From NCBI GenBank assembly GCA_016788045.1, contig JAEUTG010000005.1, forward strand, positions 4,309 to 68,308: a stretch of DNA of 64,000 bases. The letters are read 5' to 3'. Numbering within the stretch: the stretch's first letter is position 1; each line of letters opens with the position of its first letter. Below the pieces are notes generated by a model. It saw only the letters and a list, made by a program, of their open reading frames with translations. It was not told the origin of the DNA and ran no database searches. The position numbers were made by a program, and so were the translations under genes. The stretch comes from Bacteroidales bacterium (lineage in GTDB: Bacteria; Bacteroidota; Bacteroidia; Bacteroidales; Lentimicrobiaceae). Shown here one piece after another: positions 1 to 64,000 of this stretch.

Positions 1-2
1 TT

Positions 3-1463
3 GACCCTGACAAAAATAATACAATCCTAGACCCTGCTTGTGGTACAGCAGGTTTTTTAATTTCAGCTTACAAACATATTTTACTCAAATATTCAAAAGA
101 CAACAAAGAAAATCTGAATATATTCCAGTACAACCAATTAGAAAAAAAGCCATTTAACAATCTTGGAGACCAACTTACTCCAGATGACCGTAAAAAGTTG
201 ATTCAAAATTTTACTGGTTATGATATTTCGCCAGATATGGTTCGATTAAGTTTGGTCAATTTGTATTTGCATGGTTTTAATACACCAAACATTCATGAGT
301 ACGACACTTTAAGTAGTGAGGAGAGATGGAATGAAAACACTGATGTAGTATTAGCCAATCCACCCTTTATGAGTCCGAAAGGTGGGATTCGACCCCACAA
401 GAAATTTACAATCAGTAGTAATCGCAGCGAAGTGCTTTTTGTCAATTACATTGCAGAACACCTTAATGTCAATGGTAAAGCAGGAATTATTGTTCCTGAG
501 GGAATTATATTCCAAAGTGGTACAGCCTATAAAGACTTACGGAAAATGTTGTTCAAAAATCACTTATATGCTGTTGTAAGTCTACCAGCAGGAGTTTTTA
601 ATCCTTACAGTGGTGTTAAGACTTCAATTTTACTAATGGATAAAGAATTTGCGAAACAAAGTAAAGAAATCCTATTTGTGAAAATTGTAAACGATGGTTT
701 TAGTTTGGGTGCACAACGTACTGCAGTTAAAGGTGGTCAACTAGAAAAAGCCATTAAATTAATAAAACACTTTAAGAATGGAGAAGCTGCAGAAAGCCAA
801 ATTTCACATGCCGTATTAAAAAGCCAAATTGAAAAAAATGGTGATTATAATTTAAGTGGTGAAAGGTATGTTATTAATGAATTTTTAGCAAAATCTGTTT
901 ACGAATTAGTTACAGTAGATGAAATTTGTGATTTGGTTCGAGGTAGTTCTCCTCGTCCCAAAGGAGACCCCTTATATTATGGTGGTGAAGTACCACGTTT
1001 AATGATTTCCGACATTACAAGAGATGGGATGTATACTACACCAACAACAGACTTTCTAACTGAGGAAGGCGCAAAAAAAAGCCGCCCAATGAAAAAGGGA
1101 GATGTTATAATGGCTGTTAGTGGAAATCCTGGACTTGCAACTATTTTACTTGTGGATGCTTGTATACATGATGGTTTTGTCGGTTTCAGGAATTTGGATA
1201 AAAGAATAATACCTGAATTTTTTTATTTCGTTTTAGTTCATCAAAAAGAAATAAATAGTTCACAATCAATTGGTGCTGTTTTTAAGAATTTGAATACTGA
1301 CCAAATTCGTCAGTTTAAAATACCACTTCCTCCTTTGTCTGTTCAAAAAGAGATTGTAGACGAAATAAGCACTTATCAAAAAGAAATAGAATCGTTGAAG
1401 GATGAAATTATAGAAAAAGAGAATGCAATTAATGAAACTGTTTCAAAAATTTGGGGAGTGTAA
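3..1463 (+). CDS. N6-adenine DNA methyltransferase fused to a single HsdS-type target-recognition domain (5' end lies outside the window)
   Basis: Frame 3 is open from the window edge. It carries DPACGTAGF (AdoMet motif I, nt 30-56) and NPPF (catalytic motif IV, nt 357-368). The C-terminal ~190 aa resemble one type I S-subunit TRD plus the conserved helix LPPLSVQKEIVDEI. The ORF-track start at 198 (TTG) is internal. Confidence 0.85.
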   Translation, partial: DPDKNNTILDPACGTAGFLISAYKHILLKYSKDNKENLNIFQYNQLEKKPFNNLGDQLTPDDRKKLIQNFTGYDISPDMVRLSLVNLYLHGFNTPNIHEYDTLSSEERWNENTDVVLANPPFMSPKGGIRPHKKFTISSNRSEVLFVNYIAEHLNVNGKAGIIVPEGIIFQSGTAYKDLRKMLFKNHLYAVVSLPAGVFNPYSGVKTSILLMDKEFAKQSKEILFVKIVNDGFSLGAQRTAVKGGQLEKAIKLIKHFKNGEAAESQISHAVLKSQIEKNGDYNLSGERYVINEFLAKSVYELVTVDEICDLVRGSSPRPKGDPLYYGGEVPRLMISDITRDGMYTTPTTDFLTEEGAKKSRPMKKGDVIMAVSGNPGLATILLVDACIHDGFVGFRNLDKRIIPEFFYFVLVHQKEINSSQSIGAVFKNLNTDQIRQFKIPLPPLSVQKEIVDEISTYQKEIESLKDEIIEKENAINETVSKIWGV

Positions 1464-2173
1464 TGGAGTCATTTGAACAATATCACCATTATAGTCAAAA
1501 TCTACTGATTGCACAGCATGAAGTTTCAGAGATTATCAAACATAGTTTGACACGAGGAGAAGTACGTGAAGATTTTATTATTCAATACCTAATAAAATCA
1601 ATACAAGGCTGTGCCGAATTTCTAAAAAGAGGGTTTGTCAACCTTGGAGAAGATGAACAAAGCGGTCAGGCAGATATACTTTTAGTAAAACAGTTTGCGG
1701 AATTAATTGACATTGGAAATAGGGATAATGTAATCGTAAACCCAGAAGATTGCCTCATGGTAGTTGAAGTAAAAAGTACTTTGACTGGTACGTATCTAAA
1801 TGACTTTAACAATGAAGCTAAAAAAATAAAAGAAGCTAATCCAAACGTGGTTTGTGGCATGTTTGCCTATAAAGCAGACTTGGAAAAGAAAACAATTATG
1901 AAGCGTTGCGGACATGATTTTGATTCCGAAACGAAAACTTATTTTGATTCTGGAAAAGTACCATTACCAACTTTTTACCCATACATAGACTTTATTTTGC
2001 TACTTGACAAAGTTGACGAAAATGAATTAGAAGAAGATTTAGAAATACAAGGACGAAACCAGCTATTTCTAAGAAAAAGTGTTGAGATTGAGGCAAGGTA
2101 TTTTAAAGGAACATACGACCCAGTAATAAGAAACCTTGTTGGACTTGTAAGAAGCCTTTTAATAAGAGTATAA
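1463..2173 (+). CDS. Small PD-(D/E)xK-like nuclease-fold protein, candidate endonuclease partner of the upstream methyltransferase
   Basis: The ATG at 1463 overlaps the upstream stop (TAATG at 1461-1465). The protein has GQADILLV followed by VVEVKS, which fits a D...ExK arrangement. The N-terminal TRGEVREDFIIQYL segment resembles small nucleases found next to methylases. The family assignment is from memory only. Confidence 0.6.
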   Translation: MESFEQYHHYSQNLLIAQHEVSEIIKHSLTRGEVREDFIIQYLIKSIQGCAEFLKRGFVNLGEDEQSGQADILLVKQFAELIDIGNRDNVIVNPEDCLMVVEVKSTLTGTYLNDFNNEAKKIKEANPNVVCGMFAYKADLEKKTIMKRCGHDFDSETKTYFDSGKVPLPTFYPYIDFILLLDKVDENELEEDLEIQGRNQLFLRKSVEIEARYFKGTYDPVIRNLVGLVRSLLIRV

Positions 2174-2429
2174 TTATGCCGACACTCAACAGCCACACAC
2201 ATTGCCAAGCCGCACAATCCCAAACTCAAGCCAAAGCTTGTCAAAGAGTGTGTCTGTCCCAGCCCACGGAAAGACAGAGGAAAATAAAGCACGGGCACAC
2301 AACAAAGTGTATAAATCATTGGGCGGATAGTCCTAATTTTAAGGGCGTTACACTTAATAAAATTTGTAGCGGTTTGACAGGTAAGTGCTTCGAAATGCCC
2401 AACGCTTCATACACCAACCGTTACCAGCA
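2174..2429 (+). repeat. ORF-free spacer with attC-like half-sites, ending in core site GTTACCAGCA
   Basis: GCCAAGCCGCA within 2204-2218 matches 4598-4608 exactly (11/11). AGCGGTTTG..GTGCTTCG at 2368-2392 parallels the 5' arm of the 4483-4613 element. GTTACCAGCA at 2420-2429 is the exact reverse complement of 4483-4492. Confidence 0.45.
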
Positions 2430-2471
2430 ATTTTACAACGACACATTAACTAAATAAAAACGTAAAATAAC

Positions 2472-4475
2472 ATGAATGTAGAACCAATCATTAACGCCAA
2501 GTTCAAAAGGTTTCGTGAAAAAATGGAACTAACCAATATCGCTGACGGTGTTGCATTTGAACAATTTGTAAATCACACAATTTTAACTGCACACCAACCA
2601 GATGCATTTAATGGTGACAATGAACTCTTTGAAAAAGTCAATGTGGGTGGTACAAAGGACATGGGTATTGACGGAATTGCAATAAAATTGAATGGACTTT
2701 TTATAAGAGATATTGATGAGGCAAGAGACTTGACTAAGCGACTTCCCAGAATTTCAATTGAATTCATTTTCATTCAATCAAAATATAAATCAAATTTTGA
2801 CAAAGGTGAATTCAATAATTTTTCAGATGGAGTTCGTGAATTTTTATCAGAAAAGCAAAAGCAACCTGTAAGCGAAGAAATTAAGGAACTCATAAAAATC
2901 AAAGAGTTTTTAATTAGTGAAAATGCTGTATTCAAATGGGACGATAATCCATCTGTAAGACTATACTATGTTGTAATGGGTAAATGGCACAATAGTCAAC
3001 ACCAATTAGCCCTAGCGGACACGTTTAAAGAAGACATTCTAGCTCTTAATACTTACAAAGAACCATTAATACACTTTGTTGACCATGATGGTTTTAAATC
3101 AATTCTTGATTCAAATGAAAACAACTTTGAAGTGTCAATAAATTCTATTGAAACAATGCCCTTGACATCAGTTGACTTAGTTGACAACTCTTGCGTATTA
3201 CTTTGCTACGCCAGCGAACTAAAGAAAATACTTACTACACCTGATGGTCTAATAAGGAAATCCTTGTTTGATGATAATGTGAGAGATTATCAGGGAGACA
3301 ATAGCATAAACACAGAGATAAGTAATACAATTCAGACTGAGCCACAGAAGTTTGCTCTCTTGAACAATGGTATTACAATTGTGTGTGAGAAGTATACTCC
3401 GAGCAACAGACAAATTACACTTCGAAACCCACAAATTGTAAATGGCTGCCAAACTAGTCACGTTATTTTTCATAATGCTAGTGATAACGATGTTCTATCA
3501 AGAGTTCCAATTGTTATTAAGCTAATTTCAACTAATGACTCTGAAATTACCAACCAAATTGTTAGAGGAACAAACCGGCAAAATATTGTATATGATGAAG
3601 CATTTGAGGCTACGAAAAAATTTCACAAAGACCTTGAAGACTTTATTAATGCATTATCACCGGAATATGAAAGGTTCTATTATGAAAGACGTTCAAAGCA
3701 GTATGACCATAATCCATCAATTAGTCATTTTCAAAAACTGAATTTGAGAATTATAATACAGTCTTTTATTGGCATGTTTGTGAATGAACCACACATATCA
3801 CATAGACACGAGTCAAAATTATTGGAGTTATATTCAAATTTAGTTTTTCAGGATTTTCAGTCAAAATTGCCATATTTTACTTCTGCTTTAGCATTTTATA
3901 AACTTGAGAAACTTTTTAGAGCTAACGCAATTAACAAGAAGTCATTTTATGCATTTAGAACTCACCTTCTAATGATATTTAGGGAAATTACAGGTGGAGC
4001 TAGACCAAACATTAATGTGGAGAAAATTGCAAACGAGCATAGCCAACTTGTTCTCTCTTATTTAAAGGATGAAGACAAATGCCGTCAAAAGTTCATTGAG
4101 GCTAGCGAGATATTTGAACAAGCAAGGCAACACTGGGTAATTGTTTTAAAACGTGACCAATATAGAATCAAAGACAACAAAGACTTTACTGATTTACTTC
4201 TTACAGGAATAAGAAAATCCACGACAATTACAACAGATTTGGTAGAGGACGAAAATTACAAGTATAAAGGACCCATAGTTAAAATATTTAAGGATAGATT
4301 CGGAACATATTGTGGGTTTATTGGACGTAATCCCAATGACATATTTTTTCATTCAAGTTCAGCAAAAGGTATTGACTTATTCGGTAAAGTGGGACATCTA
4401 GTTACTTACAAAGTGACAACAAATCCTAAGAATGGACAACTTATTGCCACTGATATTGACCTAGATAAAATATGA
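2472..4475 (+). CDS. AIPR-family (abortive infection phage resistance) protein with a C-terminal cold-shock/OB-like domain
   Basis: The N-terminus has MGIDGIAI...IFIQSKY (Mrr-like D...QxK). The centre has FALLNNGITIVC and QIVNGCQTSH, typical of AIPR. The last ~65 aa (GPIVKIFKDRFGTYCGFIG..DIFFHSS....GHLVTYKV) follow a CspA-like pattern. Confidence 0.8.
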   Translation: MNVEPIINAKFKRFREKMELTNIADGVAFEQFVNHTILTAHQPDAFNGDNELFEKVNVGGTKDMGIDGIAIKLNGLFIRDIDEARDLTKRLPRISIEFIFIQSKYKSNFDKGEFNNFSDGVREFLSEKQKQPVSEEIKELIKIKEFLISENAVFKWDDNPSVRLYYVVMGKWHNSQHQLALADTFKEDILALNTYKEPLIHFVDHDGFKSILDSNENNFEVSINSIETMPLTSVDLVDNSCVLLCYASELKKILTTPDGLIRKSLFDDNVRDYQGDNSINTEISNTIQTEPQKFALLNNGITIVCEKYTPSNRQITLRNPQIVNGCQTSHVIFHNASDNDVLSRVPIVIKLISTNDSEITNQIVRGTNRQNIVYDEAFEATKKFHKDLEDFINALSPEYERFYYERRSKQYDHNPSISHFQKLNLRIIIQSFIGMFVNEPHISHRHESKLLELYSNLVFQDFQSKLPYFTSALAFYKLEKLFRANAINKKSFYAFRTHLLMIFREITGGARPNINVEKIANEHSQLVLSYLKDEDKCRQKFIEASEIFEQARQHWVIVLKRDQYRIKDNKDFTDLLLTGIRKSTTITTDLVEDENYKYKGPIVKIFKDRFGTYCGFIGRNPNDIFFHSSSAKGIDLFGKVGHLVTYKVTTNPKNGQLIATDIDLDKI

Positions 4476-4482
4476 GAAATAC

Positions 4483-4613
4483 TGCTGGTAACAGCGGTTT
4501 GGCGTAATGGCGGGTGCAGTGCTTCGTATGACAGTTTTGTGCAAGGTGCAAGTGCAGTTCTTCGATTGAACCTTTGTGCTAAAAATCCGCCACTACGCCA
4601 AGCCGCAAAACGT
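4483..4613 (+). repeat. attC-like recombination-site candidate (131 bp), with its 3' core interrupted by an intron
   Basis: The arms GGTTTGGCGTAATGGCGG (4496-4513) and CCGCCACTACGCCAAGCC (4587-4604) are 16/18 complementary. The site starts with TGCTGGTAAC and ends with AAAACGT. Both arms are homologous to the 16717-16856 element. Confidence 0.6.
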
Positions 4614-5275
4614 GTATGTCTTGAATCAATAAGAACAAAACAAGTTCTTTGAGAATGTTGTATCTGAGATAGAAGATTTTATGATGTAATACAAGACTGC
4701 GGAGGTCAAGCGAAGCGATTGTCCGGGTCGGTATCACCAATCATAAAGACAGGCCTTCTGCTGACGGCTTTCAGGAGTTGTTAGCAAACCACCTTATGCT
4801 GCAAATGGCGCAAACTCCTTTTGTGGTGAACGATAAGGAAAAGGGCAGCCATGAGTTGTTCAGGTGGGGTTAAGATGAGCTGAAAAGCGTAAAATATCGA
4901 TATAAGTATCGTTAAGGCATAACTGATGTTAAAACCGGGTAATTACGTTTGTACCCTGGAAACGCCTTATAGAAAGGGCACTGCACAAGAAACCTGATTA
5001 CTGTCTTTATAGCTTCCTGAGTAAAGGTATTAGGATATTTAACTGGGCTCAGATGAGTAGTGGGTTAGTTGGGAAAAGGGACCTTTTTAGTGGGCAGCTA
5101 TAAGGTATCTACGCTTCAGGTATAAGGCATCTCCTATTCTTATCGAACACTGGCGATTGTGTATTCCATGATTTAGTAATACATTTGTAATGAAACAGGA
5201 AGAGCCGTATGAATTGAGAGGTTCACTTACGGTTCCGTGAGAACGCTGGGGTGAAACTCCCCGGCGTGATTCGAC
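4612..5275 (+). mobile_element. ORF-less group II intron (class C / attC-associated type suspected); the 5' boundary is either 4612 or 4614
   Basis: Canonical 34-nt domain V at 5202-5235 (GAGCCGTATGAATTGAGAGGTTCACTTACGGTTC: AGC triad, GAGA tetraloop, AC bulge). Domain VI-like 9-bp hairpin at 5243-5267 with unpaired A5269, 7 nt from the 3' end (...GAC). The 5' GTGTATG approximates GUGYG. No + strand ORF over 60 aa lies inside. Confidence 0.7.
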
Positions 5276-5320
5276 TAGGCACAATTATAAAAAAGCATTG
5301 CAAAAGATTAACCTAAATAT

Positions 5321-8300
5321 ATGAAAGAATTTTTGAGGAAATCTATTGAAAAGTTTATTCAGTATTTATCGCATATTCTAAATAAATTTGAATCTGATTT
5401 AGGTTCTGGAAACAATTTTAATACGCTTTCACCGACTGAGAATGCTGAGAATGTTGAAAATTATATTGATTCCTTAGATTGGGCATTAAAAAATAAAAAT
5501 AAAATAAAAAACATTGCAATTTCAGGTGCATATGGCTCTGGTAAGAGTAGTGTAATAAGAACTTTTATAAAAAGGAATAAGAATAAAGATTATAAGTTTC
5601 TTAATATTTCCCTCGCAACTTTTAAAGAACAAAAAGAGCAGTCAAATCACCAACAAAATGGTGATAATGATATTTTAAGACTTATTGAATTGAGTGTTTT
5701 ACAACAATTATTTTATCATGAAAAAGACAGAAAAATTCCTGATTCAAGGTTTAAAAAAATAAAAAGCCATAAGACACGATTCTTATTTTACTATTCTGTC
5801 GGTATTATTGCACTTTTAGTTTCTACCCTGTTTCTTATAGCCCCAGATTTCTTATCAAAATTCTACTTAATAAAAATTCCTCAAAACCTTATTCCACTAG
5901 CTCACTATACTGCCGCATCAATAACAATAATTGGTTTGTTTTTCATCATTTTCAAATCATCAAGAGCCTTAAAAAGTATAGCTATAAAAAAACTTAATAT
6001 CAGTACTGCCGAAATTGAGATTGACGGTGGAATTAGTAAATCTATTTTGAACAATCATATTGATGAGATTCTATATTTCTTTGAAGTCACAGACTATAAT
6101 GTTGTTATTATTGAAGATTTGGACAGATTTGAGCAAACTGAGGTCTTTACGAAACTACGAGAAATAAATCTTCTAATAAATAATTCAAAAAAAATCGATA
6201 CCGAAGTTGTTTTTATTTATGCAATTAAGGACGATATGTTTCTTGACAAAGACAGAACTAAGTTTTTTGATTTTATGATACCAATCATTCCGGTAATAAA
6301 TTCATCAAATTCAAATGAAAAATTATTAGAGATTGTAAAAAAGAATAGTTATAAAATTTCAACTGATTTGATAGATGATATCTCACTATTTATTGACGAC
6401 ATGAGATTACTTTATAATATTATGAATGAATATTATATCTATTCAAAGAACCTCGATTCAAAACTTGACCAAGAAAAGTTGCTGTCGATGGTTGTATACA
6501 AAAATATTTGTCCTAATGATTTTACTAAGCTAAGCGAAAATAAAGGGAATTTATTTCAAACTATTTCTAATAAATCGATTTATATTAAGGAAAGGATTTC
6601 AATAATTAATCAACAAATAGAAGAAATAAAGAAACGAATTCTTGAAGCTGAAAAATCAAAAATTTCTGATATTAAAGAATTGAGATTGATTTATATAAAC
6701 AAAATAATTGAGCAAATAATTACCAAAAAAAATTATCCTTTTAAGCAATTTTGGTTAAATAATAATGCCTACAATATAAGTTCAGTGACAGATGATGATA
6801 TTTTTTCATTATTTCTTATTGGCAACATTGAGTATTTATATGACAACTATTCTTCCCGTCAAAGTTTTATATACAAATTTGAAACAATTGAGAAACTTGT
6901 AAACCCAGACTTAACTTATAAAGAAAGGGAAGAATTAGTAGTTAATAATGCAAAAATTGACAGCTTTAAAAAACAAATATCCGAGTTAGAAAAAAGAAAG
7001 ATTGAAATTAGAAAAAGTGAGTTACGGAATTTAATATCAGATGAACTTATAATAATTAGTCAAGAATCTACTAAGCAAAGCGAGCTTATTAACATTTTGC
7101 TTAGGAACGGATATATTGATGAAAATTATTTGGATTACATTTCAATATTTTACGAGGGTAGTCTTACAAAAGCAGATTATCAATTCCTTATTAATGTGAA
7201 GATTCAAAAACCATCTGAATTCGATTATAAATTGACAAAAATTGAAAGGTTAATTGAGAAAATAAGTCTTTTTGATTTTGAGAAGGAGTATGTTTTAAAT
7301 TTCGAATTAGTTGAATCTTTGCAACAAAAACAGAATGATTTTGCGAAAAAAAATCGACTGTTCATTCAACTAAGCAATCAATCCCCAAGGTCAATAAGCT
7401 TCATTGATGGATTTATTGAAATTACTACAGACATAAAGGTTTTTATTCAGAACATTTGTGAATACTGGAATGAGATATGGACATATATTGAAACAGATTC
7501 ATTTTTTGATGATGTCAGAAAAAATAAGTACTTTATATATATAATTAAATACGCTAAAGTAGAAAATATCCAATTGATATTTAATTCACATCATGAACTT
7601 TTAAATAAAAAACCTGACTTTTTGCAAATTATTGATGACGAAAAGAAACTGAAAAGTATTATAGAAAAATTGGAGCTGAAATTTGAAAATATAAATACTG
7701 ATTCTCCCTCTTCTCTCATTGATTTTGTGTTTAAAGGAAATCATTATGTTTTAAATAGGGATATGATTGAAATGCTCCTCAAACACTATAAAAAATTTGA
7801 TGCCAGTATATTCTCCACAGCTAATTTCACGTCTATAATGACAAGTTCTCTTGCTTCCATGATTGACTATATCAGTAATAATCTTGAACAATACATAAAT
7901 TCAGTCTATTTGAAGATTGAGACAAATACAGATGAGCCGTTAGAGAACTATTTAAAATTATTGAACAATGAATCCCTCGATGAAGATTTAAAAGAAAAAT
8001 TGATTATTAAAGTAAAGACAAAAATTATCGACATCAAAACGATAAAGGATACCAATTTATGGTATATTTTATTTGAATACTCGAAGGTTTCTCCTGTGTG
8101 GGAAAATATACTTGCAAGTTTCGAAAATGAAGATAATGAATTGTCAGAAGTATTAATTGATTACTTAAATATTATTCCCAATGCTGAGGAACTTTCTTTA
8201 ATTAAAATCCCAACAAAAGTTGGTGATAAGAATGTTTTTTCAAACCTATCACGAAGTATTATTTCTGAGAATGAAATAGGTGACGAATCCTACAAATTAA

Positions 8301-8950
8301 TTACAAAACCGATTCCTTGGTGGTTTAGTGATTTAGATTTTAGTAGCATTTCCGAAAACAAGACTAAGATTCTAATAAATAATATGAAAGTAAATCCTAC
8401 AATTGAAAGTTTCAACAAAATTAAAGAGAGTCACAATGGTTTAAATATTTATTTACTTGAAAAATTCCCAAAAGAATTTATTGAAAAAATAGATGAATTA
8501 GAATTTGATGGTGATGACTTGATACTAATTTTGGAATCATCATTATTAAGTATTTCGGATAAAAAGGTTCTCTTTGAAAGATTAGATTTGGAAATTATTG
8601 ATTCTAATAGCAAAATACTATTGCTTCTTTCTCATTTTATTGGACAAAATGCTGGCTTCAATCTAAAAGACTCAACAAAACGAAAAATTCTTCTCTCAAC
8701 AGTTATACCTAGAGATAAAAGAATTGAATTATTCGTACAAAATATAGTAACTATTGATATCGATTTTATTAAATTATTTATGAATACGCTTGGTAATGAA
8801 TATTATGAAATTACGTACCAAGATAAAAAGGCAACATTAACAGACAATACTCTAAATAGAAAGTTCTTGGATAAACTGGCATCAGCTCAATATATCTCAA
8901 GCTTTTCAGAATCTAGAAAAGGACTTAGAGTTAATCATAAAAGAAAATAA
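5321..8950 (+). CDS. YobI/KAP-family P-loop NTPase, 1209 aa
   Basis: Walker A is ISGAYGSGKSS. Two hydrophobic helices (FLFYYSVGIIALLVSTLFLIAP and AASITIIGLFFIIF) are inserted before Walker B VVIIEDLDRF. The block FTKLREINLLIN...FIYAIKDDMF..RTKFFDFMIPIIPVINSSNS matches my recollection of the B. subtilis YobI family. Confidence 0.8.
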   Translation: MKEFLRKSIEKFIQYLSHILNKFESDLGSGNNFNTLSPTENAENVENYIDSLDWALKNKNKIKNIAISGAYGSGKSSVIRTFIKRNKNKDYKFLNISLATFKEQKEQSNHQQNGDNDILRLIELSVLQQLFYHEKDRKIPDSRFKKIKSHKTRFLFYYSVGIIALLVSTLFLIAPDFLSKFYLIKIPQNLIPLAHYTAASITIIGLFFIIFKSSRALKSIAIKKLNISTAEIEIDGGISKSILNNHIDEILYFFEVTDYNVVIIEDLDRFEQTEVFTKLREINLLINNSKKIDTEVVFIYAIKDDMFLDKDRTKFFDFMIPIIPVINSSNSNEKLLEIVKKNSYKISTDLIDDISLFIDDMRLLYNIMNEYYIYSKNLDSKLDQEKLLSMVVYKNICPNDFTKLSENKGNLFQTISNKSIYIKERISIINQQIEEIKKRILEAEKSKISDIKELRLIYINKIIEQIITKKNYPFKQFWLNNNAYNISSVTDDDIFSLFLIGNIEYLYDNYSSRQSFIYKFETIEKLVNPDLTYKEREELVVNNAKIDSFKKQISELEKRKIEIRKSELRNLISDELIIISQESTKQSELINILLRNGYIDENYLDYISIFYEGSLTKADYQFLINVKIQKPSEFDYKLTKIERLIEKISLFDFEKEYVLNFELVESLQQKQNDFAKKNRLFIQLSNQSPRSISFIDGFIEITTDIKVFIQNICEYWNEIWTYIETDSFFDDVRKNKYFIYIIKYAKVENIQLIFNSHHELLNKKPDFLQIIDDEKKLKSIIEKLELKFENINTDSPSSLIDFVFKGNHYVLNRDMIEMLLKHYKKFDASIFSTANFTSIMTSSLASMIDYISNNLEQYINSVYLKIETNTDEPLENYLKLLNNESLDEDLKEKLIIKVKTKIIDIKTIKDTNLWYILFEYSKVSPVWENILASFENEDNELSEVLIDYLNIIPNAEELSLIKIPTKVGDKNVFSNLSRSIISENEIGDESYKLITKPIPWWFSDLDFSSISENKTKILINNMKVNPTIESFNKIKESHNGLNIYLLEKFPKEFIEKIDELEFDGDDLILILESSLLSISDKKVLFERLDLEIIDSNSKILLLLSHFIGQNAGFNLKDSTKRKILLSTVIPRDKRIELFVQNIVTIDIDFIKLFMNTLGNEYYEITYQDKKATLTDNTLNRKFLDKLASAQYISSFSESRKGLRVNHKRK

Positions 8951-8955
8951 ATAAC

Positions 8956-9060
8956 TGTGCCTAATAAATAGGAATATAAGTGGTCTGCAAGATACATTGA
9001 GTAATAGCTTGCACTGCGCACGTGCTTCGTCCCCGATTAGCAGATGTATCAGTTTTCAAG
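8956..9060 (+). repeat. attC-like spacer, second sequence class
   Basis: It starts with TGTGCCTAA (an inverse-core-like site). It has a GATACAT/ATGTATC stem (8990-8996 and 9044-9050), the central GTGCTTCG motif, and TCGTCCCCGATT (9027-9038), which is shared exactly with 10610-10621. Confidence 0.4.
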
Positions 9061-9185
9061 TACGTGGAATTTATCCATAATTCAGTAACATTTATTAAAC
9101 AATAAAATGGAAACACTGAGATGGTCTAATCCCTTTGGACAGTATTTTGTACAAATAAAATTATTATTGTCAAAACATTCTAATA

Positions 9186-10496
9186 ATGGAACTAAGTGCA
9201 ATAGTTATAAGAGTTGATAATGATAGGATTTATTTAAGTCCGAAATCATCGATTTCTATTCAACAAACTAACATTCCAATATCACATATGACTTTTCGAA
9301 CTCAAAGAAATATTTTTTGGAAAGTTGAGTTAATTCATTTCATGCCTACCGATAAGTGTCTTAAAGTTCGTGTAAAAGAATACAATACTTTTGATATTTC
9401 AAATTTTGATAGCCAACACTTAGATGAAGAAATAGATCGTCTTATTTTTGAAAAATTAGATTGGAAAAGCCTGGAACCACTATTAACATCCTATCAGTTA
9501 AGCAAACTAAAAGAATTTGTTTTTAATTCCGATTCAGGAATAAATTCCATTATCGAATCACCGCTACCAAAAGCATATAAATTTTTCTCCAACCTTTCAA
9601 CACCTATTAATTCAGGTAATAAAGGAATTAGACCAACAATAACTACTTTGCCTGATGAATTTTTAATAAGCTTTAAAGATTCTCATTTCATTTCAGGTTA
9701 TGTTACGTTTAAGAAATTCATCAAGCAACTCGGGCAAGAACTCGACTTCCAAATTTCAAATAATTATATCTTAGAAGAGTTTGAAAATGTTAAGTCTTGG
9801 TTTGTTAGAAAACTGAAAATTAAAAAATTTAAAGTATCTGTGCTTATTACATTAACTGATGGTAAGGTAACAGAGAAAAAAGCAACTTCAAACCATATTG
9901 ATCAAATCAATCCGGAATTAATTGAAAGTATAAAGTATCAACGAACTTACGCACTTATTAAAGAGCCAAAAGAAGCGAATACAAGCAAATCACTTTACAC
10001 TTGTGATGATATTTTCAATTCTATAAATTCAGGGGACATTGAAGGGAATGTCTTTAAACAATCAGAGCAAGATATCCTTGATTTTTTTATTGGAAAAAGT
10101 ACCACCCGGAACAAAAATCAGCTTGTTTACTTATCAGGTAAAAAGCAAACAGAAAATTACAAAATAAGGTATACGTTAAATCCAAATTTTGGTTTTTTAT
10201 TTTTAATTGAAGGTGCTGAGAAAAATCATTTTGTTTGGGAATTACTTAATTCTCATGCTACGTATATTTGGAGCATTCAAAGCGGAGGAAATAAGGTTGA
10301 ATCACAGTTCAGAACAATTGAAACGATTATAAATTCAATTAAGTCGAATGGTAGAGAAAATTATAAGCGAACATATAAAGAAAATTACCAAGATTTGGAC
10401 TTCGTTTTTATGATAATTACACATGACAACATTACTTCGGAATTTGTTGATGATTTCCCAAAATGGAAGGAAAAATTAGATAAATTAGTAATATGA
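9186..10496 (+). CDS. Hypothetical protein, 436 aa, no domain recognised
   Basis: Long AT-rich ORF with an ATG start, co-directional with the neighbouring cassette genes. No motif recognisable by eye. Confidence 0.7.
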   Translation: MELSAIVIRVDNDRIYLSPKSSISIQQTNIPISHMTFRTQRNIFWKVELIHFMPTDKCLKVRVKEYNTFDISNFDSQHLDEEIDRLIFEKLDWKSLEPLLTSYQLSKLKEFVFNSDSGINSIIESPLPKAYKFFSNLSTPINSGNKGIRPTITTLPDEFLISFKDSHFISGYVTFKKFIKQLGQELDFQISNNYILEEFENVKSWFVRKLKIKKFKVSVLITLTDGKVTEKKATSNHIDQINPELIESIKYQRTYALIKEPKEANTSKSLYTCDDIFNSINSGDIEGNVFKQSEQDILDFFIGKSTTRNKNQLVYLSGKKQTENYKIRYTLNPNFGFLFLIEGAEKNHFVWELLNSHATYIWSIQSGGNKVESQFRTIETIINSIKSNGRENYKRTYKENYQDLDFVFMIITHDNITSEFVDDFPKWKEKLDKLVI

Positions 10497-10539
10497 CAAC
10501 TTTAAATTCGGAAGAATATGAAATACCTCTAATATATTA

Positions 10540-10640
10540 TACTCTTATCACTCCGCAATTTCGGTCGCAGATGAAACCAACGAACATCCGCTTACGGTGA
10601 TCCCCTTCCTCGTCCCCGATTGGTGGTTATATCAGGATAG
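10540..10640 (+). repeat. attC-like spacer, second class (weak)
   Basis: TCGTCCCCGATT at 10610-10621, followed by ..TATCAG as at 9027-9052. It has short ATCAC/GTGAT and CCAA/TTGG stems. Its boundaries are not defined. Confidence 0.3.
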
Positions 10641-10776
10641 CAGAATACATATCATCATTGAGTTGAACCAGGAAATCAGATTTACACCAGGACTTTTACT
10701 GATAACTTTTTGGTTCACAAAGATAGTTGTGTTGGAATAACCCCGCCACCCAAAGAATCGTTTTTTTTAACAGAAC

Positions 10777-10803
10777 AATCCCGCAACAGCGGGATTTTGT
10801 TTA
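10777..10803 (+). terminator. Rho-independent terminator candidate at the end of AT-rich block 1
   Basis: AATCCCGC-aaca-GCGGGATT hairpin followed by TTGTTT. Confidence 0.45.
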
Positions 10804-10925
10804 AAAGCAAAATCCCCGATGCAGGGTGATAGGGTAACCATGAAACGCTCCGATTCCGAAAGCTTTCACAACGGCAACAAAAACGCTCCGCTGTCCGTTA
10901 TCAGGAAACCCACAGACAGACTACC

Positions 10926-11978
10926 ATGAAAAAACCCAGGACGAGAAGCATGCTGAAGCTGTTACGCTACGCTTTACTTCTGGCTTTCGGTTTCCTTTTG
11001 CTGAAGGTATTTGTGCCGCGCACTTACCATGCCCCGGAGGTGCAACGGCGTGAAAGTACCAGATACTGGAACCTGACAACCGGATCGGTGATTGGCTACA
11101 CGCTGATTTCAGCAAGGGGAGAGAAAAAACCTTATCCGTTGATTTACCTGCACGGCGGGCCCGGGGTGCCTGTTTCCGATCAGCACATTCAGATGCTGTC
11201 GGCGTTTTCCGGCGATGGGTACGATGTTTACCTCTACGACCAGGTCGGTTGCGGGCAATCAGGCCTGCTTGAAGATATGGAAGCGTATACGGCCCGGCGT
11301 CACACCAAAGACCTTGAAGCGATCGTTGAAAAAACCGGCGCGGAAAAGGTCATTCTTCTCGGACAGTCGTGGGGTGCCATGCTGGCTGTGTTGTTTGCTG
11401 CCGACCATCCGGAGAAAGTTGAAAAACTGATCTTAACCGGCCCGGGTCCCATAGCGCCGGTAAAGGCGGGACTGGCCGGTGTTCCTGCCCCGGATAGTCT
11501 GCACCTGAAGAAACCGCTGATTTCAAACCGGGACGGTTTCCGGTCAACGCAAACCTTAAGAAACAGGCTTGTCGCTTTTCTGGCGACAAAATTTGGATTC
11601 AAACTGGCATCGGACAAGGAAGCCAACGGTTTTTACTATGCACTGACCAATCAAACCAACAAGGCGATGGTATGCGATACCAGCAGAGCACTGAGGGCGG
11701 AACCCGGGGTGGGCTATTATTCCTCGATCATGACCCTCAACAGTCTGGATGACGTTGAAGACCCCAGGCCAAAATTAAAGGATTCGGAAATTCCGGTCCT
11801 TCTGTTAAAAGGGCAATGTGACAATCAGGTCTGGGGGATTGTTCCGGAATACCTGGCGCTTTTCAAAAACCATGAACTGGTGATTGTTCCGGATGCAGGA
11901 CATGGAATCTGGATTGAGCAACCGGAATTTTACCTGAAGGCCATCCGGAAGTTCCTGGCTAAAGAAGCAATGCAATAA
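10926..11978 (+). CDS. Alpha/beta hydrolase (proline iminopeptidase-like) with an N-terminal membrane anchor
   Basis: HGGPG oxyanion motif, GQSWGA nucleophile elbow, and a C-terminal PDAGHG histidine motif. Confidence 0.85.
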   Translation: MKKPRTRSMLKLLRYALLLAFGFLLLKVFVPRTYHAPEVQRRESTRYWNLTTGSVIGYTLISARGEKKPYPLIYLHGGPGVPVSDQHIQMLSAFSGDGYDVYLYDQVGCGQSGLLEDMEAYTARRHTKDLEAIVEKTGAEKVILLGQSWGAMLAVLFAADHPEKVEKLILTGPGPIAPVKAGLAGVPAPDSLHLKKPLISNRDGFRSTQTLRNRLVAFLATKFGFKLASDKEANGFYYALTNQTNKAMVCDTSRALRAEPGVGYYSSIMTLNSLDDVEDPRPKLKDSEIPVLLLKGQCDNQVWGIVPEYLALFKNHELVIVPDAGHGIWIEQPEFYLKAIRKFLAKEAMQ

Positions 11979-12044
11979 CCGGTGTTTGCTTAATGGCCTG
12001 GCACCGCACCTTCAGGCCATCGGACACACGAGGGGTGGACAGGG

Positions 12045-12335
12045 TTCTGCTCCGCAATCCTTGCCAGACTGCCTGTTTGCCTGTACATACAGGTAAACAG
12101 GCGTGGGAAATATTTTCCAATCCACAATTTTCCACCAGGCGAATCCAGCTTGCCGGAATTTCAAAAAAAATCTTGCGCCTGCCCACCGAAACGCAGTGCA
12201 GGCGGGTCTTAGCGCTTGTCCCGGGAATCCGGGGTCTTTGCCTGCCTGTATGCACAGGCAGACAGGCGTGGAAATTTTTTTCTATCCGCAATCTATACTC
12301 CGCAATTTTCCACCAGGCATATCCGGGCTGTATTC
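12045..12335. repeat. Tandem pair of REP-like units (palindrome plus conserved tail)
   Basis: Palindromes GCCTGTTTGCCTGTACATACAGGTAAACAGGC (12071-12102) and GCCTGCCTGTATGCACAGGCAGACAGGC (12240-12267). Each is followed by the exact 16-mer CAATTTTCCACCAGGC (12125-12140 and 12303-12318). Confidence 0.75.
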
Positions 12336-12482
12336 ATCCATTGCACGGCTTCACCAACTTTTCCCGGGCGTTTGTCCCCTGCAGCCGCAGTTCCCCCCTG
12401 GCTTGCCTGTCGTTCTTTTCCATCCTTTTGCGAACTTTTTTTCATCTCCTGTTGTTATTTTCAGGTTCTAAAGAAAACGTTT

Positions 12483-13010
12483 ATGATGGGAAGATCTGCC
12501 TTTTTCGGACTGCTGTTTATCAGCGCCATTCTCTTTGTTTCGTGTGATAAAACCGAAAACCTGCTGCTGAGCGACAGCGAAATCCTGATGAAAGAACTGA
12601 AGGGGGTTTATACGCTGGAATCGGTGAGGCATGAGGAGTATGCCAGTGTTGACGGAGGCAATACCTGGGGTTTGTCGCTCGATACCACCTACAGCGCCAC
12701 CGGATCGCTCGACCTGAGCAACATCAGCAAGGCAGATTTCGAGGGTTCGTTGAGTATATCCTACCGGGGCAGCAGCGAAACGCACCTCATTCACGGGAAT
12801 GCCTCGGCAACCGGCGGCAATGAGAAGCTCTGGATTTATACCACCAGCGAGGAGGATATACAGTCGATGTTTCTGTTCAGTTCAGCCACTTCCATTGTGG
12901 AAGGCTGGCTTGACGAACGTGACGATTCCCACCTGCTGCTCCGCATTTCAGAAATTTCGTTCGACTATTCCGGGAGAAAAAGCCGCTATTTCAGGTTCGT
13001 AAAGCAATAG
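12483..13010 (+). CDS. Hypothetical lipoprotein
   Basis: The ATG at 12483 gives MMGRSAFFGLLFISAILFVSC, a signal peptide plus lipobox. The upstream part of the 12216 ORF runs through REP repeats. Confidence 0.65.
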   Translation: MMGRSAFFGLLFISAILFVSCDKTENLLLSDSEILMKELKGVYTLESVRHEEYASVDGGNTWGLSLDTTYSATGSLDLSNISKADFEGSLSISYRGSSETHLIHGNASATGGNEKLWIYTTSEEDIQSMFLFSSATSIVEGWLDERDDSHLLLRISEISFDYSGRKSRYFRFVKQ

Positions 13011-13042
13011 TGCTGTTCCTTTACTTCTCCCGGCAGCTCCGT

Positions 13043-13957
13043 TCACCCGTGGTAGCTGACCGCGATGGTGGCGCCCAGTGCGGCATTGCTCTTAACCAGG
13101 GCGATGTTGGAGGCGAGGCTTTCCCCTTCGGTATTCCCGGCAATGGTTTTCAGCAGGAAGGGCGTCAGGTTTTTGCCGCGGATATTCAGCTTCTCAGCCT
13201 GTTCAAGTGCTTCTTTGATCGTGACTTCCATCTGTGCATAAGGAATTTCCATGGATGCCGGGATGGGGTTGGCGATGAGCACCGATCCGCTGAGGCCCAT
13301 TTCCCATTTGGCTTTCAGCATCGAGGCAATGGCTGCCGCACTGTCGAGCCTGAGGGGTGAGGCAAAGCCGCTGTTGCGTGAATAGAAGGCCGGGAATTCA
13401 TCCTGCCCGAAGGTCACCACCGGCACGCCGCCGGTTTCGAGGTACTCGAGGGTGAGGCCGATGTCGAGGATGGACTTCACACCGGCAGAAACCACCGCCA
13501 CACTGGTTTGTGCCATTTCGGTCAGGTCGGCCGAAACATCCATACTGGTCTCCGCCCCGCGGTGCACGCCGCCGATCCCGCCGGTTACGAAAATGCGGAT
13601 GCCGGCCATGGCCGCGATGCGCATGGTGGCCGCCACGGTGGTGGCACCGGCAATATGCTTGCTGACCACGTAAGGCAGGTCGCGCAGGCTTACCTTCCAT
13701 ACTCCGCCAGAGTTTCCCAGCATTTCCAGCTGCTCCCGGTTCAGTCCGACGCAGAGTTTCCCGTCAAGCACCGCGATGGTGGCGGGGATGGCCCCGTTTT
13801 TTCTCACAATTTCTTCTACCTCCAGGGCTGTTTCAACATTCTGCGGGTAGGGCATTCCGTGGGCGATGATGGTGGATTCAAGGGCGACCAGCGGCTTGCG
13901 GGCTGCCAGCGCTTCGGCCACTTCAGGGTGGATATTCAGGTATTCGTTCTGTTTCAT
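13043..13957 (-). CDS. psuG: Pseudouridine-5'-phosphate glycosidase
   Basis: Full-length similarity to the YeiN/IndA family (VALESTIIAHGMPYP, GGIGGVHRG). Confidence 0.9.
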   Translation of the reverse strand: MKQNEYLNIHPEVAEALAARKPLVALESTIIAHGMPYPQNVETALEVEEIVRKNGAIPATIAVLDGKLCVGLNREQLEMLGNSGGVWKVSLRDLPYVVSKHIAGATTVAATMRIAAMAGIRIFVTGGIGGVHRGAETSMDVSADLTEMAQTSVAVVSAGVKSILDIGLTLEYLETGGVPVVTFGQDEFPAFYSRNSGFASPLRLDSAAAIASMLKAKWEMGLSGSVLIANPIPASMEIPYAQMEVTIKEALEQAEKLNIRGKNLTPFLLKTIAGNTEGESLASNIALVKSNAALGATIAVSYHG

Positions 13958-14097
13958 GTTATGGTTTCATTGTTGTCCGGAAAAATATTTAAAATATTAA
14001 CAGAATGCTTTACTACAGTGGGTTTCCAAAGACTTCAGTTGCACATAGCTTACTTACTGTTTTTCGTCACCAAGGCACCAAGTCACCAAGGCAGCAG

Positions 14098-14131
14098 GCC
14101 TGCCCTGTCTGCTTGCCATAGACAGGCAGGC
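14098..14131. repeat. REP-like palindrome
   Basis: GCCTGCCCTGTCT-gcttgccat-AGACAGGCAGGC. A half copy, AACAGGCAGACAGG, follows within 14161-14190. Confidence 0.6.
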
Positions 14132-14277
14132 TGTTTGCTCAATAGGAGAAATTTTTTGATTAACCCTTTATTAACAGGCAGACAGGTTGCACAAATTTAT
14201 TTTTTTCATTTAGTGTTACTTAGTGTCTTCGTGACTTTGTGGCAATTACTTTTTTTAATTTTAACCGGACAATAGTG

Positions 14278-15207
14278 TTATGGTTTGTAGTTTTTAACGG
14301 CGTCTTGAAGCATCTGCGGGCTCAGGCTGTTCAGCACAGCCCCCTGAACCCTGAGGATAAGTGCTGCCATGGCGTGGCCATGGATCACACAACGTTCGGG
14401 CGAAAGGTTCTGCAGCCAGGCATGCAGGAAGCCTGCCAGTGCGGCATCGCCGGCACCGGTGGTGTCAACAACTTCCGTGACCGGAGCCGGGAACTCCATG
14501 GCTGCTGTTGCAGAATACAGGCCAGAGCCGGATTTGCCCTTGCGTACCCAGAGGAAATCCAGGCCCCGGCCGAGCAGTTCGTTCACCTGTGGCCTGAACC
14601 CTCCGGATGCTTCCATGCCCGACAGCACCGCCAGTTCATCGAGGTTGGGGGTAAGCAGCAGCACGCCGCTGAGGTTGGCCTCTTTCAGCCGGGCAGCTTT
14701 GGGCACCGAAACAGGTTCGATGGCGCAGGGGATCTTCTCGCTGCGGCTGAAATCAAGCAGCCAGCTGAGGGCTTCGGTTCCGAGGTTGGTATCGATCAGC
14801 AGCAGGGAGGCCGACTTCAGCACGGCTGTTTTTGCTTCGAGAAAGGCAGGGGTGACCATCTCTTCAAAGCGGCAGGCGACAGCGCCGGCGAAGAGATCGC
14901 CTTCAGGAGAGAGCAGGGCGGTAAATTTCCCGGTCGGTTCGCTGTTGCGGATGGAATCCGCCAGATCAATACCGGCCTTCAGACATTCGCCGGCTAACCA
15001 ATCACCGTCGGCATCCTTGCCGAAGTGGGTGATGAGTTTTACCGGATTTCCGAGCAGTGCCAGGTGATGGGCGATGTTGCGCGACACCCCGCCGGCAGCC
15101 CGGTAGAGGGTGGCCGGGTTGGAAGTGCCGTTGAGGGGCCGGCTTTTCAGGCGGTAGGTCTCATCCACCAGCGATGCCCCGATGCAGACGATGGGTTTTC
15201 GGTTCAC
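14278..15207 (-). CDS. psuK: PfkB-family kinase, probable pseudouridine kinase
   Basis: PfkB motifs (GGVSRNIA and DTTGAGDA), and it lies immediately upstream of psuG on the same strand. Confidence 0.8.
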   Translation of the reverse strand: MNRKPIVCIGASLVDETYRLKSRPLNGTSNPATLYRAAGGVSRNIAHHLALLGNPVKLITHFGKDADGDWLAGECLKAGIDLADSIRNSEPTGKFTALLSPEGDLFAGAVACRFEEMVTPAFLEAKTAVLKSASLLLIDTNLGTEALSWLLDFSRSEKIPCAIEPVSVPKAARLKEANLSGVLLLTPNLDELAVLSGMEASGGFRPQVNELLGRGLDFLWVRKGKSGSGLYSATAAMEFPAPVTEVVDTTGAGDAALAGFLHAWLQNLSPERCVIHGHAMAALILRVQGAVLNSLSPQMLQDAVKNYKP

Positions 15208-15393
15208 GGAGTTAAAAGTAATTCTTTTCTGAATTCATTGCAGACCGGAATTGCGTTTCAGCTTGCTTAAAGTACCGCGAAAATGGCTTCGTGCATCCGG
15301 GGATTTTTTTGGTAAACGCCTGGCCTTAGCCCTGCCGGATAGTTTAATCATTGAAATTATTCAGGTTGCAAAACTTAAGGATGAAAATGTGTG

Positions 15394-15401
15394 TATATTT
15401 G
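15394..15401 (+). promoter_or_regulatory. Bacteroidota-type -7 box candidate
   Basis: TATATTTG matches TAnnTTTG. It ends 35 nt upstream of the ATG at 15436. Confidence 0.3.
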
Positions 15402-15435
15402 AACGTTAGAGTAAGGCTAACAGACGACAAGAACA

Positions 15436-16698
15436 ATGACTGAAAAATACACGATAGACCAAATCAGAGATGAAATAATAAAGTTCAAAAATGACCCTGA
15501 CTTTCAAAGGTTAGAAAATTTTTACTATTCAAAATCATTCTCTGAAATTTTGGGCGTGAGCAGAAGAGAAATTAGTCATAGTGGATTTCTCGCTTGGCTT
15601 CTTGGAAACTTGGAAAGCCATAATTTGGGTGAGTTCTCAATCAAAAAGTTCTTAGATATTGTTTTAAAATTTAGCAATGACAAATTAAAAAGAAAGCACA
15701 GCGACCTTTTTAACGCATTTGTTACGGAAGACTATTCAATTGAAAGATTATTTGTTAAATCGGAATATGCAATTAAAAATGTTGGTAGGCTCGACATTTA
15801 TATCGAATTGACACTTTTGATTGCAGGAAAAACAAAGAACATTCGGGTAGTAATTGAAAACAAAGTTGAAAGTAAGGAGAATAACGACCAAACAAACAGC
15901 TACTTCAAATACTTTAATCCAACGCAAAATGAAGATAACATTGTAATCTATGTATATTTAACACCCATTTCAACGCTTGACTTAATAGAACTAACAGAGC
16001 CTGAGTGTAGCTGTAAAGAGTTTATCCAAATTAACTATCAATCAATAGTTGACTATCTAATAGAACCAGCATTAAATCAGAATATTTCAACTCGAACTCA
16101 AAATATACTAACTGAATATTTAAAATCGTTAAGTCAACCTTCCATCAATGAAGAAGCTGACGGACACAAACAAGAACTAATTATGGCACTTGGTAACGAA
16201 GAAAGAAAATTATTGTCAAGTTTTTGGGAGAAAAATCAAAAGTTGATTTTAGCCTCATTATATGCAATAAGTTCTGACCCTGAACAAGAAAAAGATACAA
16301 GGGACAGTATCAGAGAAGCATTAGACAGCTTGTCTTCCGACAAAGACCGAAGTACCTACAACATAAAATATAACGGAGAAATATTCAGCAGTAATTTCAA
16401 AAAATCTGACATTGGTCTTCAAACAATAAACCTTTTAAATGCAAAAGGACTTATTGACGATAATATTATAAAATATCTTCGAAAAGATAAAAGTTGCAGT
16501 TTCTTTCTTCTTAAGAAAAAAGAAGAATTTACAGAAACAGAAATAAAATACAGAAAGTATAGGACTAATGATTCACCTGAACTTATTTACAACGGTGAAG
16601 AATTTTATGTTGCACGAAATTGGGGAATTGGAAACATTCACAAACTCATAAATAATTTTACCGACAAATTTCCAGGACTTGAATACGAAACAAATTAA
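15436..16698 (+). CDS. PD-(D/E)xK nuclease-family protein (PDDEXK_4-like N-domain) with an uncharacterised C-terminal half
   Basis: HSGFLAWLLGN...GRLDIYIE...VVIENKVESKENNDQTNSYFKY matches the H..FLAWLL / D / ExK pattern of that family. Confidence 0.75.
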   Translation: MTEKYTIDQIRDEIIKFKNDPDFQRLENFYYSKSFSEILGVSRREISHSGFLAWLLGNLESHNLGEFSIKKFLDIVLKFSNDKLKRKHSDLFNAFVTEDYSIERLFVKSEYAIKNVGRLDIYIELTLLIAGKTKNIRVVIENKVESKENNDQTNSYFKYFNPTQNEDNIVIYVYLTPISTLDLIELTEPECSCKEFIQINYQSIVDYLIEPALNQNISTRTQNILTEYLKSLSQPSINEEADGHKQELIMALGNEERKLLSSFWEKNQKLILASLYAISSDPEQEKDTRDSIREALDSLSSDKDRSTYNIKYNGEIFSSNFKKSDIGLQTINLLNAKGLIDDNIIKYLRKDKSCSFFLLKKKEEFTETEIKYRKYRTNDSPELIYNGEEFYVARNWGIGNIHKLINNFTDKFPGLEYETN

Positions 16699-16716
16699 TA
16701 TAAAGCAATGAAAACC

Positions 16717-16856
16717 AGCCTATTACAGGTGTTTGTCTTAATGGCAGTTGATGTGATTAATTTACCGGTCTACCTCGCATCAACTTTTGTGGTGCAATGA
16801 TCCCGATGCTTCGTGATGCTCCGAAATCCGCCACTAGGCCAAGCGTCAAATCGCTA
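16717..16856 (+). repeat. attC-like recombination-site candidate, same family as 4483-4613
   Basis: AGGTGTTTGTCTTAATGGCAG (16727-16747) matches 4493-4513 at 16/21. CCGCCACTAGGCCAAGCGTCAAATCGC (16828-16854) matches 4587-4613 at 22/27. There is an internal AGTTGATG/CATCAACT stem. Confidence 0.55.
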
Positions 16857-16885
16857 AGTGAAATAATAAATACGACACACAAAAT

Positions 16886-17796
16886 ATGATAGACCTTATT
16901 GGCGACATTCACGGACACGCTGACAAACTTGAAGAACTACTTCTCAAATTGGGTTATGCAAAAAATAATGGAGCATACTCACATCCGGACAGAAAAGTTT
17001 TGTTTGTTCTGACTATATTGACAGGGGACCCAAAATTCGGGAAACACTTGAAATTGTTAGGTCAATGGTTCAAAGTGAAAACGCTGTTGCCTTAATGGGA
17101 AATCATGAATACAATGCACTATGTTTTCATTTTCAGGAAACCGAAGGCGGACATCTTAGAAAGCACCTAATTAAAAATATTATTCAACACTACGAAACAC
17201 TTAAACAATTTCAAAACCGACAAAGAGAATATGAAGATTATTTAGAATGGTTTAAGACCCTTCCGCTTTATTATGAAAAGGACTCATTTAGAGCCGTTCA
17301 CGCTTGTTGGGATAAGAATAACATTGAATTCCTACGGCAAACATTGGATAACGACAGATTGACGGACGACTTAATTTATCAATCAGCAAAAAAAGGAACT
17401 GCATTAAACCAAGCTATTGACCAAACATTAAAAGGAAAAGAAATGAAAATGCCGGAAGGACTTTTCTTTATCGACAAGGACGGAACCAGAAGAACAGAAA
17501 TAAGAATTAAATGGTGGGAAAATCCATCTGAGATGACATATAAATCTATAAGTGTTGAACCAATTGAGAAATTACCAGAAAAACCGATAGACGATTCAGA
17601 ATTAAAAACAAACGGGTATTATCATAGCAAAGAAAAAAAAGTATTCTTCGGACATTATTGGTTGAAAGGCGAGCCAACACCTTACAAGGAAAACATTTGT
17701 TGTTTGGATTACAGCATCGCAAAAGGTGGGAAACTTGTTGCATACAGACTGAACGGAGAAACGATACTGAAAAGAGAAAACCTGATCTATGTTTGA
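16886..17796 (+). pseudogene. Metallophosphoesterase (PrpE/ApaH-like) with a frameshift at ~17009
   Basis: GDIHGH in frame 1. After VLFV, the expected GDYIDRG continues in another frame (DYIDRGPKIRETLEIVRSMVQSENAVALMGNHE). Two nt (CT, 17009-17010) stand where a Gly codon should be. Confidence 0.7.
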
Positions 17797-17807
17797 CAGA
17801 ATTACAT

Positions 17808-17943
17808 CCTGTAACAGCAACTACCCAAAAGTGGCGGTTCAGTCGTGATATCGAACTTCGTGTCTCGATCAAGCTTTGTGCCTGGTTTACAGTGAATTAC
17901 TCCGATCCCAAAAGCATTGGGGACGCCACCCTCGGGTAGTTGC
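17808..17943 (+). repeat. attC-like recombination-site candidate
   Basis: GCAACTACCCaaaaGTGGC (17817-17835) pairs with GCCACcctcGGGTAGTTGC (17925-17943). The 5' CCTGTAACAGC resembles TGGTAACAGC at 4487-4495. There is an internal ATCGA/TCGAT stem. Confidence 0.5.
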
Positions 17944-17958
17944 CATCCGCGAGGGTAA

Positions 17959-18149
17959 ACGAAAATTTCGGCACGGAAAGAACTGGTAAATTATTGGGTT
18001 GAAAGTTCTGATGAAGACTATAGCCCAATAATTGTTATATTCGAAACCGAAAGATATAACCTGGACCTTATTATAGGGCACCTTTGATTGAAAAATTGTT
18101 GAAGGATTTGTTTGTCAAAGTTAACAGGGATTATCCCCATTGTTATTGA
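17959..18149 (+). pseudogene. HEPN-domain gene remnant (no start codon, one frameshift, truncated)
   Basis: KELVNYWVESSDEDYSPIIVIFETERYNLDLIIGHL then a stop. One frame over, LIEKLLKDLFVKVNRDYPH continues. Together they resemble the W..SS..D...GHL..EKLLK pattern of small HEPN proteins. The Rx4-6H motif is absent. Confidence 0.4.
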
Positions 18150-18165
18150 AACCATGTATAACATT

Positions 18166-18238
18166 GTCATTCTGAGCGTAACAAAGTGAAGCGAATAACC
18201 GACCAAAGGGAGCCTGCCTGACTGCACAGGCAGACAGG
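18166..18238. repeat. Composite REP/MITE-like element
   Basis: GTCATTCTGAGCG..GTGAAGCG head plus GCCTGCCTGACTGCACAGGCAGACAGG palindrome. The same two-part layout occurs at 24270-24340. Confidence 0.6.
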
Positions 18239-18360
18239 TTCACCGAAGGTAATCTCATAAGCAATTCCAAAGTTTACCGGACAATAGTGAATGAAAATAA
18301 ACAGCCTTTGAAAAAAAAGCCACCCCTCAGGATGGCTCTTTTTATTCATGCTTTTCAAAA

Positions 18361-19641
18361 TTACCACGCAAACAACGGGAATTCACTCATCATTTCATTC
18401 ACTTTTTCGCGTACCTGTTCTATCACGGCTTCGTTTTCGGTATTGCTGAGCACTTCGTCGATCAGGTCAACGATCACCGGCATGTGTTCTTCGCGCAGGC
18501 CGCGAGTGGTGACGGCTGGAGTTCCCACCCGGATACCGGAGGTGGTGAAAGGTGAGCGGCTGTCGAAAGGAACCATGTTTTTGTTGATGGTGATGTCGGC
18601 TTTTACGAGGGTGTTTTCGGCCACTTTCCCGGTGAGGTCGGGGAATTTGGAGCGCAGGTCGATGAGCATGAGGTGGTTGTCGGTGCCGCCGGATATTACG
18701 TGATAACCTTTGTCAACAAAGGCTTTGGCCATCACCTGGGCATTTTTCTTCACCTGTATGATGTACTCCATGAATTCATCGGAGAGGGCTTCGCCGAAAG
18801 CCACAGCCTTGGCGGCGATCACATGTTCCAGCGGTCCGCCCTGAATGCCGGGGAATACGGCGGAGTCGAGCAGGGCCGACATCATTTTAATTTCTCCCTT
18901 GGGTGTTTTCAGTCCCCAGGGGTTTTCGAAATCCTTGCCCATCACGATAAGTCCGCCGCGCGGTCCGCGCAGGGTTTTGTGGGTGGTGGTGGTAACAAAA
19001 TGGCAGTAGGGAACCGGGTCGTTGAGCAGTCCGCGGGCAATCAGACCGGCCGGGTGGGCGATGTCGGCCAGCAGCAGGGCGCCGCATTTGTCGGCGATTT
19101 CGCGCATCCGTTTGAAATCCCAGTCGCGGGAGTAGGCTGATGCGCCGGCGATGATCAGTTTCGGGCGGGTTTCAAGGGCCACCGCTTCCATCTTGTCGTA
19201 GTTGATGGTTCCGGTTTCTTCTTCCACGCCATAGGCAACCGGGTTGTAGAGGATGCCTGAAGAGTTGACGGGTGATCCGTGCGAGAGGTGTCCGCCATGC
19301 GCCAGGTTGAGTCCCATAAAGGTATCGCCGGGTTTCAGTACGGTCATCAGCACAGCCATGTTGGCCTGTGCCCCTGAGTGCGGCTGAACGTTGGCCCATT
19401 CGGCGCCAAACAACGCTTTTGCCCGGTCGATGGCCAGTTGCTCTGTCTGGTCAACAATCTGACAACCGCCATAATAACGTTTGCCGGGATAGCCTTCGGC
19501 ATATTTGTTGGTCAGTACCGAGCCCATGGCATCGAGTACCTGCTGACTGACGAAATTTTCTGATGCGATCAGCTCAATGCCATGCATCTGCCGTTCTTTC
19601 TCTTCTTTGATGAGGTCGAATACCTGTTTGTCCTTTTTCAT
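18361..19641 (-). CDS. glyA: Serine hydroxymethyltransferase
   Basis: Full-length match to the SHMT pattern ([38 protein letters not shown]). Confidence 0.97.
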
Positions 19642-19713
19642 GACAATCTGTATTGTTTTGGTTGGTTGATTTTCCGCTGTTTAACGCCCGGAATGTTCGT
19701 CCCGGAAACGGTG

Positions 19714-19721
19714 CAAAGGTA
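19714..19721 (-). promoter_or_regulatory. Candidate -7 box for glyA
   Basis: The minus strand reads TACCTTTG (TAnnTTTG), 73 nt upstream of the glyA ATG. Confidence 0.3.
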
Positions 19722-19884
19722 TAAAAAGTAAATTACCTCCATCGTTTGCGTTGTTTTTTCGCTGTATGATGCCCGGCAGCATGAAATCCTTCTTTCCGGA
19801 TCCGAACACGTGGTTTCCGGGTAGATGTCCAGGCTTCATAAAATACACAAAATCAGATCGTAAGATTGCGGTAATCATCACTGG

Positions 19885-19928
19885 CCTGAAAAGAAAACGG
19901 TGAACAGAAGTTCCCTGTTCACCGTTTT
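19885..19928 (-). terminator. Rho-independent terminator after the 1367-aa gene
   Basis: 14-bp stem AAAACGGTGAACAG/CTGTTCACCGTTTT with a 7-nt loop. On the minus strand it is followed by TTTTCTTTTC. Confidence 0.7.
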
Positions 19929-19948
19929 CAGCATAGCGGAAGTCCGGA

Positions 19949-22900
19949 TTAACGGATTACCATGATTTTTCGTGAAATCACCTTTCTGTTTGTGTTGATC
20001 TGAAGGGTGTAAGAGCCCGGTCCGAAGGGGGAAAGGTCGAACGAATAGCGTTCCTGGCCGCTCCAGGTGCCCGACAGCAGTACCTTGCCGGAAATGTCGG
20101 TGAACTGAACACTGATCACCGGATTCTGCCGCACATCGGTTTCTATTTCGAGGATGCCCTTTGTCGGGTTGGGGAAGATCCGCAGTCCGTCGGAAGTGAG
20201 GTCATCCACCGAAAGGTTGGCTCCCGATTGGGTAACACTTACTTTCTGCGGTTCAGTGCCGGCAACCACTACCGTGATGGTGGAGGTACGGTCAGCGCCG
20301 TAAGGATTCTGCTGGTAGGTTGCTGTAAGCGTGCCCGACTGACTGCCCGAGGCTGTTACGCTGAGCCAGGCCGAATCGGCGGAAGCGGTCCAGTTGCTGT
20401 TTGACACGATACTGAAACTCACTTCGCCGGACTGATAGGGAACATCCACACTTACCGGTTCAACCGACAGGCTGGCTGCACCGCCGGCCTGCTCCAGGGT
20501 AGCCGTGGCCGAGATGCTTCCGGTGGAAATGCTGATGCCCGCGCTCCGTGGCGACAGGTCAGGGTTCTGTTCGTAAGTGATCTGTATAATGGTATTGCCG
20601 CTACCACCTGCCGGCATGGCTACCCAGGGGGCATCGGTGCTGGTGGTCCAGTCGGTGTTGGCGAGTACCATCAGCTGGGCCTGGCCTGCTTCGCCAGTTA
20701 CCTGAATTATTTGAGGATCAAGGTTTAAGCTGACAGCCGCCGCCGCCTGGGTGAGGGTAATTTCAGCCGGACTCAGGCCATCGGCACTTACGGTGATCAG
20801 GGCAGTGCGTGGTGCAGCCCAGGTGTTTTCAGTATACGTTATGTTCAGGCTGCCGTTTCCGGTGCCTGATGGTGTTACGGTAACCCATTCGGGTGCATCG
20901 GAGGATGCAGTCCAGCCGGTGTTGGAGGTGACATTCACCGATGCATTGCCTGCGGCTTCCGTTACCTCAAACGACAGCGGGTCGAGACTGATGAACGGCG
21001 CTGTACCGGCCTGGGTAACGGTAACAAATACCGGATCCAGCCCTTCAACCGTTACCGTCAGCATGGCTGAGCGCTGTCCGGTTTCGGTGTTTTCTGTATA
21101 ATCAACTGCAATCATGCCGTTGCCCGATCCCGCGGGCGTTGCCAGGCACCAGCCGGCATTGCTGCTGACGGTCCATGGGGAATTGGAATTCACGATAAAG
21201 TCGGTGGATCCGGCTTCGGCTGTTACATCCTGATTTAATGGACTTACTGCCAGCATGGGAGGGACTGCCAGGGTGACGGCCTGGGCGGTAATCCCCTGAG
21301 AGTATTCCAGGTTGCTGTTTGCCGAGAATGCCTTGTAATAGTAGGTGGTGAGTGGTTGCAGGTCCGTGTGGCTGAAGGTAGTTTCGTTGCCGTTGTAGAG
21401 TATTGTCCCGCCACCCGGGATGGCCTCACCGGGATTGTAACTCTGTCCGTTTGCCGGAAGGCCAAAGGTGCCGTTCTCCGACCAGGCCAGCAACACCGCA
21501 TCTCCTTCCGGGTTTTTCTCCCAGCCGAGGTCTACCTGATGATCGCTGACCGGAGTTGCGGAGAGGGAAGCCGGGTTGGCGACCGGGCTCAAACAACCTA
21601 CCGTGGCTGCCCAGCCGGGGAAATTGGCAGAGGCGTTGCTGCGGAAAACAAGGGTCAGGGAGCCGGTGGCATTGTCTGAAACAACGGTTCCGGGCGAATC
21701 GGTACCGCACCAGGTGCCGATCACCGGGGCAAACGGGGTACGTCCGTTGTGGATGGTGAGGTAGTCGGCGGTGCAGGGAGTGGAGGCTTCGAGCTCAAAC
21801 TGACTGAAGTTCAGGCTCAGCTGATTGCCCGGAACGGAGGTGTTGAACACCATGGTATAGGCCAGGTTGTTGCCATAGTTGCCTGACTCACCGCCTGAAT
21901 CGTAGAAAGTTCCGCTGCAGGTGGTTACGGTGGAATTGCCCATGACGAACACATCCGGGATTACGGTGATGTAATCGGTGCGGGTTTTGGTGTTGTTGCC
22001 GTTCACAGTAAGGGTAACGGTTTTGGCCCCGGTGCTGGTGTAAATTACGGTATGCGGGCCCTGGGTGGTGGCTGTGGGAGGCACAGCTCCTTCACCGAAA
22101 TTCCACTCCCAGGAGGTTACCTCACAGGTGCTGGCATCGGTAAAGACCACCGGGTTGTTGACCACGATGGAGAGGGGTGTGGCCGAAAAGTCAGCATTGG
22201 CGGGATTTACCTGAATGTAGGCTTCCTTGGTTTCGGCGTTGGTGCCGCCGGCATTGGTGGCATTCAGGGTAACGGTATAGGAGCCGTACTGGGTAAACTG
22301 AACCTGCGGATTCTGGGATGTGCTGCTTGTTCCCCCGGTAAATACCACGGTATTCGGACTGAACGACCATGACCAGGAAACGGGATTGCCGGTGGAAAGG
22401 TCGGTGAAGGCAACGGTTTCGTTGAGGCAGGGGAGGGTATTGCCGGCAATAAATTCGGGGTTGGGGCCGAGGGGACCGATGTTGAAAGAAGCCACCCGCG
22501 TTTTCTGACCACTGCTTACATATTGATTGGTGTACCAGAAGGTCTCATCGTCCGATGGATCGACGCTGAGCGAAGAATAGTCGCCCCAGCGGTTGGCTCC
22601 GGTTTGCGAAGCGGTGCCTTCCCAGATAATGCCTTCCGGAACATCCATGATTCCGCTGGCATTGTTGTATTCGGCTTCTGTCTGTCCGGTAAAGCGGATT
22701 CCCGGGAATACGGTTGTGCTTGAAACGGAGTATCCGAGTCCCAGCTCATGGTTGCCGTTGAGCATGATGCTGCCCATCCAGCGTGAATTGCCGTCGGGAG
22801 CATAGGTTCCCTGCTGACGGATGGTCCACTGTCCGGTGGTTTTGCGCAGTTCGTACCAGCGGATGCCGGCGTGATCGGTAGCATCCACGTCGACGGTATG

Positions 22901-24052
22901 GCAGCAGACGATGGTCTGGTAGGAGCCGAAGTTGCGGTACTGCGGCACATTCATAATCACCTGTGGCACGGCATCCAGTTCCTGGCTGGTGTTGGGCTGT
23001 TTGATGTTGTTCCAGTTGTTGCCGAAGTTGCTGTCGAACGGGGTTACGTCAATCTGTTGCACGCGGGTGAATGTTGAGTTGGTGGTGGTGGCCCAGTCAA
23101 CATCTAGTTCGTAAATCCATAACTGATCGCTGGTTCCGCCGAAAGCATCGTCCTGGTGGGCGATAAAAATGCCCGGGGTACCTGCAGGGGCGGCAGTCCC
23201 GTCGTTGTCTACAGGTGGAACCATCATAAAGCCATCCACAGAACCCGGCCGCCACTGGTTGTCGAAGGATACCATTTTCGGGTTGGTACCACCGTTCAGC
23301 ATTACCTCTCTTTCAAAAACATAAATGTCGGTTCCGCCGGAGGTGTTGGTGCCCATGTAGTAGCCGTCCTGCCAGATGCCGAATTTCTCGTAGTCGGGGG
23401 TGCCGTTCATGTTGAACGAATACTGATACCAGGTTCCGGTAGGGTCGTTGGTTGCCGAAACGGCGATCAGCATGCGGTTGGGGGAACCGCAAAGCGAAAA
23501 CTCGGCTGCCATCCAGCGGTCGGCCATTTCATCATAAAGCACGATGGGGTCGCCATCGTTGCAGTTGGCCCCCGGCACATTGCCGAACAACTGGTTCATG
23601 TTGGTTGGCCCTGCAAGCAACGTACCTGTTTTTGAGTAGATGGCATAGGTGGTATTCACGGTCTGCATATAATGGTCAGGTCCGGCTGTTCCGTTTTCGT
23701 CAGGCGGAAAATAGGGGGAGTTCTGCCCCTGGAAATTCACCTGCGGGTCGCTGGCCATGGCTTTATTCCCACCCATGACCTTCTGCCAGGCCGCATCCGG
23801 GCCTTTGGGAAGTGCATTGGCTTCGTTGGGGTAAAAGCGGGTTCTCAGTTTCGGGTTGAGCAGTTTTTGTTCTGCTTTGGCAACCATCGCCTGAAACTCT
23901 TCGGCCGTTAAAGGAGGTATATCCTTCAGCGGTCTGCTGATGCCCGTGAGCGTTCCTTCGCCAACGCTGAAGGGATGAAGCACTTCATCCTGTGCATTGG
24001 CTATGCCTGCTGAAATACAGAGGCATAATAGCAAAGTAAAATACAATCTCAT
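19949..24052 (-). CDS. Large secreted multidomain protein (2 PKD, a CUB-like domain, Fn3, 4 BACON-like repeats) with a T9SS type A sorting domain
   Basis: Signal peptide; PKD-like blocks (VAFTDLSTG..SWSWSF and VVFTDAS..SWEWNFG); four ~85-aa repeats ending VTQAG/LTQAA; C-terminal LRIFPNPTKGILEIE... Confidence 0.85.
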   Translation of the reverse strand: MRLYFTLLLCLCISAGIANAQDEVLHPFSVGEGTLTGISRPLKDIPPLTAEEFQAMVAKAEQKLLNPKLRTRFYPNEANALPKGPDAAWQKVMGGNKAMASDPQVNFQGQNSPYFPPDENGTAGPDHYMQTVNTTYAIYSKTGTLLAGPTNMNQLFGNVPGANCNDGDPIVLYDEMADRWMAAEFSLCGSPNRMLIAVSATNDPTGTWYQYSFNMNGTPDYEKFGIWQDGYYMGTNTSGGTDIYVFEREVMLNGGTNPKMVSFDNQWRPGSVDGFMMVPPVDNDGTAAPAGTPGIFIAHQDDAFGGTSDQLWIYELDVDWATTTNSTFTRVQQIDVTPFDSNFGNNWNNIKQPNTSQELDAVPQVIMNVPQYRNFGSYQTIVCCHTVDVDATDHAGIRWYELRKTTGQWTIRQQGTYAPDGNSRWMGSIMLNGNHELGLGYSVSSTTVFPGIRFTGQTEAEYNNASGIMDVPEGIIWEGTASQTGANRWGDYSSLSVDPSDDETFWYTNQYVSSGQKTRVASFNIGPLGPNPEFIAGNTLPCLNETVAFTDLSTGNPVSWSWSFSPNTVVFTGGTSSTSQNPQVQFTQYGSYTVTLNATNAGGTNAETKEAYIQVNPANADFSATPLSIVVNNPVVFTDASTCEVTSWEWNFGEGAVPPTATTQGPHTVIYTSTGAKTVTLTVNGNNTKTRTDYITVIPDVFVMGNSTVTTCSGTFYDSGGESGNYGNNLAYTMVFNTSVPGNQLSLNFSQFELEASTPCTADYLTIHNGRTPFAPVIGTWCGTDSPGTVVSDNATGSLTLVFRSNASANFPGWAATVGCLSPVANPASLSATPVSDHQVDLGWEKNPEGDAVLLAWSENGTFGLPANGQSYNPGEAIPGGGTILYNGNETTFSHTDLQPLTTYYYKAFSANSNLEYSQGITAQAVTLAVPPMLAVSPLNQDVTAEAGSTDFIVNSNSPWTVSSNAGWCLATPAGSGNGMIAVDYTENTETGQRSAMLTVTVEGLDPVFVTVTQAGTAPFISLDPLSFEVTEAAGNASVNVTSNTGWTASSDAPEWVTVTPSGTGNGSLNITYTENTWAAPRTALITVSADGLSPAEITLTQAAAAVSLNLDPQIIQVTGEAGQAQLMVLANTDWTTSTDAPWVAMPAGGSGNTIIQITYEQNPDLSPRSAGISISTGSISATATLEQAGGAASLSVEPVSVDVPYQSGEVSFSIVSNSNWTASADSAWLSVTASGSQSGTLTATYQQNPYGADRTSTITVVVAGTEPQKVSVTQSGANLSVDDLTSDGLRIFPNPTKGILEIETDVRQNPVISVQFTDISGKVLLSGTWSGQERYSFDLSPFGPGSYTLQINTNRKVISRKIMVIR

Positions 24053-24159
24053 TTTGTATCGTTTTAGATGGGTTAGAAAACAGGTCCGTGGTAGTTATCC
24101 GGAAGAGGTCGTTAAAGTTTCCAAAAGTATCATTTATTAACAAATTTTACGAAGAAGGG

Positions 24160-24403
24160 GCTGCAACTTAAGGTATTTATAAAGCAAAATTGTGTCGCGG
24201 GCATTTTAGGATTTATCTAATTGTATGGTATTTAATGTGTTGTGTTGTTGAGAACTGAACTAATTGAATGTCAGGCTGAGGAGTCGAAGCCATGTTTCGA
24301 CTTCGCCTGCTTGTATGCTTGAGGCAACAAGCAGACAAGCTCAACATGACATCGACTACAGCTGCAACTTAAGGTATTTATAAAGCAAAATTGTGTCGCG
24401 GGC
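24160..24403. repeat. 43-bp perfect direct repeats flanking a REP/MITE-like element
   Basis: GCTGCAACTTAAGGTATTTATAAAGCAAAATTGTGTCGCGGGC occurs at 24160-24202 and again at 24361-24403. The composite element at 24270-24340 lies between the two copies. Confidence 0.85.
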
Positions 24404-24646
24404 TTTTAAAATATTGTCTATTTATTTGATAATTAATATTTTGAATCAAAAACGATCCTCATTCGTTTCGTTTTTTTTCAGTATAATACAGGTATTTACC
24501 TGGCTGTTTATACCAATACCCCGGGTTCTAAATGACGCTTTCTGGGAGGTCTGCTACCTTCGTCAGATTCCTGAGTAAGCAGCAAAATAAAACCTTTCTG
24601 CCGGAGTTAATACGTAGAGGCACCCTGATTTTTGTACCTTTGTTTT

Positions 24647-26719
24647 ATGAAGAAACCGGCTTCTGTTTTTTTTACTCTTCTGCTTGCACTGTTGTTTCTC
24701 TGCCAGCTGGCTTTTCCGGTTACGGCGGATGCCCAGCCACCTGTTCCAGTGCTGAATTGTATTTCTGCTGAAGATGACGGGTCGCTTACGGTAAGCTGGG
24801 CAATCCCGGCCGGTACTTTCGATGGGTTCAGGCTTTTTTACAAAAAAGTTACCGATCCCCTTTCAAATTCTCTCGATCTCACCAATACCACCGGATCAAC
24901 GAGTATTCCGGTTACCGATGCGCTGACTGCAGGTTATGAGGTTTACCTGACGACCATTGTTTACGGTCCTCCCGTACAGATTTCGGGGGAGTCGAATCAC
25001 CTGCGTACCATGAAACTGACGGTATCCAACGCCGGGGCCGGCAACGGGATTGCCCGCCTCGACTGGAACCGCGTGGAGGCCGGCAACAACGGGGTGTTCA
25101 ACATCTACCGGCGCGAACTGACGGGCACATTTACACAGATCGGTCAGACTACCGGTATTTTTTACCAGGATACCATCACCAGTCCTTATTGCAAAGTCGG
25201 AACTGCGGGTACGGACCTTTATTACCAGGTTGAATTTTCCTCGGCAAGCTGTGTGAGCAGGTCGACAGTGGCCAGCGGCAACTTCTTTGACGATAACCTG
25301 CCGAAGGATCCGGTCTTGTCCTTTGTTACTATTGATAACGCAGGCCTGGCCGAAGTTCACTGGACCCACAGCCCCTCTGCGGATGTTGGGGGCTATGTGG
25401 TCGGCGTAAAAATCGGACAGAATTACATCGACCATGCTGAAACAGGATATACGGATGTATTCACCGATGATCAGGTCAGCCTGCCGACCTATTACAACCC
25501 CTGTTACGACAGTGTGATCTATGTGCTCAGGGCCAGGGATATCTGCGACAACCAGAGCTCCGGGGCCATCAACTACCAGTTTCCGCACAATACCCTGCAT
25601 CTGCGTGGTGAAACGCAAACCCTGTGCGACCGGAAGGCCAGCCTGGCCTGGAATGCCTACCTGAATATGCAGCCGGAAGTGAATGCCTACCGTATCCTGC
25701 GTACCCGCAACGGCGCTGCCCCGGTTGAGATAGGAAGTGTTGCAGCCACCGCTGCTACCTTTTATACGTATGTTGACGACGAAATGCTGACCCCCGGAGA
25801 TGTTTATACCTACCGGATAGAAACCGATAACGGTGACAATTCAATGGCATCGTCGAGCTGTGAGATTCAGCTGGTGCCGGATCCTGAACCTCTTACCACC
25901 TTCGGCCTGGATTACCTGACAGTGACCAACAACGAACTGATTGACATTACCGTCAGCAGCGATTCACCCCACCTGATCTCGGAAATTGAACTCTGGAGAT
26001 CAGAATCTGCAGGCAGCCCGGCATCGAGAATTTCAACCTTTGCCTGGGAGGCTATGTCTCCTGAAATGTTCAGTGACATTACGGCACAGGTGAATGAAAC
26101 AAGTTATTACTATTATGTGGTAGCCCTGGATGCCTGTGGTTTTGAGCTGGAAGCTTCCAACACAGCCAGGAGTATCTATCTGCAGATCAGCGATCTGGGT
26201 AACGATGAATTTCGCCTGAGCTGGAACAACTACGAAGACTGGGGCGCCAACCTGCTTGAATACAGCATTTACCGCATCGCGGATGGGGTGGTGGAAGCGG
26301 GCTGGCCGGTTACGGTTCCGCCTTCGGTAAATACCCTGAACGATTTTGCCGGCGATCTGACCGCCAACCGTACGACCTATTACGTGGAAGCCGTGAGAAA
26401 CGATGATGTGACAAGTCGTTCCAACGAGGTGCTGCTGCCTGCCGAGGCAAACCTGCTGATCCCGAATGCCTTCAGGCCCGACGGGATTTCACCTGTGTTC
26501 AAACCAAGGGTAAGAAACATCGAACAGGGATCCTACCTTTTTGCCATCTACAACCGCTGGGGCCAGGTGGTTTTTGAAACCGGCAATACTGCTGAAGGCT
26601 GGAACGGCCTCTCAAACGGTGTTCCGGCCGCCGCCGATATTTACGCCTGGGTTGTGAAGTTTAACGATCTTCACGGAAATCAGTTTGCCAGAAGGGGTTC
26701 AGTGATTTTACTCAGATAA
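24647..26719 (+). CDS. Fn3-repeat surface protein with a gliding-motility-type (T9SS type B) C-terminal domain
   Basis: The ATG at 24647 gives MKKPASVFFTLLLALLFL. The C-terminus IPNAFRPDG...YNRWGQVVFE...GWNG matches the type B sorting domain pattern. Confidence 0.85.
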   Translation: MKKPASVFFTLLLALLFLCQLAFPVTADAQPPVPVLNCISAEDDGSLTVSWAIPAGTFDGFRLFYKKVTDPLSNSLDLTNTTGSTSIPVTDALTAGYEVYLTTIVYGPPVQISGESNHLRTMKLTVSNAGAGNGIARLDWNRVEAGNNGVFNIYRRELTGTFTQIGQTTGIFYQDTITSPYCKVGTAGTDLYYQVEFSSASCVSRSTVASGNFFDDNLPKDPVLSFVTIDNAGLAEVHWTHSPSADVGGYVVGVKIGQNYIDHAETGYTDVFTDDQVSLPTYYNPCYDSVIYVLRARDICDNQSSGAINYQFPHNTLHLRGETQTLCDRKASLAWNAYLNMQPEVNAYRILRTRNGAAPVEIGSVAATAATFYTYVDDEMLTPGDVYTYRIETDNGDNSMASSSCEIQLVPDPEPLTTFGLDYLTVTNNELIDITVSSDSPHLISEIELWRSESAGSPASRISTFAWEAMSPEMFSDITAQVNETSYYYYVVALDACGFELEASNTARSIYLQISDLGNDEFRLSWNNYEDWGANLLEYSIYRIADGVVEAGWPVTVPPSVNTLNDFAGDLTANRTTYYVEAVRNDDVTSRSNEVLLPAEANLLIPNAFRPDGISPVFKPRVRNIEQGSYLFAIYNRWGQVVFETGNTAEGWNGLSNGVPAAADIYAWVVKFNDLHGNQFARRGSVILLR

Positions 26720-26728
26720 ATCGCTGAT

Positions 26729-29137
26729 TCAGGGCTGTTTGTTTTTTACATACTTCTCCAGCCACTGGTCGGTTTCCCACAGCATGTGCATAATATTCTC
26801 GCGGGCGCTGTAGCCATGGCTCTCGTAAGGCAGCAGTACCAGCCTGCTGGTTCCGCCGAGCCCTTTGATGGCGCCGAAAAGCCGTTCGCTCTGCAGGGTG
26901 AAGGTGCCGGGGTTGTTGTCGGCATCGCCGTGGATCAGCAACAGGGGTTCATTGATCTTATCGGCATTCATAAAGGGCGACATGCGGTTATATACCTCAG
27001 GGGCTTCCCAATAAGTGCGCTCTTCGGACTGGAACCCGAAAGGGGTGAGGGTACGGTTGTAGGCTCCGCTGCGGGCAATGCCGGCAGCAAAAAGGTCGCA
27101 ATGAGCCATCAGGTTAACCGTCATAAAGGCACCGTAGGAGTGTCCGCCCACAGCTACCCTCTTCCGGTCGGTAATGCCGAGACCGGCCGTGTAATCAATG
27201 GCTGCAGCTGCATTGGCCACCAGCTGTTCAATAAATGTGTCGTTGGGTTGTTTTTCGCCTTCGCCGATGATCGGGAAATCGGTATCATCGAGGATGGCAT
27301 AGCCGCGGGCCGCCCAGTAAACCGGTGATCCGTAGAACAACTGCACAAAGGTATGCGGCGACTCTTTCACTTGTCCGGCCTGCTGAGCATCCTTGTATTC
27401 CACGGGGTAAGCCCACATCAGCAGCGGCAAACGGCCGTCACGCACCGCATCGTAACCCGCCGGCAGGTAAAGTGTTGCCGAAAGGTCCACTCCATCGGCC
27501 CGCTTGTAACGGATACGCTGCTTGCTGACGTTCATGAACGAGGCATACGGATTCGGAAAGCTGGTGAGGGCTTTCAGCTTGTTCGCAGTGCGCAGGTAAT
27601 AATTCGGGTTACGGGTTTTGCCTTCAACCGAGGTGATCATTGTTTTTTTTACGGGATCCATCACCCTGACAATGGATTCGTAGGTTTCGAGCCCGTCGGC
27701 CTGCCACAGACGGCGTGTTTTGTGCGAACGGATGTCAAACTCATCCAGAAACGGCCGGTTGCCCTCGGGTGAATACCCTTCGCCCTGTAAATACAGTTTT
27801 TTGCCATCGGAGGATGTCCGCAACACATAGCTGCCAAAGTTATTTTTCATGGTCAGAAAATCTCCGGGTTCACCGTAATAGTCTTCCGAGGAGCGGTCGT
27901 AAAGAATACCGGGTGTTTCGTTTTCCTGTGAAGGATCGATGAGGTAAGTCACCACATTCCGGTTTTTCCACCAGTAATCAAAAACGACGGCAAGTTTGCT
28001 GTTGCCCCAGTTTACACCGGAGAAGCGGTTCCGGAGCGCAGCCAGCATGAAAGGCTTTCCGGTGAAAGGCGCTTCCATCTGGAAGACCCTGTCCCTGATT
28101 ATCGACTCAACGGCCGGGTCGCCGCCATCCTGCGCTTCGGCCCAGGTGAGCGTTGCAGGAACATCCGACCTCCAGGCAACAGAGCGGCGTCCTGTTTCAA
28201 CCGCGTCAAAACCATTGGGAATGTTCTCCTGTAACGGCCGGTTGTAGAAGTTGGTAACCAGGTTACCCGATCGGGAATAGATGTCGTACGAAACCGGGAA
28301 ACGGCTGACCGGAACCTGATAAGAATAGGGCTTTCTGATGGTTTGCACCAGCAGGTAATTGCCATCTGGTGAGAAGGTGAGTGAGCGGTAAATGGCTGCA
28401 GGCAAAAAATCCGAAATGTTCCCGTTCAGATCGATGTGTTTCACCTCTTCCATTGTGTAATACTCGAATTTCTCTTCATCGGCGGGGTTTCTCAGCAGGT
28501 CCTGATAGGTGCGTGCCGGGGCCTTTTTACCAGTCGATTCCTGAACGGCCGGGCCGGCCGGTAATTCCAGGGTTGCGGGCAGTGGCCGGCGGTTTTCCGG
28601 AACAAACATGGCAAACAAGGCATCGGATTGAGGCGACCAGAGGTAGGAACTTCCGAGTGCAGCGTTCAGCCGGGGCGGGCTCAGCTTTCTGGCTTCACCG
28701 GAACCCAGGTCAAGCACCCACAATTCGATTCCGCCGGCCACCGTATTGGTAAATGCCGCCTTGCTTTCGTCGGGTGAAAAGCTGAACTCTGAAATTCTGA
28801 GTTTATCAGGCAGTCCGGTGATGGTCAGATAACTGCCGGTGGCTATGTTCATCACCCTGATGCCATAATTATAGGCTGTACGGGATTGTCCGTTGGTGCG
28901 CGGGTTGATGCGGATGCCGGCAAGTTTCACCTCTTCTTCTGCCATCTCTTCCAGCGTTTTAAAGGCAAGCCGGTCGAGCATCACCATCAGGGTGTTGCGC
29001 GAATCAATGCGTACAGCAGGCCTGGGTGTGATGTCGGCCAGTTCGAGGATCTCTGCCGGTGGCAGCATGTATGGCTGGTTGGTTTGGGCATTGGCCAGTC
29101 CTGTAAGTGTCATGAGTATCAGGATTATTCGTTTCAT
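26729..29137 (-). CDS. S9-family serine peptidase (prolyl oligopeptidase/DPP-like) with an N-terminal propeller
   Basis: GGHSYGAFM nucleophile motif, C-terminal HGDADNN and ESHGY motifs, and a signal peptide. Confidence 0.85.
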   Translation of the reverse strand: MKRIILILMTLTGLANAQTNQPYMLPPAEILELADITPRPAVRIDSRNTLMVMLDRLAFKTLEEMAEEEVKLAGIRINPRTNGQSRTAYNYGIRVMNIATGSYLTITGLPDKLRISEFSFSPDESKAAFTNTVAGGIELWVLDLGSGEARKLSPPRLNAALGSSYLWSPQSDALFAMFVPENRRPLPATLELPAGPAVQESTGKKAPARTYQDLLRNPADEEKFEYYTMEEVKHIDLNGNISDFLPAAIYRSLTFSPDGNYLLVQTIRKPYSYQVPVSRFPVSYDIYSRSGNLVTNFYNRPLQENIPNGFDAVETGRRSVAWRSDVPATLTWAEAQDGGDPAVESIIRDRVFQMEAPFTGKPFMLAALRNRFSGVNWGNSKLAVVFDYWWKNRNVVTYLIDPSQENETPGILYDRSSEDYYGEPGDFLTMKNNFGSYVLRTSSDGKKLYLQGEGYSPEGNRPFLDEFDIRSHKTRRLWQADGLETYESIVRVMDPVKKTMITSVEGKTRNPNYYLRTANKLKALTSFPNPYASFMNVSKQRIRYKRADGVDLSATLYLPAGYDAVRDGRLPLLMWAYPVEYKDAQQAGQVKESPHTFVQLFYGSPVYWAARGYAILDDTDFPIIGEGEKQPNDTFIEQLVANAAAAIDYTAGLGITDRKRVAVGGHSYGAFMTVNLMAHCDLFAAGIARSGAYNRTLTPFGFQSEERTYWEAPEVYNRMSPFMNADKINEPLLLIHGDADNNPGTFTLQSERLFGAIKGLGGTSRLVLLPYESHGYSARENIMHMLWETDQWLEKYVKNKQP

Positions 29138-29203
29138 TGGGTTGATTTTTGGTTTTACTGATTGGTCCTGTGACAGAACAACCAGGGAAGGATTAACTGC
29201 GGG

Positions 29204-31279
29204 TCAGTCTTTAACAAATTTTCGGGTAAGCTTTTTGTTGCCATCACAGAGGGTGATCAGCCAGACGCCTGGTTTCAGGCCTGTGGTGTTGAACTGCCAT
29301 TGAACAGGCCCCGGGCCATTGCTTTGGATCCGTTCCTTGAAAACGATCCGGCCGGCAGGGCTGGTAATTTCTAGGTCGATGAAGGCTGATACCGGCTGAT
29401 AATCAATTTTCAGGTGATCATTAACCGGGTTAGGGAGGACAATGAATTGCCGGTCTGCATCGGTGAAAGCATCAATTCCAGCAGACTGGCAGGTTCCGGG
29501 CAGGTTATTATCCAGCCATTGCAGGCGGTTGTGTATCCAATCTTTCAGCACTGCGATTTCTTCATCATAGGTCTGAGGGTATGGCCATGGATTGGGCCAC
29601 ACATAGGTGCCCAAAATCGGCCATACGGTGAAATTTCTCTCCTGTGACTCATTCAGGGTGAGGGCTACACTGTCGATGTACTGATCAAACCAGTTGTCGC
29701 TCAGATAATTGTCGCGCAGAAACAACCAGCGGCATTTCACATTGTCGGCAAAAACAGGGTCTTCGAGCATTCGCCGCCACCAGAAAGGTACCTGCCAGTT
29801 GTCATCAGGATATGGAAATTCGTACGACCAGCCCTGGTAGTCAAAACCATTGTAGTAATCGGCGTTTCTCCAGGCAATGTCGTAATCCCACACCGGTCCG
29901 ATGCGCAGTTTCCCTCCCAGGCTCTCACGCTGTTTGTGAAGGAAGGTACTCAGGCGGTATCCGTCCACATTCCTGCTGATTTCATTAACCAGGAAATAAT
30001 CAATAAAGGTGCCTTCATCGGCATATTTCCGGAATCCGTTTTCGGGGTCTGCAAAATCGGGACCGGCAAGCGCTGTTTCAAACTGATTGATGTAATCGCT
30101 GATGTAATCTTTCTGAGCCTGTGTGATATCGTCGTATTTCGGATATTCGTACATGAACCAGATGATGCGGTCGGGGTTTACCGGTGGCGGATATGACGAT
30201 GCCCAACCATCACCGCTCCCACTGCCTGTTGGTTTGTCAATCTTAATGATGTATCCTCCGGTCAGTTCATCGCCTGAATTCTGATCGGGTTTCAGTTTTG
30301 CTATGTTCACCCGGTTGGCATCGCGTTTAATTTTCTCAGAAAAAATGTAAACCCCTTTGTAAACCCCGTTGATCACGACCTCCACATGCCTGTAGCGTGT
30401 TGAATAATGCCCCAGGTTACGGGCAACCTGATATGCAAGGGTGTTGCGGCACAGTGTTTTGTCGGAGTAATTGGCATTCAGGATCCAGTCTGATTCTTCC
30501 GGCATCCCAAGCAACGACACTTTGAGTTCTTCACCCTGTTCGTCCCAGGTTTCGAAACCGTAACTTTTTTTCGGGAACATCTGCGAACTGCTTCCCCTGA
30601 TTTCGATGCCGGCGAAAGCATCGTAGGCCGGAGGGTCGTCAACATGGTTGCGCTCGCCCACGGGGTTGTCGATGATTTTCATGCCAACCTGAATCTTCGG
30701 ATCATCGGGAATCTCCTGACCGTAAGTGTTGATGAGGATAATGGGTAGGTTGGATGATGTAAACACGAAAGGACCCGTTGGCTCATCACCAAAGGTAACA
30801 GACCAGTTGATCAGGGTTCCCTGATCGGCCCAGGCATACATGTCAAGGATATACAACTGCCAGAGACCATTTCCGCTGCTGCCGTTGTTGATGGTTCCAA
30901 GCATTTCCTGTGGTCTGAAATTTCCGGTAAACGGCGGAACCCCCTGCGATATGTGGGTGGAAGCGGTATCGGTGAAACGGGTGCCGGTATAATTGTCTCC
31001 ATCCCAGCCATTGCCTGATGTCAGGGTTACTGTGGTTCCGTCAGGGGCAACGAGGGCGATGAGCAGGTCGGCATCGTATGGATGGGTAAGGTTGATGCTC
31101 ACTGCGGCCAACCCGTGTGTGGTATCCAGGACTGCCGGATTCAGGTTGCTGACGTTGATGGGAAACAGGATGGCATTTCCGTCATCTGGTATCTGGCCTC
31201 CCGTGCCTGTCCAGGTCTGGGAAAAGGTGAAGCAAACGGTTAATTGGAAAAGCAGAAAGAAACAGGCGGTCTTTTTCAT
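29204..31279 (-). CDS. CotH-family protein with an N-terminal proprotein-convertase P-domain and a T9SS type A sorting domain
   Basis: The P-domain-like block is HPYDADLLIALVAPDGTTVTL. The CotH-like core is KKSYGFETWDE...ANYSDKTLCRNTLAY...VVINGVYKGVYIFSEKIK. The C-terminus is VLPNPVNDHLKIDY. Confidence 0.75.
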   Translation of the reverse strand: MKKTACFFLLFQLTVCFTFSQTWTGTGGQIPDDGNAILFPINVSNLNPAVLDTTHGLAAVSINLTHPYDADLLIALVAPDGTTVTLTSGNGWDGDNYTGTRFTDTASTHISQGVPPFTGNFRPQEMLGTINNGSSGNGLWQLYILDMYAWADQGTLINWSVTFGDEPTGPFVFTSSNLPIILINTYGQEIPDDPKIQVGMKIIDNPVGERNHVDDPPAYDAFAGIEIRGSSSQMFPKKSYGFETWDEQGEELKVSLLGMPEESDWILNANYSDKTLCRNTLAYQVARNLGHYSTRYRHVEVVINGVYKGVYIFSEKIKRDANRVNIAKLKPDQNSGDELTGGYIIKIDKPTGSGSGDGWASSYPPPVNPDRIIWFMYEYPKYDDITQAQKDYISDYINQFETALAGPDFADPENGFRKYADEGTFIDYFLVNEISRNVDGYRLSTFLHKQRESLGGKLRIGPVWDYDIAWRNADYYNGFDYQGWSYEFPYPDDNWQVPFWWRRMLEDPVFADNVKCRWLFLRDNYLSDNWFDQYIDSVALTLNESQERNFTVWPILGTYVWPNPWPYPQTYDEEIAVLKDWIHNRLQWLDNNLPGTCQSAGIDAFTDADRQFIVLPNPVNDHLKIDYQPVSAFIDLEITSPAGRIVFKERIQSNGPGPVQWQFNTTGLKPGVWLITLCDGNKKLTRKFVKD

Positions 31280-31600
31280 CCTTGATAAGGTTTGGTAAAG
31301 CAGAAGTCTGAGCTGCGGTAAATTTAGGAATTTTTAACATGCACCGTTTTAACCTGATCCACCTTACAAAAGTGACGGAAAGAAGATTTTGAACAGATCC
31401 CTTTTTATTGAAATCAGTCTGTGGAGAATATGTAAATGACAGATAATGAGAGAAGTATATATACAGGTCCGTTTCTGTATCTCAGTTTTGAGTGTTTTCG
31501 GTTCCGGTGTTCAGTGTACAGACCGTCATTCACAGCCATTCAGGGGATTGATGATCAGCCGCACACAGCAACTTACCGGTAATAGAGAACCTATTTTTCA

Positions 31601-31608
31601 TAAATTTG
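31601..31608 (+). promoter_or_regulatory. Candidate -7 box for guaB
   Basis: TAAATTTG matches TAnnTTTG, 22 nt upstream of the ATG at 31630. This argues against the ORF-track start at 31606. Confidence 0.4.
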
Positions 31609-31629
31609 CACCAACCAAATGCACACAAG

Positions 31630-33099
31630 ATGGCTTCCTTTGACGATAAATTTGTTGGTGAAGGTTATACCTACGACGATGTTCTGCTGATGCCTGCCTA
31701 TTCGGAGGTATTGCCGCGCGAGGTTGATGTTTCAACAAGGTTTTCACGCAATATCAGAATCAACATTCCCATTGTTTCGGCGGCAATGGATACGGTTACC
31801 GACTCGAACATGGCCATTGCCATGGCACAGGAGGGTGGGATTGGTGTACTGCACAAGAACATGACCATAGAAGAGCAGGCCAACGAAGTGAAGAAGGTGA
31901 AACGTGCCGAAAACGGCATGATCCTCGATCCGGTTACCCTGTGCGAAGATGCCCTGGTAGCCGATGCCCTGCAGATCATGAAAGAGTTCAAGATCGGTGG
32001 CATTCCGGTGGTGGATAAGCATACCAAACTTGTGGGCATTGTTACCAACCGCGACCTGCGTTTTGAGCGTAACCTGCGGCGTCCTGTAGTGGAGATTATG
32101 ACCAGTCAGAACCTGATCACCACCACAGAGTTTACCGATTTTGAGAAGGCGGCAGATATTCTTCAGGAGCACAAGATTGAAAAACTGCCTGTTGTTGACA
32201 AGGATTTTAAGCTGATCGGACTGATCACCTACAAGGATATTATCAAGATCAAGGCCAGGCCAAATGCCTGTAAGGACGACAGAGGCCGCCTGCGTGTTGC
32301 GGCGGCAGTCGGCGTTACCCGCGATACCCTCGACAGGGTGACTGCCCTGGTTGCCAACGGGGTGGATGCCATTGTAATAGACACGGCCCATGGACACTCA
32401 AAAGGGGTGATGGACGCTGCCCGGCTGGTGAAACAGCATTTTCCCGACCTCGACCTCATCATTGGCAACGTTGGCACTGCGGAAGCAGCCCGTGATCTGA
32501 AAGGCCTCAACATCGACGGAATCAAGGTGGGAATTGGTCCCGGCTCCATCTGTACAACAAGGATCATTGCAGGAATCGGTGTTCCGCAGCTCACAGCAGT
32601 CAACCTGGTAGCCACCGAACTCAGGGGCTCCGGTATTCCGGTGATTGCTGACGGCGGAATCCGTTACACCGGCGATATTGCCAAAGCCCTTGCCGCCGGT
32701 GCCGACAGCATTATGGCCGGCAGCCTTTTTGCCGGTGTGGAAGAATCACCCGGAGAAACCATCATTTACGAAGGCAGGAAGTTCAAGACCTACCGGGGTA
32801 TGGGTTCCATCGAAGCCATGCAGAAGGGTTCGAAAGACCGTTATTTCCAGGATATGGAAGACGATATCAAGAAACTGGTGCCCGAAGGAATTGTCGGACG
32901 GGTTCCGTACAAAGGATCCCTCTCAGAAGTGATTCACCAGATGGTGGGAGGACTGAAGGCTGGCATGGGTTATACCGGTTCAGCCAGCATAGCACAACTT
33001 CAGCAGGCCCGGTTTATGCGAATATCTGCCGCCGGAGTAGCCGAAAGTCACCCGCACGATATTACCATTACCAGCGAGGCTCCCAACTACAGCCGCTGA
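31630..33099 (+). CDS. guaB: IMP dehydrogenase
   Basis: [13 protein letters not shown], tandem CBS region, [11 protein letters not shown] catalytic loop, and GGIRYTGD. Confidence 0.95.
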
Positions 33100-33205
33100 A
33101 ATTTGTTGTAACCCTGCCCCCTGAGTTGTCTCAACCCATGGTTGAAGCGCCGGTTCAGGGGATGATTTTTAAGTTTATAATCAGATAATTAAACTGTATT
33201 GAGCA

Positions 33206-35194
33206 ATGAAAAAGAGAATGACCCGAGTGTTTGCAGGTTTAACATTTATGATGATGTTTTCGCTGGTTTCTGCCCAGGATACCGATCCGGTGGTACTGAA
33301 GGTTGCCGGTGAGAACATTACAAAATCTGAGTTTCTCAGTGTTTACCAGAAGAACAATGTCAACGGTGAAGTCATCGACCGTAAATCACTGGAAGAATAC
33401 ATGGAGTTGTACATCAACTTCAGGCTTAAAGTGAAGGAAGCTGAAGCCCTTGGGCTGGATACCACCCGCGCTTTCAGGGACGAACTCGCCGGTTACCGCA
33501 AACAATTGGCTCAACCCTATCTGATTGATGAGGAAATGAACAAGGCCCTGCTTACCGAGGCCTATAACCGCAAAACCATTGACATCAGGGCCAGCCACAT
33601 TCTGATCAAGGTTGACCGCAACGCCTCACCGGCCGATACCCTGGCAGCCTACAAAAAGATTATGGCGCTTAGGAAAAGAGCCCTCAAGGGAGAAGATTTC
33701 GGTAAACTGGCTGAAGAAAACTCCGATGACCTCTCTGCCCGCGACCGCACCGTTGAGAACCGGAACATCAGAGGAAACAAAGGCGACCTCGGCTACTTCA
33801 CTGTTTTCGATATGGTATATCCTTTTGAAACCGGTGCTTATTCCACTCCGGTGGGAGAAGTTTCAATGCCGGTAAGAAGTGACTTTGGTTACCATCTGAT
33901 TAAGGTGACTGACCGCAAACCTGCTCTGGGAAGGGTTCAGGTAGCACACATCCTGATGCGGGTGCCGGCCAATGCTACCGCTGCCGACAGTGCAGCAGTG
34001 GCTCAGAAGGCGCAGGATGCCTACAACAGGATTATGGCCGGTGAAGAATTTGCGCGCGTTGCCGAGCAGATGTCCGACGATAAATCAACGGCTGCCAAGG
34101 GGGGGGTACTTCCCTGGTTCGGCGCCAACAAGATGATCCCTGAATTTATTAAGGAAGTAAGCGCCCTTAAAGAGATCAACGATGTTACCAAACCATTCTC
34201 CTCGATGTTCGGATGGCATGTGGTGAAACTGACTGACCGCAAAGAAATCGGGACCTATGAAGATAATCTCAACGACCTGAAGCAGAGCCTTACCCGCAAC
34301 GACCGCGCAAAGAAAAGTGAAGAAGCCCTGCTCAACAGGATTAAGAAGGAATATAAATACTCAGAAAGCCTGAAAGCCCGTGATGCATTTTACAAGGTGG
34401 TAACCGATACCATTTTTGCCGGCGGATGGAAGGCCGAACAGGCTGCAGGACTCAACAAAACCATCATGACCATTGGTCGCCGGAGTTATTCACAACAGGA
34501 TTTTGCAGCTTATCTTGCTGCAAACCAACGCAAGCGTACAAAGGAGAGTATCCCCGGGTTCGTGAATTCGATGTTCACCACCTTCTCCAATGAGAAATGT
34601 CTGGCTTATGAAGACAGTCAGCTAGAATCGAAGTACCCCGAGTTTAAAATGCTGATCAGGGAATACCACGACGGAATCCTCCTTTTCGAACTCACCGATC
34701 AGAAAATATGGTCAAAGGCAGTGAAGGATACCACCGGACTGGAGCAGTTCTATGCTTCGCGCCGAAACAACTATATGTGGGATCAGCGGCTTGATGCGAC
34801 CATTTATACCTTCAATACCGGTGATGAAAAAGTGCTGGGCGCAGCCCGCAGTGCCATTCAAAAGGGAATAACAGACAACGAGCTGCTCGAAATGATCAAT
34901 ACCGACAGCACCACGGTGCTGAGTACCGACCGCAGGAAGTTCTCCAGGGGCGATAACACCTTTATTGATGAGATCGAATGGAAACCGGGCTTCTCCACCG
35001 AAACAAAAACTGGTGAAAAGACCACCATGATCTTTGTGCATCAGGTATTGTCACCCGAACCCAAAAAGCTGAACGAAGCCCGTGGCATCGTCACAGCAGA
35101 TTACCAGAATTTCCTGGAACAGGAATGGATCAGGGAACTCAGGGCTAAATATCCTTACGAAGTGAACCACGAAGTACTCTCATCAATCAAATAA
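33206..35194 (+). CDS. Periplasmic peptidyl-prolyl isomerase with two parvulin domains
   Basis: Signal peptide, and two parvulin signatures (ASHILIKV...GDLGYF and VAHILMRV...GVLPWF). Confidence 0.85.
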   Translation: MKKRMTRVFAGLTFMMMFSLVSAQDTDPVVLKVAGENITKSEFLSVYQKNNVNGEVIDRKSLEEYMELYINFRLKVKEAEALGLDTTRAFRDELAGYRKQLAQPYLIDEEMNKALLTEAYNRKTIDIRASHILIKVDRNASPADTLAAYKKIMALRKRALKGEDFGKLAEENSDDLSARDRTVENRNIRGNKGDLGYFTVFDMVYPFETGAYSTPVGEVSMPVRSDFGYHLIKVTDRKPALGRVQVAHILMRVPANATAADSAAVAQKAQDAYNRIMAGEEFARVAEQMSDDKSTAAKGGVLPWFGANKMIPEFIKEVSALKEINDVTKPFSSMFGWHVVKLTDRKEIGTYEDNLNDLKQSLTRNDRAKKSEEALLNRIKKEYKYSESLKARDAFYKVVTDTIFAGGWKAEQAAGLNKTIMTIGRRSYSQQDFAAYLAANQRKRTKESIPGFVNSMFTTFSNEKCLAYEDSQLESKYPEFKMLIREYHDGILLFELTDQKIWSKAVKDTTGLEQFYASRRNNYMWDQRLDATIYTFNTGDEKVLGAARSAIQKGITDNELLEMINTDSTTVLSTDRRKFSRGDNTFIDEIEWKPGFSTETKTGEKTTMIFVHQVLSPEPKKLNEARGIVTADYQNFLEQEWIRELRAKYPYEVNHEVLSSIK

Positions 35195-35196
35195 AA

Positions 35197-36060
35197 GTGG
35201 TGCGGTCTGTCAGCCTGATTGCCCTGGTTTCAATTGCCTCAGTAATGGCATCGTGCAGCTATTTCAGCAAAAACGACCGCTCTGATGCAATCGCTGTGGC
35301 TTACGGGAAATATCTCTACAGAAGTGATATTACCGGGGTGGTTCCACCTGGGTCAACGGCTGACGACAGTACGGAAATTGTAAGACAGTTTATCGATAAC
35401 TGGATTCGCAGACAGGTAATACTTAACCAGGCTGAGAACAACCTGACCGATGAACAGAAGGATTTCAGCAGTCAGCTGGAAACTTACCGCAATTCCCTGA
35501 TTGTCTACAGTTATGAGAGTGAACTGATCCGTCAGGCCCTCGATACCAGCGTAAGTCAGCAGGAAATCGAAAAGTTTTATCAGGAGAACCCGCAGAATTT
35601 TCAGCTGCGCGAGAATATCCTCAGGGTGAACTACGTTAAGATTCCGGTAAGCTCAGCAAAGTCGGATATCGTTCCCAAAGCCGCCCGACTGTTGAAATCC
35701 GATAAGCCCCGCGACCTGGAAGAGCTCGACGAGTTGTGCCAGAAATCCCTGCTGCTGTGTCGCATTGACAGCGAGAAATGGTTGACATTCAGCGAGCTGC
35801 AGAAAGAAATTCCGGTTACAGCCAACGACGAAGACGATTTTCTGCAAGGCCGGTCGTTTTACGAAACCAGTGATTCGTTGTATGTGTACCTCGTTAGAAT
35901 CACCGAATTTAAATCAAGGGAAAGTGTTTCACCCTTAAGTCTTGAAACCGACAATATCCGCAGTGTGATTCTGAACCGGCGGAAACTTGAACTGATTAGT
36001 AAAATGGAACAGGAGGTTTTTCAGAAAGCCTTGGAAAATAAGGATTTTCAGATATTCTGA
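35197..36060 (+). CDS. Hypothetical lipoprotein (SurA/PpiD N-terminal chaperone-like)
   Basis: GTG start 3 nt after the upstream stop. It has an ASVMASC lipobox and lies between two parvulin genes. Confidence 0.7.
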   Translation: MVRSVSLIALVSIASVMASCSYFSKNDRSDAIAVAYGKYLYRSDITGVVPPGSTADDSTEIVRQFIDNWIRRQVILNQAENNLTDEQKDFSSQLETYRNSLIVYSYESELIRQALDTSVSQQEIEKFYQENPQNFQLRENILRVNYVKIPVSSAKSDIVPKAARLLKSDKPRDLEELDELCQKSLLLCRIDSEKWLTFSELQKEIPVTANDEDDFLQGRSFYETSDSLYVYLVRITEFKSRESVSPLSLETDNIRSVILNRRKLELISKMEQEVFQKALENKDFQIF

Positions 36061-36087
36061 CCTTTTGTAAACGACAATACCCCCAAG

Positions 36088-37434
36088 ATGAAGAAACTAT
36101 TGATTGCATTACTCGCTTCCGTGCTGCTGCTTCCGGGCTTCAAAGGCTGGGCGCAGGAACAGGTCATCGACGAAGTAGTAGCGGTGGTTGGAGCCAACTA
36201 TGTGCTTCAGTCAGATATTGAAGCTCAATACATTCAGTTCAGGATGCAGGGCGGGATCACCGATGCCCGTGCTACCCGCTGTCAGATTCTGGAAGATCTG
36301 CTGTTTAACAAACTGCTGCTCAACCAGGCTGAGCTGGATAGTGTGGTGGTTACCGATGATCAGGTTAACCAGACCATGGAAGCCCGTTTCCGTTATTACA
36401 TTCAGCAGTTCGGATCGCAGGAGAAGCTTGAGCAGTTCTACAAAAAATCAATCCTTGAAATAAAGGAAGAGTTCAGGGGACCTGTCAGAGAACAGCTGAT
36501 GGTTGAAGAGGTACAGAACACCATACTGAAAGACCTGAAGGTGACCCCCTCCGAAGTAAGGGCCTTTTTCAACAGTCTGCCCAAAGACAGCATCCCGACC
36601 ATTGATACGGAATATGAGCTGAACAGGATAGTGAAAGAGCCCTCCATCAACAAAGAAGAACTCGAGGCTACCCGTGAAAGGCTGAAATCGCTGCGCGACC
36701 GGATCGTTAAGGGAGAAAGTTTCAGCACACTGGCCGTTTTGTATTCCGAAGATCCCGGTTCAGCGCGCAAAGGCGGGGAAGTCGGTTTTATGGGCCGTGG
36801 CCAGTTGTATCCTGAATATGAAGCCGCTGCTTTCGGACTCAAGAAGGGGGAGATCTCCGACATCATCAAATCCAGGGCCGGTTACCACATCATTCAGCTG
36901 ATTGAACGCAGGGGTGAGCAGATCAATACCCGGCACATACTGCTGATGCCGAAGATTTCCGATTCAGACATTATAAAGGCCTCCCGCCTTCTCGACAGTG
37001 TAGCCGGTTTGGTTCGTGAAGGCAAAATGACCTTTGAAGAAGCCGCCCTCAAGTATTCGGATGACCCCGGAAAAATCAACGGTGCCCAGATGGTGAACGA
37101 GACCACAGGCAATACACGCTTTCTGGCCGGTCAGCTTGATCCAAAGGTCTTCTTCGCCATCGATAAGCTGCAGCCCGGGGAGATTTCAAGGCCGGTAAAC
37201 TCAATGAACGAGGAAGGCAAACAAACCCTCAGCATTTACATGCTGAAAACCAGAACAGAACCTCACCGGGCCAGCATTAAGGAAGATTACAGCACCATTC
37301 AGGAATGGGCACTGAACAAAAAGCGCGGCGATGTGATTGATAAATGGATTGCTGAAAAAATTTCAAAAACCTATTTCAGGATCAATGAATCCTTCCGCGA
37401 CTGTAATTTTAAACATTCATGGGAAATTAAATAA
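36088..37434 (+). CDS. SurA-like periplasmic chaperone / peptidyl-prolyl isomerase
   Basis: Signal peptide, SurA-N-like region, and parvulin blocks (GGEVGFM..AGYHIIQL and TRHILLMP). Confidence 0.85.
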   Translation: MKKLLIALLASVLLLPGFKGWAQEQVIDEVVAVVGANYVLQSDIEAQYIQFRMQGGITDARATRCQILEDLLFNKLLLNQAELDSVVVTDDQVNQTMEARFRYYIQQFGSQEKLEQFYKKSILEIKEEFRGPVREQLMVEEVQNTILKDLKVTPSEVRAFFNSLPKDSIPTIDTEYELNRIVKEPSINKEELEATRERLKSLRDRIVKGESFSTLAVLYSEDPGSARKGGEVGFMGRGQLYPEYEAAAFGLKKGEISDIIKSRAGYHIIQLIERRGEQINTRHILLMPKISDSDIIKASRLLDSVAGLVREGKMTFEEAALKYSDDPGKINGAQMVNETTGNTRFLAGQLDPKVFFAIDKLQPGEISRPVNSMNEEGKQTLSIYMLKTRTEPHRASIKEDYSTIQEWALNKKRGDVIDKWIAEKISKTYFRINESFRDCNFKHSWEIK

Positions 37435-37452
37435 CCAAAGCCGTACACACCA

Positions 37453-38421
37453 ATGATACCCTATAAATCAGATGTTGAAGCCATTGATGCTTTCGTAGAC
37501 AGGTACAAGAAGTTAACCTCGGAAATCGGAAAAGTTATTGTTGGTCAGGATGATGTTGTTAAATCAGTACTGATCTGCATTTTCAGCAAAGGCCATGCAC
37601 TGCTGGTAGGCGTGCCCGGATTGGCCAAAACCCTGCTGGTAAATACCATTTCGAAATCACTGGGGCTGACATACAGCCGCATTCAGTTTACTCCTGACCT
37701 GATGCCTTCGGATATTCTGGGAACAGAGATACTCGACGAAAACAGGCGGTTCAGGTTTGTGAGAGGGCCGGTTTTTGCCAACATCATCCTGGCCGATGAA
37801 ATCAACCGCACCCCGCCGAAAACACAGTCGGCGCTGCTCGAGGCCATGCAGGAAAAAGCCGTAACCGTTGCCGGAGAAAGCCATCATCTTGAAGAACCCT
37901 TCTTTGTACTTGCTACCCAGAACCCGATTGAGCAGGAAGGCACCTATCCGCTGCCGGAAGCTCAGCTCGACCGTTTCATGTTCAATATCTGGCTCGATTA
38001 TCCTAGCTATGAACAGGAGATCGATGTGGTAAAAAATACCACCTCAGAGAAAACAGCCCGGCCCGAAGTGGTTATCTCAGGCGAAGAAATCATTTATTTT
38101 CAGAACCTGATCCGCCGGATTCCGGTTACCGACAACGTTTATGAGTATGCCGTTAAGGTTGCTGCCCGGACCAGGCCCAATACCCCGATGGCGCATGAAT
38201 GGGCCAATAAGTACCTTACCTGGGGCGCCGGTCCGAGGGCATCACAGTACCTCATCATCGGGGCTAAGTGCCACGCCGCTATTCACGGCAAGTATTCACC
38301 CGATATCGAGGATGTTAAAGCTGTGGCAACCAGCATCCTCAGACACAGGATTGTTAGAAACTACAAATCCGAAGCCGAAGGAATTACCGTTAAAATGATT
38401 GTTGACGAACTGCTCAGGTAA
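37453..38421 (+). CDS. MoxR-family AAA+ ATPase
   Basis: Walker A GVPGLAKT, Walker B LADEINR, and ATQNPIEQEGTYPLPEAQLDRF. Confidence 0.9.
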   Translation: MIPYKSDVEAIDAFVDRYKKLTSEIGKVIVGQDDVVKSVLICIFSKGHALLVGVPGLAKTLLVNTISKSLGLTYSRIQFTPDLMPSDILGTEILDENRRFRFVRGPVFANIILADEINRTPPKTQSALLEAMQEKAVTVAGESHHLEEPFFVLATQNPIEQEGTYPLPEAQLDRFMFNIWLDYPSYEQEIDVVKNTTSEKTARPEVVISGEEIIYFQNLIRRIPVTDNVYEYAVKVAARTRPNTPMAHEWANKYLTWGAGPRASQYLIIGAKCHAAIHGKYSPDIEDVKAVATSILRHRIVRNYKSEAEGITVKMIVDELLR

Positions 38422-38681
38422 GCAATCTCCCCCTACTGGTTGCTTTAAAGGTTTTTCTGATTTCTGCAGGTCTGAAATTCCCTTTGGTTGACGGCAGTAT
38501 CGCGATTTACCGGGATTCTGCTTCATATTTTTTCGCATTTTCAGCAATATTTTATTGCTCCGGGTGTTATATGATACGGCATTGGCATTCATCTTTGAAT
38601 AAATATTTCTTAAGCGTTCTGTACAGATCTTCACAGAGCCCTGTCCGTATTAAAGAATTCTAATGATCAACAAACTACATT

Positions 38682-39932
38682 ATGGCCTTTTTCCGATTTA
38701 ACAAGAAGTTGTGGTTTCTGATTCCGGCAATCGTCATAGCAGTTGCTGCTGTGTGGTACTATATGTCAGGAAATAAGAACACTGGTCCCTCCCTGACAGC
38801 CAAAGTTGAATATGGCGATTTCCAGATCAATGTAACCACAACCGGGGAGCTGGAGGCAAAGAATTCCGAGAACATCATCGGGCCTCCGGGTCTGAGGGAA
38901 GTGCGGATATGGCAGGTAATGATCAGCGATATCATTGCCGAAGGTACCATAGTGGATTCGGGGCAGTATGTAGCAACCCTTGACCGCACCGAGATTACCA
39001 ACCGGATGAAGGACCTTGAAAGTGAGCTCGAAAAACTGGAATCTCAATACATCAAGACAAAACTGGATACCTCCATGGACCTCCGGTCAGCACGCGAGGA
39101 ACTGATAAACATGAACTATGCCCTTGAAGAAAAGCAGATAACCGTCGATCAGTCAATCTATGAACCTCCTGCAACCCAGCGGCAGGCTAAGCTGGATCTT
39201 GAAAAAGCCCAGCGCGCTTTTCAGCAGGCCCAGAAGAATTACAAGCTGAGGCTTGATAAGGCCAATGCCAACATGCAGGAAGTTTCGGCTTCTTACACGC
39301 AGGCGCAGCGACGGCTGGAACAGATACGGGAAGTGCTCAACGGGTTTACCGTAACAGCGCCCAAAGCCGGTATGGTCATCTATAAACGCAACTGGGATGG
39401 TTCGAAAATGGGTATAGGCGCTACCATGAGTTCATGGGAAAACATCGTGGCAACCCTTCCCAACCTGACGTCGATGATCTCGAAAACCTACGTGAATGAG
39501 ATTGACATCAGCAAACTCAAAGTTGGCCAGAAGGCCGACATCAGCATTGATGCCTTCCCGGAGCGTAAATACACCGGGCTGGTTACCGAGGTCGCCAACA
39601 TCGGGGAGCAGATGCGCAATTCAAACGCCAAGGTGTTCGAAGTAAAAATTCAGGTCAATGAGTTTGACTCCATCCTGAGGCCGGCCATGACCACCAAAAA
39701 CATCATCACCACTGGTGTGGTGCCCAAATCCCTCTTTCTGCCCATCGAGAGTGTCCACACTGCCGACAGCATCACTTTTGTATACCTTGCCGACAAGAAC
39801 ATCAGAAAACAGGTGAAGACCGGACAGACCAATGAGAATCAGATTATTATTACCCAGGGGTTGAAAAAAGACGATGAAGTTTATTTGTCACCACCGGAAA
39901 ATGCAGCCGGCTGGCGTCTTGAAAAACTTTAA
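38682..39932 (+). CDS. HlyD/MacA-type periplasmic adaptor of an efflux system
   Basis: N-terminal membrane anchor, long coiled-coil, and a beta-barrel C-terminal region. It sits in an operon with an FtsX permease and TolC. Confidence 0.85.
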   Translation: MAFFRFNKKLWFLIPAIVIAVAAVWYYMSGNKNTGPSLTAKVEYGDFQINVTTTGELEAKNSENIIGPPGLREVRIWQVMISDIIAEGTIVDSGQYVATLDRTEITNRMKDLESELEKLESQYIKTKLDTSMDLRSAREELINMNYALEEKQITVDQSIYEPPATQRQAKLDLEKAQRAFQQAQKNYKLRLDKANANMQEVSASYTQAQRRLEQIREVLNGFTVTAPKAGMVIYKRNWDGSKMGIGATMSSWENIVATLPNLTSMISKTYVNEIDISKLKVGQKADISIDAFPERKYTGLVTEVANIGEQMRNSNAKVFEVKIQVNEFDSILRPAMTTKNIITTGVVPKSLFLPIESVHTADSITFVYLADKNIRKQVKTGQTNENQIIITQGLKKDDEVYLSPPENAAGWRLEKL

Positions 39933-39942
39933 ACTTTAAGCA

Positions 39943-41301
39943 TTGGAACGTAAGCTCTATATACTGGCCATTGCGCTTGAAGCTGTGATAGCCAACAAAT
40001 TCAGGTCAATGCTGACGGCCCTTGGTATTATTTTCGGGGTGGCTGCGGTGATCGCTATGCTTGCCATCGGTAACGGGGCACAGCAGGAGATTCTGGAACA
40101 GATGAAACTGGTTGGGGTGAACAACATCATCGTGATGCCAAAGAACGAGTCAAAAAAGTCGGAGCAGGCCAAAGAGGAAGAAAAAGGGAAGGAGGCTGCC
40201 GATAAATTCTCGCCGGGTTTATCTCTGCTGGATGCCATGAGTATTGGGCAGATCATTCCCTCTGTTTCTAAAGTAAGCCCTGAAGTGGTGTATGAATCAA
40301 CCATCCTGGCCGATGGAGTGAGCACCTACGGAAAAGTCAGCGGCGTTACCCCCGATTTCTTTGATGTTTTCAACCTTACCCTCGAGCGTGGAGAGATGTT
40401 CAACGAGGAACAGCTAAAGTTCGGCAAGGCAGTATGTATCCTTGGCTCCGGATTGAAAGCCCGGCTTTTCCCCAACTCCGATCCCATCGGGCAATTTGTT
40501 AAATGCGGCAATGTCTGGCTGAAGGTTACCGGTATCCTCGACAACCGTTCAGTATCTTCAAATCTGACCGAAAACCTGGGCATCAGCGATTACAACAACC
40601 AGGTATACGCCCCCATTCAGACCATTCTCCTGCGTTACCGCGACCGTTCGGTGGTCACCACCTCCATGATCAGGGGTGGAAGCAGTACGGTGTTTTTTGA
40701 TGACGGTATGATGACCTCATTCTCGGAAGGCAGCGGGCAGGACGATAATACAAACCAGATTGATAAAATTGTGGTTCAGGTAAAGGAAACTGAACTGATC
40801 AGCCAGACTTCTGATGTGATACAGCGTATGCTGAAGCGCCGGCATGCAGGGGTTGAGGATTTCGAGATCAAGGTGCCGGAGCTCCTGCTGAAACAAGAAC
40901 AGCGGACCAAAGATATTTTTAACATCGTACTGGGAGCCATCGCCTCCATCTCACTCATTGTCGGCGGAATCGGCATCATGAACATCATGCTGGCATCGGT
41001 GATGGAACGCACCAAGGAGATCGGCATCCGTATGGCGACCGGTGCCACACGCCGCGATGTGGTATTCCAGTTTCTGAGCGAAGCAACCATGATCAGCATC
41101 TCCGGTGGCCTGATCGGCATCTTCCTCGGGCTGGCCCTGGCCAAAATCATCATGGAACTGGCAGGAATCCTGACCATTGTATCGGTAAGCTCCATCGTTA
41201 TTTCATTCGGGGTTTCAGCTACGGTCGGCATATTGTTTGGCTACATGCCTGCACGCAAAGCTGCCATGCAGGATCCGGTGGCTTCGCTCCGTTACGAATA
41301 A
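39943..41301 (+). CDS. MacB/FtsX-family ABC transporter permease (no ATPase domain)
   Basis: MacB-type N-terminal TM helix and periplasmic domain. The C-terminal FtsX TM bundle includes GIGIMNIMLASV.ERT.EIGIR.A.GA... Confidence 0.85.
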   Translation: MERKLYILAIALEAVIANKFRSMLTALGIIFGVAAVIAMLAIGNGAQQEILEQMKLVGVNNIIVMPKNESKKSEQAKEEEKGKEAADKFSPGLSLLDAMSIGQIIPSVSKVSPEVVYESTILADGVSTYGKVSGVTPDFFDVFNLTLERGEMFNEEQLKFGKAVCILGSGLKARLFPNSDPIGQFVKCGNVWLKVTGILDNRSVSSNLTENLGISDYNNQVYAPIQTILLRYRDRSVVTTSMIRGGSSTVFFDDGMMTSFSEGSGQDDNTNQIDKIVVQVKETELISQTSDVIQRMLKRRHAGVEDFEIKVPELLLKQEQRTKDIFNIVLGAIASISLIVGGIGIMNIMLASVMERTKEIGIRMATGATRRDVVFQFLSEATMISISGGLIGIFLGLALAKIIMELAGILTIVSVSSIVISFGVSATVGILFGYMPARKAAMQDPVASLRYE

Positions 41302-41363
41302 GGGCTGTTTGTGGTTCTCCCGGTCTTAACCAGGGATTTTGAATATTACAAAAGATATTGATT

Positions 41364-42857
41364 ATGAAAGGATTGCTGACCATTGCACTGAATCTGCTCC
41401 TGCTTACTGTCATTTTATTACCACTCAGGGCCCAGGAAACAAATTCCCGCACACTTACCCTGCAGCAGGTAATCGAAATCGCCAAACGGCAATCCCCCGA
41501 TGCCTTGTCGGCCATGCACCGGTTCAGGAGCAGTTACTGGCAATACCGCAATTACAAAGCCGGACTGATGCCGATGCTTTCGCTCGATGCCACCCTGCCC
41601 AGCCTCAGCAGAAGCATTGAGAAAATTACCACCCCCGAGGGCGACTTTTTCTACGAACGCAACCTGGCCAATTACACCGCGGGTCTGTCACTGACCAAAA
41701 ATATCGGGCTCACCGGCGGACAGATATTCCTCAACTCCAACCTTCAGCGCATCGATCTGTTTTCCGACAGCACTGTAACATCCTACCTCTCATCCCCGCT
41801 GAATATCGGGATCAGTCAGCCGATCTTCAACTACAACCCGTACAAATGGCTGAAAAAAACAGAGCCCATGCGTTACAGCGAGGCGGAGAGGCGTTATCTT
41901 GAAGATGTTGAGACCGTGTCCATTACCGCTACGAATTTGTTTTTCAGCCTGCTCGATGCCCAGATCAGACTGAAAATTCAGCAGCTGAATGAGTCGAATA
42001 ACGATACCCTCTACAGGATCGCCAAAGGGCGTTACAACATCGGAACCATAGCCGAGAATGAACTCCTGCAGATAGAACTGAGCCTGCTTAACTCCAGGGC
42101 TGCTGTGGAAAGTGCCAACCTCGAGGTTGAGATGAAGACCTTTAACCTTCGGTCATTCCTGCGTTTATCCGAAAATGAGAACATTGTATTAATTGCCCCT
42201 TCGTCACCACCGGCTCCCGGGGTTGAAGCTCAGCTGGCCATAGCCGAGGCACGCGAAAACCGTTCCGATGCCCTGGCGTTCAACCGCCGCCTGATTGAAG
42301 CCGAAAGTGCGGTGAATAAAGCCAAAGCCGAAAACCGCTTCAATGCCAATCTTTTTGCCGTATATGGCCTAACCCAGACCACCGATAAACTTACCAACGC
42401 CTACAAAAAACCACAGGAACAACAACGCCTTGAACTGGGCATTCAGATACCGATCCTCGACTGGGGTTATGCCCGGGGCAAGATCAAACTGGCCCAGTCG
42501 GACCAGGAATTGCAGAAAACAGCCGTTCAGCAGGAGATGCTTGATTTCGATCAGGAGGTCTTTCTGAAGGTGATGCAGTTCAATATGCAACGCAACCAGC
42601 TTACCATAGCAGCCAAAAGTGATACTGTTGCCATCAAACGCTATGAAGTAACCAAACAACGCTACCTTATCGGTAAAATAGGCATCACCGACCTGAACAT
42701 TGCTCAAACCGAGAAAGACAATGCCCAGCAGGGCTATGTATCAGCACTCGCATCCTACTGGCGCAGCTTTTACGAACTGAGAAAGCTGACCCTCTATGAT
42801 TTCGTAAACAAGAGCCGCATAATTTTCAATTTCGACGATATTCCCGATGTCGAATGA
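41364..42857 (+). CDS. TolC-family outer-membrane efflux protein
   Basis: Signal peptide and duplicated coiled-coil/beta repeats typical of TolC. ATG at 41364 (the ORF track uses TTG at 41358). Confidence 0.85.
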   Translation: MKGLLTIALNLLLLTVILLPLRAQETNSRTLTLQQVIEIAKRQSPDALSAMHRFRSSYWQYRNYKAGLMPMLSLDATLPSLSRSIEKITTPEGDFFYERNLANYTAGLSLTKNIGLTGGQIFLNSNLQRIDLFSDSTVTSYLSSPLNIGISQPIFNYNPYKWLKKTEPMRYSEAERRYLEDVETVSITATNLFFSLLDAQIRLKIQQLNESNNDTLYRIAKGRYNIGTIAENELLQIELSLLNSRAAVESANLEVEMKTFNLRSFLRLSENENIVLIAPSSPPAPGVEAQLAIAEARENRSDALAFNRRLIEAESAVNKAKAENRFNANLFAVYGLTQTTDKLTNAYKKPQEQQRLELGIQIPILDWGYARGKIKLAQSDQELQKTAVQQEMLDFDQEVFLKVMQFNMQRNQLTIAAKSDTVAIKRYEVTKQRYLIGKIGITDLNIAQTEKDNAQQGYVSALASYWRSFYELRKLTLYDFVNKSRIIFNFDDIPDVE

Positions 42858-42998
42858 TTTCGGCAAATCCATTGGAGTACACTTGCTGCCGCAACCAGAG
42901 CTGCCGGATCGGGGCAGTTTGCATGAACGCAGAATCATCTTTTATTTAGTTGGAAGGAATGCTGTTTTTTCGCAACTTTGTTAGGATAAATTCTGCCT

Positions 42999-43826
42999 AT
43001 GAACAGTGACATTCCAACCTCTGTCATTCTATTCGCTTTTGGTCTTACCCTGTTCGCCGGACTTTCCACCGGTATTGGAGCGGCAGTGGCATTTTTTGCA
43101 AAAAAGACCAACACAAAGTTGCTGTCAACCTCGCTTGGGTTCTCAGCCGGGGTGATGATCTATGTGTCGATGATTGAAATTTTCCCGAAAGCGAAAGTCA
43201 GTCTGGTGGCTGAGCTCGGAGAGAAGATGGGTTATACGGCGACAGTCATGGCTTTCTTCGGTGGAATACTTCTCAGTGCCCTCATCGACAAGCTGGTACC
43301 ATCGGGCGAAAATCCCCACGAACAGGTTTCACTGGCCGAACTGAGTGATGTGCAGAATGCTGTCAGAAAAAAGCAGGCACTTTACCGTATGGGTATTTTT
43401 TCGGCACTCGCCATTGGTATCCACAACTTCCCCGAGGGATTGGCAACCTTCTTTTCTGCAATCGAAGACCCGGCCCTGGGGATCAGTGTCGCCATTGCCG
43501 TTGCCATTCACAACATTCCGGAAGGCATTGCTGTTTCTATTCCGGTTTATTATTCAACCGAAAACCGGAAAAAAGCTTTCTTTCTCTCATTCTTATCCGG
43601 CCTTGCTGAACCGGTAGGGGCTATCATCGGTTTCTTCTTTCTGCTGCCATTTTTCAATGGACTTACATTTGGCATAACCTTCGGGATAGTGGCAGGCATC
43701 ATGGTGTTTATCTCGATCGATGAACTCCTGCCCACAGCTGAACAGTACGGCGAACACCACCTTTCCATCTACGGGCTCATTGCCGGCATGGCTGTGATGG
43801 CCATCAGCCTGTTGCTTTTTGCCTGA
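42999..43826 (+). CDS. zupT: ZIP-family zinc transporter
   Basis: HNFPEGLA and HNIPEGIAV motifs in a polytopic membrane protein. Confidence 0.85.
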   Translation: MNSDIPTSVILFAFGLTLFAGLSTGIGAAVAFFAKKTNTKLLSTSLGFSAGVMIYVSMIEIFPKAKVSLVAELGEKMGYTATVMAFFGGILLSALIDKLVPSGENPHEQVSLAELSDVQNAVRKKQALYRMGIFSALAIGIHNFPEGLATFFSAIEDPALGISVAIAVAIHNIPEGIAVSIPVYYSTENRKKAFFLSFLSGLAEPVGAIIGFFFLLPFFNGLTFGITFGIVAGIMVFISIDELLPTAEQYGEHHLSIYGLIAGMAVMAISLLLFA

Positions 43827-43849
43827 CACCGCTTAACCAGCTCCTGCTT

Positions 43850-44443
43850 ATGAATCCGGCTCCTTTCGTCAGCATACCGGTTTTTCAGGGCGAACTCAGG
43901 ATTTGCCATGCCTTTATCGGACACGATGAGTCGCTCCGGCTGATGCAGACGCTGATCTCCCGGATGCCCTGGGAACAGGAACAACTGCTGATCTTTGGAA
44001 AAAAGCATCCCGTCCCACGGCTGGTTGCATGGGTTGGTGATGAAGGGAAGAACTACCGCTATTCCGGCGTACAACATCACCCGCTTCCCTGGACCCCTGA
44101 ACTTACTGATCTGAAAGTTAGGATAGAACAGTACACCGGATACGCCTTTAACACAGTGTTACTCAACTGGTACCGCAATGGCCGGGACAGCATGGGCTGG
44201 CATGCCGACAATGAACCTGAGCTTGGCGTGAATCCGGTAATTGCCAGTCTGAGCCTTGGTGAAAGACGGTTGTTCAGGTTCCGCCAGACCGATAATCACC
44301 GCAACAGCTTTGGTTTTCCCCTGGAAAACGGCAGCCTGCTGCTGATGGCCGGCGCCATACAGCACCACTGGCAACATTGCATCCCGAAATCTGCAAAGCC
44401 TATGGGTGACCGCATCAACCTCACCTTCAGAACCATTCATTGA
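43850..44443 (+). CDS. alkB: Fe(II)/2-oxoglutarate-dependent DNA/RNA repair dioxygenase AlkB
   Basis: MGWHADNE, HHWQHCIP and RINLTFR motifs. Confidence 0.85.
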   Translation: MNPAPFVSIPVFQGELRICHAFIGHDESLRLMQTLISRMPWEQEQLLIFGKKHPVPRLVAWVGDEGKNYRYSGVQHHPLPWTPELTDLKVRIEQYTGYAFNTVLLNWYRNGRDSMGWHADNEPELGVNPVIASLSLGERRLFRFRQTDNHRNSFGFPLENGSLLLMAGAIQHHWQHCIPKSAKPMGDRINLTFRTIH

Positions 44444-44620
44444 TCTCAGTTTTGTTGATACCCTGGTTGGGCCGGATGAAGTGGCTGCCGGTATCTCCGG
44501 TGTCGCAGCTCTTGTTGATAAAGCATTGGTTCAAAGACCAATGATTGTGTCAAGTGCCGCGGACTGTGTTAAGTCAGGATGAATTTTTATGCGGCGCTTG
44601 CAAGGGATGAATTTTTCTCG

Positions 44621-44628
44621 TAGGTTTG
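44621..44628 (+). promoter_or_regulatory. Candidate -7 box for the peroxiredoxin gene
   Basis: TAGGTTTG matches TAnnTTTG, 37 nt upstream of the ATG at 44665. Confidence 0.35.
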
Positions 44629-44664
44629 CTGCGCAAAACATTAACCCTTAACTTATTAACCAAT

Positions 44665-45303
44665 ATGTCGGTACTAGTCGGGAAAAAAGCCCCCCATTTC
44701 GAAGCAGATGCCGTGATCAATGGCAGTGAAATCGTTGAGAAATTCTCACTCAGCCAGTTTATTGGCAAAAAACACGTTGTATTCTTCTTCTATCCCCTCG
44801 ATTTTACCTTTGTTTGTCCAACCGAGATCCTCGCATTTCAGCATAAACTGGCTGAATTTGAGCAGCGCAATGTTGCCGTTGTCGGTTGTTCCGTTGATTC
44901 CGCCTATTCGCATTGGGCCTGGCTGAACACTGAGCCTTCAAAAGGTGGTATCAAAGGTGTGAAATTTCCACTGGTATCTGACCTTTCGAAAACCATTTCA
45001 GAAAACTACGATGTGCTTGCCGGAACTTACGAGTACGACGAAGAAGACGACCGCGTTGAGTTTGACGGTGAAGCCGTTGCATACCGTGGGTTATTCCTGA
45101 TTGATAAACAAGGCATTGTGCGTCATCAGATCGTGAATGACCTGCCACTTGGACGCAGCGTTGACGAAGCCATCCGTATGGTGGATGCCCTTCAGTTTTT
45201 TGAAGAGAACGGCGAAGTTTGCCCTGCTGACTGGCACAAGGGCGACAAAGCATTGAAGGCTACACAGGAAGGAATTTCAGAGTACCTTTCTTCAAAGGAA
45301 TAA
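44665..45303 (+). CDS. Typical 2-Cys peroxiredoxin
   Basis: FFFYPLDFTFVCPTEI (peroxidatic Cys) and the C-terminal GEVCPADW (resolving Cys). Confidence 0.9.
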   Translation: MSVLVGKKAPHFEADAVINGSEIVEKFSLSQFIGKKHVVFFFYPLDFTFVCPTEILAFQHKLAEFEQRNVAVVGCSVDSAYSHWAWLNTEPSKGGIKGVKFPLVSDLSKTISENYDVLAGTYEYDEEDDRVEFDGEAVAYRGLFLIDKQGIVRHQIVNDLPLGRSVDEAIRMVDALQFFEENGEVCPADWHKGDKALKATQEGISEYLSSKE

Positions 45304-45322
45304 CCGCTGAGATTTACAGATT

Positions 45323-47134
45323 TTATTCAGGGGCTTCCAGGCCCCTGATTTTTTCCGGCTCAGTCTGAAGCAGATCAAAAACCAGTATTTCATTTTCTCC
45401 TTCTTTCATGAAGCAGGCCGGGCAGTAGAGTCGCTGCTGCGGGCCGATGTTCCAGTAACGGCCCAGACAATGTCCGTTTACCCATACCTGTCCTTTGGTA
45501 TACCCGCTGAGGTCGAGGTAGGTGTCGGCTACCCTGCTTAAGCTGAAGCTGCCGCTGAAAAACACGCCCGGCTTTTCCCTGCTCACTTCATGCTGTTTCA
45601 GCCTGGCTGTGGTCATCGCTGTCAGCGGAAGGGTAAAAGCATCCCAGTTCATCAGGGTCATTCCGTTCAGCGTTACCCGGTCGGTGATGCCCTTGCGGTC
45701 GATGATCTCCTGGGCAAAGTTGATGTGTCCCATCCCTTCAACCAGGATATCCAATACGGGATAAGCTTCATTCGTGGCAGGCAGTTCCAGGGATTGGATT
45801 CCTTCGCGCCGGTCGAGGGTGCCGGCATATTTTCCATTCAGGAATACGGTAGCAAAGTCATGCAGTTCTGTCACTTTCAGCTTGCCGCTTTTGTGTCCGG
45901 TAAGGGTGGTTCTGTAGAGCACCATTCCCTGATTCTGGTCCAGCATTTCGAAGGGTACCGGCTGAACAAGGTGACGGGCTTCGGGCAGGTTTGACCAGAG
46001 GTCTGTGAAGGCTGTCATTTGTATTTCGGGCAGCGATATTGCTGGTATGGGTTCCGGGATATCCGGAAGTTTCTTTCCTTCGGGCAGGTAGGAGCCGATC
46101 AGCCTGCGTAGGGCATGGTATTTGGGAGTGGCTCTGCCCTGCTCACTGATGGGTGCATCGTAATCGTAACTGGTTACATCGGGCTCATAGCCCTTGCCTC
46201 CTGAGTTGGCTCCGGCTGTATAACCGAAATTTGTCCCCCCGTGTATCACATAAAAGTTGAATGATTTGCCGGTCTCCATCAGAAATCTGACCTCTTTCAG
46301 CAGCGCTGCAGTATCTGGCCTGGCCCATTCCTCGCCCCAGTGGGTGAGCCAGCCCGGGTAGGTCTCCGAACTGAAAACGGGCACCCCCGGATTCATCGCA
46401 CTGGCAAGATCGAAGCACCCCTGGTCATACCCGGAATCGAGCCCCACGGCGCAACCCGGAAGGCTTCCGGCTTCGAGCATGTAGGGCGTTGGTCCGTCAC
46501 CCGTAAAAAACGGCACCTCAACTCCCTGACTGCGCCATGCCTTTTCCAGCGCCAAAAGGTAATTCCGGTCGTTTCCGTAACTTCCGTATTCATTCTCAAT
46601 CTGCAGCATCAGCAAGGGGCCGCCACGGGTAATCTGAAGCGGCTTTATAACTTCCGCAAAAGCGGAAATGTAGCGCTCCGCAGCAGCCATATAGCGCGGA
46701 TCCATGCACCGTACTTTAATGTCGGGTATTTTCAGCAGGTAGGAGGGTAGTCCGCCGAAATCCCATTCCGCACATACGTAGGGGCCGGGCCGAAGGATAA
46801 GCCAAAGACCCTCCTGTTGCACCAGTGCGGCAAAACGTGCCAGATCGCGGTTCCAGGTGGTGAAGTCAAAACGGCCTTCCTCCACCTCATGGTAGTTCCA
46901 GAAAATGTAGGCAGATATGGTATTGCAGCCCATGGCTTTTGCCATACGGATGCGGTGCTGCCAGTATTCAGCAGGTATCCTGGCAGGATGCAGTTCACCA
47001 CTGATCATCTGAAAGGGCCGGCCATCAAGTACAAAATCCCTGTCAGCAAAACCGAACGTATGGGATGCCTGCTGCGGAAATGCCGGACCTGCCAGGGTGG
47101 CTGTAAGCAGAAAAAGTAACAGCGTTTTCTTCAT
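45323..47134 (-). CDS. GH35-family beta-galactosidase
   Basis: Signal peptide plus FVLDGRPFQMISGELHPARIP...RPGPYVCAEWDFGGLP...QIENEYG. Confidence 0.9.
   Translation of the reverse strand: MKKTLLLFLLTATLAGPAFPQQASHTFGFADRDFVLDGRPFQMISGELHPARIPAEYWQHRIRMAKAMGCNTISAYIFWNYHEVEEGRFDFTTWNRDLARFAALVQQEGLWLILRPGPYVCAEWDFGGLPSYLLKIPDIKVRCMDPRYMAAAERYISAFAEVIKPLQITRGGPLLMLQIENEYGSYGNDRNYLLALEKAWRSQGVEVPFFTGDGPTPYMLEAGSLPGCAVGLDSGYDQGCFDLASAMNPGVPVFSSETYPGWLTHWGEEWARPDTAALLKEVRFLMETGKSFNFYVIHGGTNFGYTAGANSGGKGYEPDVTSYDYDAPISEQGRATPKYHALRRLIGSYLPEGKKLPDIPEPIPAISLPEIQMTAFTDLWSNLPEARHLVQPVPFEMLDQNQGMVLYRTTLTGHKSGKLKVTELHDFATVFLNGKYAGTLDRREGIQSLELPATNEAYPVLDILVEGMGHINFAQEIIDRKGITDRVTLNGMTLMNWDAFTLPLTAMTTARLKQHEVSREKPGVFFSGSFSLSRVADTYLDLSGYTKGQVWVNGHCLGRYWNIGPQQRLYCPACFMKEGENEILVFDLLQTEPEKIRGLEAPE
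45327..45354 (+). terminator. Rho-independent terminator for the peroxiredoxin gene
   Basis: TCAGGGGC-ttccag-GCCCCTGA followed by TTTTTT. It lies inside the last codons of the convergent GH35 gene. Confidence 0.6.
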
Positions 47135-47155
47135 CTTTTCTGATGCTTTTGTATG

Positions 47156-48889
47156 TTAGTCAATCCTGATTTCCTGCATGTGCAGAAGAAAATCCCCGGA
47201 AAGTTCTGTGCCCGCTTTCGCCCGGAATGCAATGGATCCGGGGTCTTTCAGCGGGAATGCCGTGATGTTGAGGATGCAGCTCAGTCCGTCGTCTGAAAGG
47301 CTTGCCAGTCCGGGGGTTTCAATTCCCTTCAGGATGAGTATTGCTTCGGTGAGGGGGACTTTGTGGCCTGTAGTGATGTGCTCAGCCGAAATCCGGTATT
47401 GCCCCGGCAGGCTGATTACCGCAGAGAGGTCAGCGGTAAAAAGTCCGGCTGAGGTCTTATTTTCAGCCTGAACAGGAAGGAGAGTGTCGAGGGCGGCAGC
47501 ACTTCGCTGGCCCCGGATCCACAGGTTGCCCATGTCGTCGCGGATAGGATCGGCCGCATTGCGCATGTTGGGGTCGCCCACATAAAAAACCGCCAGTTTG
47601 CTGATTACTGCCGGGAGTGCACTTTCTGTCACCCTCAGCCTGATTTCCCTGACTTTCACCGGACTGAACTGTTCAATCCGGTGCTGTCCCACGCTGAGTC
47701 CTGAGGCGATTACAAACCAATCATTCCCGTTTCGCCCTTCGGCTACGTACCGGTGGATGCGCTGCCCGAATGAAAGGTCTTCGCGGATGACCAGGTGATC
47801 GATCAGGATCTCCCTGCCTGGGTCAAGGTGAAGGTTGTTGCCCTTGCCGGAAGTCTCAGCCAGGCTTTGTCCGAACCTTCTGCTGATCTCATCGCCGAAA
47901 GCCTTATAGAGGGCAACATCTTCGGCCGGGATCAGTCCGCTGGTGTCGGGTGAAGCATTCAGCAGCAACTGGGCACCGCGCCCCACCGATTTGTAATAAA
48001 TGGTCATCAGTTCATCCAGCGACCGTAGGTTTCTGTGGTTTTCGGGACTCCAGAACCAGTTGTGGTTTTTGAGCGGGACATCCACTTCCACCGGCATCCA
48101 GCAGTCACCGAAGGGGTCACCATGGGCAGCCGTGGAGGTGCCGGTAGCTGCATCGCTGCAGCGGAGGGTATTCCACAAAGGATAAGGGGCATAACCACCC
48201 TCGTTGCCAACCCAGCGGATATCCGCAAAAGGGCCCTGAAAAACGATGGCATCGGGTGCATGGCTCCGGATGATGTCTTCCAGGGGAACCACTACGCTTC
48301 CGTCGAACCAGATCTCAGTTACATCCGGAACCCTCGTAAGTACTTCGGTCCATTGCCTGCGCAACACCTGGTTGTAAGCCTCCTGCTTCGCGGGGTCACG
48401 CGTGCGGCCACCCCCACCGAGGTAAGCACCCCACGATTCATCGCCCGGATAGATGTAGATGCCCAGCTTCATCCCGCGGTCCCTGCAGGCGGCAGCCAGA
48501 TCGGACAGCACATCGCCTTGCCCGTTCCTGTAGGAAGTGTTTTTAATGCTGTAGTCGGTGGTTTCTGTCTGCCACCAGCAAAAACCACCAGCATGTTTGG
48601 CCACGAAAACAATGATGCGGGCGCCCCAGGATTCAGCTACATCGATCCATTGGTTTACGTCGAGTTTCGAAGGGTTGATTTTTTCCAGCGGGGTGCTGTG
48701 ATTGTCGTACTCGGTTCCCTGCCAGGCAGCGGGATCGAAATGAACAAACATGGCCCGTTCTGTCTCCTGCCACATCCGTTGTGCCGGTGTTGGCAAAGGC
48801 AGGTGTCCGGCACCCCCCGGATGTTGTGCATTGATGAAGGATAATGAGGCTGAAAGCAGCAGGATGAGCAGAATGATTTTACGTTTCAC
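47156..48889 (-). CDS. GH29-family alpha-L-fucosidase with a C-terminal carbohydrate-binding-type domain
   Basis: AKHAGGFCWWQT, GMKLGIYIYP and EIWFDG blocks, plus a signal peptide. Confidence 0.85.
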   Translation of the reverse strand: MKRKIILLILLLSASLSFINAQHPGGAGHLPLPTPAQRMWQETERAMFVHFDPAAWQGTEYDNHSTPLEKINPSKLDVNQWIDVAESWGARIIVFVAKHAGGFCWWQTETTDYSIKNTSYRNGQGDVLSDLAAACRDRGMKLGIYIYPGDESWGAYLGGGGRTRDPAKQEAYNQVLRRQWTEVLTRVPDVTEIWFDGSVVVPLEDIIRSHAPDAIVFQGPFADIRWVGNEGGYAPYPLWNTLRCSDAATGTSTAAHGDPFGDCWMPVEVDVPLKNHNWFWSPENHRNLRSLDELMTIYYKSVGRGAQLLLNASPDTSGLIPAEDVALYKAFGDEISRRFGQSLAETSGKGNNLHLDPGREILIDHLVIREDLSFGQRIHRYVAEGRNGNDWFVIASGLSVGQHRIEQFSPVKVREIRLRVTESALPAVISKLAVFYVGDPNMRNAADPIRDDMGNLWIRGQRSAAALDTLLPVQAENKTSAGLFTADLSAVISLPGQYRISAEHITTGHKVPLTEAILILKGIETPGLASLSDDGLSCILNITAFPLKDPGSIAFRAKAGTELSGDFLLHMQEIRID

Positions 48890-49004
48890 GGCTGTTTGAA
48901 TTACCGCCTAAATGTAAAAAGTATTTGGCTTTCACCAGCTGCCGGAGAATTGCTGTGCTGATAAATCAGGCGGATTTAATTCCGTTTGAAAGAATCGGGT
49001 AAGT

Positions 49005-49790
49005 TTATTCTTTCGCTTTGGCTTCATTCCAGAGCGCATCCAGTTCCTTCAGGCTCATGTCGTGCATCGACCGGTCGGTTTCATTCACGCGCTGTTCGAT
49101 GTAGTTAAAGCGGCGGATGAACTTTTTATTGGTGCGTTCCAGGGCATCTTCGGGGTTTATGTCAATAAACCGGGCATAATTGATGAGTGCGAAGAGCAGG
49201 TCGCCGAACTCATCCTCAATTTTATCGGGTGAACCATTCAGTTTTTCTACCTGAAGTTCTGCCAGCTCCTCCTGAACCTTGTCCCAAACCTGATGAGCAT
49301 TGTCCCAGTCAAAGCCGACACCCCGTGCTTTCTCCTGTATTCTGTAGGCCTTCACCATTGCCGGTAATGATCCGGGCACCCCTCCCAGCACAGTTTTGCG
49401 CTCCTGCCCTTTGGCCCCTTTCTCAGTCAGCTTGATCTTCTCCCAGTTGTTTTTTACCGTTTCTGCATCGTTGGCAGTTACATCACCGTAGATGTGCGGA
49501 TGTCGGTGAATCAGCTTGTCGCAGATACCGTTGAGCACATCGGTGATGTTAAAAGCCTGTTGTTCTGAGGCTATTTTTGAGTAAAATACCAGGTGCAGCA
49601 TCAGGTCGCCGAGCTCTTTCTTAATCTCCGCCATGTCCTTTTCGAGAATGGCATCGCTCAGTTCGTAGGTCTCTTCAATGGTAAGGTAACGCAGGCTCTC
49701 GAGGGTCTGTTTCCTGTCCCAGGGGCAACCGGCCCTGAGTTCATCCATAATGTTGAGCAGTCGTTCGAAAGCCTTTAAGCGTGGGTCCAT
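49005..49790 (-). CDS. mazG: Nucleoside triphosphate pyrophosphohydrolase MazG
   Basis: Tandem MazG repeats (CPWDRKQT..EETYEL and EELAEL..EFGDLLF). Confidence 0.9.
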   Translation of the reverse strand: MDPRLKAFERLLNIMDELRAGCPWDRKQTLESLRYLTIEETYELSDAILEKDMAEIKKELGDLMLHLVFYSKIASEQQAFNITDVLNGICDKLIHRHPHIYGDVTANDAETVKNNWEKIKLTEKGAKGQERKTVLGGVPGSLPAMVKAYRIQEKARGVGFDWDNAHQVWDKVQEELAELQVEKLNGSPDKIEDEFGDLLFALINYARFIDINPEDALERTNKKFIRRFNYIEQRVNETDRSMHDMSLKELDALWNEAKAKE

Positions 49791-49974
49791 GGTTAATTCG
49801 TATTGAAACCGGTGTTAAAAAATGGTGTATTATCCTGACAAACAATGATATGTAATTCAGGTGAATGGTACCTGGAAGCAACCGTTGTGTTCTTGCCGGG
49901 GCATTGCAAAAGTAATCAATAAGCCGGAAAGGATTTTGTATTTTTGTTAACCTCCTCAACCTCGAAAACCTGTC

Positions 49975-51141
49975 TTGAGAAAACCGGAACGCCACCGATG
50001 GTTCAGCCCCGGCAGCTGCCATGTTATTTTGCTCCTGTGGATACTTCAGGCCTTACCGGCTCTTGCTCAGCACCGGTTTCAGGCGTCAAACCTGTTGTTT
50101 GAGCCCAGGGCAAATTATGGGTTTCTCATTGCACACCATGTGGAGATGGAAATCTACAACAGTCATTTCCCTTCTTTCGAATTCTCGGTTTCACAGGCTA
50201 CTTACGGCCGGCAGCGATGGGAAGCCTTCTACAACTATCCGGTAACCGGAATTACCTATTGGAATGCCTGGCTCGGAAATTCAAAGGACCTGGGGCAGGC
50301 TCATGCCGTGTTTCCAACCATCAGTTTTCCCTGGGTGAAATCCGACAGAAATGAGCTGAACTTCAGGGTGGGGGCGGGACTGGCCTACCTCACCCGGAAA
50401 TTCGACCGGATCGGGAATTACAAATACACCGCCATCGGATCGCACCTGAATGCAGCCATTAACCTGATGGTTGAGTACCGGTGGAAACCCGTGAACTACC
50501 TTCAGGTATCGGCCGGACTACAGTTGATGCACTTTTCAAACGGATCAACAAAAACCCCGAATTATGGGCTCAACATACCAGCCCTGAGCGGTGGAGTCGC
50601 TTTCAGGCTGAATAAGGAGAACAAATACATCCGGCGCAGGGCGCGGCCCGATCTGCGTATGTTTGAGTTTGACGGCAAGGAAACCATCGAGATGAAAATC
50701 GCAACCACCTTCGCAGTCAAAGAAATCGGTGACGCTGACGGTGAACGTTATCCGGTATATGCGGCCTCTGTCAGTGCCCTGAAGAACCTTGGATACAAAA
50801 ACAAGCTCGGTCTTTGTTTTGATGCTTCCTGGGATGGCTCCGATGCCCTGCTGGTCGCCAGAACCGAAAGCGAACCCTATCCCGCGCACAAACTTACCAA
50901 ACCCGGCATCAGTGCAGCCTATGAAATGGTGCTTTCACGCCTCTCATTCGCCTTTAATTTCGGATTTTACCTTGGCGGAAAAGATAAAAGCGAAGGGATG
51001 ACTTATTACAAAGCAGGAATCAATTACCTCATCACCAAAAATCTGACCACAAACCTCACACTCAAAACCCATTTTGCCAGGGCCGATTTTGTCGGCATCG
51101 GACTTGGTTACAGGTTTAAGTGGGGGTATTATCTGAAATAG
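49975..51141 (+). CDS. Acyloxyacyl hydrolase / PagL-like outer-membrane protein
   Basis: Signal-like N-terminus and the HFSNGSTKTPNYGLN motif recalled from the lipid A deacylase-like family. TTG start as given by the ORF track. Confidence 0.5.
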   Translation: MRKPERHRWFSPGSCHVILLLWILQALPALAQHRFQASNLLFEPRANYGFLIAHHVEMEIYNSHFPSFEFSVSQATYGRQRWEAFYNYPVTGITYWNAWLGNSKDLGQAHAVFPTISFPWVKSDRNELNFRVGAGLAYLTRKFDRIGNYKYTAIGSHLNAAINLMVEYRWKPVNYLQVSAGLQLMHFSNGSTKTPNYGLNIPALSGGVAFRLNKENKYIRRRARPDLRMFEFDGKETIEMKIATTFAVKEIGDADGERYPVYAASVSALKNLGYKNKLGLCFDASWDGSDALLVARTESEPYPAHKLTKPGISAAYEMVLSRLSFAFNFGFYLGGKDKSEGMTYYKAGINYLITKNLTTNLTLKTHFARADFVGIGLGYRFKWGYYLK

Positions 51142-51167
51142 ATCGGATACGAACCAGCACATTTCGG

Positions 51168-52004
51168 ATGGATAAAATACAGCAAGTGAAAAACAGACAA
51201 CAGCAACCTAAGCTCAAACAGCTGCCCCGGCACTCATATGCTGTGGGAGCGATTTTCTGCAGTTTTCGGAAGGTTCTGGTAGTTGCTGTGATGTTTTGTG
51301 CTGTTTCTTTCATTGGCTGCAACAGTGAACAGCTCGACGACTGCTACACCAATACCGGCCCCGAAACGGTGGAAGTCCGTCAGGTAGAAGATTTTCAGCG
51401 CATAGAACTGTATAACAACGTTAACCTGGTACTGGTGCCCGGAAATCAGACCTCCGTTGAGGTTAAATGTGGTAAAAACCTGCTTGATGCGATAGAAACC
51501 GAGGTAAATAACGGGATACTTACGGTACGGAATACCATGAAGTGCAACTGGGTGCGCAATTACGACCGCGAAATAACCGTTACAGCCACGGTGCCACAAT
51601 TGGTCGAATTGCGGTACGAAGGTTCAGGCGATGTAACAACTGCGGGACAGCTCCGGCTCGATTCGCTGCAGCTGAGCATCTGGGGCGGCGCAGGTTCGTT
51701 TACCCTCGATGTGGATGTGCCGGTTCTCCGTCTGGCTGAACACTACGGCACTGCAGACATCACGGTAAAAGGGAAAGCCCTGATAACGACGATTTTTGCC
51801 AACAGTTTCGGGCCGTTCTATTGCAGTGATTTGATCAGCAACATTGTATATATCCGGAACAATGGAAGCAATCACTGTTACGTTCATGCCTTGCATGTGC
51901 TTGAAGCCGAGATTACTTCGGCCGGCGACATTTATTTCTCGGGTGATCCTTACGATGTGAAAAGTAAAATTACCGGGTCAGGGCGCCTTATTAAGATCGA
52001 TTAA
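51168..52004 (+). CDS. DUF2807-type (head-domain GIN-like) lipoprotein
   Basis: SFIGC lipobox and repetitive beta-solenoid-like GSGD/GAGS strands. The start is taken at ATG 51168. Confidence 0.65.
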   Translation: MDKIQQVKNRQQQPKLKQLPRHSYAVGAIFCSFRKVLVVAVMFCAVSFIGCNSEQLDDCYTNTGPETVEVRQVEDFQRIELYNNVNLVLVPGNQTSVEVKCGKNLLDAIETEVNNGILTVRNTMKCNWVRNYDREITVTATVPQLVELRYEGSGDVTTAGQLRLDSLQLSIWGGAGSFTLDVDVPVLRLAEHYGTADITVKGKALITTIFANSFGPFYCSDLISNIVYIRNNGSNHCYVHALHVLEAEITSAGDIYFSGDPYDVKSKITGSGRLIKID

Positions 52005-52090
52005 CCTGGTTTTGTGCTGAACCGGGGCCCGGCATGGCAAAAAAGCAGTTCTCTTAACTGTGAGGGTTGGGGTCAGACCTTACTGCACAG

Positions 52091-52123
52091 CAAAAAATAG
52101 TGACACCAGGTATGTGTCACTAT
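52091..52123 (-). terminator. Terminator hairpin after proS, between convergent genes
   Basis: Perfect 10-bp stem ATAGTGACAC/GTGTCACTAT with a 7-nt loop. The minus strand continues TTTTTTGC. Confidence 0.7.
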
Positions 52124-52154
52124 GTTACTAAATAACCAGAGAGTAGCGAACCGC

Positions 52155-53630
52155 TTAGTATGCCCTGGCAAAAACCACCCTGCGTGATGAAGGTTTACCG
52201 GTGAGAATACATTGGCCTTCTTCAGGCTGGCTATCAAATGGAATAAGCCGTATTGTGGCTTTGGTCTTTTCTTTGATTTCCTGTTCGGTTTCAGGGGTGC
52301 CATCCCAATGGGCAAGAATAAAACCGCCCTTGTTGTCGAGCAGATCGGTGAATTCTTCCCAGGTGTCAGCCTTGGTAGTCATGCGTTCACGAAAGTCGAG
52401 GGCTTTCTGGTAGAGATTTTCCTGTATGCTCTGAAGCAGGTGCTCTATCTTGTTTTCGATATCTGCCAGCTGATAGGTGGCTTTCTCCAGGGTGTCGCGG
52501 CGCGAAACCTCCACCGTGCCGTTCTCAAGGTCGCGGGGGCCGATGGCCAGACGTACCGGTACTCCTTTGAACTCGTATTCGTTGAATTTCCAGCCCGGTT
52601 TGTAGGTGTCGCGGTTGTCGTATTTCACCGATATACCTTTGGCTTTCAGGTTACTGACAATTTCATTCACCTTTTCGTTGATGGCTGTCAACTGATCATC
52701 GGTTCTGTAAATCGGTATGATGACTACCTGAGTCGGAGCTAGTTTCGGAGGGATCACCAGCCCGTTGTCGTCGGAATGGGCCATGATAAGAGCCCCCATC
52801 AGGCGGGTGGAAACACCCCAGGAGGTGGCCCAAACGTATTCCAGTTTGTTTTCCTTACTCAGGAACTGAACCTCAAAAGCTTTGGCAAAATTCTGCCCCA
52901 GAAAATGGGATGTACCAGCCTGCAGGGCTTTTCCATCCTGCATCAGGGCTTCAATACAATAGGTCTCTACAGCACCGGCAAAGCGTTCGTTGGGCGATTT
53001 AACGCCTTTCAGCACGGGAACAGCCATATAGTTCTCGGCAAAATCGGCATATACCCCCAGCATGCGTTCGGTTTCTTCAATGGCCTCTTCTGCAGTAGCA
53101 TGAGCGGTATGGCCTTCCTGCCAGAGAAATTCGGCAGTACGCAGAAACAGCCTTGTACGCATCTCCCAGCGTACCACATTGGCCCACTGATTGATCAGCA
53201 GCGGCAGGTCGCGGTAAGACTGAATCCAGTTGCGGTAGGTGTCCCAGATGATGGTTTCTGAGGTGGGGCGTACGATCAGTTCTTCTTCGAGTTTCGCGGT
53301 TTCATCAACAACCACCCCCTTGCCATCCGGATCGTTTTTCAGGCGGTAATGGGTAACCACAGCGCACTCTTTGGCAAATCCTTCCACATGACTTGCTTCC
53401 TTGCTGAAAAATGACTTCGGGATAAAAATCGGGAAATAGGCGTTCACATGCCCGGTATCCTTGAACATCTTGTCGAGGGCTGCCTGCATTTTTTCCCAGA
53501 TGGCATAGCCCGAGGGTTTAATTACCATGCATCCCCTGACGGCTGAATTCTCAGCCAGATCAGCTTTTATCACCAGATCGTTGTACCATTGAGCGTAATT
53601 CTCAGCCCTTGTAGGAAAATCTTTAGCCAT
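52155..53630 (-). CDS. proS: Proline--tRNA ligase (archaeal/eukaryotic-type)
   Basis: Full-length pattern ([23 protein letters not shown], class II motifs, C-terminal zinc-binding-type domain). Confidence 0.95.
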
Positions 53631-53785
53631 TGTTTGTTTGTGGTATAGTATTTGTTAATTTTCGGGTACGAAATAAAAATCAGCATCCCGCGAAAGCGGC
53701 ACAAAATTAATAAAATAAACGCAGTGGTAAACATCAGACCTTCAAGCACGCTGAGGAACACTGCAAACCAAGGGAGGACCTGAAA

Positions 53786-55615
53786 ATGAAAACTTTGCTG
53801 TATCTGATTGCTGCCTCGGCCTTATTCCTGTCGGCCTGTACTACCCAGTACCAGGCCCGGAGTGCTTACGATGATGTTTATTATTCGCCGAAAGATGCGC
53901 CGGCAGTTCCCGAGGCTAAAGCCATTCAGGCAGAAGAATCACAGGTGACCCCTGACCCCGGATCCTATACCCAGGCACCTATTCAGGATGAACAGTACAG
54001 CCAGAACCAGCAGGGCCAGAACTACGATCAGCAGTATTATACCGACGAAAACGGCAACACCTATGCCGCTGATCAGTACACCGATCCGGCTACAGGAAAT
54101 ACCTATATAACCAACAACTACTACGATCCGGATGATTATTACGATTACGCCTACTCTTCACGGCTGCGCCGCTTCCATTCGGATGTATACTACAGCAGTT
54201 ATTACTCGCCCTACTATACCAACCTCTACTGGTATGATTACAACCCCTGGAGCTGGGGCACCAGCATCTATCTTGGATACAACTGGTGGTATCCCAGCTA
54301 CTCAGGATTCTATTCCGGCTGGGGATATCCTTATTACAACTGGGGCTATTCCTATTGGGATTATCCTTATTACAGTTATGGATGGGGTTCCCCCTACAGC
54401 TACTGGAGCGGATATAACCATGGTTATTACAATGGATACTGGAGTGGCTACTGGAATGGTTATTATGACGGATCAGGCAATTATTACAACAGCTACGACA
54501 ACAATTCCTATTATTACGGACACCGTGGGTCTGACCTGAACGGCGGAAGTGGTAGCGGAAGAAACGGCAGCGGACGTTCCTCAACCTTTGGCGAACGTTA
54601 CGAACAAGCCATCAGCAGCGGACGTATTCAGGATCACCGCTCCGGTGCTCGTGGTGTTGAAACCGGCGGCCGCCCCGGCAGTGGACGGGAAGCACAAACA
54701 GGCACCAATACCCGTGAAACACAGACCGGTACCAATTCCCGTGAGGTCAGGCCGGCAAACAATACACGCGAATCACAAACCGGTACCAACACCCGTGAAG
54801 CCCAGACCGGAGCCAATACCAATACCCGTGAGGCCAGGCCAGCAAACGATACCCGCGAGGCACAGGGGGGTGCCAACACCCGTGAAGTGCGGTCAGATGT
54901 AAACCCTTCTGCCACACAAACCCAGGGTCGTGAATACAGACCTGTTAACGAACAGAAGGAAACCAGCGGCTCAGGGCGCACCACTCAGGGGAATAATGAT
55001 CCTGCCGGATACACAAGCCCGGGCAAACTGAATCAGGAACCCGGAACTGCAGGAAGAGAGTCCCGCCCGGTTTCTCCCGCAACAAGAAATTCAACCCCGG
55101 GCAGGGAAGTCTATACCCGTCCGCAGGGTCAGCAACCCCAGCGCCAGACGACCAGCCCCCAGCCAAAACGGGAGCCCCAGTCGTACTCTTCACCGAACTA
55201 CAGCAAACCCAAGCCGAGCAACGAATATACCAGCCCGCGCTACCGCAATATCCGCGAAAGTGATGCCAACCAGCAACGCCAGAACACACAACCGGCACAA
55301 CGTGAATCGAACCAGCAGGCGGTACCACAGCGGCAATACAACAATCCTCAGAATGAAAGACCACGGCAGCAGGCAATTCCGCAGCAAACGCAGCCCCAGC
55401 GCTACAGTGCTCCCTCAACACCGTCACGCTCTTCATCAGGTGGCAGTTACTCGGCACCCTCGCGCTCATCCTCGGGCAGCAGTTATTCAGCTCCGTCGCG
55501 TTCGTCCTCTTCATCCGGAGGAAGCTATTCGGCCCCGTCACGTTCTTCATCATCCTCCGGAGGCAGCTCCTCCTCCGGAAGCAGCCGCTCATCCTCAGGC
55601 AGCGGTCGCCGCTAA
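53786..55615 (+). CDS. Low-complexity lipoprotein (Y/W/G/N-rich region, then R/Q/T/P-rich and Ser-rich tandem repeats)
   Basis: LFLSAC lipobox. The YYNWGYSYWDYPYY-type segment is followed by TGTNTRE-type decapeptide repeats (nt ~54690-54895) and SGGSYSAPSRSSS repeats (nt ~55430-55610). Confidence 0.75.
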   Translation: MKTLLYLIAASALFLSACTTQYQARSAYDDVYYSPKDAPAVPEAKAIQAEESQVTPDPGSYTQAPIQDEQYSQNQQGQNYDQQYYTDENGNTYAADQYTDPATGNTYITNNYYDPDDYYDYAYSSRLRRFHSDVYYSSYYSPYYTNLYWYDYNPWSWGTSIYLGYNWWYPSYSGFYSGWGYPYYNWGYSYWDYPYYSYGWGSPYSYWSGYNHGYYNGYWSGYWNGYYDGSGNYYNSYDNNSYYYGHRGSDLNGGSGSGRNGSGRSSTFGERYEQAISSGRIQDHRSGARGVETGGRPGSGREAQTGTNTRETQTGTNSREVRPANNTRESQTGTNTREAQTGANTNTREARPANDTREAQGGANTREVRSDVNPSATQTQGREYRPVNEQKETSGSGRTTQGNNDPAGYTSPGKLNQEPGTAGRESRPVSPATRNSTPGREVYTRPQGQQPQRQTTSPQPKREPQSYSSPNYSKPKPSNEYTSPRYRNIRESDANQQRQNTQPAQRESNQQAVPQRQYNNPQNERPRQQAIPQQTQPQRYSAPSTPSRSSSGGSYSAPSRSSSGSSYSAPSRSSSSSGGSYSAPSRSSSSSGGSSSSGSSRSSSGSGRR

Positions 55616-55652
55616 AATCCAGGATCTGTAATTTTCAAAACTCACTGATACC

Positions 55653-57107
55653 ATGAAAAAGCTATTTCTGACAACACTAATCTCAGCTGTTTTCACTTCA
55701 GTAACCTTTGCCCAGAGCGATGCTGATGCCCTGCGATATTCCAGGCTCAATTACTCCGGAACCGCACGATTTGTTGCTACCGGTGGCGCCTTTGGTGCCC
55801 TGGGCGCTGATTTTACAACCCTTAGCCACAATCCTGCCGGAATCGGCCTGTTCAAGAATTCTGAAATCAGCATAACCCCCTCCCTTGCCATCGCAAACTC
55901 CGAAGCTACCTTCAACAATAAATTCCGCGACGACTCACGGTATTCATTCAATATTGCCAGTGTGGGAATCGTGATGGTCACCAAACCGGAAACGCATAAC
56001 TCCCAATCCATGTGGAAGGGTGTTCAGTTCGGGTTCGGAGTAAACAGGCTGGCCAACTTCAACAACCGCATGATGATTGAAGGTAACAACAACACTTCTT
56101 CATATCTCACAGCCTACCAGGACCGGGCCTATGGAATAGCCCCCGAAAATCTCGAAGCTTACGGAACCGGGCTGGCCTATGATGCTGACCTGCTTTTTCT
56201 GCGCGATGCCGCTGACTCTGCAAGCTGGAACTACCAGATTGACCTTCCGCAGGGAGGGGTTAACCAACGCAAAAGCATTGAAACCAAAGGCGCAATCAAC
56301 GAAATGGTCTTTTCACTCGGAGCAAACTATGGCGACCGGCTATATATGGGAGCTACCATCGGCGTTCCCTACATCCGCTACAGCGAAACTTCCGTTTATA
56401 CAGAAACCGATGTTGACGAAAACAGCGATTACTTCAAGTCTTTCAGCCGGACTGACAACCTGGAGACATCCGGAACCGGCGTCAACCTGAAATTCGGAAT
56501 CATCCTCAGGGCTACCGACTGGCTGAGGCTCGGCGGTGCCGTGCAGACCCCGACATTCTATGCCGGCATGGCCGATAGCTGGAACACTACTTTCAGGTCG
56601 AACTTCGACAATGGCCGTTCATTGACCGCCAATTCTCCCGAAGGATTTTACGAGTATGAACTGAATACCCCCTTCAGGGCACTCGGAAGTGTTGGTTTTA
56701 TTTTCGGCAAACTGGGCCTGATCAGTGCTGATTATGAATTTGTTGACTATTCCACAGCCAGACTGAGGGCTCCAGACTACGATTTTAACGACGAAAATGA
56801 AACCATCCGGACCTCCTACAATGCTGCCAACAACCTCAGGCTTGGAACTGAATGGCGCATGGGGACCATCAGTTTCAGGGCAGGATACACCCTCTCAGCC
56901 AACCCGTACAAATACGGCAGTGAGTCGGTAAACACCTCATATTCACTCGGACTTGGTCTTCGCGAGAAGAATTTCTTCCTCGATTTTGCCTGGGTACAGT
57001 CAGGCATGGACGAAGAATACTACCTCTATTCGGTTGATTATGTGGAGCCGGTAAGCACAAAGCTTAAAAATACCCTGTTCCTGATGACTGTCGGGGTTAA
57101 ATACTAG
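55653..57107 (+). CDS. Outer-membrane beta-barrel protein (FadL/TodX/PorV-like)
   Basis: Signal peptide, N-terminal DALRYS...GGAFGALGAD....NPAG motif, alternating beta-strand pattern, and a C-terminal aromatic residue. Confidence 0.6.
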   Translation: MKKLFLTTLISAVFTSVTFAQSDADALRYSRLNYSGTARFVATGGAFGALGADFTTLSHNPAGIGLFKNSEISITPSLAIANSEATFNNKFRDDSRYSFNIASVGIVMVTKPETHNSQSMWKGVQFGFGVNRLANFNNRMMIEGNNNTSSYLTAYQDRAYGIAPENLEAYGTGLAYDADLLFLRDAADSASWNYQIDLPQGGVNQRKSIETKGAINEMVFSLGANYGDRLYMGATIGVPYIRYSETSVYTETDVDENSDYFKSFSRTDNLETSGTGVNLKFGIILRATDWLRLGGAVQTPTFYAGMADSWNTTFRSNFDNGRSLTANSPEGFYEYELNTPFRALGSVGFIFGKLGLISADYEFVDYSTARLRAPDYDFNDENETIRTSYNAANNLRLGTEWRMGTISFRAGYTLSANPYKYGSESVNTSYSLGLGLREKNFFLDFAWVQSGMDEEYYLYSVDYVEPVSTKLKNTLFLMTVGVKY

Positions 57108-57177
57108 ACTGCTGAATCTCAATCTACTAACCTTTGTTGCATTTCAGGGCGGCCTTTGTGCCGCTTTCTTTTTTTGT

Positions 57178-58695
57178 TCAGTTCTTAAGGGCTGAGAGTC
57201 CTGCCCTGGCTTTCTGATGGATGCTGTTCCTGTATTCGTCAAATTCAAGGTCGAGGCATAGCTTGTAATAAGCGGTGGCTGTTTTGTTGTCATGCTTCAT
57301 TCTGTAAAGATTGCCAAGCTGAAGCGCAGAATTGGCAGCAAAATAGCAGGGCAGGGTTTTGCCCCGGTCAATGGTTTTCCTGTAAAAGTTAATGGCTTCT
57401 TCTGTATTCCCTGACCTGTGGTGTATACGGGCCAGGCGGTAGGTGTATTCTGTTTTTTCGCAGGGTGTTTCAAGCATGGTCAATCCCGTGGTTTTCATTT
57501 CGTCAAGTGCCTTGCTGTAGTATCCCCCGTCGCTCAGCAGTCTTGCTTTCAGCAGGATGACAGAAGGAAGGGTTTGCTTTTTCGCTTCAAGCTGAGCCTG
57601 CTTGTCGCTGTCAATGTCAGAATAACCTCTCAGGGCAGCGCTTTTCAGATAACTTTGATAGCCTGCCGGGTTACCGTTGATCAGTTCTATCCAGGCGAGG
57701 TGCTGATAAGCAGATTTGATGAAATTCCTGCCCCTGAAACTGACCACAAATCTGAGGAAATGAAGCCTGGCGCCGGGGTCAAGCTTGTTGAGTCTGGCAA
57801 CACCCGTCAGGTATTCAAGATAGTGGAAAGGGAAGTACCTGCTGCCCTCCGGCCGGTGGGAGAGCAGTTGGAGTGCCTTATCGTTGTTGCCCTGCTGCAT
57901 ATAAAAGGCAGCGCTGGCATAGATCAGCAGCGGGCTCTGGAGTATCATTTCCTGTGTCTGTGAGCTTTCCAGCAGCCTGACCATGCCGGCTGATTCATCC
58001 GGAAAGGGCGAAAAATTAGAAGTAACAAAACTCATCAGAAAGATAACTTCTGCATGAAGAAACGGATACTTTTCGCCCACCTCCTTGTCGTTCAGCAGTT
58101 TCTTCAGGGTGGTAAGGCCCTGGCTGTAAGTTCCGTGTAACGACAGTGCCTGTGCTATCCAGCTGTATCTGTCAGGGATTGACCCGATTAGTATATGCAT
58201 GAGGCCCAGCAGCGCCTGATTGGGGCTGAACTCAGGGAACAGCTCCTGATTCTGGATGAGCAGCCGGTAAGCACGGTTAAGTTCGGCAGCGGCCGTGGTA
58301 TATTCCCCGAATTTCAATCTGGCGAAAGCCCATTGAAGATTGACCTGTGCCTGAACATACAAGTGCCAGGGTGAATTTTTATCCCCGCCGGAAAGAACAG
58401 CAAGCCTGGTTTTTTTGTTGGCTGACAATTCTTCGAACAGGGATTCCTCTTCCGTGATAATCAGCCTGAGAAAATCCTGATAGTTCTCCAGGTAAATGCG
58501 CAGGTTGTTCCGGGGATTGGAGTTTTTCTCCTGCTCCAGCAACTGGTCAGCCTCTTCAAACCGCAACCTCAGCACCAGGTCGTAAGCCTGCAGGCATGAC
58601 CCGTTCATGTTATATCCGGAAGCAATGCTGCTGAAGGAGCTTGAACTGAGCAGAAGAAACAGAAGAATCGTTGACAGAAAGCCGGCTTTCATCAT
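57178..58695 (-). CDS. TPR-repeat protein with a signal peptide
   Basis: Repeated A/Y/L-rich helical pairs throughout and a hydrophobic N-terminus. Confidence 0.7.
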   Translation of the reverse strand: MMKAGFLSTILLFLLLSSSSFSSIASGYNMNGSCLQAYDLVLRLRFEEADQLLEQEKNSNPRNNLRIYLENYQDFLRLIITEEESLFEELSANKKTRLAVLSGGDKNSPWHLYVQAQVNLQWAFARLKFGEYTTAAAELNRAYRLLIQNQELFPEFSPNQALLGLMHILIGSIPDRYSWIAQALSLHGTYSQGLTTLKKLLNDKEVGEKYPFLHAEVIFLMSFVTSNFSPFPDESAGMVRLLESSQTQEMILQSPLLIYASAAFYMQQGNNDKALQLLSHRPEGSRYFPFHYLEYLTGVARLNKLDPGARLHFLRFVVSFRGRNFIKSAYQHLAWIELINGNPAGYQSYLKSAALRGYSDIDSDKQAQLEAKKQTLPSVILLKARLLSDGGYYSKALDEMKTTGLTMLETPCEKTEYTYRLARIHHRSGNTEEAINFYRKTIDRGKTLPCYFAANSALQLGNLYRMKHDNKTATAYYKLCLDLEFDEYRNSIHQKARAGLSALKN

Positions 58696-58760
58696 GCTAA
58701 GGTCATAAAAAAAGGAGAAGTTTTCACTTCTCCCTGATTAAAACGTTTCATTGTTTGTGA

Positions 58761-59609
58761 TTAAACCAATCCGTGTTCAACAAGGATGCGGCCGCAGTAT
58801 TCACAGACAATGATTTTCTTGTGCATGCGGATGTCGAGCTGACGCTGGGGTGGAATGGCGCTGAAGCAACCACCGCAGGCATCACGTTCAACGCTCACGA
58901 CTGCCAGTCCGTTACGTGCATTCTTGCGGATGCGTTTGTATGCAGTCAGAAGTCTTTCCTCAATATAGCGCTGGTATTCTTCAGATTTGGCCTGTAATGC
59001 CTGCTCTTCCTTCTCGGTTTCACTCACAATGTCGGAGAGTTCACTCTTTTTGATTTCCAGTTCGTTGCGGAGCTCGTCAAGAGATTTCTGTGCTGTGCTG
59101 ATCTCGTCGTTTTTGAGGTTCAGGCTGTTGGTGAATTCTTTGATCCTTTTCTCAGCCAGGGCAATCTCGAGATTCTGAAACTCAATTTCCTTTGAAAGGG
59201 AATCGTACTCGCGGTTGTTGCGCACATTCATCTGCTGCTCTTCGTAGCGTTTGATCTGCGACTGGCTCTCCTTGATCTGGAGATCTTTCTCCCTGATCTG
59301 TCCCTTCAGGTTTTCAATATCCTGAATGTAGTTGTCAATGCGGGTTTCCAGACCGACAATCTCATCTTCAAGGTCTTCTACTTCGAGTGGAAGTTCACCC
59401 CTGATAATTCTGATTTTATCGATCTGAGAATCTATCTGCTGAAGGTTGTACAAAGCAATCAATTTTTTCTCAATCGAAATCTCTGTTTCTTCACCATCAG
59501 TGTGTGAGAGCGTTACATGCGCAGAAATTACACTTTGTTCTTCTGATTCTTTAACCGGGGTGTTGTCAACCTCAGCAGCGCTTTTTGCTTTCGATGGTGC
59601 TTTTGCCAT
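58761..59609 (-). CDS. Coiled-coil protein with a C-terminal C4 zinc ribbon (COG1579-like)
   Basis: Long heptad region followed by CGGCF....VCEYCGRIL. Confidence 0.8.
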   Translation of the reverse strand: MAKAPSKAKSAAEVDNTPVKESEEQSVISAHVTLSHTDGEETEISIEKKLIALYNLQQIDSQIDKIRIIRGELPLEVEDLEDEIVGLETRIDNYIQDIENLKGQIREKDLQIKESQSQIKRYEEQQMNVRNNREYDSLSKEIEFQNLEIALAEKRIKEFTNSLNLKNDEISTAQKSLDELRNELEIKKSELSDIVSETEKEEQALQAKSEEYQRYIEERLLTAYKRIRKNARNGLAVVSVERDACGGCFSAIPPQRQLDIRMHKKIIVCEYCGRILVEHGLV

Positions 59610-59634
59610 ATGAGTTTTGATTTAAATAATTAAT

Positions 59635-60729
59635 TTACAGATAGTTAACCGGATTGGTACTTATCGTGGAAATTTGGAGTGCAAAGGTAGGAAATTTTTC
59701 TTTAACAATCTGATACAATAATTCTTTCGTAAATTGTTCAGTTTCATAATGACCAGCTTCTACCAGCAGAATCTTACCCTCTGCGATAAAATAGTCGTGG
59801 TATTTCAGCTCCCCGGTAACAAAAACATGGGCACCAGCCCTCATGGCATCGCGGATCAGAAAATTTCCAGAACCACCGCAGACTGCTACTTTACTTACAG
59901 GTTTACCGGTAAAAGGGGAGCAACGTACGGCAGGGGTGCCTAGTGTTTCTTTGATCAGCTGAATAAACTGCTGTTCGGTTGTTTTCACGGGCAGGGTACC
60001 CATCATTCCTGCACCGGTAAGTCCGTTTTCGTTGTTCAGCGCATAGGAGTCCCAGGCAATTTCTTCATACGGATGCACCGATCGCACCGCTGCCATCACC
60101 CCCGGCTCTTTCCAGGCAGGGACGATGGTTTCAATCCTGATTTCGTTTTCCGCATGTATTTTTCCCTGTTCTCCGACAAAAGGATTGCTTCCGGGGCCTG
60201 CCCTGAAGGTTCCTGTGCCGCTGATGTTGAAACTGCATGAATCATAATTTCCTATGTGCCCGGCTCCGGCATCAAACATGGCCTGTTGTACCGCACCGGC
60301 ATGACTCACCGGGGTAAAAACCACCAGTTTTCTGAGGTTCCCCTTGATCGGGCTGAGTATTCCGGGATTCTGAAGGCCCAGCCTGCTGCAGAGGATCGCA
60401 TTGACCCCGGCGGATGAATTATCGAGGTTGGTGTGTGCCGCGTAAAGGCCAATGCTGTGGCGGATGGCTTTGATGATGCATCGTTCCGTTTCATCGCTGC
60501 CGTTGATTTTTTTCAGTGGTTTAAAAATGATGGGATGGTGTGCAATGATCAGGTTGCAGTTCAGCCGGATGGCTTCATCTACCACCGCTTCTGTTACATC
60601 AAGGGTGATGAGGGCTCCGTTGATTTCATCTTCAGGATGGCCGGCCAGCAATCCTGAGTTGTCGTAGGTTTCCTGCAAGGCCAGAGGGGCAATTTCTTCA
60701 ATACACCGGGTGATTTCTTTCAACCGCAT
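59635..60729 (-). CDS. Nif3-like dinuclear metal-centre protein
   Basis: MRLKEITRCIEEIAPL..YDNSGL, IIAHHP, and a C-terminal GHYETE motif. The start is taken at the internal ATG (60729) rather than at 60840. Confidence 0.85.
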   Translation of the reverse strand: MRLKEITRCIEEIAPLALQETYDNSGLLAGHPEDEINGALITLDVTEAVVDEAIRLNCNLIIAHHPIIFKPLKKINGSDETERCIIKAIRHSIGLYAAHTNLDNSSAGVNAILCSRLGLQNPGILSPIKGNLRKLVVFTPVSHAGAVQQAMFDAGAGHIGNYDSCSFNISGTGTFRAGPGSNPFVGEQGKIHAENEIRIETIVPAWKEPGVMAAVRSVHPYEEIAWDSYALNNENGLTGAGMMGTLPVKTTEQQFIQLIKETLGTPAVRCSPFTGKPVSKVAVCGGSGNFLIRDAMRAGAHVFVTGELKYHDYFIAEGKILLVEAGHYETEQFTKELLYQIVKEKFPTFALQISTISTNPVNYL

Positions 60730-61195
60730 GGCATCATTTTTTAATTTTTCAAAGCTAATTGAAAAATCCGAAGATCGGGCAATCAGGCTATGGAATGTTT
60801 TGCAGGCATCCGGAGGCCGGTTGAACAGCACCCGCTGCATGGCACCTTTTTGATTGTATTTATGTAATTAAACCGGACCAGGGAATTCAGAATCTTATGC
60901 TTATCCACTTAGCTGTTGAATGACTGTAAATATTGATTTATCAGAATAAAGAATACCCAAAATCTGGTATGACCTATTGGACGAAACCTGATTAAGCTTA
61001 AACCTTCAGGAGTTGGGTGTGTAAGAATTTTTTACCGGAAAACTGTTTGATTTGCCAAAGTGTTGACAATTAGCTGGTAAAACATCTCTTTTTTATCCTA
61101 TCATCTGAAAAATTATTTGATTTCATTGTAAGGAATTCACATAATTTTAATATGTGACTGCTTGTGCCGGAATTTATATTTAATACTTTTAAGGC

Positions 61196-62251
61196 ATGGA
61201 ATTTCTGAGGCTTTTGTTGTTTCCGTTGTCGCTCGTGTACGGCCTGATAACCGGCGTCAGAAATCTTCTTTTCGATCTTAAGCTGCTGTCTTCTAAGAAG
61301 TTTGATTTTCCGGTGATTTCAGTTGGTAATCTTTCGGCAGGAGGAACCGGAAAGACACCACATGTGGAATATCTGGTTCGACTGCTTTCGCCTCCGTATA
61401 AAGTAAGCACCCTGAGCCGTGGGTACGGAAGGAAAACAAAAGGATTTATTCAGGCTGGTGAGCGTGACAATGCATCTACCATAGGGGATGAACCAATACA
61501 GTATTACAGAAAATTCAGAGATACGGGTGTTTTTGTTGATGAAAAGCGTCGCAGAGGAGTCGGGGGGATTCTTAAAAGTAAACCGGATACTCAGGTGGTT
61601 ATACTTGATGATGCTTTTCAGCACCGCTATGTAAAACCGGGTTTGTCGCTGCTGCTTACCGATTACCATCATCTTTACTGCAATGATTATCCGCTGCCCA
61701 GTGGCAGATTGCGCGAATTCCGCTCCGGAGCCCGAAGGGCAGACATCATCATCGTTACCAAAAGCCCAAAGGTGCTGTCGCCTATCGAAAGGCGCAAGAT
61801 CATCCTCGACCTGAAGCCGCAGAACCATCAAAGGGTTTATTTCTCCTTCATCCGTTACGGACAGATACAGCCCTTGTGGACCCAGCCATCCACCCAGAAA
61901 CCCTGTGAGAGATACAATTTTATTCTGCTGTTTGCAGGAATTGCCAACGTTTATCCACTTCAGGATCAGCTGAAAAGAATGTGCAATGAACTGCTCGTAA
62001 TCCAGTTTCCTGATCATCACCAATACACAGCCCGGGATCTTGATAAGATCAAAAGAAATTTTGACGATATTTACAGCCGCAATAAACTTTTGGTCACCAC
62101 TGAAAAAGATGCCATGAGGTTGCTCAATCCGGCAATCATGGAGCAAGCGACCCGGATGCCGGTACACTACCTGCCCATTGAGGTTGAATTTCATGGTCGG
62201 GACAAGGAATCATTTAATGATCAGATATTGAATTATGTTGGAAAAGATTAA
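61196..62251 (+). CDS. lpxK: Tetraacyldisaccharide 4'-kinase
   Basis: VISVGNLSAGGTGKTP P-loop and LDDAFQH motif. Confidence 0.9.
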   Translation: MEFLRLLLFPLSLVYGLITGVRNLLFDLKLLSSKKFDFPVISVGNLSAGGTGKTPHVEYLVRLLSPPYKVSTLSRGYGRKTKGFIQAGERDNASTIGDEPIQYYRKFRDTGVFVDEKRRRGVGGILKSKPDTQVVILDDAFQHRYVKPGLSLLLTDYHHLYCNDYPLPSGRLREFRSGARRADIIIVTKSPKVLSPIERRKIILDLKPQNHQRVYFSFIRYGQIQPLWTQPSTQKPCERYNFILLFAGIANVYPLQDQLKRMCNELLVIQFPDHHQYTARDLDKIKRNFDDIYSRNKLLVTTEKDAMRLLNPAIMEQATRMPVHYLPIEVEFHGRDKESFNDQILNYVGKD

Positions 62252-63053
62252 CGAAAGTGTTGCATTTATAAAACAGCACATACAAAGACTACCTGAGGCA
62301 GGCATTATTCTGGGAACCGGTTTGGGCGGGCTAACCCGCGAAATCACCATTGAGACAGCCCTGCCTTACGGAGAGATTCCCAACTTTCCGGTTTCAACGG
62401 TAGAAGGGCACAAAGGACAGCTGATTTTCGGCACCCTTGGCGGAAAACAGATAGTGGCCATGCAGGGCCGTTTCCACTTCTATGAAGGATGGTCAATGCA
62501 GCAGATCGTCTTCCCCATCAGGGTCATGCAGGCCCTCGGCATCAAAGTGCTTTTTGTTTCCAATGCCAGCGGGGGGTTAAACCCCGGTTTTGATGTCGGA
62601 GATATCATGTTTATTACTGACCACATCAACCTCATGGGCACCAACCCACTGATAGGGCCCAACGATGACAAGATCGGACCCCGTTTCCCCGATATGAGCG
62701 AAGCCTACGACCGGAGCATACTCGATAAGGCCTGTGCACTCGCCAGCCGCGAAGGCATACCCTTCCGTACGGGGGTTTATGCCGCTGTTACCGGACCTAC
62801 CTTTGAAACACCCGCCGAATACCGGTACATTCATACCATTGGTGCCGATGCAGTAGGCATGTCAACCGTGCCCGAAGTAATTGCCGCAAGACACATGAAT
62901 GTGCCTGTGTTTGCCGTTTCGGTAATCTCCGACCTTGGCGTACCCGGAAAAATCGTGGAGGTTTCACACAAAATTGTGATTGACGCCGCCAGCAAAGCCG
63001 AACCGCTGATGACCCGCATCATTACCGGGCTGCTTTCGGGGCTCACCTTCTGA
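62235..63053 (+). CDS. Purine nucleoside phosphorylase (PunA/PNP-I type)
   Basis: GIILGTGLGG, GRFHFYEGW, VGMSTVPE. It overlaps the lpxK 3' end by 17 nt. Confidence 0.9.
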   Translation: MLEKINESVAFIKQHIQRLPEAGIILGTGLGGLTREITIETALPYGEIPNFPVSTVEGHKGQLIFGTLGGKQIVAMQGRFHFYEGWSMQQIVFPIRVMQALGIKVLFVSNASGGLNPGFDVGDIMFITDHINLMGTNPLIGPNDDKIGPRFPDMSEAYDRSILDKACALASREGIPFRTGVYAAVTGPTFETPAEYRYIHTIGADAVGMSTVPEVIAARHMNVPVFAVSVISDLGVPGKIVEVSHKIVIDAASKAEPLMTRIITGLLSGLTF

Positions 63054-63109
63054 TGCCGATGAGCGGTACATCCGCCCGAAGCTTACTCATTTCTATACGT
63101 TCATTCAGC

Positions 63110-64000
63110 ATGAATCGTTATCAGTCGGGATTTTTTCACTGGTTTCTGGCTTTCCTGATCCTATCTGTGACTGCCTGCCAACGCCCTGATCCCTTGAAGC
63201 AGGCTGTGATTTCAGGTGATCTTGATGAAACGGCAGGGCTTACACTGAGGATTACCAGAATTGACACAGCAGGATTTACCCTTGTCGATTCCCTCAGGAC
63301 GGATAACAAGGGTACATTTATCTTTACATTTGAACCAGATCAGCCGGGATTCTACCTTTTGCAGTCTGGTACAAAAACCCTTTCATCACTCGTGATATTC
63401 CCCGGTGACTCGGTTTTTATTTCGGTTAAGGAGGGTGTGGCCAGTCTCAGGGGCGGTAAAGAGGCCGGGCTCTATGATCAGTTCCGACAGGAGTTGCTCA
63501 GGGCTGAAGCCGTAGCCGATTCACTCGGTATGATGCTGAGCCTCGCCCGGGACCTTGAAAACTACCGGGAAGTGAGGCAAAACACCGACAGTACCTGGGC
63601 AAAAACCCTTCATGATGTGAGGGAAACAGCCATGTCATATCTTGAAAGCCATCCTGATTTCCTTTCGCAGCTGCAGGTGATCAACAGCAAGGTTCAGCGG
63701 ACCTTCATTTTCGATCAGGTGGCCGACAGCAGCTGGTTGTACAGGGTTAGTGATAATCTGCGCTTAACCTTTCCAGGGAATATACATGCTCAGGCTTTTG
63801 CAAACCGGGTAAAAGGCATCAGGGAAACCAACAGGGCGGAGATGCGGGCCATGGGAATGATGAAAAAAGGCAGCAAGGCTCCTGACATTGCCCTGCCTGA
63901 TCTCAGCGGGAAATCAAAAAATCTGCATGGGTTGAAAAGCCGTTACCGGCTGGTATATTTCTGGGCGCCGGACGATGCCCTCAGCCGTAAAACCAATCCC
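63110..64000 (+). CDS. DUF4369-like plus TlpA/AhpC-like thioredoxin-fold lipoprotein (3' end lies outside the window)
   Basis: The frame is open from ATG 63110 to the window end (an in-frame ATG at 63053 is also possible). It has an LSVTAC lipobox and the tail KGSKAPDIALPDLSGKSKNLHGLKSRYRLVYFWA. This ORF is not in the supplied ORF track because it has no stop codon in the window. Confidence 0.7.
   Translation, partial: MNRYQSGFFHWFLAFLILSVTACQRPDPLKQAVISGDLDETAGLTLRITRIDTAGFTLVDSLRTDNKGTFIFTFEPDQPGFYLLQSGTKTLSSLVIFPGDSVFISVKEGVASLRGGKEAGLYDQFRQELLRAEAVADSLGMMLSLARDLENYREVRQNTDSTWAKTLHDVRETAMSYLESHPDFLSQLQVINSKVQRTFIFDQVADSSWLYRVSDNLRLTFPGNIHAQAFANRVKGIRETNRAEMRAMGMMKKGSKAPDIALPDLSGKSKNLHGLKSRYRLVYFWAPDDALSRKTNP

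Follow-up and report, generated by a model that had tools for sequence, protein, structure and literature searches.

Low-GC segments of a Bacteroidales chromosome as probable cassette arrays of an integron-like system

Two low-GC segments in a 64,000-nt stretch of Bacteroidales DNA (the window) are probably arrays of mobile cassettes that belong to an integron-like system widespread in Bacteroidota, Ignavibacteria and Chlorobi. With an RM system, AbiU, Tmn and a candidate PDC-S26 as cargo, they amount to a phage-defence island assembled from cassettes; an earlier note on this DNA had called the cargo defence-like, and PADLOC bears this out. The earlier note had also read the units as integron cassettes. 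They are circularisable, co-oriented, promoter-proximal and bounded at G/TT by attC-like hairpins, but the term 'integron' in its strict sense fails on the defining feature, as the recombinase linked to related arrays lacks the IntI-specific domain and scores below the cutoff of the integron integrase model TIGR02249.

Sites and cassettes in the window

Low-GC DNA fills positions 1-10725 (block 1) and 15405 to about 18200 (block 2), with 4.7 kb of conserved host genes between them (Table 1); the single array of short-gap cassettes proposed earlier is therefore not contiguous. The covariance model R1, built from the site family described below and not the canonical attC model, has four matches in the window, at sites A, B (where the match extends over 4482-4623), D and E, all on the plus strand and all in low-GC DNA. 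Sites A and B are 2.2 kb apart, D and E 1.1 kb. The matches recover four of five sites proposed from the sequence; the fifth, at 8956-9060, has neither a match nor a fold. The notion that spacers are GC-richer than the ORFs (0.27-0.36) holds for sites A (0.42), B (0.51), D (0.47) and E (0.51) but not for spacer C (0.33). A search of Rfam at the window sites returned no match, and under the canonical model the family sites may score as ordinary attC.

Table 1. Features of the window, with the evidence for each
Feature	Position	Strand	Evidence or remark
Cassette 1	1..2420	+	Start upstream of window; ends with site A
Fused type I-like methyltransferase/specificity gene, cassette 1	open 3-1463	+	Pfam, PADLOC, translation
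DUF6602 PD-DExK nuclease gene, cassette 1	1463-2173	+	Pfam, PADLOC, translation
Leftover L'-arm-like stretch, cassette 1	2199-2218	+	Weak nhmmer match
Site A, attC-like	2293..2432	+	R1 57.7 bits, E = 2e-12; DNA fold
Cassette 2	2421..4612	+	Starts TTACCAGCA, 50-nt leader, ends with site B
AbiU/AIPR ORF, cassette 2	2472-4475	+	PADLOC AbiU 9e-107
Site B, attC-like	4482..4613	+	R1 128.5 bits, E = 6e-30; nhmmer E = 5e-45
ORF-less group II intron	4614..5275 (662 nt)	+	Inserted at GT/T of site B
Cassette 3	5276..8965	+	Starts (T)TAGGCACA
Tmn / YobI-like NTPase ORF, cassette 3	5321-8950	+	Pfam YobI-ATPase; PADLOC Tmn 2e-95
Spacer C	8956..9172	+	Real R'' box retained; motif comparison
Possible cassette 4	9173..10725	+	ORF 9186-10496, R''-like TGACAAC 10494-10500, spacer F
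Host block	10726..15404	.	GC 0.53; not part of cassettes
Host block genes: alpha/beta hydrolase, pseudouridine glycosidase-like, PfkB kinase	10726..15404		Pfam
Block 2 start	15405..16865	+	GTT junction 15405-15407, then cassette-type leader AGAGTAAGGCTAACAGACGACAAGAAC
PD-(D/E)XK_4 / PDC-S26 ORF	15436-16698	+	PADLOC
Decayed site D	16716-16865	+	R1 50.5 bits, E = 1e-10
Frameshifted metallophosphoesterase gene	16887-17796	+	Sequence reading; within 16866..17961
Decayed site E	17805-17961	+	R1 47.3 bits, E = 9e-10; strong fold z = -3.6

Site A opens with the R'' box GGCACACAAC (2294-2303), followed by a long imperfect stem and the R' GTT at 2420-2422. In site B the R'' box (4483-4492) precedes the arms L'' (4494-4513) and L' (4587-4606) and the spacer AAAAC; the R' consists of G4612 and T4613, with its last T displaced to 5276. 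The arms are 20 nt long and complementary at 18/20 positions, and contain the 18-nt arms of 16/18 complementarity described previously. Site B has 90% identity to a site on an Empedobacter plasmid. The reverse-complement words around the two ORFs, on which the cassette idea had been founded, are correctly placed and exact: GTTACCAGCA (2420-2429) is the reverse complement of the site B R'' box TGCTGGTAAC at 10/10 positions, and T4613 plus TAGGCACA (5276-5283) that of TGTGCCTAA (8956-8964) at 9/9. The R'' box of cassette 3, TGTGCCTAAT (8956-8965), carries AAT in place of AAC.

Spacer C gives no R1 match and a fold z-score of only -1.9, the long stem being absent; its motifs recur in spacer F and in the last spacer of a related strain. 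A possible R' of spacer C, (A)TTGTCA, is present at 9166-9172 and is tentatively complementary at 6/7 positions to the R''-like box of the possible cassette 4. The ORF of the latter has no Pfam or PADLOC match, and spacer F has neither a fold nor an R1 match.

Block 1 ends directly before GTTGTG (10726), the position from which homology to a close relative, L123, begins. The host block is conserved at 94-98% identity in L123 and in L126, the L123 breakpoint on its far side falls at 15407/15408, and alleles at locus 15405 measure 94 nt, 573 nt and 2,882 nt among strains. L123 has no R1 match. Contrary to the expectation that relatives would vary cassette by cassette, the left block of this one close relative differs as a whole. 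In block 2, the AAC of site D has changed to TAC and its GTT to GCT, while site E keeps its AAC (17813-17815) and has GCG for GTT at 17949-17951; the cassette signature was not found at either site. These mutated GTT boxes, together with the pseudogene, suggest that block 2 is decaying.

The site family and its linked recombinase

Site B belongs to a family of conserved hairpins of about 140 nt that is found across Bacteroidota, Ignavibacteria and Chlorobi, at no fewer than 119 genome loci under a strict sequence pattern. Arrays of these sites are often co-oriented, with a maximum of seven co-oriented copies per 8 kb. Each site begins with R'' (N7-AAC) and a single A, continues with an imperfect stem of about 20 bp around a centre of about 70 nt, and closes with the spacer AAAMC and a G; the unpaired spacer is thus asymmetric (A versus AAAMC, 1 nt versus 5 nt). 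The main variant has its 13 + 6 bp in one continuous helix, which includes a 1x1 mismatch and a T.G that is conserved. The AAC and GTT ends pair in 98% of 101 family members, as expected of attC, although the core is GTTRNNN and the full RYYYAAC/GTTRRRY consensus is kept only in part. The imperfect L''/L' hairpin, another hallmark of attC, is conserved in structure: compensatory changes on both sides occur at 18/22 base pairs and 88.8% of cells pair. Covariation scores 0.393, as against 0.111 after shuffling and no more than 0.09 when the register is slid. Conserved extrahelical bases or bulges were not seen in the family alignment and structure, and wobble statistics across the family stems revealed no strand bias, so that the folded form may be either DNA strand or an RNA. 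The central motif reported as common to the window spacers, GTGCTTCG, is part of the family consensus.

Plasmids of Empedobacter, Riemerella and Adhaeribacter carry family sites at 72-90% identity, and the Riemerella plasmid copies adjoin resistance genes. In Riemerella anatipestifer, aph(3')-IVb, lnu(H) and blaRATA have been named as mobile units; aph(3')-IVb moves homology-free together with 27 bp at its 5' end and 140 bp at its 3' end, the latter able to form a hairpin, by a mechanism that was left open (PMC13148043). The cassettes described here would resemble these units, in which a gene with about 27 bp upstream and a hairpin-forming element of about 140 bp downstream integrates without flanking homology. 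The plasmid matches suggest that the Riemerella 140-bp element may belong to the site family.

In related loci, arrays begin at an attI-like site, about 100 nt past the end of a tyrosine recombinase gene that points the same way and whose product is akin to IntI and to archaeal XerA; it was found in five array loci. In a set of 60 metagenome loci picked by the recombinase alone, all R1 matches (59/59) are co-oriented with the recombinase and 56/59 lie downstream, with about 110 kb of DNA searched downstream and about 330 kb upstream. A GTT followed by the complement of the first site's R'' is located 69-168 nt after the recombinase gene in 21/21 loci (at most two mismatches; exact in 13), and the attI-like site carries an inverted repeat of its own. 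This order of recombinase, attI-like site and array is a feature of the related loci only. No tyrosine recombinase was found in the 64-kb window or in 21 kb of a related strain, in line with the earlier observation that the window lacks an integrase, and the array as seen in the window is CALIN-like.

Alignment with IntI1 indicates that the IntI-specific additional domain (the I2 helix region near patch III) is absent from the linked recombinase. The distance from KGxxDR to HxLRHS is 58-59 aa in 78/78 motif-matched genes, compared with 100 in IntI1 and 66 in XerD, and many of the proteins have an N-terminal extension of 100-230 aa. The match to TIGR02249 is broken into two stretches and scores 170-217 bits (cutoff 265), and the best model, NF040815 (XerA / integron integrase), is at or just under its cutoff of 220. 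The best PDB matches are XerA over its full length and IntI4 (2A3V) in two stretches.

A cassette would accordingly run from TT to G and comprise the TT, some 7-12 nt complementary to the R'' of the same cassette, a short leader, one or two ORFs and the site of about 140 nt. The array-linked recombinase, a candidate by virtue of its genomic association, would excise cassettes as circles by recombination of site with site, and the circles would then enter the attI-like site or secondary sites containing GTT. In the window strain, cassettes may have landed at two spots flanking the conserved host block, and the recombinase of this array would lie outside the window or have been lost.

It is unlikely that the window holds an ordinary integron remnant (CALIN), with standard attC sites and a classical I2-domain IntI elsewhere, the domain-less recombinase being a bystander or a separate element. 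The AAC...GTT ends, the imperfect hairpin and the G/TT crossover do constitute attC architecture; the head of the array lies outside the window, and a classical IntI might sit elsewhere in the genome. Classical integrons are also on record from Chlorobi, Ignavibacteriae and Salinibacter (PMC9024848). Against this, none of the approximately 200 loci examined has a recombinase with the IntI insertion, the domain-less recombinase keeps its fixed distance from the first boundary in every one of the 21 loci, and the arrays are one-sided. Moreover, IntegronFinder surveys find almost no integrons in Bacteroidetes despite the common site family, which suggests that neither the sites nor the integrase are caught by standard models. 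The window segments come under the definition of CALIN (at least two sites, no nearby integrase) only if one counts their sites as attC.

Sedentary chromosomal integrons and CALIN arrays with anti-phage cassettes are known from Vibrio and others (bioRxiv 10.1101/2024.07.02.601686). Shared with these are arrays in which mostly single-gene units run in one direction and an AAC...GTT hairpin closes each unit, the G/TT crossover with first bases that pair with the unit's own R'', the defence cargo and integrase-free stretches. Unlike them, the system described here has a site whose sequence is kept from phylum to phylum, whose spacer measures 1 nt on one side and 5 nt on the other, and in which no extrahelical bases stand out as conserved; its R box is 12 bp long with a fixed mismatch at +8, and its attI-like site has its own inverted repeat. 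The linked recombinase is without the IntI-specific domain, points in the direction of the cassettes and is often N-terminally extended, and the window cassettes occupy two separate chromosomal spots. The 'inverted' integrons of Spirochaetes, Chlorobi and others have intI and cassettes in one orientation, and their integrases are reported to retain the IntI additional domain. Co-orientation and hosts outside the Proteobacteria are common to both, whereas the recombinases here are devoid of that domain.

Movement of the cassettes by an unlinked enzyme, either host XerC/D, as on dif-like modules and CTX-phage hairpins, or an IS91-type element, with the array-linked recombinase serving another purpose, is very improbable. 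Xer recombination is known to act on folded or short sites such as the CTX phage hairpin and dif-like modules, and XerCD is able to recombine a folded single-stranded hairpin, which speaks for this possibility, as does a recombinase that is as close to XerA as to IntI. At one locus, L061, an IntI-like recombinase is paired with an IS91 Y2 transposase beside a site; the IS91-linked proteins are, however, a separate, shorter kind. Also against this possibility, the spacing between recombinase, attI-like site and array is fixed and their orientation is shared. A simple tyrosine recombinase without the I2 helix and a hairpin-shaped or short site are shared with Xer systems; unlike there, no dif-like 28-bp site is present, and the recombinase is array-linked rather than a housekeeping XerC/D.

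Complementarity between neighbouring sites

The cassette reading makes a prediction about adjacent sites: the first bases of a cassette should pair with the R'' at its own end. At 43 of 65 adjacent pairs, 6-7 of the 7 nt that follow GTT are complementary to the 7 nt preceding the AAC of the next site, and mean complementarity is 5.18 in adjacent pairs compared with 2.91 in random pairs and 3.06 between the ends of the same site (p = 6e-19). The two ends of one site are thus complementary at chance level. The complementarity of the R boxes reaches +12, with an obligatory mismatch at +8. This complementarity to the neighbour but not to self points to cassettes that circularise by a G/TT crossover, and the pairing of cassette starts with their own R'', first noticed at the two window ORFs, recurs in the family.

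For 45 window ORFs (200 aa or longer), the 80-nt flanks on the two sides were compared for their longest exact reverse-complement word. This is usually of 5-7 nt; six ORFs have 8 nt, one unrelated ORF has 9 nt and AbiU alone has 10 nt, so that the word match by itself is only moderately beyond chance. It gains significance from its placement directly after GTT and before AAC, and from the family-wide test. The AbiU cassette has homologues in other genomes (L208 and L209/L210) whose alignment starts at position 2420 to the base and runs into site B, and in L209 the following gene, GmrSD, has a site of its own.

Chance, or non-mobile repeats such as terminator hairpins, REP/MITE-like elements or RNA structure in 3'-UTRs, would fit the words of 8-9 nt around unrelated window ORFs and a stem covariation equally compatible with an RNA hairpin, but a terminator or RNA motif does not predict that bases following GTT pair with those preceding the next site's AAC while sparing the same site, and neither the base-exact boundaries shared by homologous cassettes in unrelated contexts nor the fixed first boundary after the recombinase gene is explained; the results argue strongly against this reading, which is barely credible.

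A group II intron in site B

The split word at 4613 and 5276 is explained by a group II intron, inserted on the same strand as the cassette genes. Its ends are 5' GUAUG and GAC 3', Rfam matches within it are RF01999 (4745-4865, 80.4 bits) and RF00029 (5200-5275, 47 bits), and no ORF of at least 80 aa was found inside. Excision in silico restores GTTAGGC. A candidate EBS1, ACGTTT (4945-4950), pairs with the exon end AAACGT, and the intron may have retrohomed into site B by recognising the hairpin and AAACGT/T. Because the intron splits the crossover point, the AbiU and Tmn cassettes should be locked together at the DNA level; its position on the coding strand could allow its removal from a read-through transcript by splicing.

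Known group IIC-attC introns such as S.ma.I2 insert into the bottom strand at R'', are antisense to the cassettes and encode a reverse transcriptase (PMC3001079, PMC7923331). The window intron shares with these its small group II ribozyme and its place at GT/T, immediately behind an attC-type hairpin, and its target would presumably be recognised through the hairpin and a short IBS1; the insertion core is AACGT/T here and TTGT/T in group IIC-attC introns. Unlike them, it occupies the top strand at R', in sense orientation and without an ORF, and neither bottom-strand insertion at R'' nor the protein of the clade is present. Rare sense-oriented cases are on record, namely a group IIC intron of Enterobacter cloacae and UHB.I2.

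Low-GC blocks and their attC-like sites

Two segments of the window, 1-10725 (the left block) and approximately 15405-18200 (block 2), have a GC content of 0.26-0.39, compared with 0.47-0.58 in the Bacteroidales host DNA, whose genes encode T9SS and BACON proteins according to domain annotation. Every ORF of both low-GC segments lies on the + strand. The arrays in these segments are probably accounted for by an integron-like cassette system with a recombinase that lacks the IntI-specific domain (I2); such a system would explain the defence island of the window as an assembly of mobile cassettes carrying phage-defence genes.

A covariance model of the site family (R1), run across the 64-kb window with filters off, returned exactly four matches, all on the + strand (table). 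The sequence-only search with nhmmer recovered sites B and D as the sole window sites, so the covariance model was needed for both A and E. The four matches are among five sites that the earlier note had proposed; the fifth, 8956-9060, neither matches the model nor folds, and retains an R'' box, TGTGCCTAAT, which is the only part of spacer C (8956-9166) that we kept as real. At sites D and E, where AAC and/or GTT are no longer intact, the cassette signature is missing; these losses and the metallophosphoesterase pseudogene suggest decay of block 2. The frameshift in that gene, near 17008, places the N-terminal DIHGH motif out of frame with the 243-aa ORF.

Genes, attC-like sites and host repeats, with R1 E-values for the sites
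Feature	Position	Strand	R1 E-value
Type I-like methyltransferase/specificity fusion gene	off left end to 1463	+	
DUF6602 PD-DExK gene	1463-2173	+	
Site A	2293-2432	+	2e-12
AbiU/AIPR	2472-4475	+	
Site B	4482-4623	+	6e-30
Tmn/YobI-like NTPase	5321-8950	+	
ORF without assigned family	9186-10496	+	
PD-(D/E)XK_4/PDC-S26	15436-16698	+	
Site D	16716-16865	+	1e-10
Metallophosphoesterase, frameshifted	16887-17796	+	
Site E	17805-17961	+	9e-10
REP-like host repeats	12067-12101, 12240-12266, 14160-14186, 18212-18238		
REP-like host repeat in related strain L123	~11500-11530		

Spacer C, spacer F (10501-10725) and the last spacer of the related strain L123 (16367-16612, - strand) were rejected as family sites, having neither an attC-like hairpin fold nor an R1 match. 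They represent a second spacer type with TAATAAATAG[GT]AATATAA and CTTCGTCCCCG[AG]TT in common, and follow different genes in the two strains. A CA-rich stretch 3' of the DUF6602 stop (2174-2292) is ~60% similar to L123 17990-18085 (- strand); within it, especially at 2199-2218, CATTGCCAAGCCGCACAATCCC resembles a leftover L' stem arm of another site.

Hairpin and cassette signature of the site family

A BLAST search of plasmids with 4483-5320 as the query yielded a match of ~125 nt at 72-90% identity on Empedobacter, Riemerella and Adhaeribacter plasmids, positioned just 3' of the upstream gene and in the same orientation wherever that gene is annotated. A strict pattern of the conserved 3' half matches at least 119 genome loci in Chitinophagales, Cytophagales, Flavobacteriales, Sphingobacteriales, Bacteroidales, Ignavibacteria and Chlorobi, and in this search the family reaches every class of Bacteroidota. 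A profile built from these loci found 226 copies, with a maximum of seven co-oriented copies per 8 kb. The sites share the layout N7-AAC, A, an arm of ~20 nt, a centre of ~70 nt with GTGCTTCG-type motifs, the matching arm, AAAMC and GTT-R, where the end boxes ending in AAC and starting with GTT correspond to R'' and R', respectively.

A helix model consisting of AAC/GTT, 13 bp and 6 bp was tested on 101 non-redundant copies. Overall, 88.8% of cells are paired, two-sided changes occur in 18 of the 22 pairs, and the covariation score of 0.393 exceeds those of column shuffles (0.111) and slid registers (no more than 0.09); pairing and covariation therefore show that the site hairpins are under structural selection. 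No bulged bases are conserved in the family. The spacer between R box and stem is asymmetric (1 nt versus 5 nt), and a count of strand asymmetry among wobble pairs gave 107 top-only and 100 bottom-only cases. At both thresholds, Rfam assigned no family at the sites and matched the intron alone.

If crossover occurs at G|TT as in integrons, the bases following GTT should complement those preceding AAC of the next site. The 65 adjacent pairs match on average at 5.18 of 7 bases, and 43 of them at 6-7 of 7; the corresponding mean is 3.06 when the two ends of a single site are compared and 2.91 when pairs are drawn at random (p = 6e-19). This shows the signature of crossover at G|TT between neighbouring sites. 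In the window, sites A and B match at 10 of 10 bases, and site B and the R'' box at 8956 at 9 of 9; the words that the earlier note had quoted are exact reverse complements where it placed them. Reverse-complement words alone are not rare, since a 9-mer also surrounds one unrelated window ORF; the weight of the argument is carried by the position of the matches and the family statistics, not by the word match alone. Complementarity extends to +12 after GTT, with position +8 (2430 versus 4482 in the window) complementary in a fraction of only 0.02 among the genome loci L004-L122, which indicates a fixed, conserved mismatch. The R box of a circularised cassette would pair across ~12 bp after GTT.

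The linked recombinase and comparison with integrons

The window contains no tyrosine recombinase, as the earlier note had said of integrases. Among the genome loci, five arrays adjoin an IntI-like recombinase. The array-linked set was defined without the recombinase of locus L061, set aside because an IS91 Y2 transposase is its partner, and without that of L112, which like L061 has no N-terminal extension. In L061 (3026-5174, - strand), the IS91-family Y2 transposase and the short IntI-like recombinase are inserted directly beside a family site. All of these recombinases lack the IntI-specific domain, a gap that is seen in the alignment with IntI1; TIGR02249 matches them in two stretches and under its cutoff, and their closest solved relatives are archaeal XerA, which aligns over the whole length, and IntI4, which aligns in two parts. 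At E <= 1e-40 the family comprises some 8,000 members or more, which databases name 'site-specific tyrosine recombinase/integron integrase' or XerD.

To this were added 80 metagenome loci fetched by recombinase alone. In all 78 recombinase genes that match the motif pattern, 58-59 aa stand where IntI1 has 100. R1 was run on the 60 longest loci; all 59 matches are co-oriented with the recombinase and 56 lie downstream of it, where the loci hold about one-third as much DNA as upstream. These data show that the cassettes are physically linked to the domain-less recombinase. Many of the metagenome contigs (L127-L206) stop 100-400 nt past the recombinase, as expected if assemblies break at repeated sites.

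At 69-168 nt after the recombinase gene, 21 of 21 loci contain GTT followed by the complement of the first site's R'' (exact in 13). In the metagenome loci, TATAWRYWA directly precedes the crossover GTT of this attI-like region, and many loci have an upstream inverted repeat, so that the insertion site itself looks hairpin-like, in contrast with classical attI. In many of these loci the repeat spans 15-18 bp around a ATACACCCA...TGGGTGT core. The related loci amount to a full platform of recombinase, attI-like site and array, in that order. The domain-less recombinase would excise and insert cassettes, and those of the window would have been inserted at or beside GTT-containing sites; the junction at 15405, tgtgtgtatatttgaac|GTT, resembles the attI-like consensus.

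The main rival explanation, which we regard as improbable, is an ordinary integron whose classical IntI lies out of view. Apart from the IntI-specific domain, every genomic hallmark of integrons is present. The reading of the ORFs as integron cassettes in the earlier note holds for integron-like working and genomic hallmarks, but strict membership fails on the domain and on the curated model TIGR02249. More tentatively, and with slightly less than even confidence, we propose that the window may be an instance of an uncharacterised integron-like platform common in Bacteroidota, Ignavibacteria and Chlorobi, combining a co-oriented IntI/XerA-like integrase without I2, a hairpin-bearing attI-like site ~100 nt downstream, cassette arrays with sequence-conserved sites of ~140 nt, and an intron apparently adapted to the AAACGT/T end.

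The results point to a large parallel system in these bacteria. Beyond In0 elements, IntegronFinder surveys of Bacteroidetes found just one complete integron (PMC9024848). Single-strand hairpin recombination is considered to have become possible once the I2 helix had been acquired (PMC7790495). If our reading is true, cassette capture by hairpin sites does not need this helix, a feature thought to define integron recombination, and the near-absence of integrons from Bacteroidota is explained. A 2026 paper described homology-independent capture of Riemerella aph(3')-IVb with a 140-bp hairpin-forming tail by a mechanism called unknown (PMC13148043); family sites are present on Riemerella plasmids, and the proposed system would explain such homology-free capture of resistance genes. 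We found no published description of such a system in a literature coverage that is incomplete, and an earlier account may exist. Three questions now become open to direct test: what allows recognition of hairpin sites when I2 is missing, whether the lineage is ancestral to integrons or convergent, and whether this system is the route of resistance-gene uptake in Riemerella and related bacteria.

The intron in site B and cassette junctions across strains

The second match in the earlier note was split between 4613 and 5276, and the gap proves to be a group II intron, placed on the cassette crossover point. Rfam identifies group II intron domains at 4745-4865 (80.4 bits) and 5200-5275 (47 bits), and deletion of 4614-5275 fuses ...AAAACGT with TAGGCACA, whereby GTTAGGC is regained. 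The intron (662 nt, GUAUG...GAC) shares the strand of the genes and has no internal ORF of 80 aa or longer. A candidate EBS1, ACGTTT at 4945-4950, is complementary to the exon end AAACGT (IBS1), modest evidence because a 6-mer has a chance expectation of ~0.16 per 662 nt. Known IIC-attC introns insert into the bottom strand at TTGT/T of R'', antisense to the cassettes (PMC3001079, PMC7923331), whereas the window intron sits in the top strand at the mirror-image position, AACGT/T of R'. It appears to be adapted to the conserved AAACGT/T site ends. No relatives were found across all fetched loci, and plasmid BLAST matches to the intron are restricted to domains V-VI. Its presence would stop recombination at site B, while splicing from transcripts may still occur.

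AbiU homologues with 80-97% amino acid identity occur in unrelated contexts. The cassette junctions suggested at this gene were borne out: in L208 and L209/L210, loci with homologous cassettes, DNA homology starts exactly at 2420 (the first base of the GTT of site A) and stops within site B. This shows that cassette boundaries are common to different genomes at base level. The next cassette after AbiU in L209 encodes GmrSD and has a site of its own. Many AbiU homologues are on contigs of 2.1-2.4 kb, roughly as long as the 2,192-nt cassette.

Strains 97-98% identical to the window retain the host block 10726-15407, and the alleles at 15405 measure 94 nt in L126, 573 nt in L123 and 2,882 nt in the window, with GTT as the breakpoint. 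Cassette-wise variation, which the earlier note had expected between related strains, was not seen in the left block: to the left of 10726, L123 carries other genes and no R1 matches, so that the block differs as a whole. The 21 kb of L123 contain no recombinase and no R1 matches, and the left block therefore allows no cassette-by-cassette comparison. Where the window has the left block, L123 encodes an SMC_N/AAA_15 ATPase, two small genes and a 567-aa reverse transcriptase (RVT_1) at 18085-21281 (- strand), which could be another defence set or the maturase source for the ORF-less intron. REP-like palindromic repeats of the form GCCTGCCTG...CAGGCAGACAGG also occur in conserved host DNA and at the right-hand border of block 2.

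Follow-up and report, generated by a model that had tools for sequence, protein, structure and literature searches.

Two cassette genes, encoding an AbiU and a Tmn defence protein, are separated in a Bacteroidales genome by several hundred nucleotides without any plus-strand ORF of at least 50 aa (4612-5275 of the window, the whole 64,000-nt stretch of contig JAEUTG010000005.1 that was analysed). The initial annotation interpreted this ORF-free insert as a group II intron that splits an integron attC site, shares its strand with the cassette genes and needs only a maturase supplied in trans. The locus raises the question of whether the insert is such a working intron or something else.

The insert is a IIC-type group II intron, located at 4614-5275 on the plus strand (662 nt) between the AbiU and Tmn cassettes. 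The covariance-model check suggested at the outset gave two Rfam matches above the gathering thresholds: RF01999 (group-II-D1D4-2) at 4745-4865 on the plus strand (80.4 bits, E 1.5e-14), and RF00029, which covers domains V and VI (D5 and D6), at 5200-5275 on the plus strand (47 bits, cut-off 40). RF01999 also matches conventional IIC-like introns in two other loci, L002 and L003. The following features were assigned:

4614-4618, plus strand: 5' end, GUAUG, with G3 changed to A at 4616; GUGUG in all 29 other family members
4626-4654, plus strand: lineage-specific 5' hairpin before domain I, AAGAAC...GUUCUU (family alignment)
4659-5056, plus strand: domain I, closed by 4659-4667 with 5049-5056 and including the RF01999 match at 4745-4865 (RNAalifold)
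4945-4948, plus strand: EBS1, ACGU, in a terminal loop of domain I, pairing with IBS1 at 4610-4613
5054-5059, plus strand: deletion junction, about 1286 nt absent (alignment with full-length relatives)
5059-5171, plus strand: remnant of the gene for the intron-encoded RT/maturase (IEP), last ~38 codons (aligned with the 3' part of this gene in L141, L137 and L138)
5202-5235, plus strand: domain V, 34 nt (RF00029), with a unique G-to-T change at 5227
5238-5275, plus strand: domain VI, A5269 bulged, intron terminus ...GAC (Rfam alignment)

Domain V lies exactly where it had been placed before, and displays the AGC triad and the 2-nt bulge. In domain VI, the Rfam alignment bears out a bulged branch-point A at 5269, 7 nt from the 3' end and thus within the usual 7-8 nt, and the intron terminates in AY (...GAC at 5275); the 3' ends of relatives read ...GTGAYYCGAY/. 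The 5' end had been given as both 4612 (GTGTATG) and 4614. Only the latter stands, because relatives, which read ...CGT/GTGTGNCTTGAA at the start and ...CGAY/T at the end, place the 5' end at 4614, and the intron begins GUAUG, not GUGUA. A 5' end at ~4684, with 4612-4683 as exon by analogy with L002 and L003, was rejected because near-identity to L026 and metagenome copies already begins at 4612-4614 and because the additional 5' hairpin shows covariation: its sequence (4626-4654) varies among the family, and complementarity is kept in the alignment.

The consensus fold of domain I (D1) comprises 56 pairs, and compensatory changes occur at 32 of these (RNAalifold, 22 sequences). An EBS1, named in the initial annotation as a test of the intron, is present: ACGU at 4945-4948 pairs at all four positions with IBS1, ACGU at 4610-4613. 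The two elements covary in relatives, with ACGG facing CCGU in four cases and ACGC facing GCGU in one. The class C call is made on features of target and protein: an IBS1 of 3-4 nt, the lack of an IBS2, targeting of a DNA stem-loop upstream, and an IEP that has no endonuclease domain.

What the copy has lost is seen against its full-length relatives. The introns at L141/L135, L137 and L138 measure 1948 nt and encode an intact IEP of 407 aa, which has a YADD motif, RVT_1 and GIIM domains, and no endonuclease domain. When aligned in two halves, either side of a large gap, window positions 4611-5054 and 5059-5289 are 88-91% identical to L141, L137 and L138, and about 1286 nt are absent between them. 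The absent part includes D2, J2/3, D3, D4a and most of the IEP ORF. A block of ~180 nt within it, with an invariant GGAACAAG motif and covarying helices, is present in all ribozyme-complete relatives, ORF-less ones included; we assign it to D2/J2-3/D3/D4a by position, conservation and covariation, not from a solved structure of the lineage. With this block deleted, the 4614-5275 copy has no D2, D3 or J2/3. In place of the RT/maturase ORF that a mobile intron carries in domain IV, ~38 degenerate codons remain (5059-5171), with an in-frame stop. The alignment indicates that the copy arose by internal deletion from a full-length intron, which left D1, ~38 IEP codons, D5 and D6.

The remaining parts have also undergone point decay. 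The 5' end departs from GUGYG, as GUAUG in this copy. Position 26 of domain V is U in the window copy only, and the G-to-T change at 5227 turns the U9·G26 pair beside the bulge into U·U. In D1, 5 of the 56 pairs are broken; four close relatives each have all 56 intact. Substitutions in D1 affect 9 of 105 paired columns and 21 of 292 unpaired columns; these similar rates give no sign of structural constraint, and the D1 helices of the window copy appear to be decaying at a neutral rate. Besides the G3-to-A change, the copy alone has T in place of C at 4658, within an otherwise invariant AUGCUG motif. If both positions pair, one change would compensate for the other, a hint that function was once under selection.

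Given the loss of D2-D4a, the G3-to-A change, the U·U mismatch in D5 and the broken D1 pairs, the copy has very probably lost the ability to splice, also when a maturase is provided in trans. D1 and D5 constitute the minimal catalytic core of group II introns. Both are retained here, with EBS1 and IBS1 fully paired, and some residual splicing activity could conceivably persist. The sequence nevertheless makes a non-splicing relic the most likely identity of 4614-5275, and the working ORF-less intron of the initial annotation, with the ~180-nt block lost, the invariant G3 mutated, a U·U in D5 and D1 helices in decay, is not supported and probably wrong.

The alternative that fares best, although improbable, is close to that first proposal. 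It holds that the intron is functional and ORF-less, is co-transcribed with the cassettes and obtains its maturase in trans from a full-length copy elsewhere, so that splicing restores an intact attC in the RNA. Such an intron would be expected to have the D1, D5 and D6 that Rfam recognises, the four-of-four EBS1-IBS1 pairing, the bulged branch A and the sense orientation. Trans-complementation is plausible in the lineage given the ribozyme-complete ORF-less relatives (L094, L106, L107 and L119), and in bacteria an ORF-less intron is usually accompanied by relatives that encode an IEP (PMC4424553). The window copy, however, lacks the D2/J2-3/D3/D4a block that these same ORF-less relatives keep. 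D4a is the usual high-affinity binding site of the maturase, and its loss would therefore compromise help in trans as well. The changes at G3 and in D5, the 5 broken D1 pairs and the lack of excess constraint on paired columns also argue against function.

Even less probable is that the relic has been co-opted, as an internal sense promoter or an RNA element controlling the downstream Tmn gene, by analogy with the Pout promoters documented in antisense IIC-attC introns (PMC3001079). A TAnnTTTG box (TACATTTG, 5180-5187) just 5' of D5 is kept in several relatives, and the relic has been retained despite ~10% divergence from them. The box, however, lies within the 3' strand of D4 and the region of the IEP stop, and its conservation can be explained otherwise; a sigma-70 promoter scan is uninformative in Bacteroidota, and the substitutions look neutral.

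The reading of the insert as a decayed intron leaves the nature of its target to be established. The hairpins of the locus were searched with R1, an attC covariance model trained on sites including Z and A, with D and E outside the training set. The sites and genes are:

2295-2427, plus strand: attC 'Z', closing the preceding cassette, with R' GTTACCAG at 2420-2427 (R1 88.4 bits; in training set)
2472-4475, plus strand: AbiU cassette gene, AIPR/AbiU abortive-infection protein (Pfam AIPR E 5.9e-48; PADLOC AbiU E 8.9e-107)
4484-4613, plus strand: 5' part of attC 'A', with R'' CTGGTAAC at 4485-4492 and stem arms at 4494-4513 and 4587-4606 (R1 102 bits; in training set)
5276-5283, plus strand: remaining R' bases of attC 'A', TAGGCACA, which open the Tmn cassette, with IBS3 T5276 (complementarity to 8956-8964)
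5321-8950, plus strand: Tmn cassette gene, YobI-like P-loop NTPase/Tmn defence protein (Pfam YobI-ATPase E 5.7e-124; PADLOC Tmn E 2.3e-95)
8956-8964, plus strand: R''-like box TGTGCCTAA of a degenerate attC-like element after the Tmn gene (sequence; not detected by R1)
16718-16859, plus strand: attC 'D', in a second small cassette cluster (R1 40.1 bits, E 1.3e-6; outside training set)
17807-17955, plus strand: attC 'E', last before the core gene glyA (R1 57.1 bits, E 4.1e-10; outside training set)

The hairpin upstream of the intron is as first described, with 20-nt arms (4494-4513 and 4587-4606) that are 90% complementary and enclose a 73-nt loop. It is followed by the spacer AAAAC and the first two R' bases, G4612 and T4613, which also end IBS1 (ACGT, 4610-4613). 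Removal of 4614-5275 joins AAAACGT to TAGGCACA and recreates the core site GTTAGGC, confirming that the intron splits the GTT of the R' core after GT (GT/TAGGCAC).

The two cassettes start with a TTRRRY that is complementary to the R'' of their own attC. For the AbiU cassette, GTTACCAG (2420) is the exact complement of the R'' CTGGTAAC (4485-4492), 8 of 8; for the Tmn cassette, T4613 and 5276-5283 together read TTAGGCACA, the exact complement of TGTGCCTAA at 8956-8964, 9 of 9. Complementarity of this kind, over 8 and 9 nt, is the footprint of G/TT recombination of circular cassettes. The first 20 kb contain a single GTTACC, the one within GTTACCAG at 2420. The AbiU cassette starts TTACCAG, a heptamer found again at 17572. 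The sites are imperfect palindromes with an R'' ending ...AAC, an R' starting GTT... and a variable complementary stem, in which 14 of 15 pairs show compensatory changes and 91% of alignment cells pair, compared to 35-44% in slid controls. R1 detected 4 sites in the window, all on the plus strand, and 43 sites in the loci of relatives, always on the intron's strand and in arrays of up to 10; ORFs and attC sites form unidirectional arrays in L075 (3 sites), L110 (5) and L137 (10). Cassette-end complementarity, a covarying hairpin and arrays confined to one strand, both here and in further Bacteroidota, thus support an integron-type attC identity.

The least probable alternative, that the hairpins are another intergenic stem-loop repeat (terminator-like or REP-like) of Bacteroidota defence islands and that an ordinary IIC intron inserted after a stem-loop, can draw on the lack of IntI in the window (crude regex) and in the fetched loci, the asymmetric R-box-to-stem spacers, gene products of a size uncommon in cassettes (667 aa and 1209 aa), the sister-strain contig L145, in which an island that is not of attC type occupies this position, and the usual preference of IIC introns for terminator hairpins (PMC4424553), but against it stand cassette starts exactly complementary to their own downstream R'', conserved ...AAC and GTT... 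termini, covarying stems, unidirectional arrays of up to 10 repeats alternating with ORFs and the lack of T-run terminators in a terminator scan, itself uninformative for Bacteroidota.

An intron in an integron-type attC invites comparison with known elements. Group IIC-attC introns of the S.ma.I2 type were reportedly described by Quiroga in 2008 and by Léon and Roy in 2009-2010. Shared with these are a IIC-type ribozyme, an RT/maturase without an endonuclease domain, a folded attC hairpin as target, a short IBS1, a one-nucleotide IBS3 and no IBS2. Insertion is likewise within the GTT of the core box after GT, at TTGT/T there and at (A/C)CGT/T here (GT/TAGGCAC in the window, ...CGT/T... in ~25 relatives). 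As the initial annotation stated, the described IIC-attC introns differ in orientation from the window copy: their site is R'' on the bottom strand, so that they run antisense to the cassettes (PMC3001079, PMC7923331). An unusual group IIC intron in an Enterobacter cloacae integron, a single proteobacterial case, is described as 'not a IIC-attC' (Rodríguez-Martínez et al. 2012, as cited in PMC7923331). At the present locus intron, attC sites and cassette ORFs share a strand and the site is R', so that the top-strand, sense insertion of the Bacteroidota lineage is the mirror image of the IIC-attC arrangement. The host also differs (Proteobacteria for described IIC-attC introns, Bacteroidota here), as does the extra 5' hairpin before D1. 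No IEP from a plasmid exceeds 48% identity to the IEP of the lineage, and the comparison with S.ma.I2 is one of features.

Robart is said to have described terminator-targeting IIC introns, such as O.i.I1 and B.h.I1, in 2007. They resemble the present lineage in the upstream DNA stem-loop and the very short IBS1, and terminator hairpins are the normal target of IIC introns (PMC4424553). Here the target is instead a ~120-nt attC hairpin with a conserved GTT core, and insertion, unlike that of terminator-targeting introns, takes place at a set distance from the attC core. Bacterial ORF-less group II introns were reportedly treated by Simon et al. in 2008. They are considered rare and usually coexist with IEP-coding relatives (PMC4424553), and the window copy resembles them in having no IEP and visible ORF remnants of an IEP-containing ancestor. 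Known ORF-less introns, however, are ribozyme-complete and splice alone or with an IEP in trans, whereas the window copy has lost D2-D3-D4a and suffered point decay. It has more in common with the truncated pieces of introns often seen in genomes, and L094, L106, L107 and L119 are the true ORF-less counterparts.

The window copy appears to be one relic of a large sense-oriented lineage rather than a one-off. We identified at least 29 relatives, all from Bacteroidota, inserted at (A/C)CGT/T in the same sense orientation. At ~25 loci the 5' exons end in ...CGT and the 3' exons begin with T(A/G)(G/T), and flanking ORFs are on the intron's strand in ~19 of 24 loci. ORF-less introns account for ~5 of 14 complete copies. 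Ribozyme-complete ORF-less relatives may still be mobile. The locus had no match in 5,426 E. coli genomes (megablast). RNA similarity among 72,556 plasmids (blastn) was limited to D5/D6 matches and one D1 match, and the best plasmid IEP matches (45-48% identity) were outside integron contexts. We tentatively suggest, as quite possible, that this is an undescribed, widespread Bacteroidota IIC lineage that homes into the top strand of attC at R', in sense, and has spawned propagating ribozyme-complete ORF-less derivatives with shared deletion endpoints, the window copy being one dead member.

The insert itself is probably a fossil of a mobile IIC-type intron from this lineage, shaped by full-length insertion, internal deletion and drift. 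The lineage would retrohome into the top (coding) strand of integron-type attC sites, where recognition would involve the folded attC hairpin, a 3-4-nt IBS1, (A/C)CGU, and a 1-nt IBS3, U, with insertion between the GT and the T of R'. A full-length element of ~1.95 kb, with an En-less RT/maturase, may thus have entered the attC between the AbiU and Tmn cassettes. The alignment shows that an internal deletion of about 1286 nt then took D2, J2/3, D3, D4a and nearly all of the ORF, and drift has since produced the G3-to-A change, the U·U in D5 and the 5 broken pairs in D1. The 662-nt insert would now ride in the cassette transcript. Its splitting of the R' box should inactivate the attC for integrase-mediated recombination, and so lock the two cassettes together.

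Taken alone, the window copy is a fossil whose likely effect is structural: one attC is disabled, and two anti-phage cassettes are welded into one unit. The lineage indicates that group II introns can make use of either strand of an attC site. In Bacteroidota they lie in sense as a rule, which would avoid the transcription block of antisense IIC-attC introns and let the intron be spliced out of cassette mRNAs. ORF-less derivatives, considered rare among bacterial introns (PMC4424553), are frequent in this lineage, at ~5 of 14 complete copies. If the proposed lineage is real, sense introns could splice out of cassette transcripts, and the intron-mediated model of cassette genesis, in which an ORF is joined to an attC via intron RNA, would become directly testable. 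The locus is also a further Bacteroidota example of integron-type arrays that stockpile phage-defence genes.

Some observations concern the surroundings of the array. A crude regex found no tyrosine-recombinase motif of an integron integrase in the window, and none was found in the fetched loci of relatives; candidate integrases beside arrays were rejected as recombinases that pair with IS91 Y2 transposases. The array may be a CALIN, or its intI may possibly lie outside the window, since the array runs past the left edge. Exact-protein look-ups gave no match for AbiU and Tmn; those for DUF6602 and SHMT returned only a 1.3-kb identical contig and sister-strain contigs. In one sister-strain contig (L145) the corresponding locus is occupied by unrelated genes, with no attC matches. 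The spacers between R box and stem are asymmetric (1 nt vs 5 nt), unlike in textbook attC sites. Two attC-like elements, B (~8956-9110) and C (~10560-10700), share motifs with A and D and went undetected by R1; they are degenerate or uncertain. The loop motif TGCTTCGT occurs at 9023 and is common to attC A (4520) and attC D (16807), and the right arm of attC D is 95% identical to 4583-4603.

The initial annotation had read 4612-5275 as an ORF-free group II intron, and an Rfam scan, rerun with permissive filters besides gathering thresholds, bears this out. At gathering thresholds the 64-kb window gives exactly two matches, both on the + strand and both within the flagged interval. They include the 34-nt domain V already noted and a domain VI hairpin whose bulged A is seen in the RF00029 alignment; no + strand ORF of at least 50 aa was found in 4612-5275.

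Features of the window intron
4745-4865, +, RF01999 (group-II-D1D4-2), 80.4 bits, E 1.5e-14
5200-5275, +, RF00029 (domains V and VI), 47 bits
5202-5235, +, domain V, 34-mer (Rfam RF00029)
within 5200-5275, +, domain VI with bulged A5269, 7 nt before the 3' end (Rfam alignment)
5059-5171, +, degenerate remnant of the last ~38 codons of the intron-encoded protein (IEP; alignment to full-length relatives)

Relatives were gathered from a scan of GTDB genomes and a scan of metagenomes. The closest among the matches listed are a Bacteroidota MAG (L026) and the metagenome contigs L141/L135, L137 and L138. Near-identity with the relatives sets in abruptly at 4612-4614. The 5' junction consensus of a 30-member set, window copy included, is ...(A/C)CGT|GTGTGNC(T/C)TGAA, and that of the nine copies with a retrieved 3' end is ...GTGAYYCGAY|T(A/G)(G/T)... 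at the 3' junction. Since family 3' exons begin with T, not GTT, and uninterrupted sites in L075 (Runella salmonicolor) read AAC-GTT-ATGC, the insertion point is GT|T. The proposed break after the GT of the core thus stands, and of the two starts given, 4612 (GTGTATG) and 4614, these alignments select the second, so that the intron spans 4614-5275 (662 nt). The D1 loop complementary to the 5' exon that the initial annotation had called for was located: EBS1 (ACGU, 4945-4948) pairs with ACGU at 4610-4613, and the fourth position of this pairing covaries in relatives (ACGG/CCGU four times, ACGC/GCGU once).

The introns of L141, L137 and L138 are 1948 nt each, lie in different attCs and encode a 407-aa IEP that is intact and carries the YADD motif along with RVT_1 and GIIM domains; no endonuclease domain was found in these proteins. 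These introns are 88-91% identical to window positions 4611-5054 and 5059-5289, between which the window copy lacks ~1290 nt, and this match together with the IEP remnant indicates that the ORF-less state is secondary. RNAalifold, applied to a 22-sequence alignment of the intron 5' part (A3), gave a D1 consensus of 56 pairs, 32 with compensatory changes; a long-range helix (4659-4667 with 5049-5056) closes domain I. After this helix every intact relative carries an invariant GGAACAAG and then ~180 nt of conserved covarying helices, with GUAGUAGUGAUGA and a hairpin ahead of the start codon. By position this block must contain D2, J2/3, D3 and D4a. In group II ribozymes J2/3 contributes to the catalytic triplex, D3 acts as a catalytic effector, and the maturase binds primarily at D4a. 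The block is absent from the window copy and from L023; as aligned, the window deletion reaches beyond the ORF.

Signs of further decay are a G3 to A change (GUGUG in all 29 other family members), a G to U change at D5 position 26 that leaves a U·U beside the bulge (U·G or U-A in all relatives), and five of 56 broken D1 pairs, against none in each of L141, L137, L138 and L026. Substitutions fall equally, within error, on paired (9/105) and unpaired (21/292) columns. Two positions that are otherwise invariant in the family are altered in the window copy alone, 4616 (G3 to A) and 4658 (C to T in AUGCUG); should they pair in an epsilon-epsilon'-like contact, the changes would compensate each other. 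With the D2-D4a block gone and these lesions in place, the earlier proposal of a working intron served by a maturase in trans is not supported, and we consider such a functional element unlikely. The alignment shows that the copy descends from a full-length intron through a single internal deletion and point changes, and it would now be unable to splice.

ORF-less bacterial group II introns are considered rare (PMC4424553), and four further relatives lack the ORF with the ribozyme complete.

Ribozyme-complete ORF-less introns
L094:231-956
L106:407-1178
L107, - strand, 768 nt
L119:6871-7692

These share ORF-deletion endpoints, keeping the first ~14 IEP codons (...TCACAGCCAATTACCA) fused to the last ~55 nt before D5, while being only 68-93% identical to one another and residing in different attCs and MAGs. 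They look like an old or actively propagating non-autonomous family. A 593-nt member in a Lentimicrobium MAG (L023:928-1520) combines the shared ORF deletion with a second deletion of D2-D4a, and is a second relic of D1, D5 and D6 only in an attC. An ORF-less IIC-type intron of ~660 nt on Methylomonas sp. AM2-LC plasmid CP157007.1 (L003:2917-3574) belongs to a conventional, non-attC sublineage, keeps the D2-D4a block and has a stem-loop upstream.

Co-option of the relic, for example as a sense promoter, seems very unlikely. Its motif would be TACATTTG at 5180-5187, just 5' of D5, which fits the Bacteroidota -7 box TAnnTTTG, is kept in L141, L106, L107, L119 and L023, and could act as a putative outward promoter for the downstream cassette.

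Decay of an intron inserted in an attC remains the preferred reading, and the split site itself has the marks of one. The hairpin noted upstream of the intron has a 20-nt inverted repeat (4494-4513/4587-4606, 90% complementary, 73-nt loop) and folds better as single-stranded DNA than 200 of 200 shuffles. The first 20 kb contain a single GTTACC, at 2420 (as GTTACCAG); TTACCAG by itself is seen again at 17572. The box at 2420 forms the 3' foot of another hairpin immediately 5' of the AbiU gene and is exactly complementary to CTGGTAAC (4485-4492), with which the hairpin behind AbiU begins. Likewise, T4613 joined to 5276-5283 gives TTAGGCACA, which is exactly complementary to the TGTGCCTAA that follows Tmn at 8956-8964. 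Such complementarity of cassette ends is the footprint that would be expected of cassette recombination at G|TT.

In L075, small + strand ORFs are each followed by a ~130-nt element GCATAAC...GTTATGC, the third of which is split at AACGT|, where a 5' fragment of an intron from this family is inserted. Eighteen elements align as ...YAAC-A, a 20-23-nt stem, a ~65-70-nt loop, the return stem, a 5-nt spacer and GTT, with changes on both sides in 14 of 15 stem pairs and 91% paired cells, versus 35-44% with a slid partner. A covariance model built from them finds four window sites, all on the + strand, including 16718-16859 and 17807-17955 outside its training set. In the relatives' loci it finds 43 sites, without exception on the same strand as the intron; the arrays reach 10 sites in L137 and 5 in L110. 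That the hairpins are not attCs is highly improbable given these complementarities, covarying stems and arrays, against which stand the missing integrase and the asymmetric R box-to-stem spacers (1 nt versus 5 nt), in which the elements differ from classical attCs. We found no integron integrase, a crude motif search across the window being negative, and the array extends beyond the left window edge; for these reasons we call the hairpins integron-type attC sites, of a CALIN or of an integron with intI beyond the window. Tyrosine recombinases in L138, L077 and L023 were rejected as integron integrases because each has an IS91-type Y2 transposase as its partner.

Pairs of a ~305-aa tyrosine recombinase and a ~390-aa IS91-type Y2 transposase (Zn_Tnp_IS91 + Y2_Tnp), in or beside attC arrays
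L138:422-2505
L137
L077
L023:3419-5498

Two intergenic elements, 8951-9186 and 10497-10760, carry CGTCCCCGATT(A/G)G...TATCAG, the first also the attC loop motif TGCTTCGT; neither is detected by the model, and they may be degenerate or divergent attCs.

Intron, attCs and cassette genes all lie on the + strand, in agreement with the sense orientation first described, and flanking ORFs lie on the intron's strand in ~19 of 24 loci oriented by the intron. The complementarity test places the cassette junction at the ORF-distal end of each attC, so the intron sits in R', top strand. Known IIC-attC introns use the bottom strand, entering R'' at TTGT/T, and so run against the direction of cassette transcription (PMC3001079, PMC7923331); as an exception, PMC7923331 cites one E. 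cloacae IIC intron that lies in a top strand. The window element acts like the IIC-attC introns but lacks the strand and orientation that define them. It is part of a Bacteroidota intron lineage whose IEP reaches no more than 48% identity with plasmid-borne IEPs and for whose RNA 72,556 plasmids gave no close match. A full-text search for group II introns, attC and Bacteroidetes, of partial coverage so that an earlier description is possible, returned nothing relevant. The window copy is a defective member of the lineage. The aligned junctions show a target rule of attC hairpin plus (A/C)CGU|U, and insertion may have proceeded by reverse splicing, with single-stranded attC DNA of the top strand as target, as it does in other IIC introns. 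With its R' box split by 662 nt, the attC would be inactivated, which would join the AbiU and Tmn cassettes as a single unit.

Cassette genes, all +
198-1463
1463-2173
2472-4475 (AbiU)
5321-8950 (Tmn)
15436-16698

The defence genes comprise a type I MTase+S fusion, DUF6602/PD-DExK, AbiU (AIPR), Tmn (YobI-like NTPase) and a PDC-S26 PD-(D/E)XK nuclease. The cassette region has ~30% GC in a ~50% GC genome, and the host, with T9SS sorting domains, BACON and CHU_C proteins, is a Bacteroidota; the integron-type array acts as a defence island in this host. At the position of window 1-10.7 kb, sister-strain contig L145 carries unrelated genes (SMC_N/AAA_15, an RVT_1 protein) and no attC model matches. 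The second cluster (15407-18290, with two attCs), between psuK (PfkB) and glyA, is missing from L145 and L148, which are elsewhere 94-98% identical. A metallophosphatase-like cassette gene (16887-17796, MIDLIGDIHGH...) is apparently frameshift-split near 17000.
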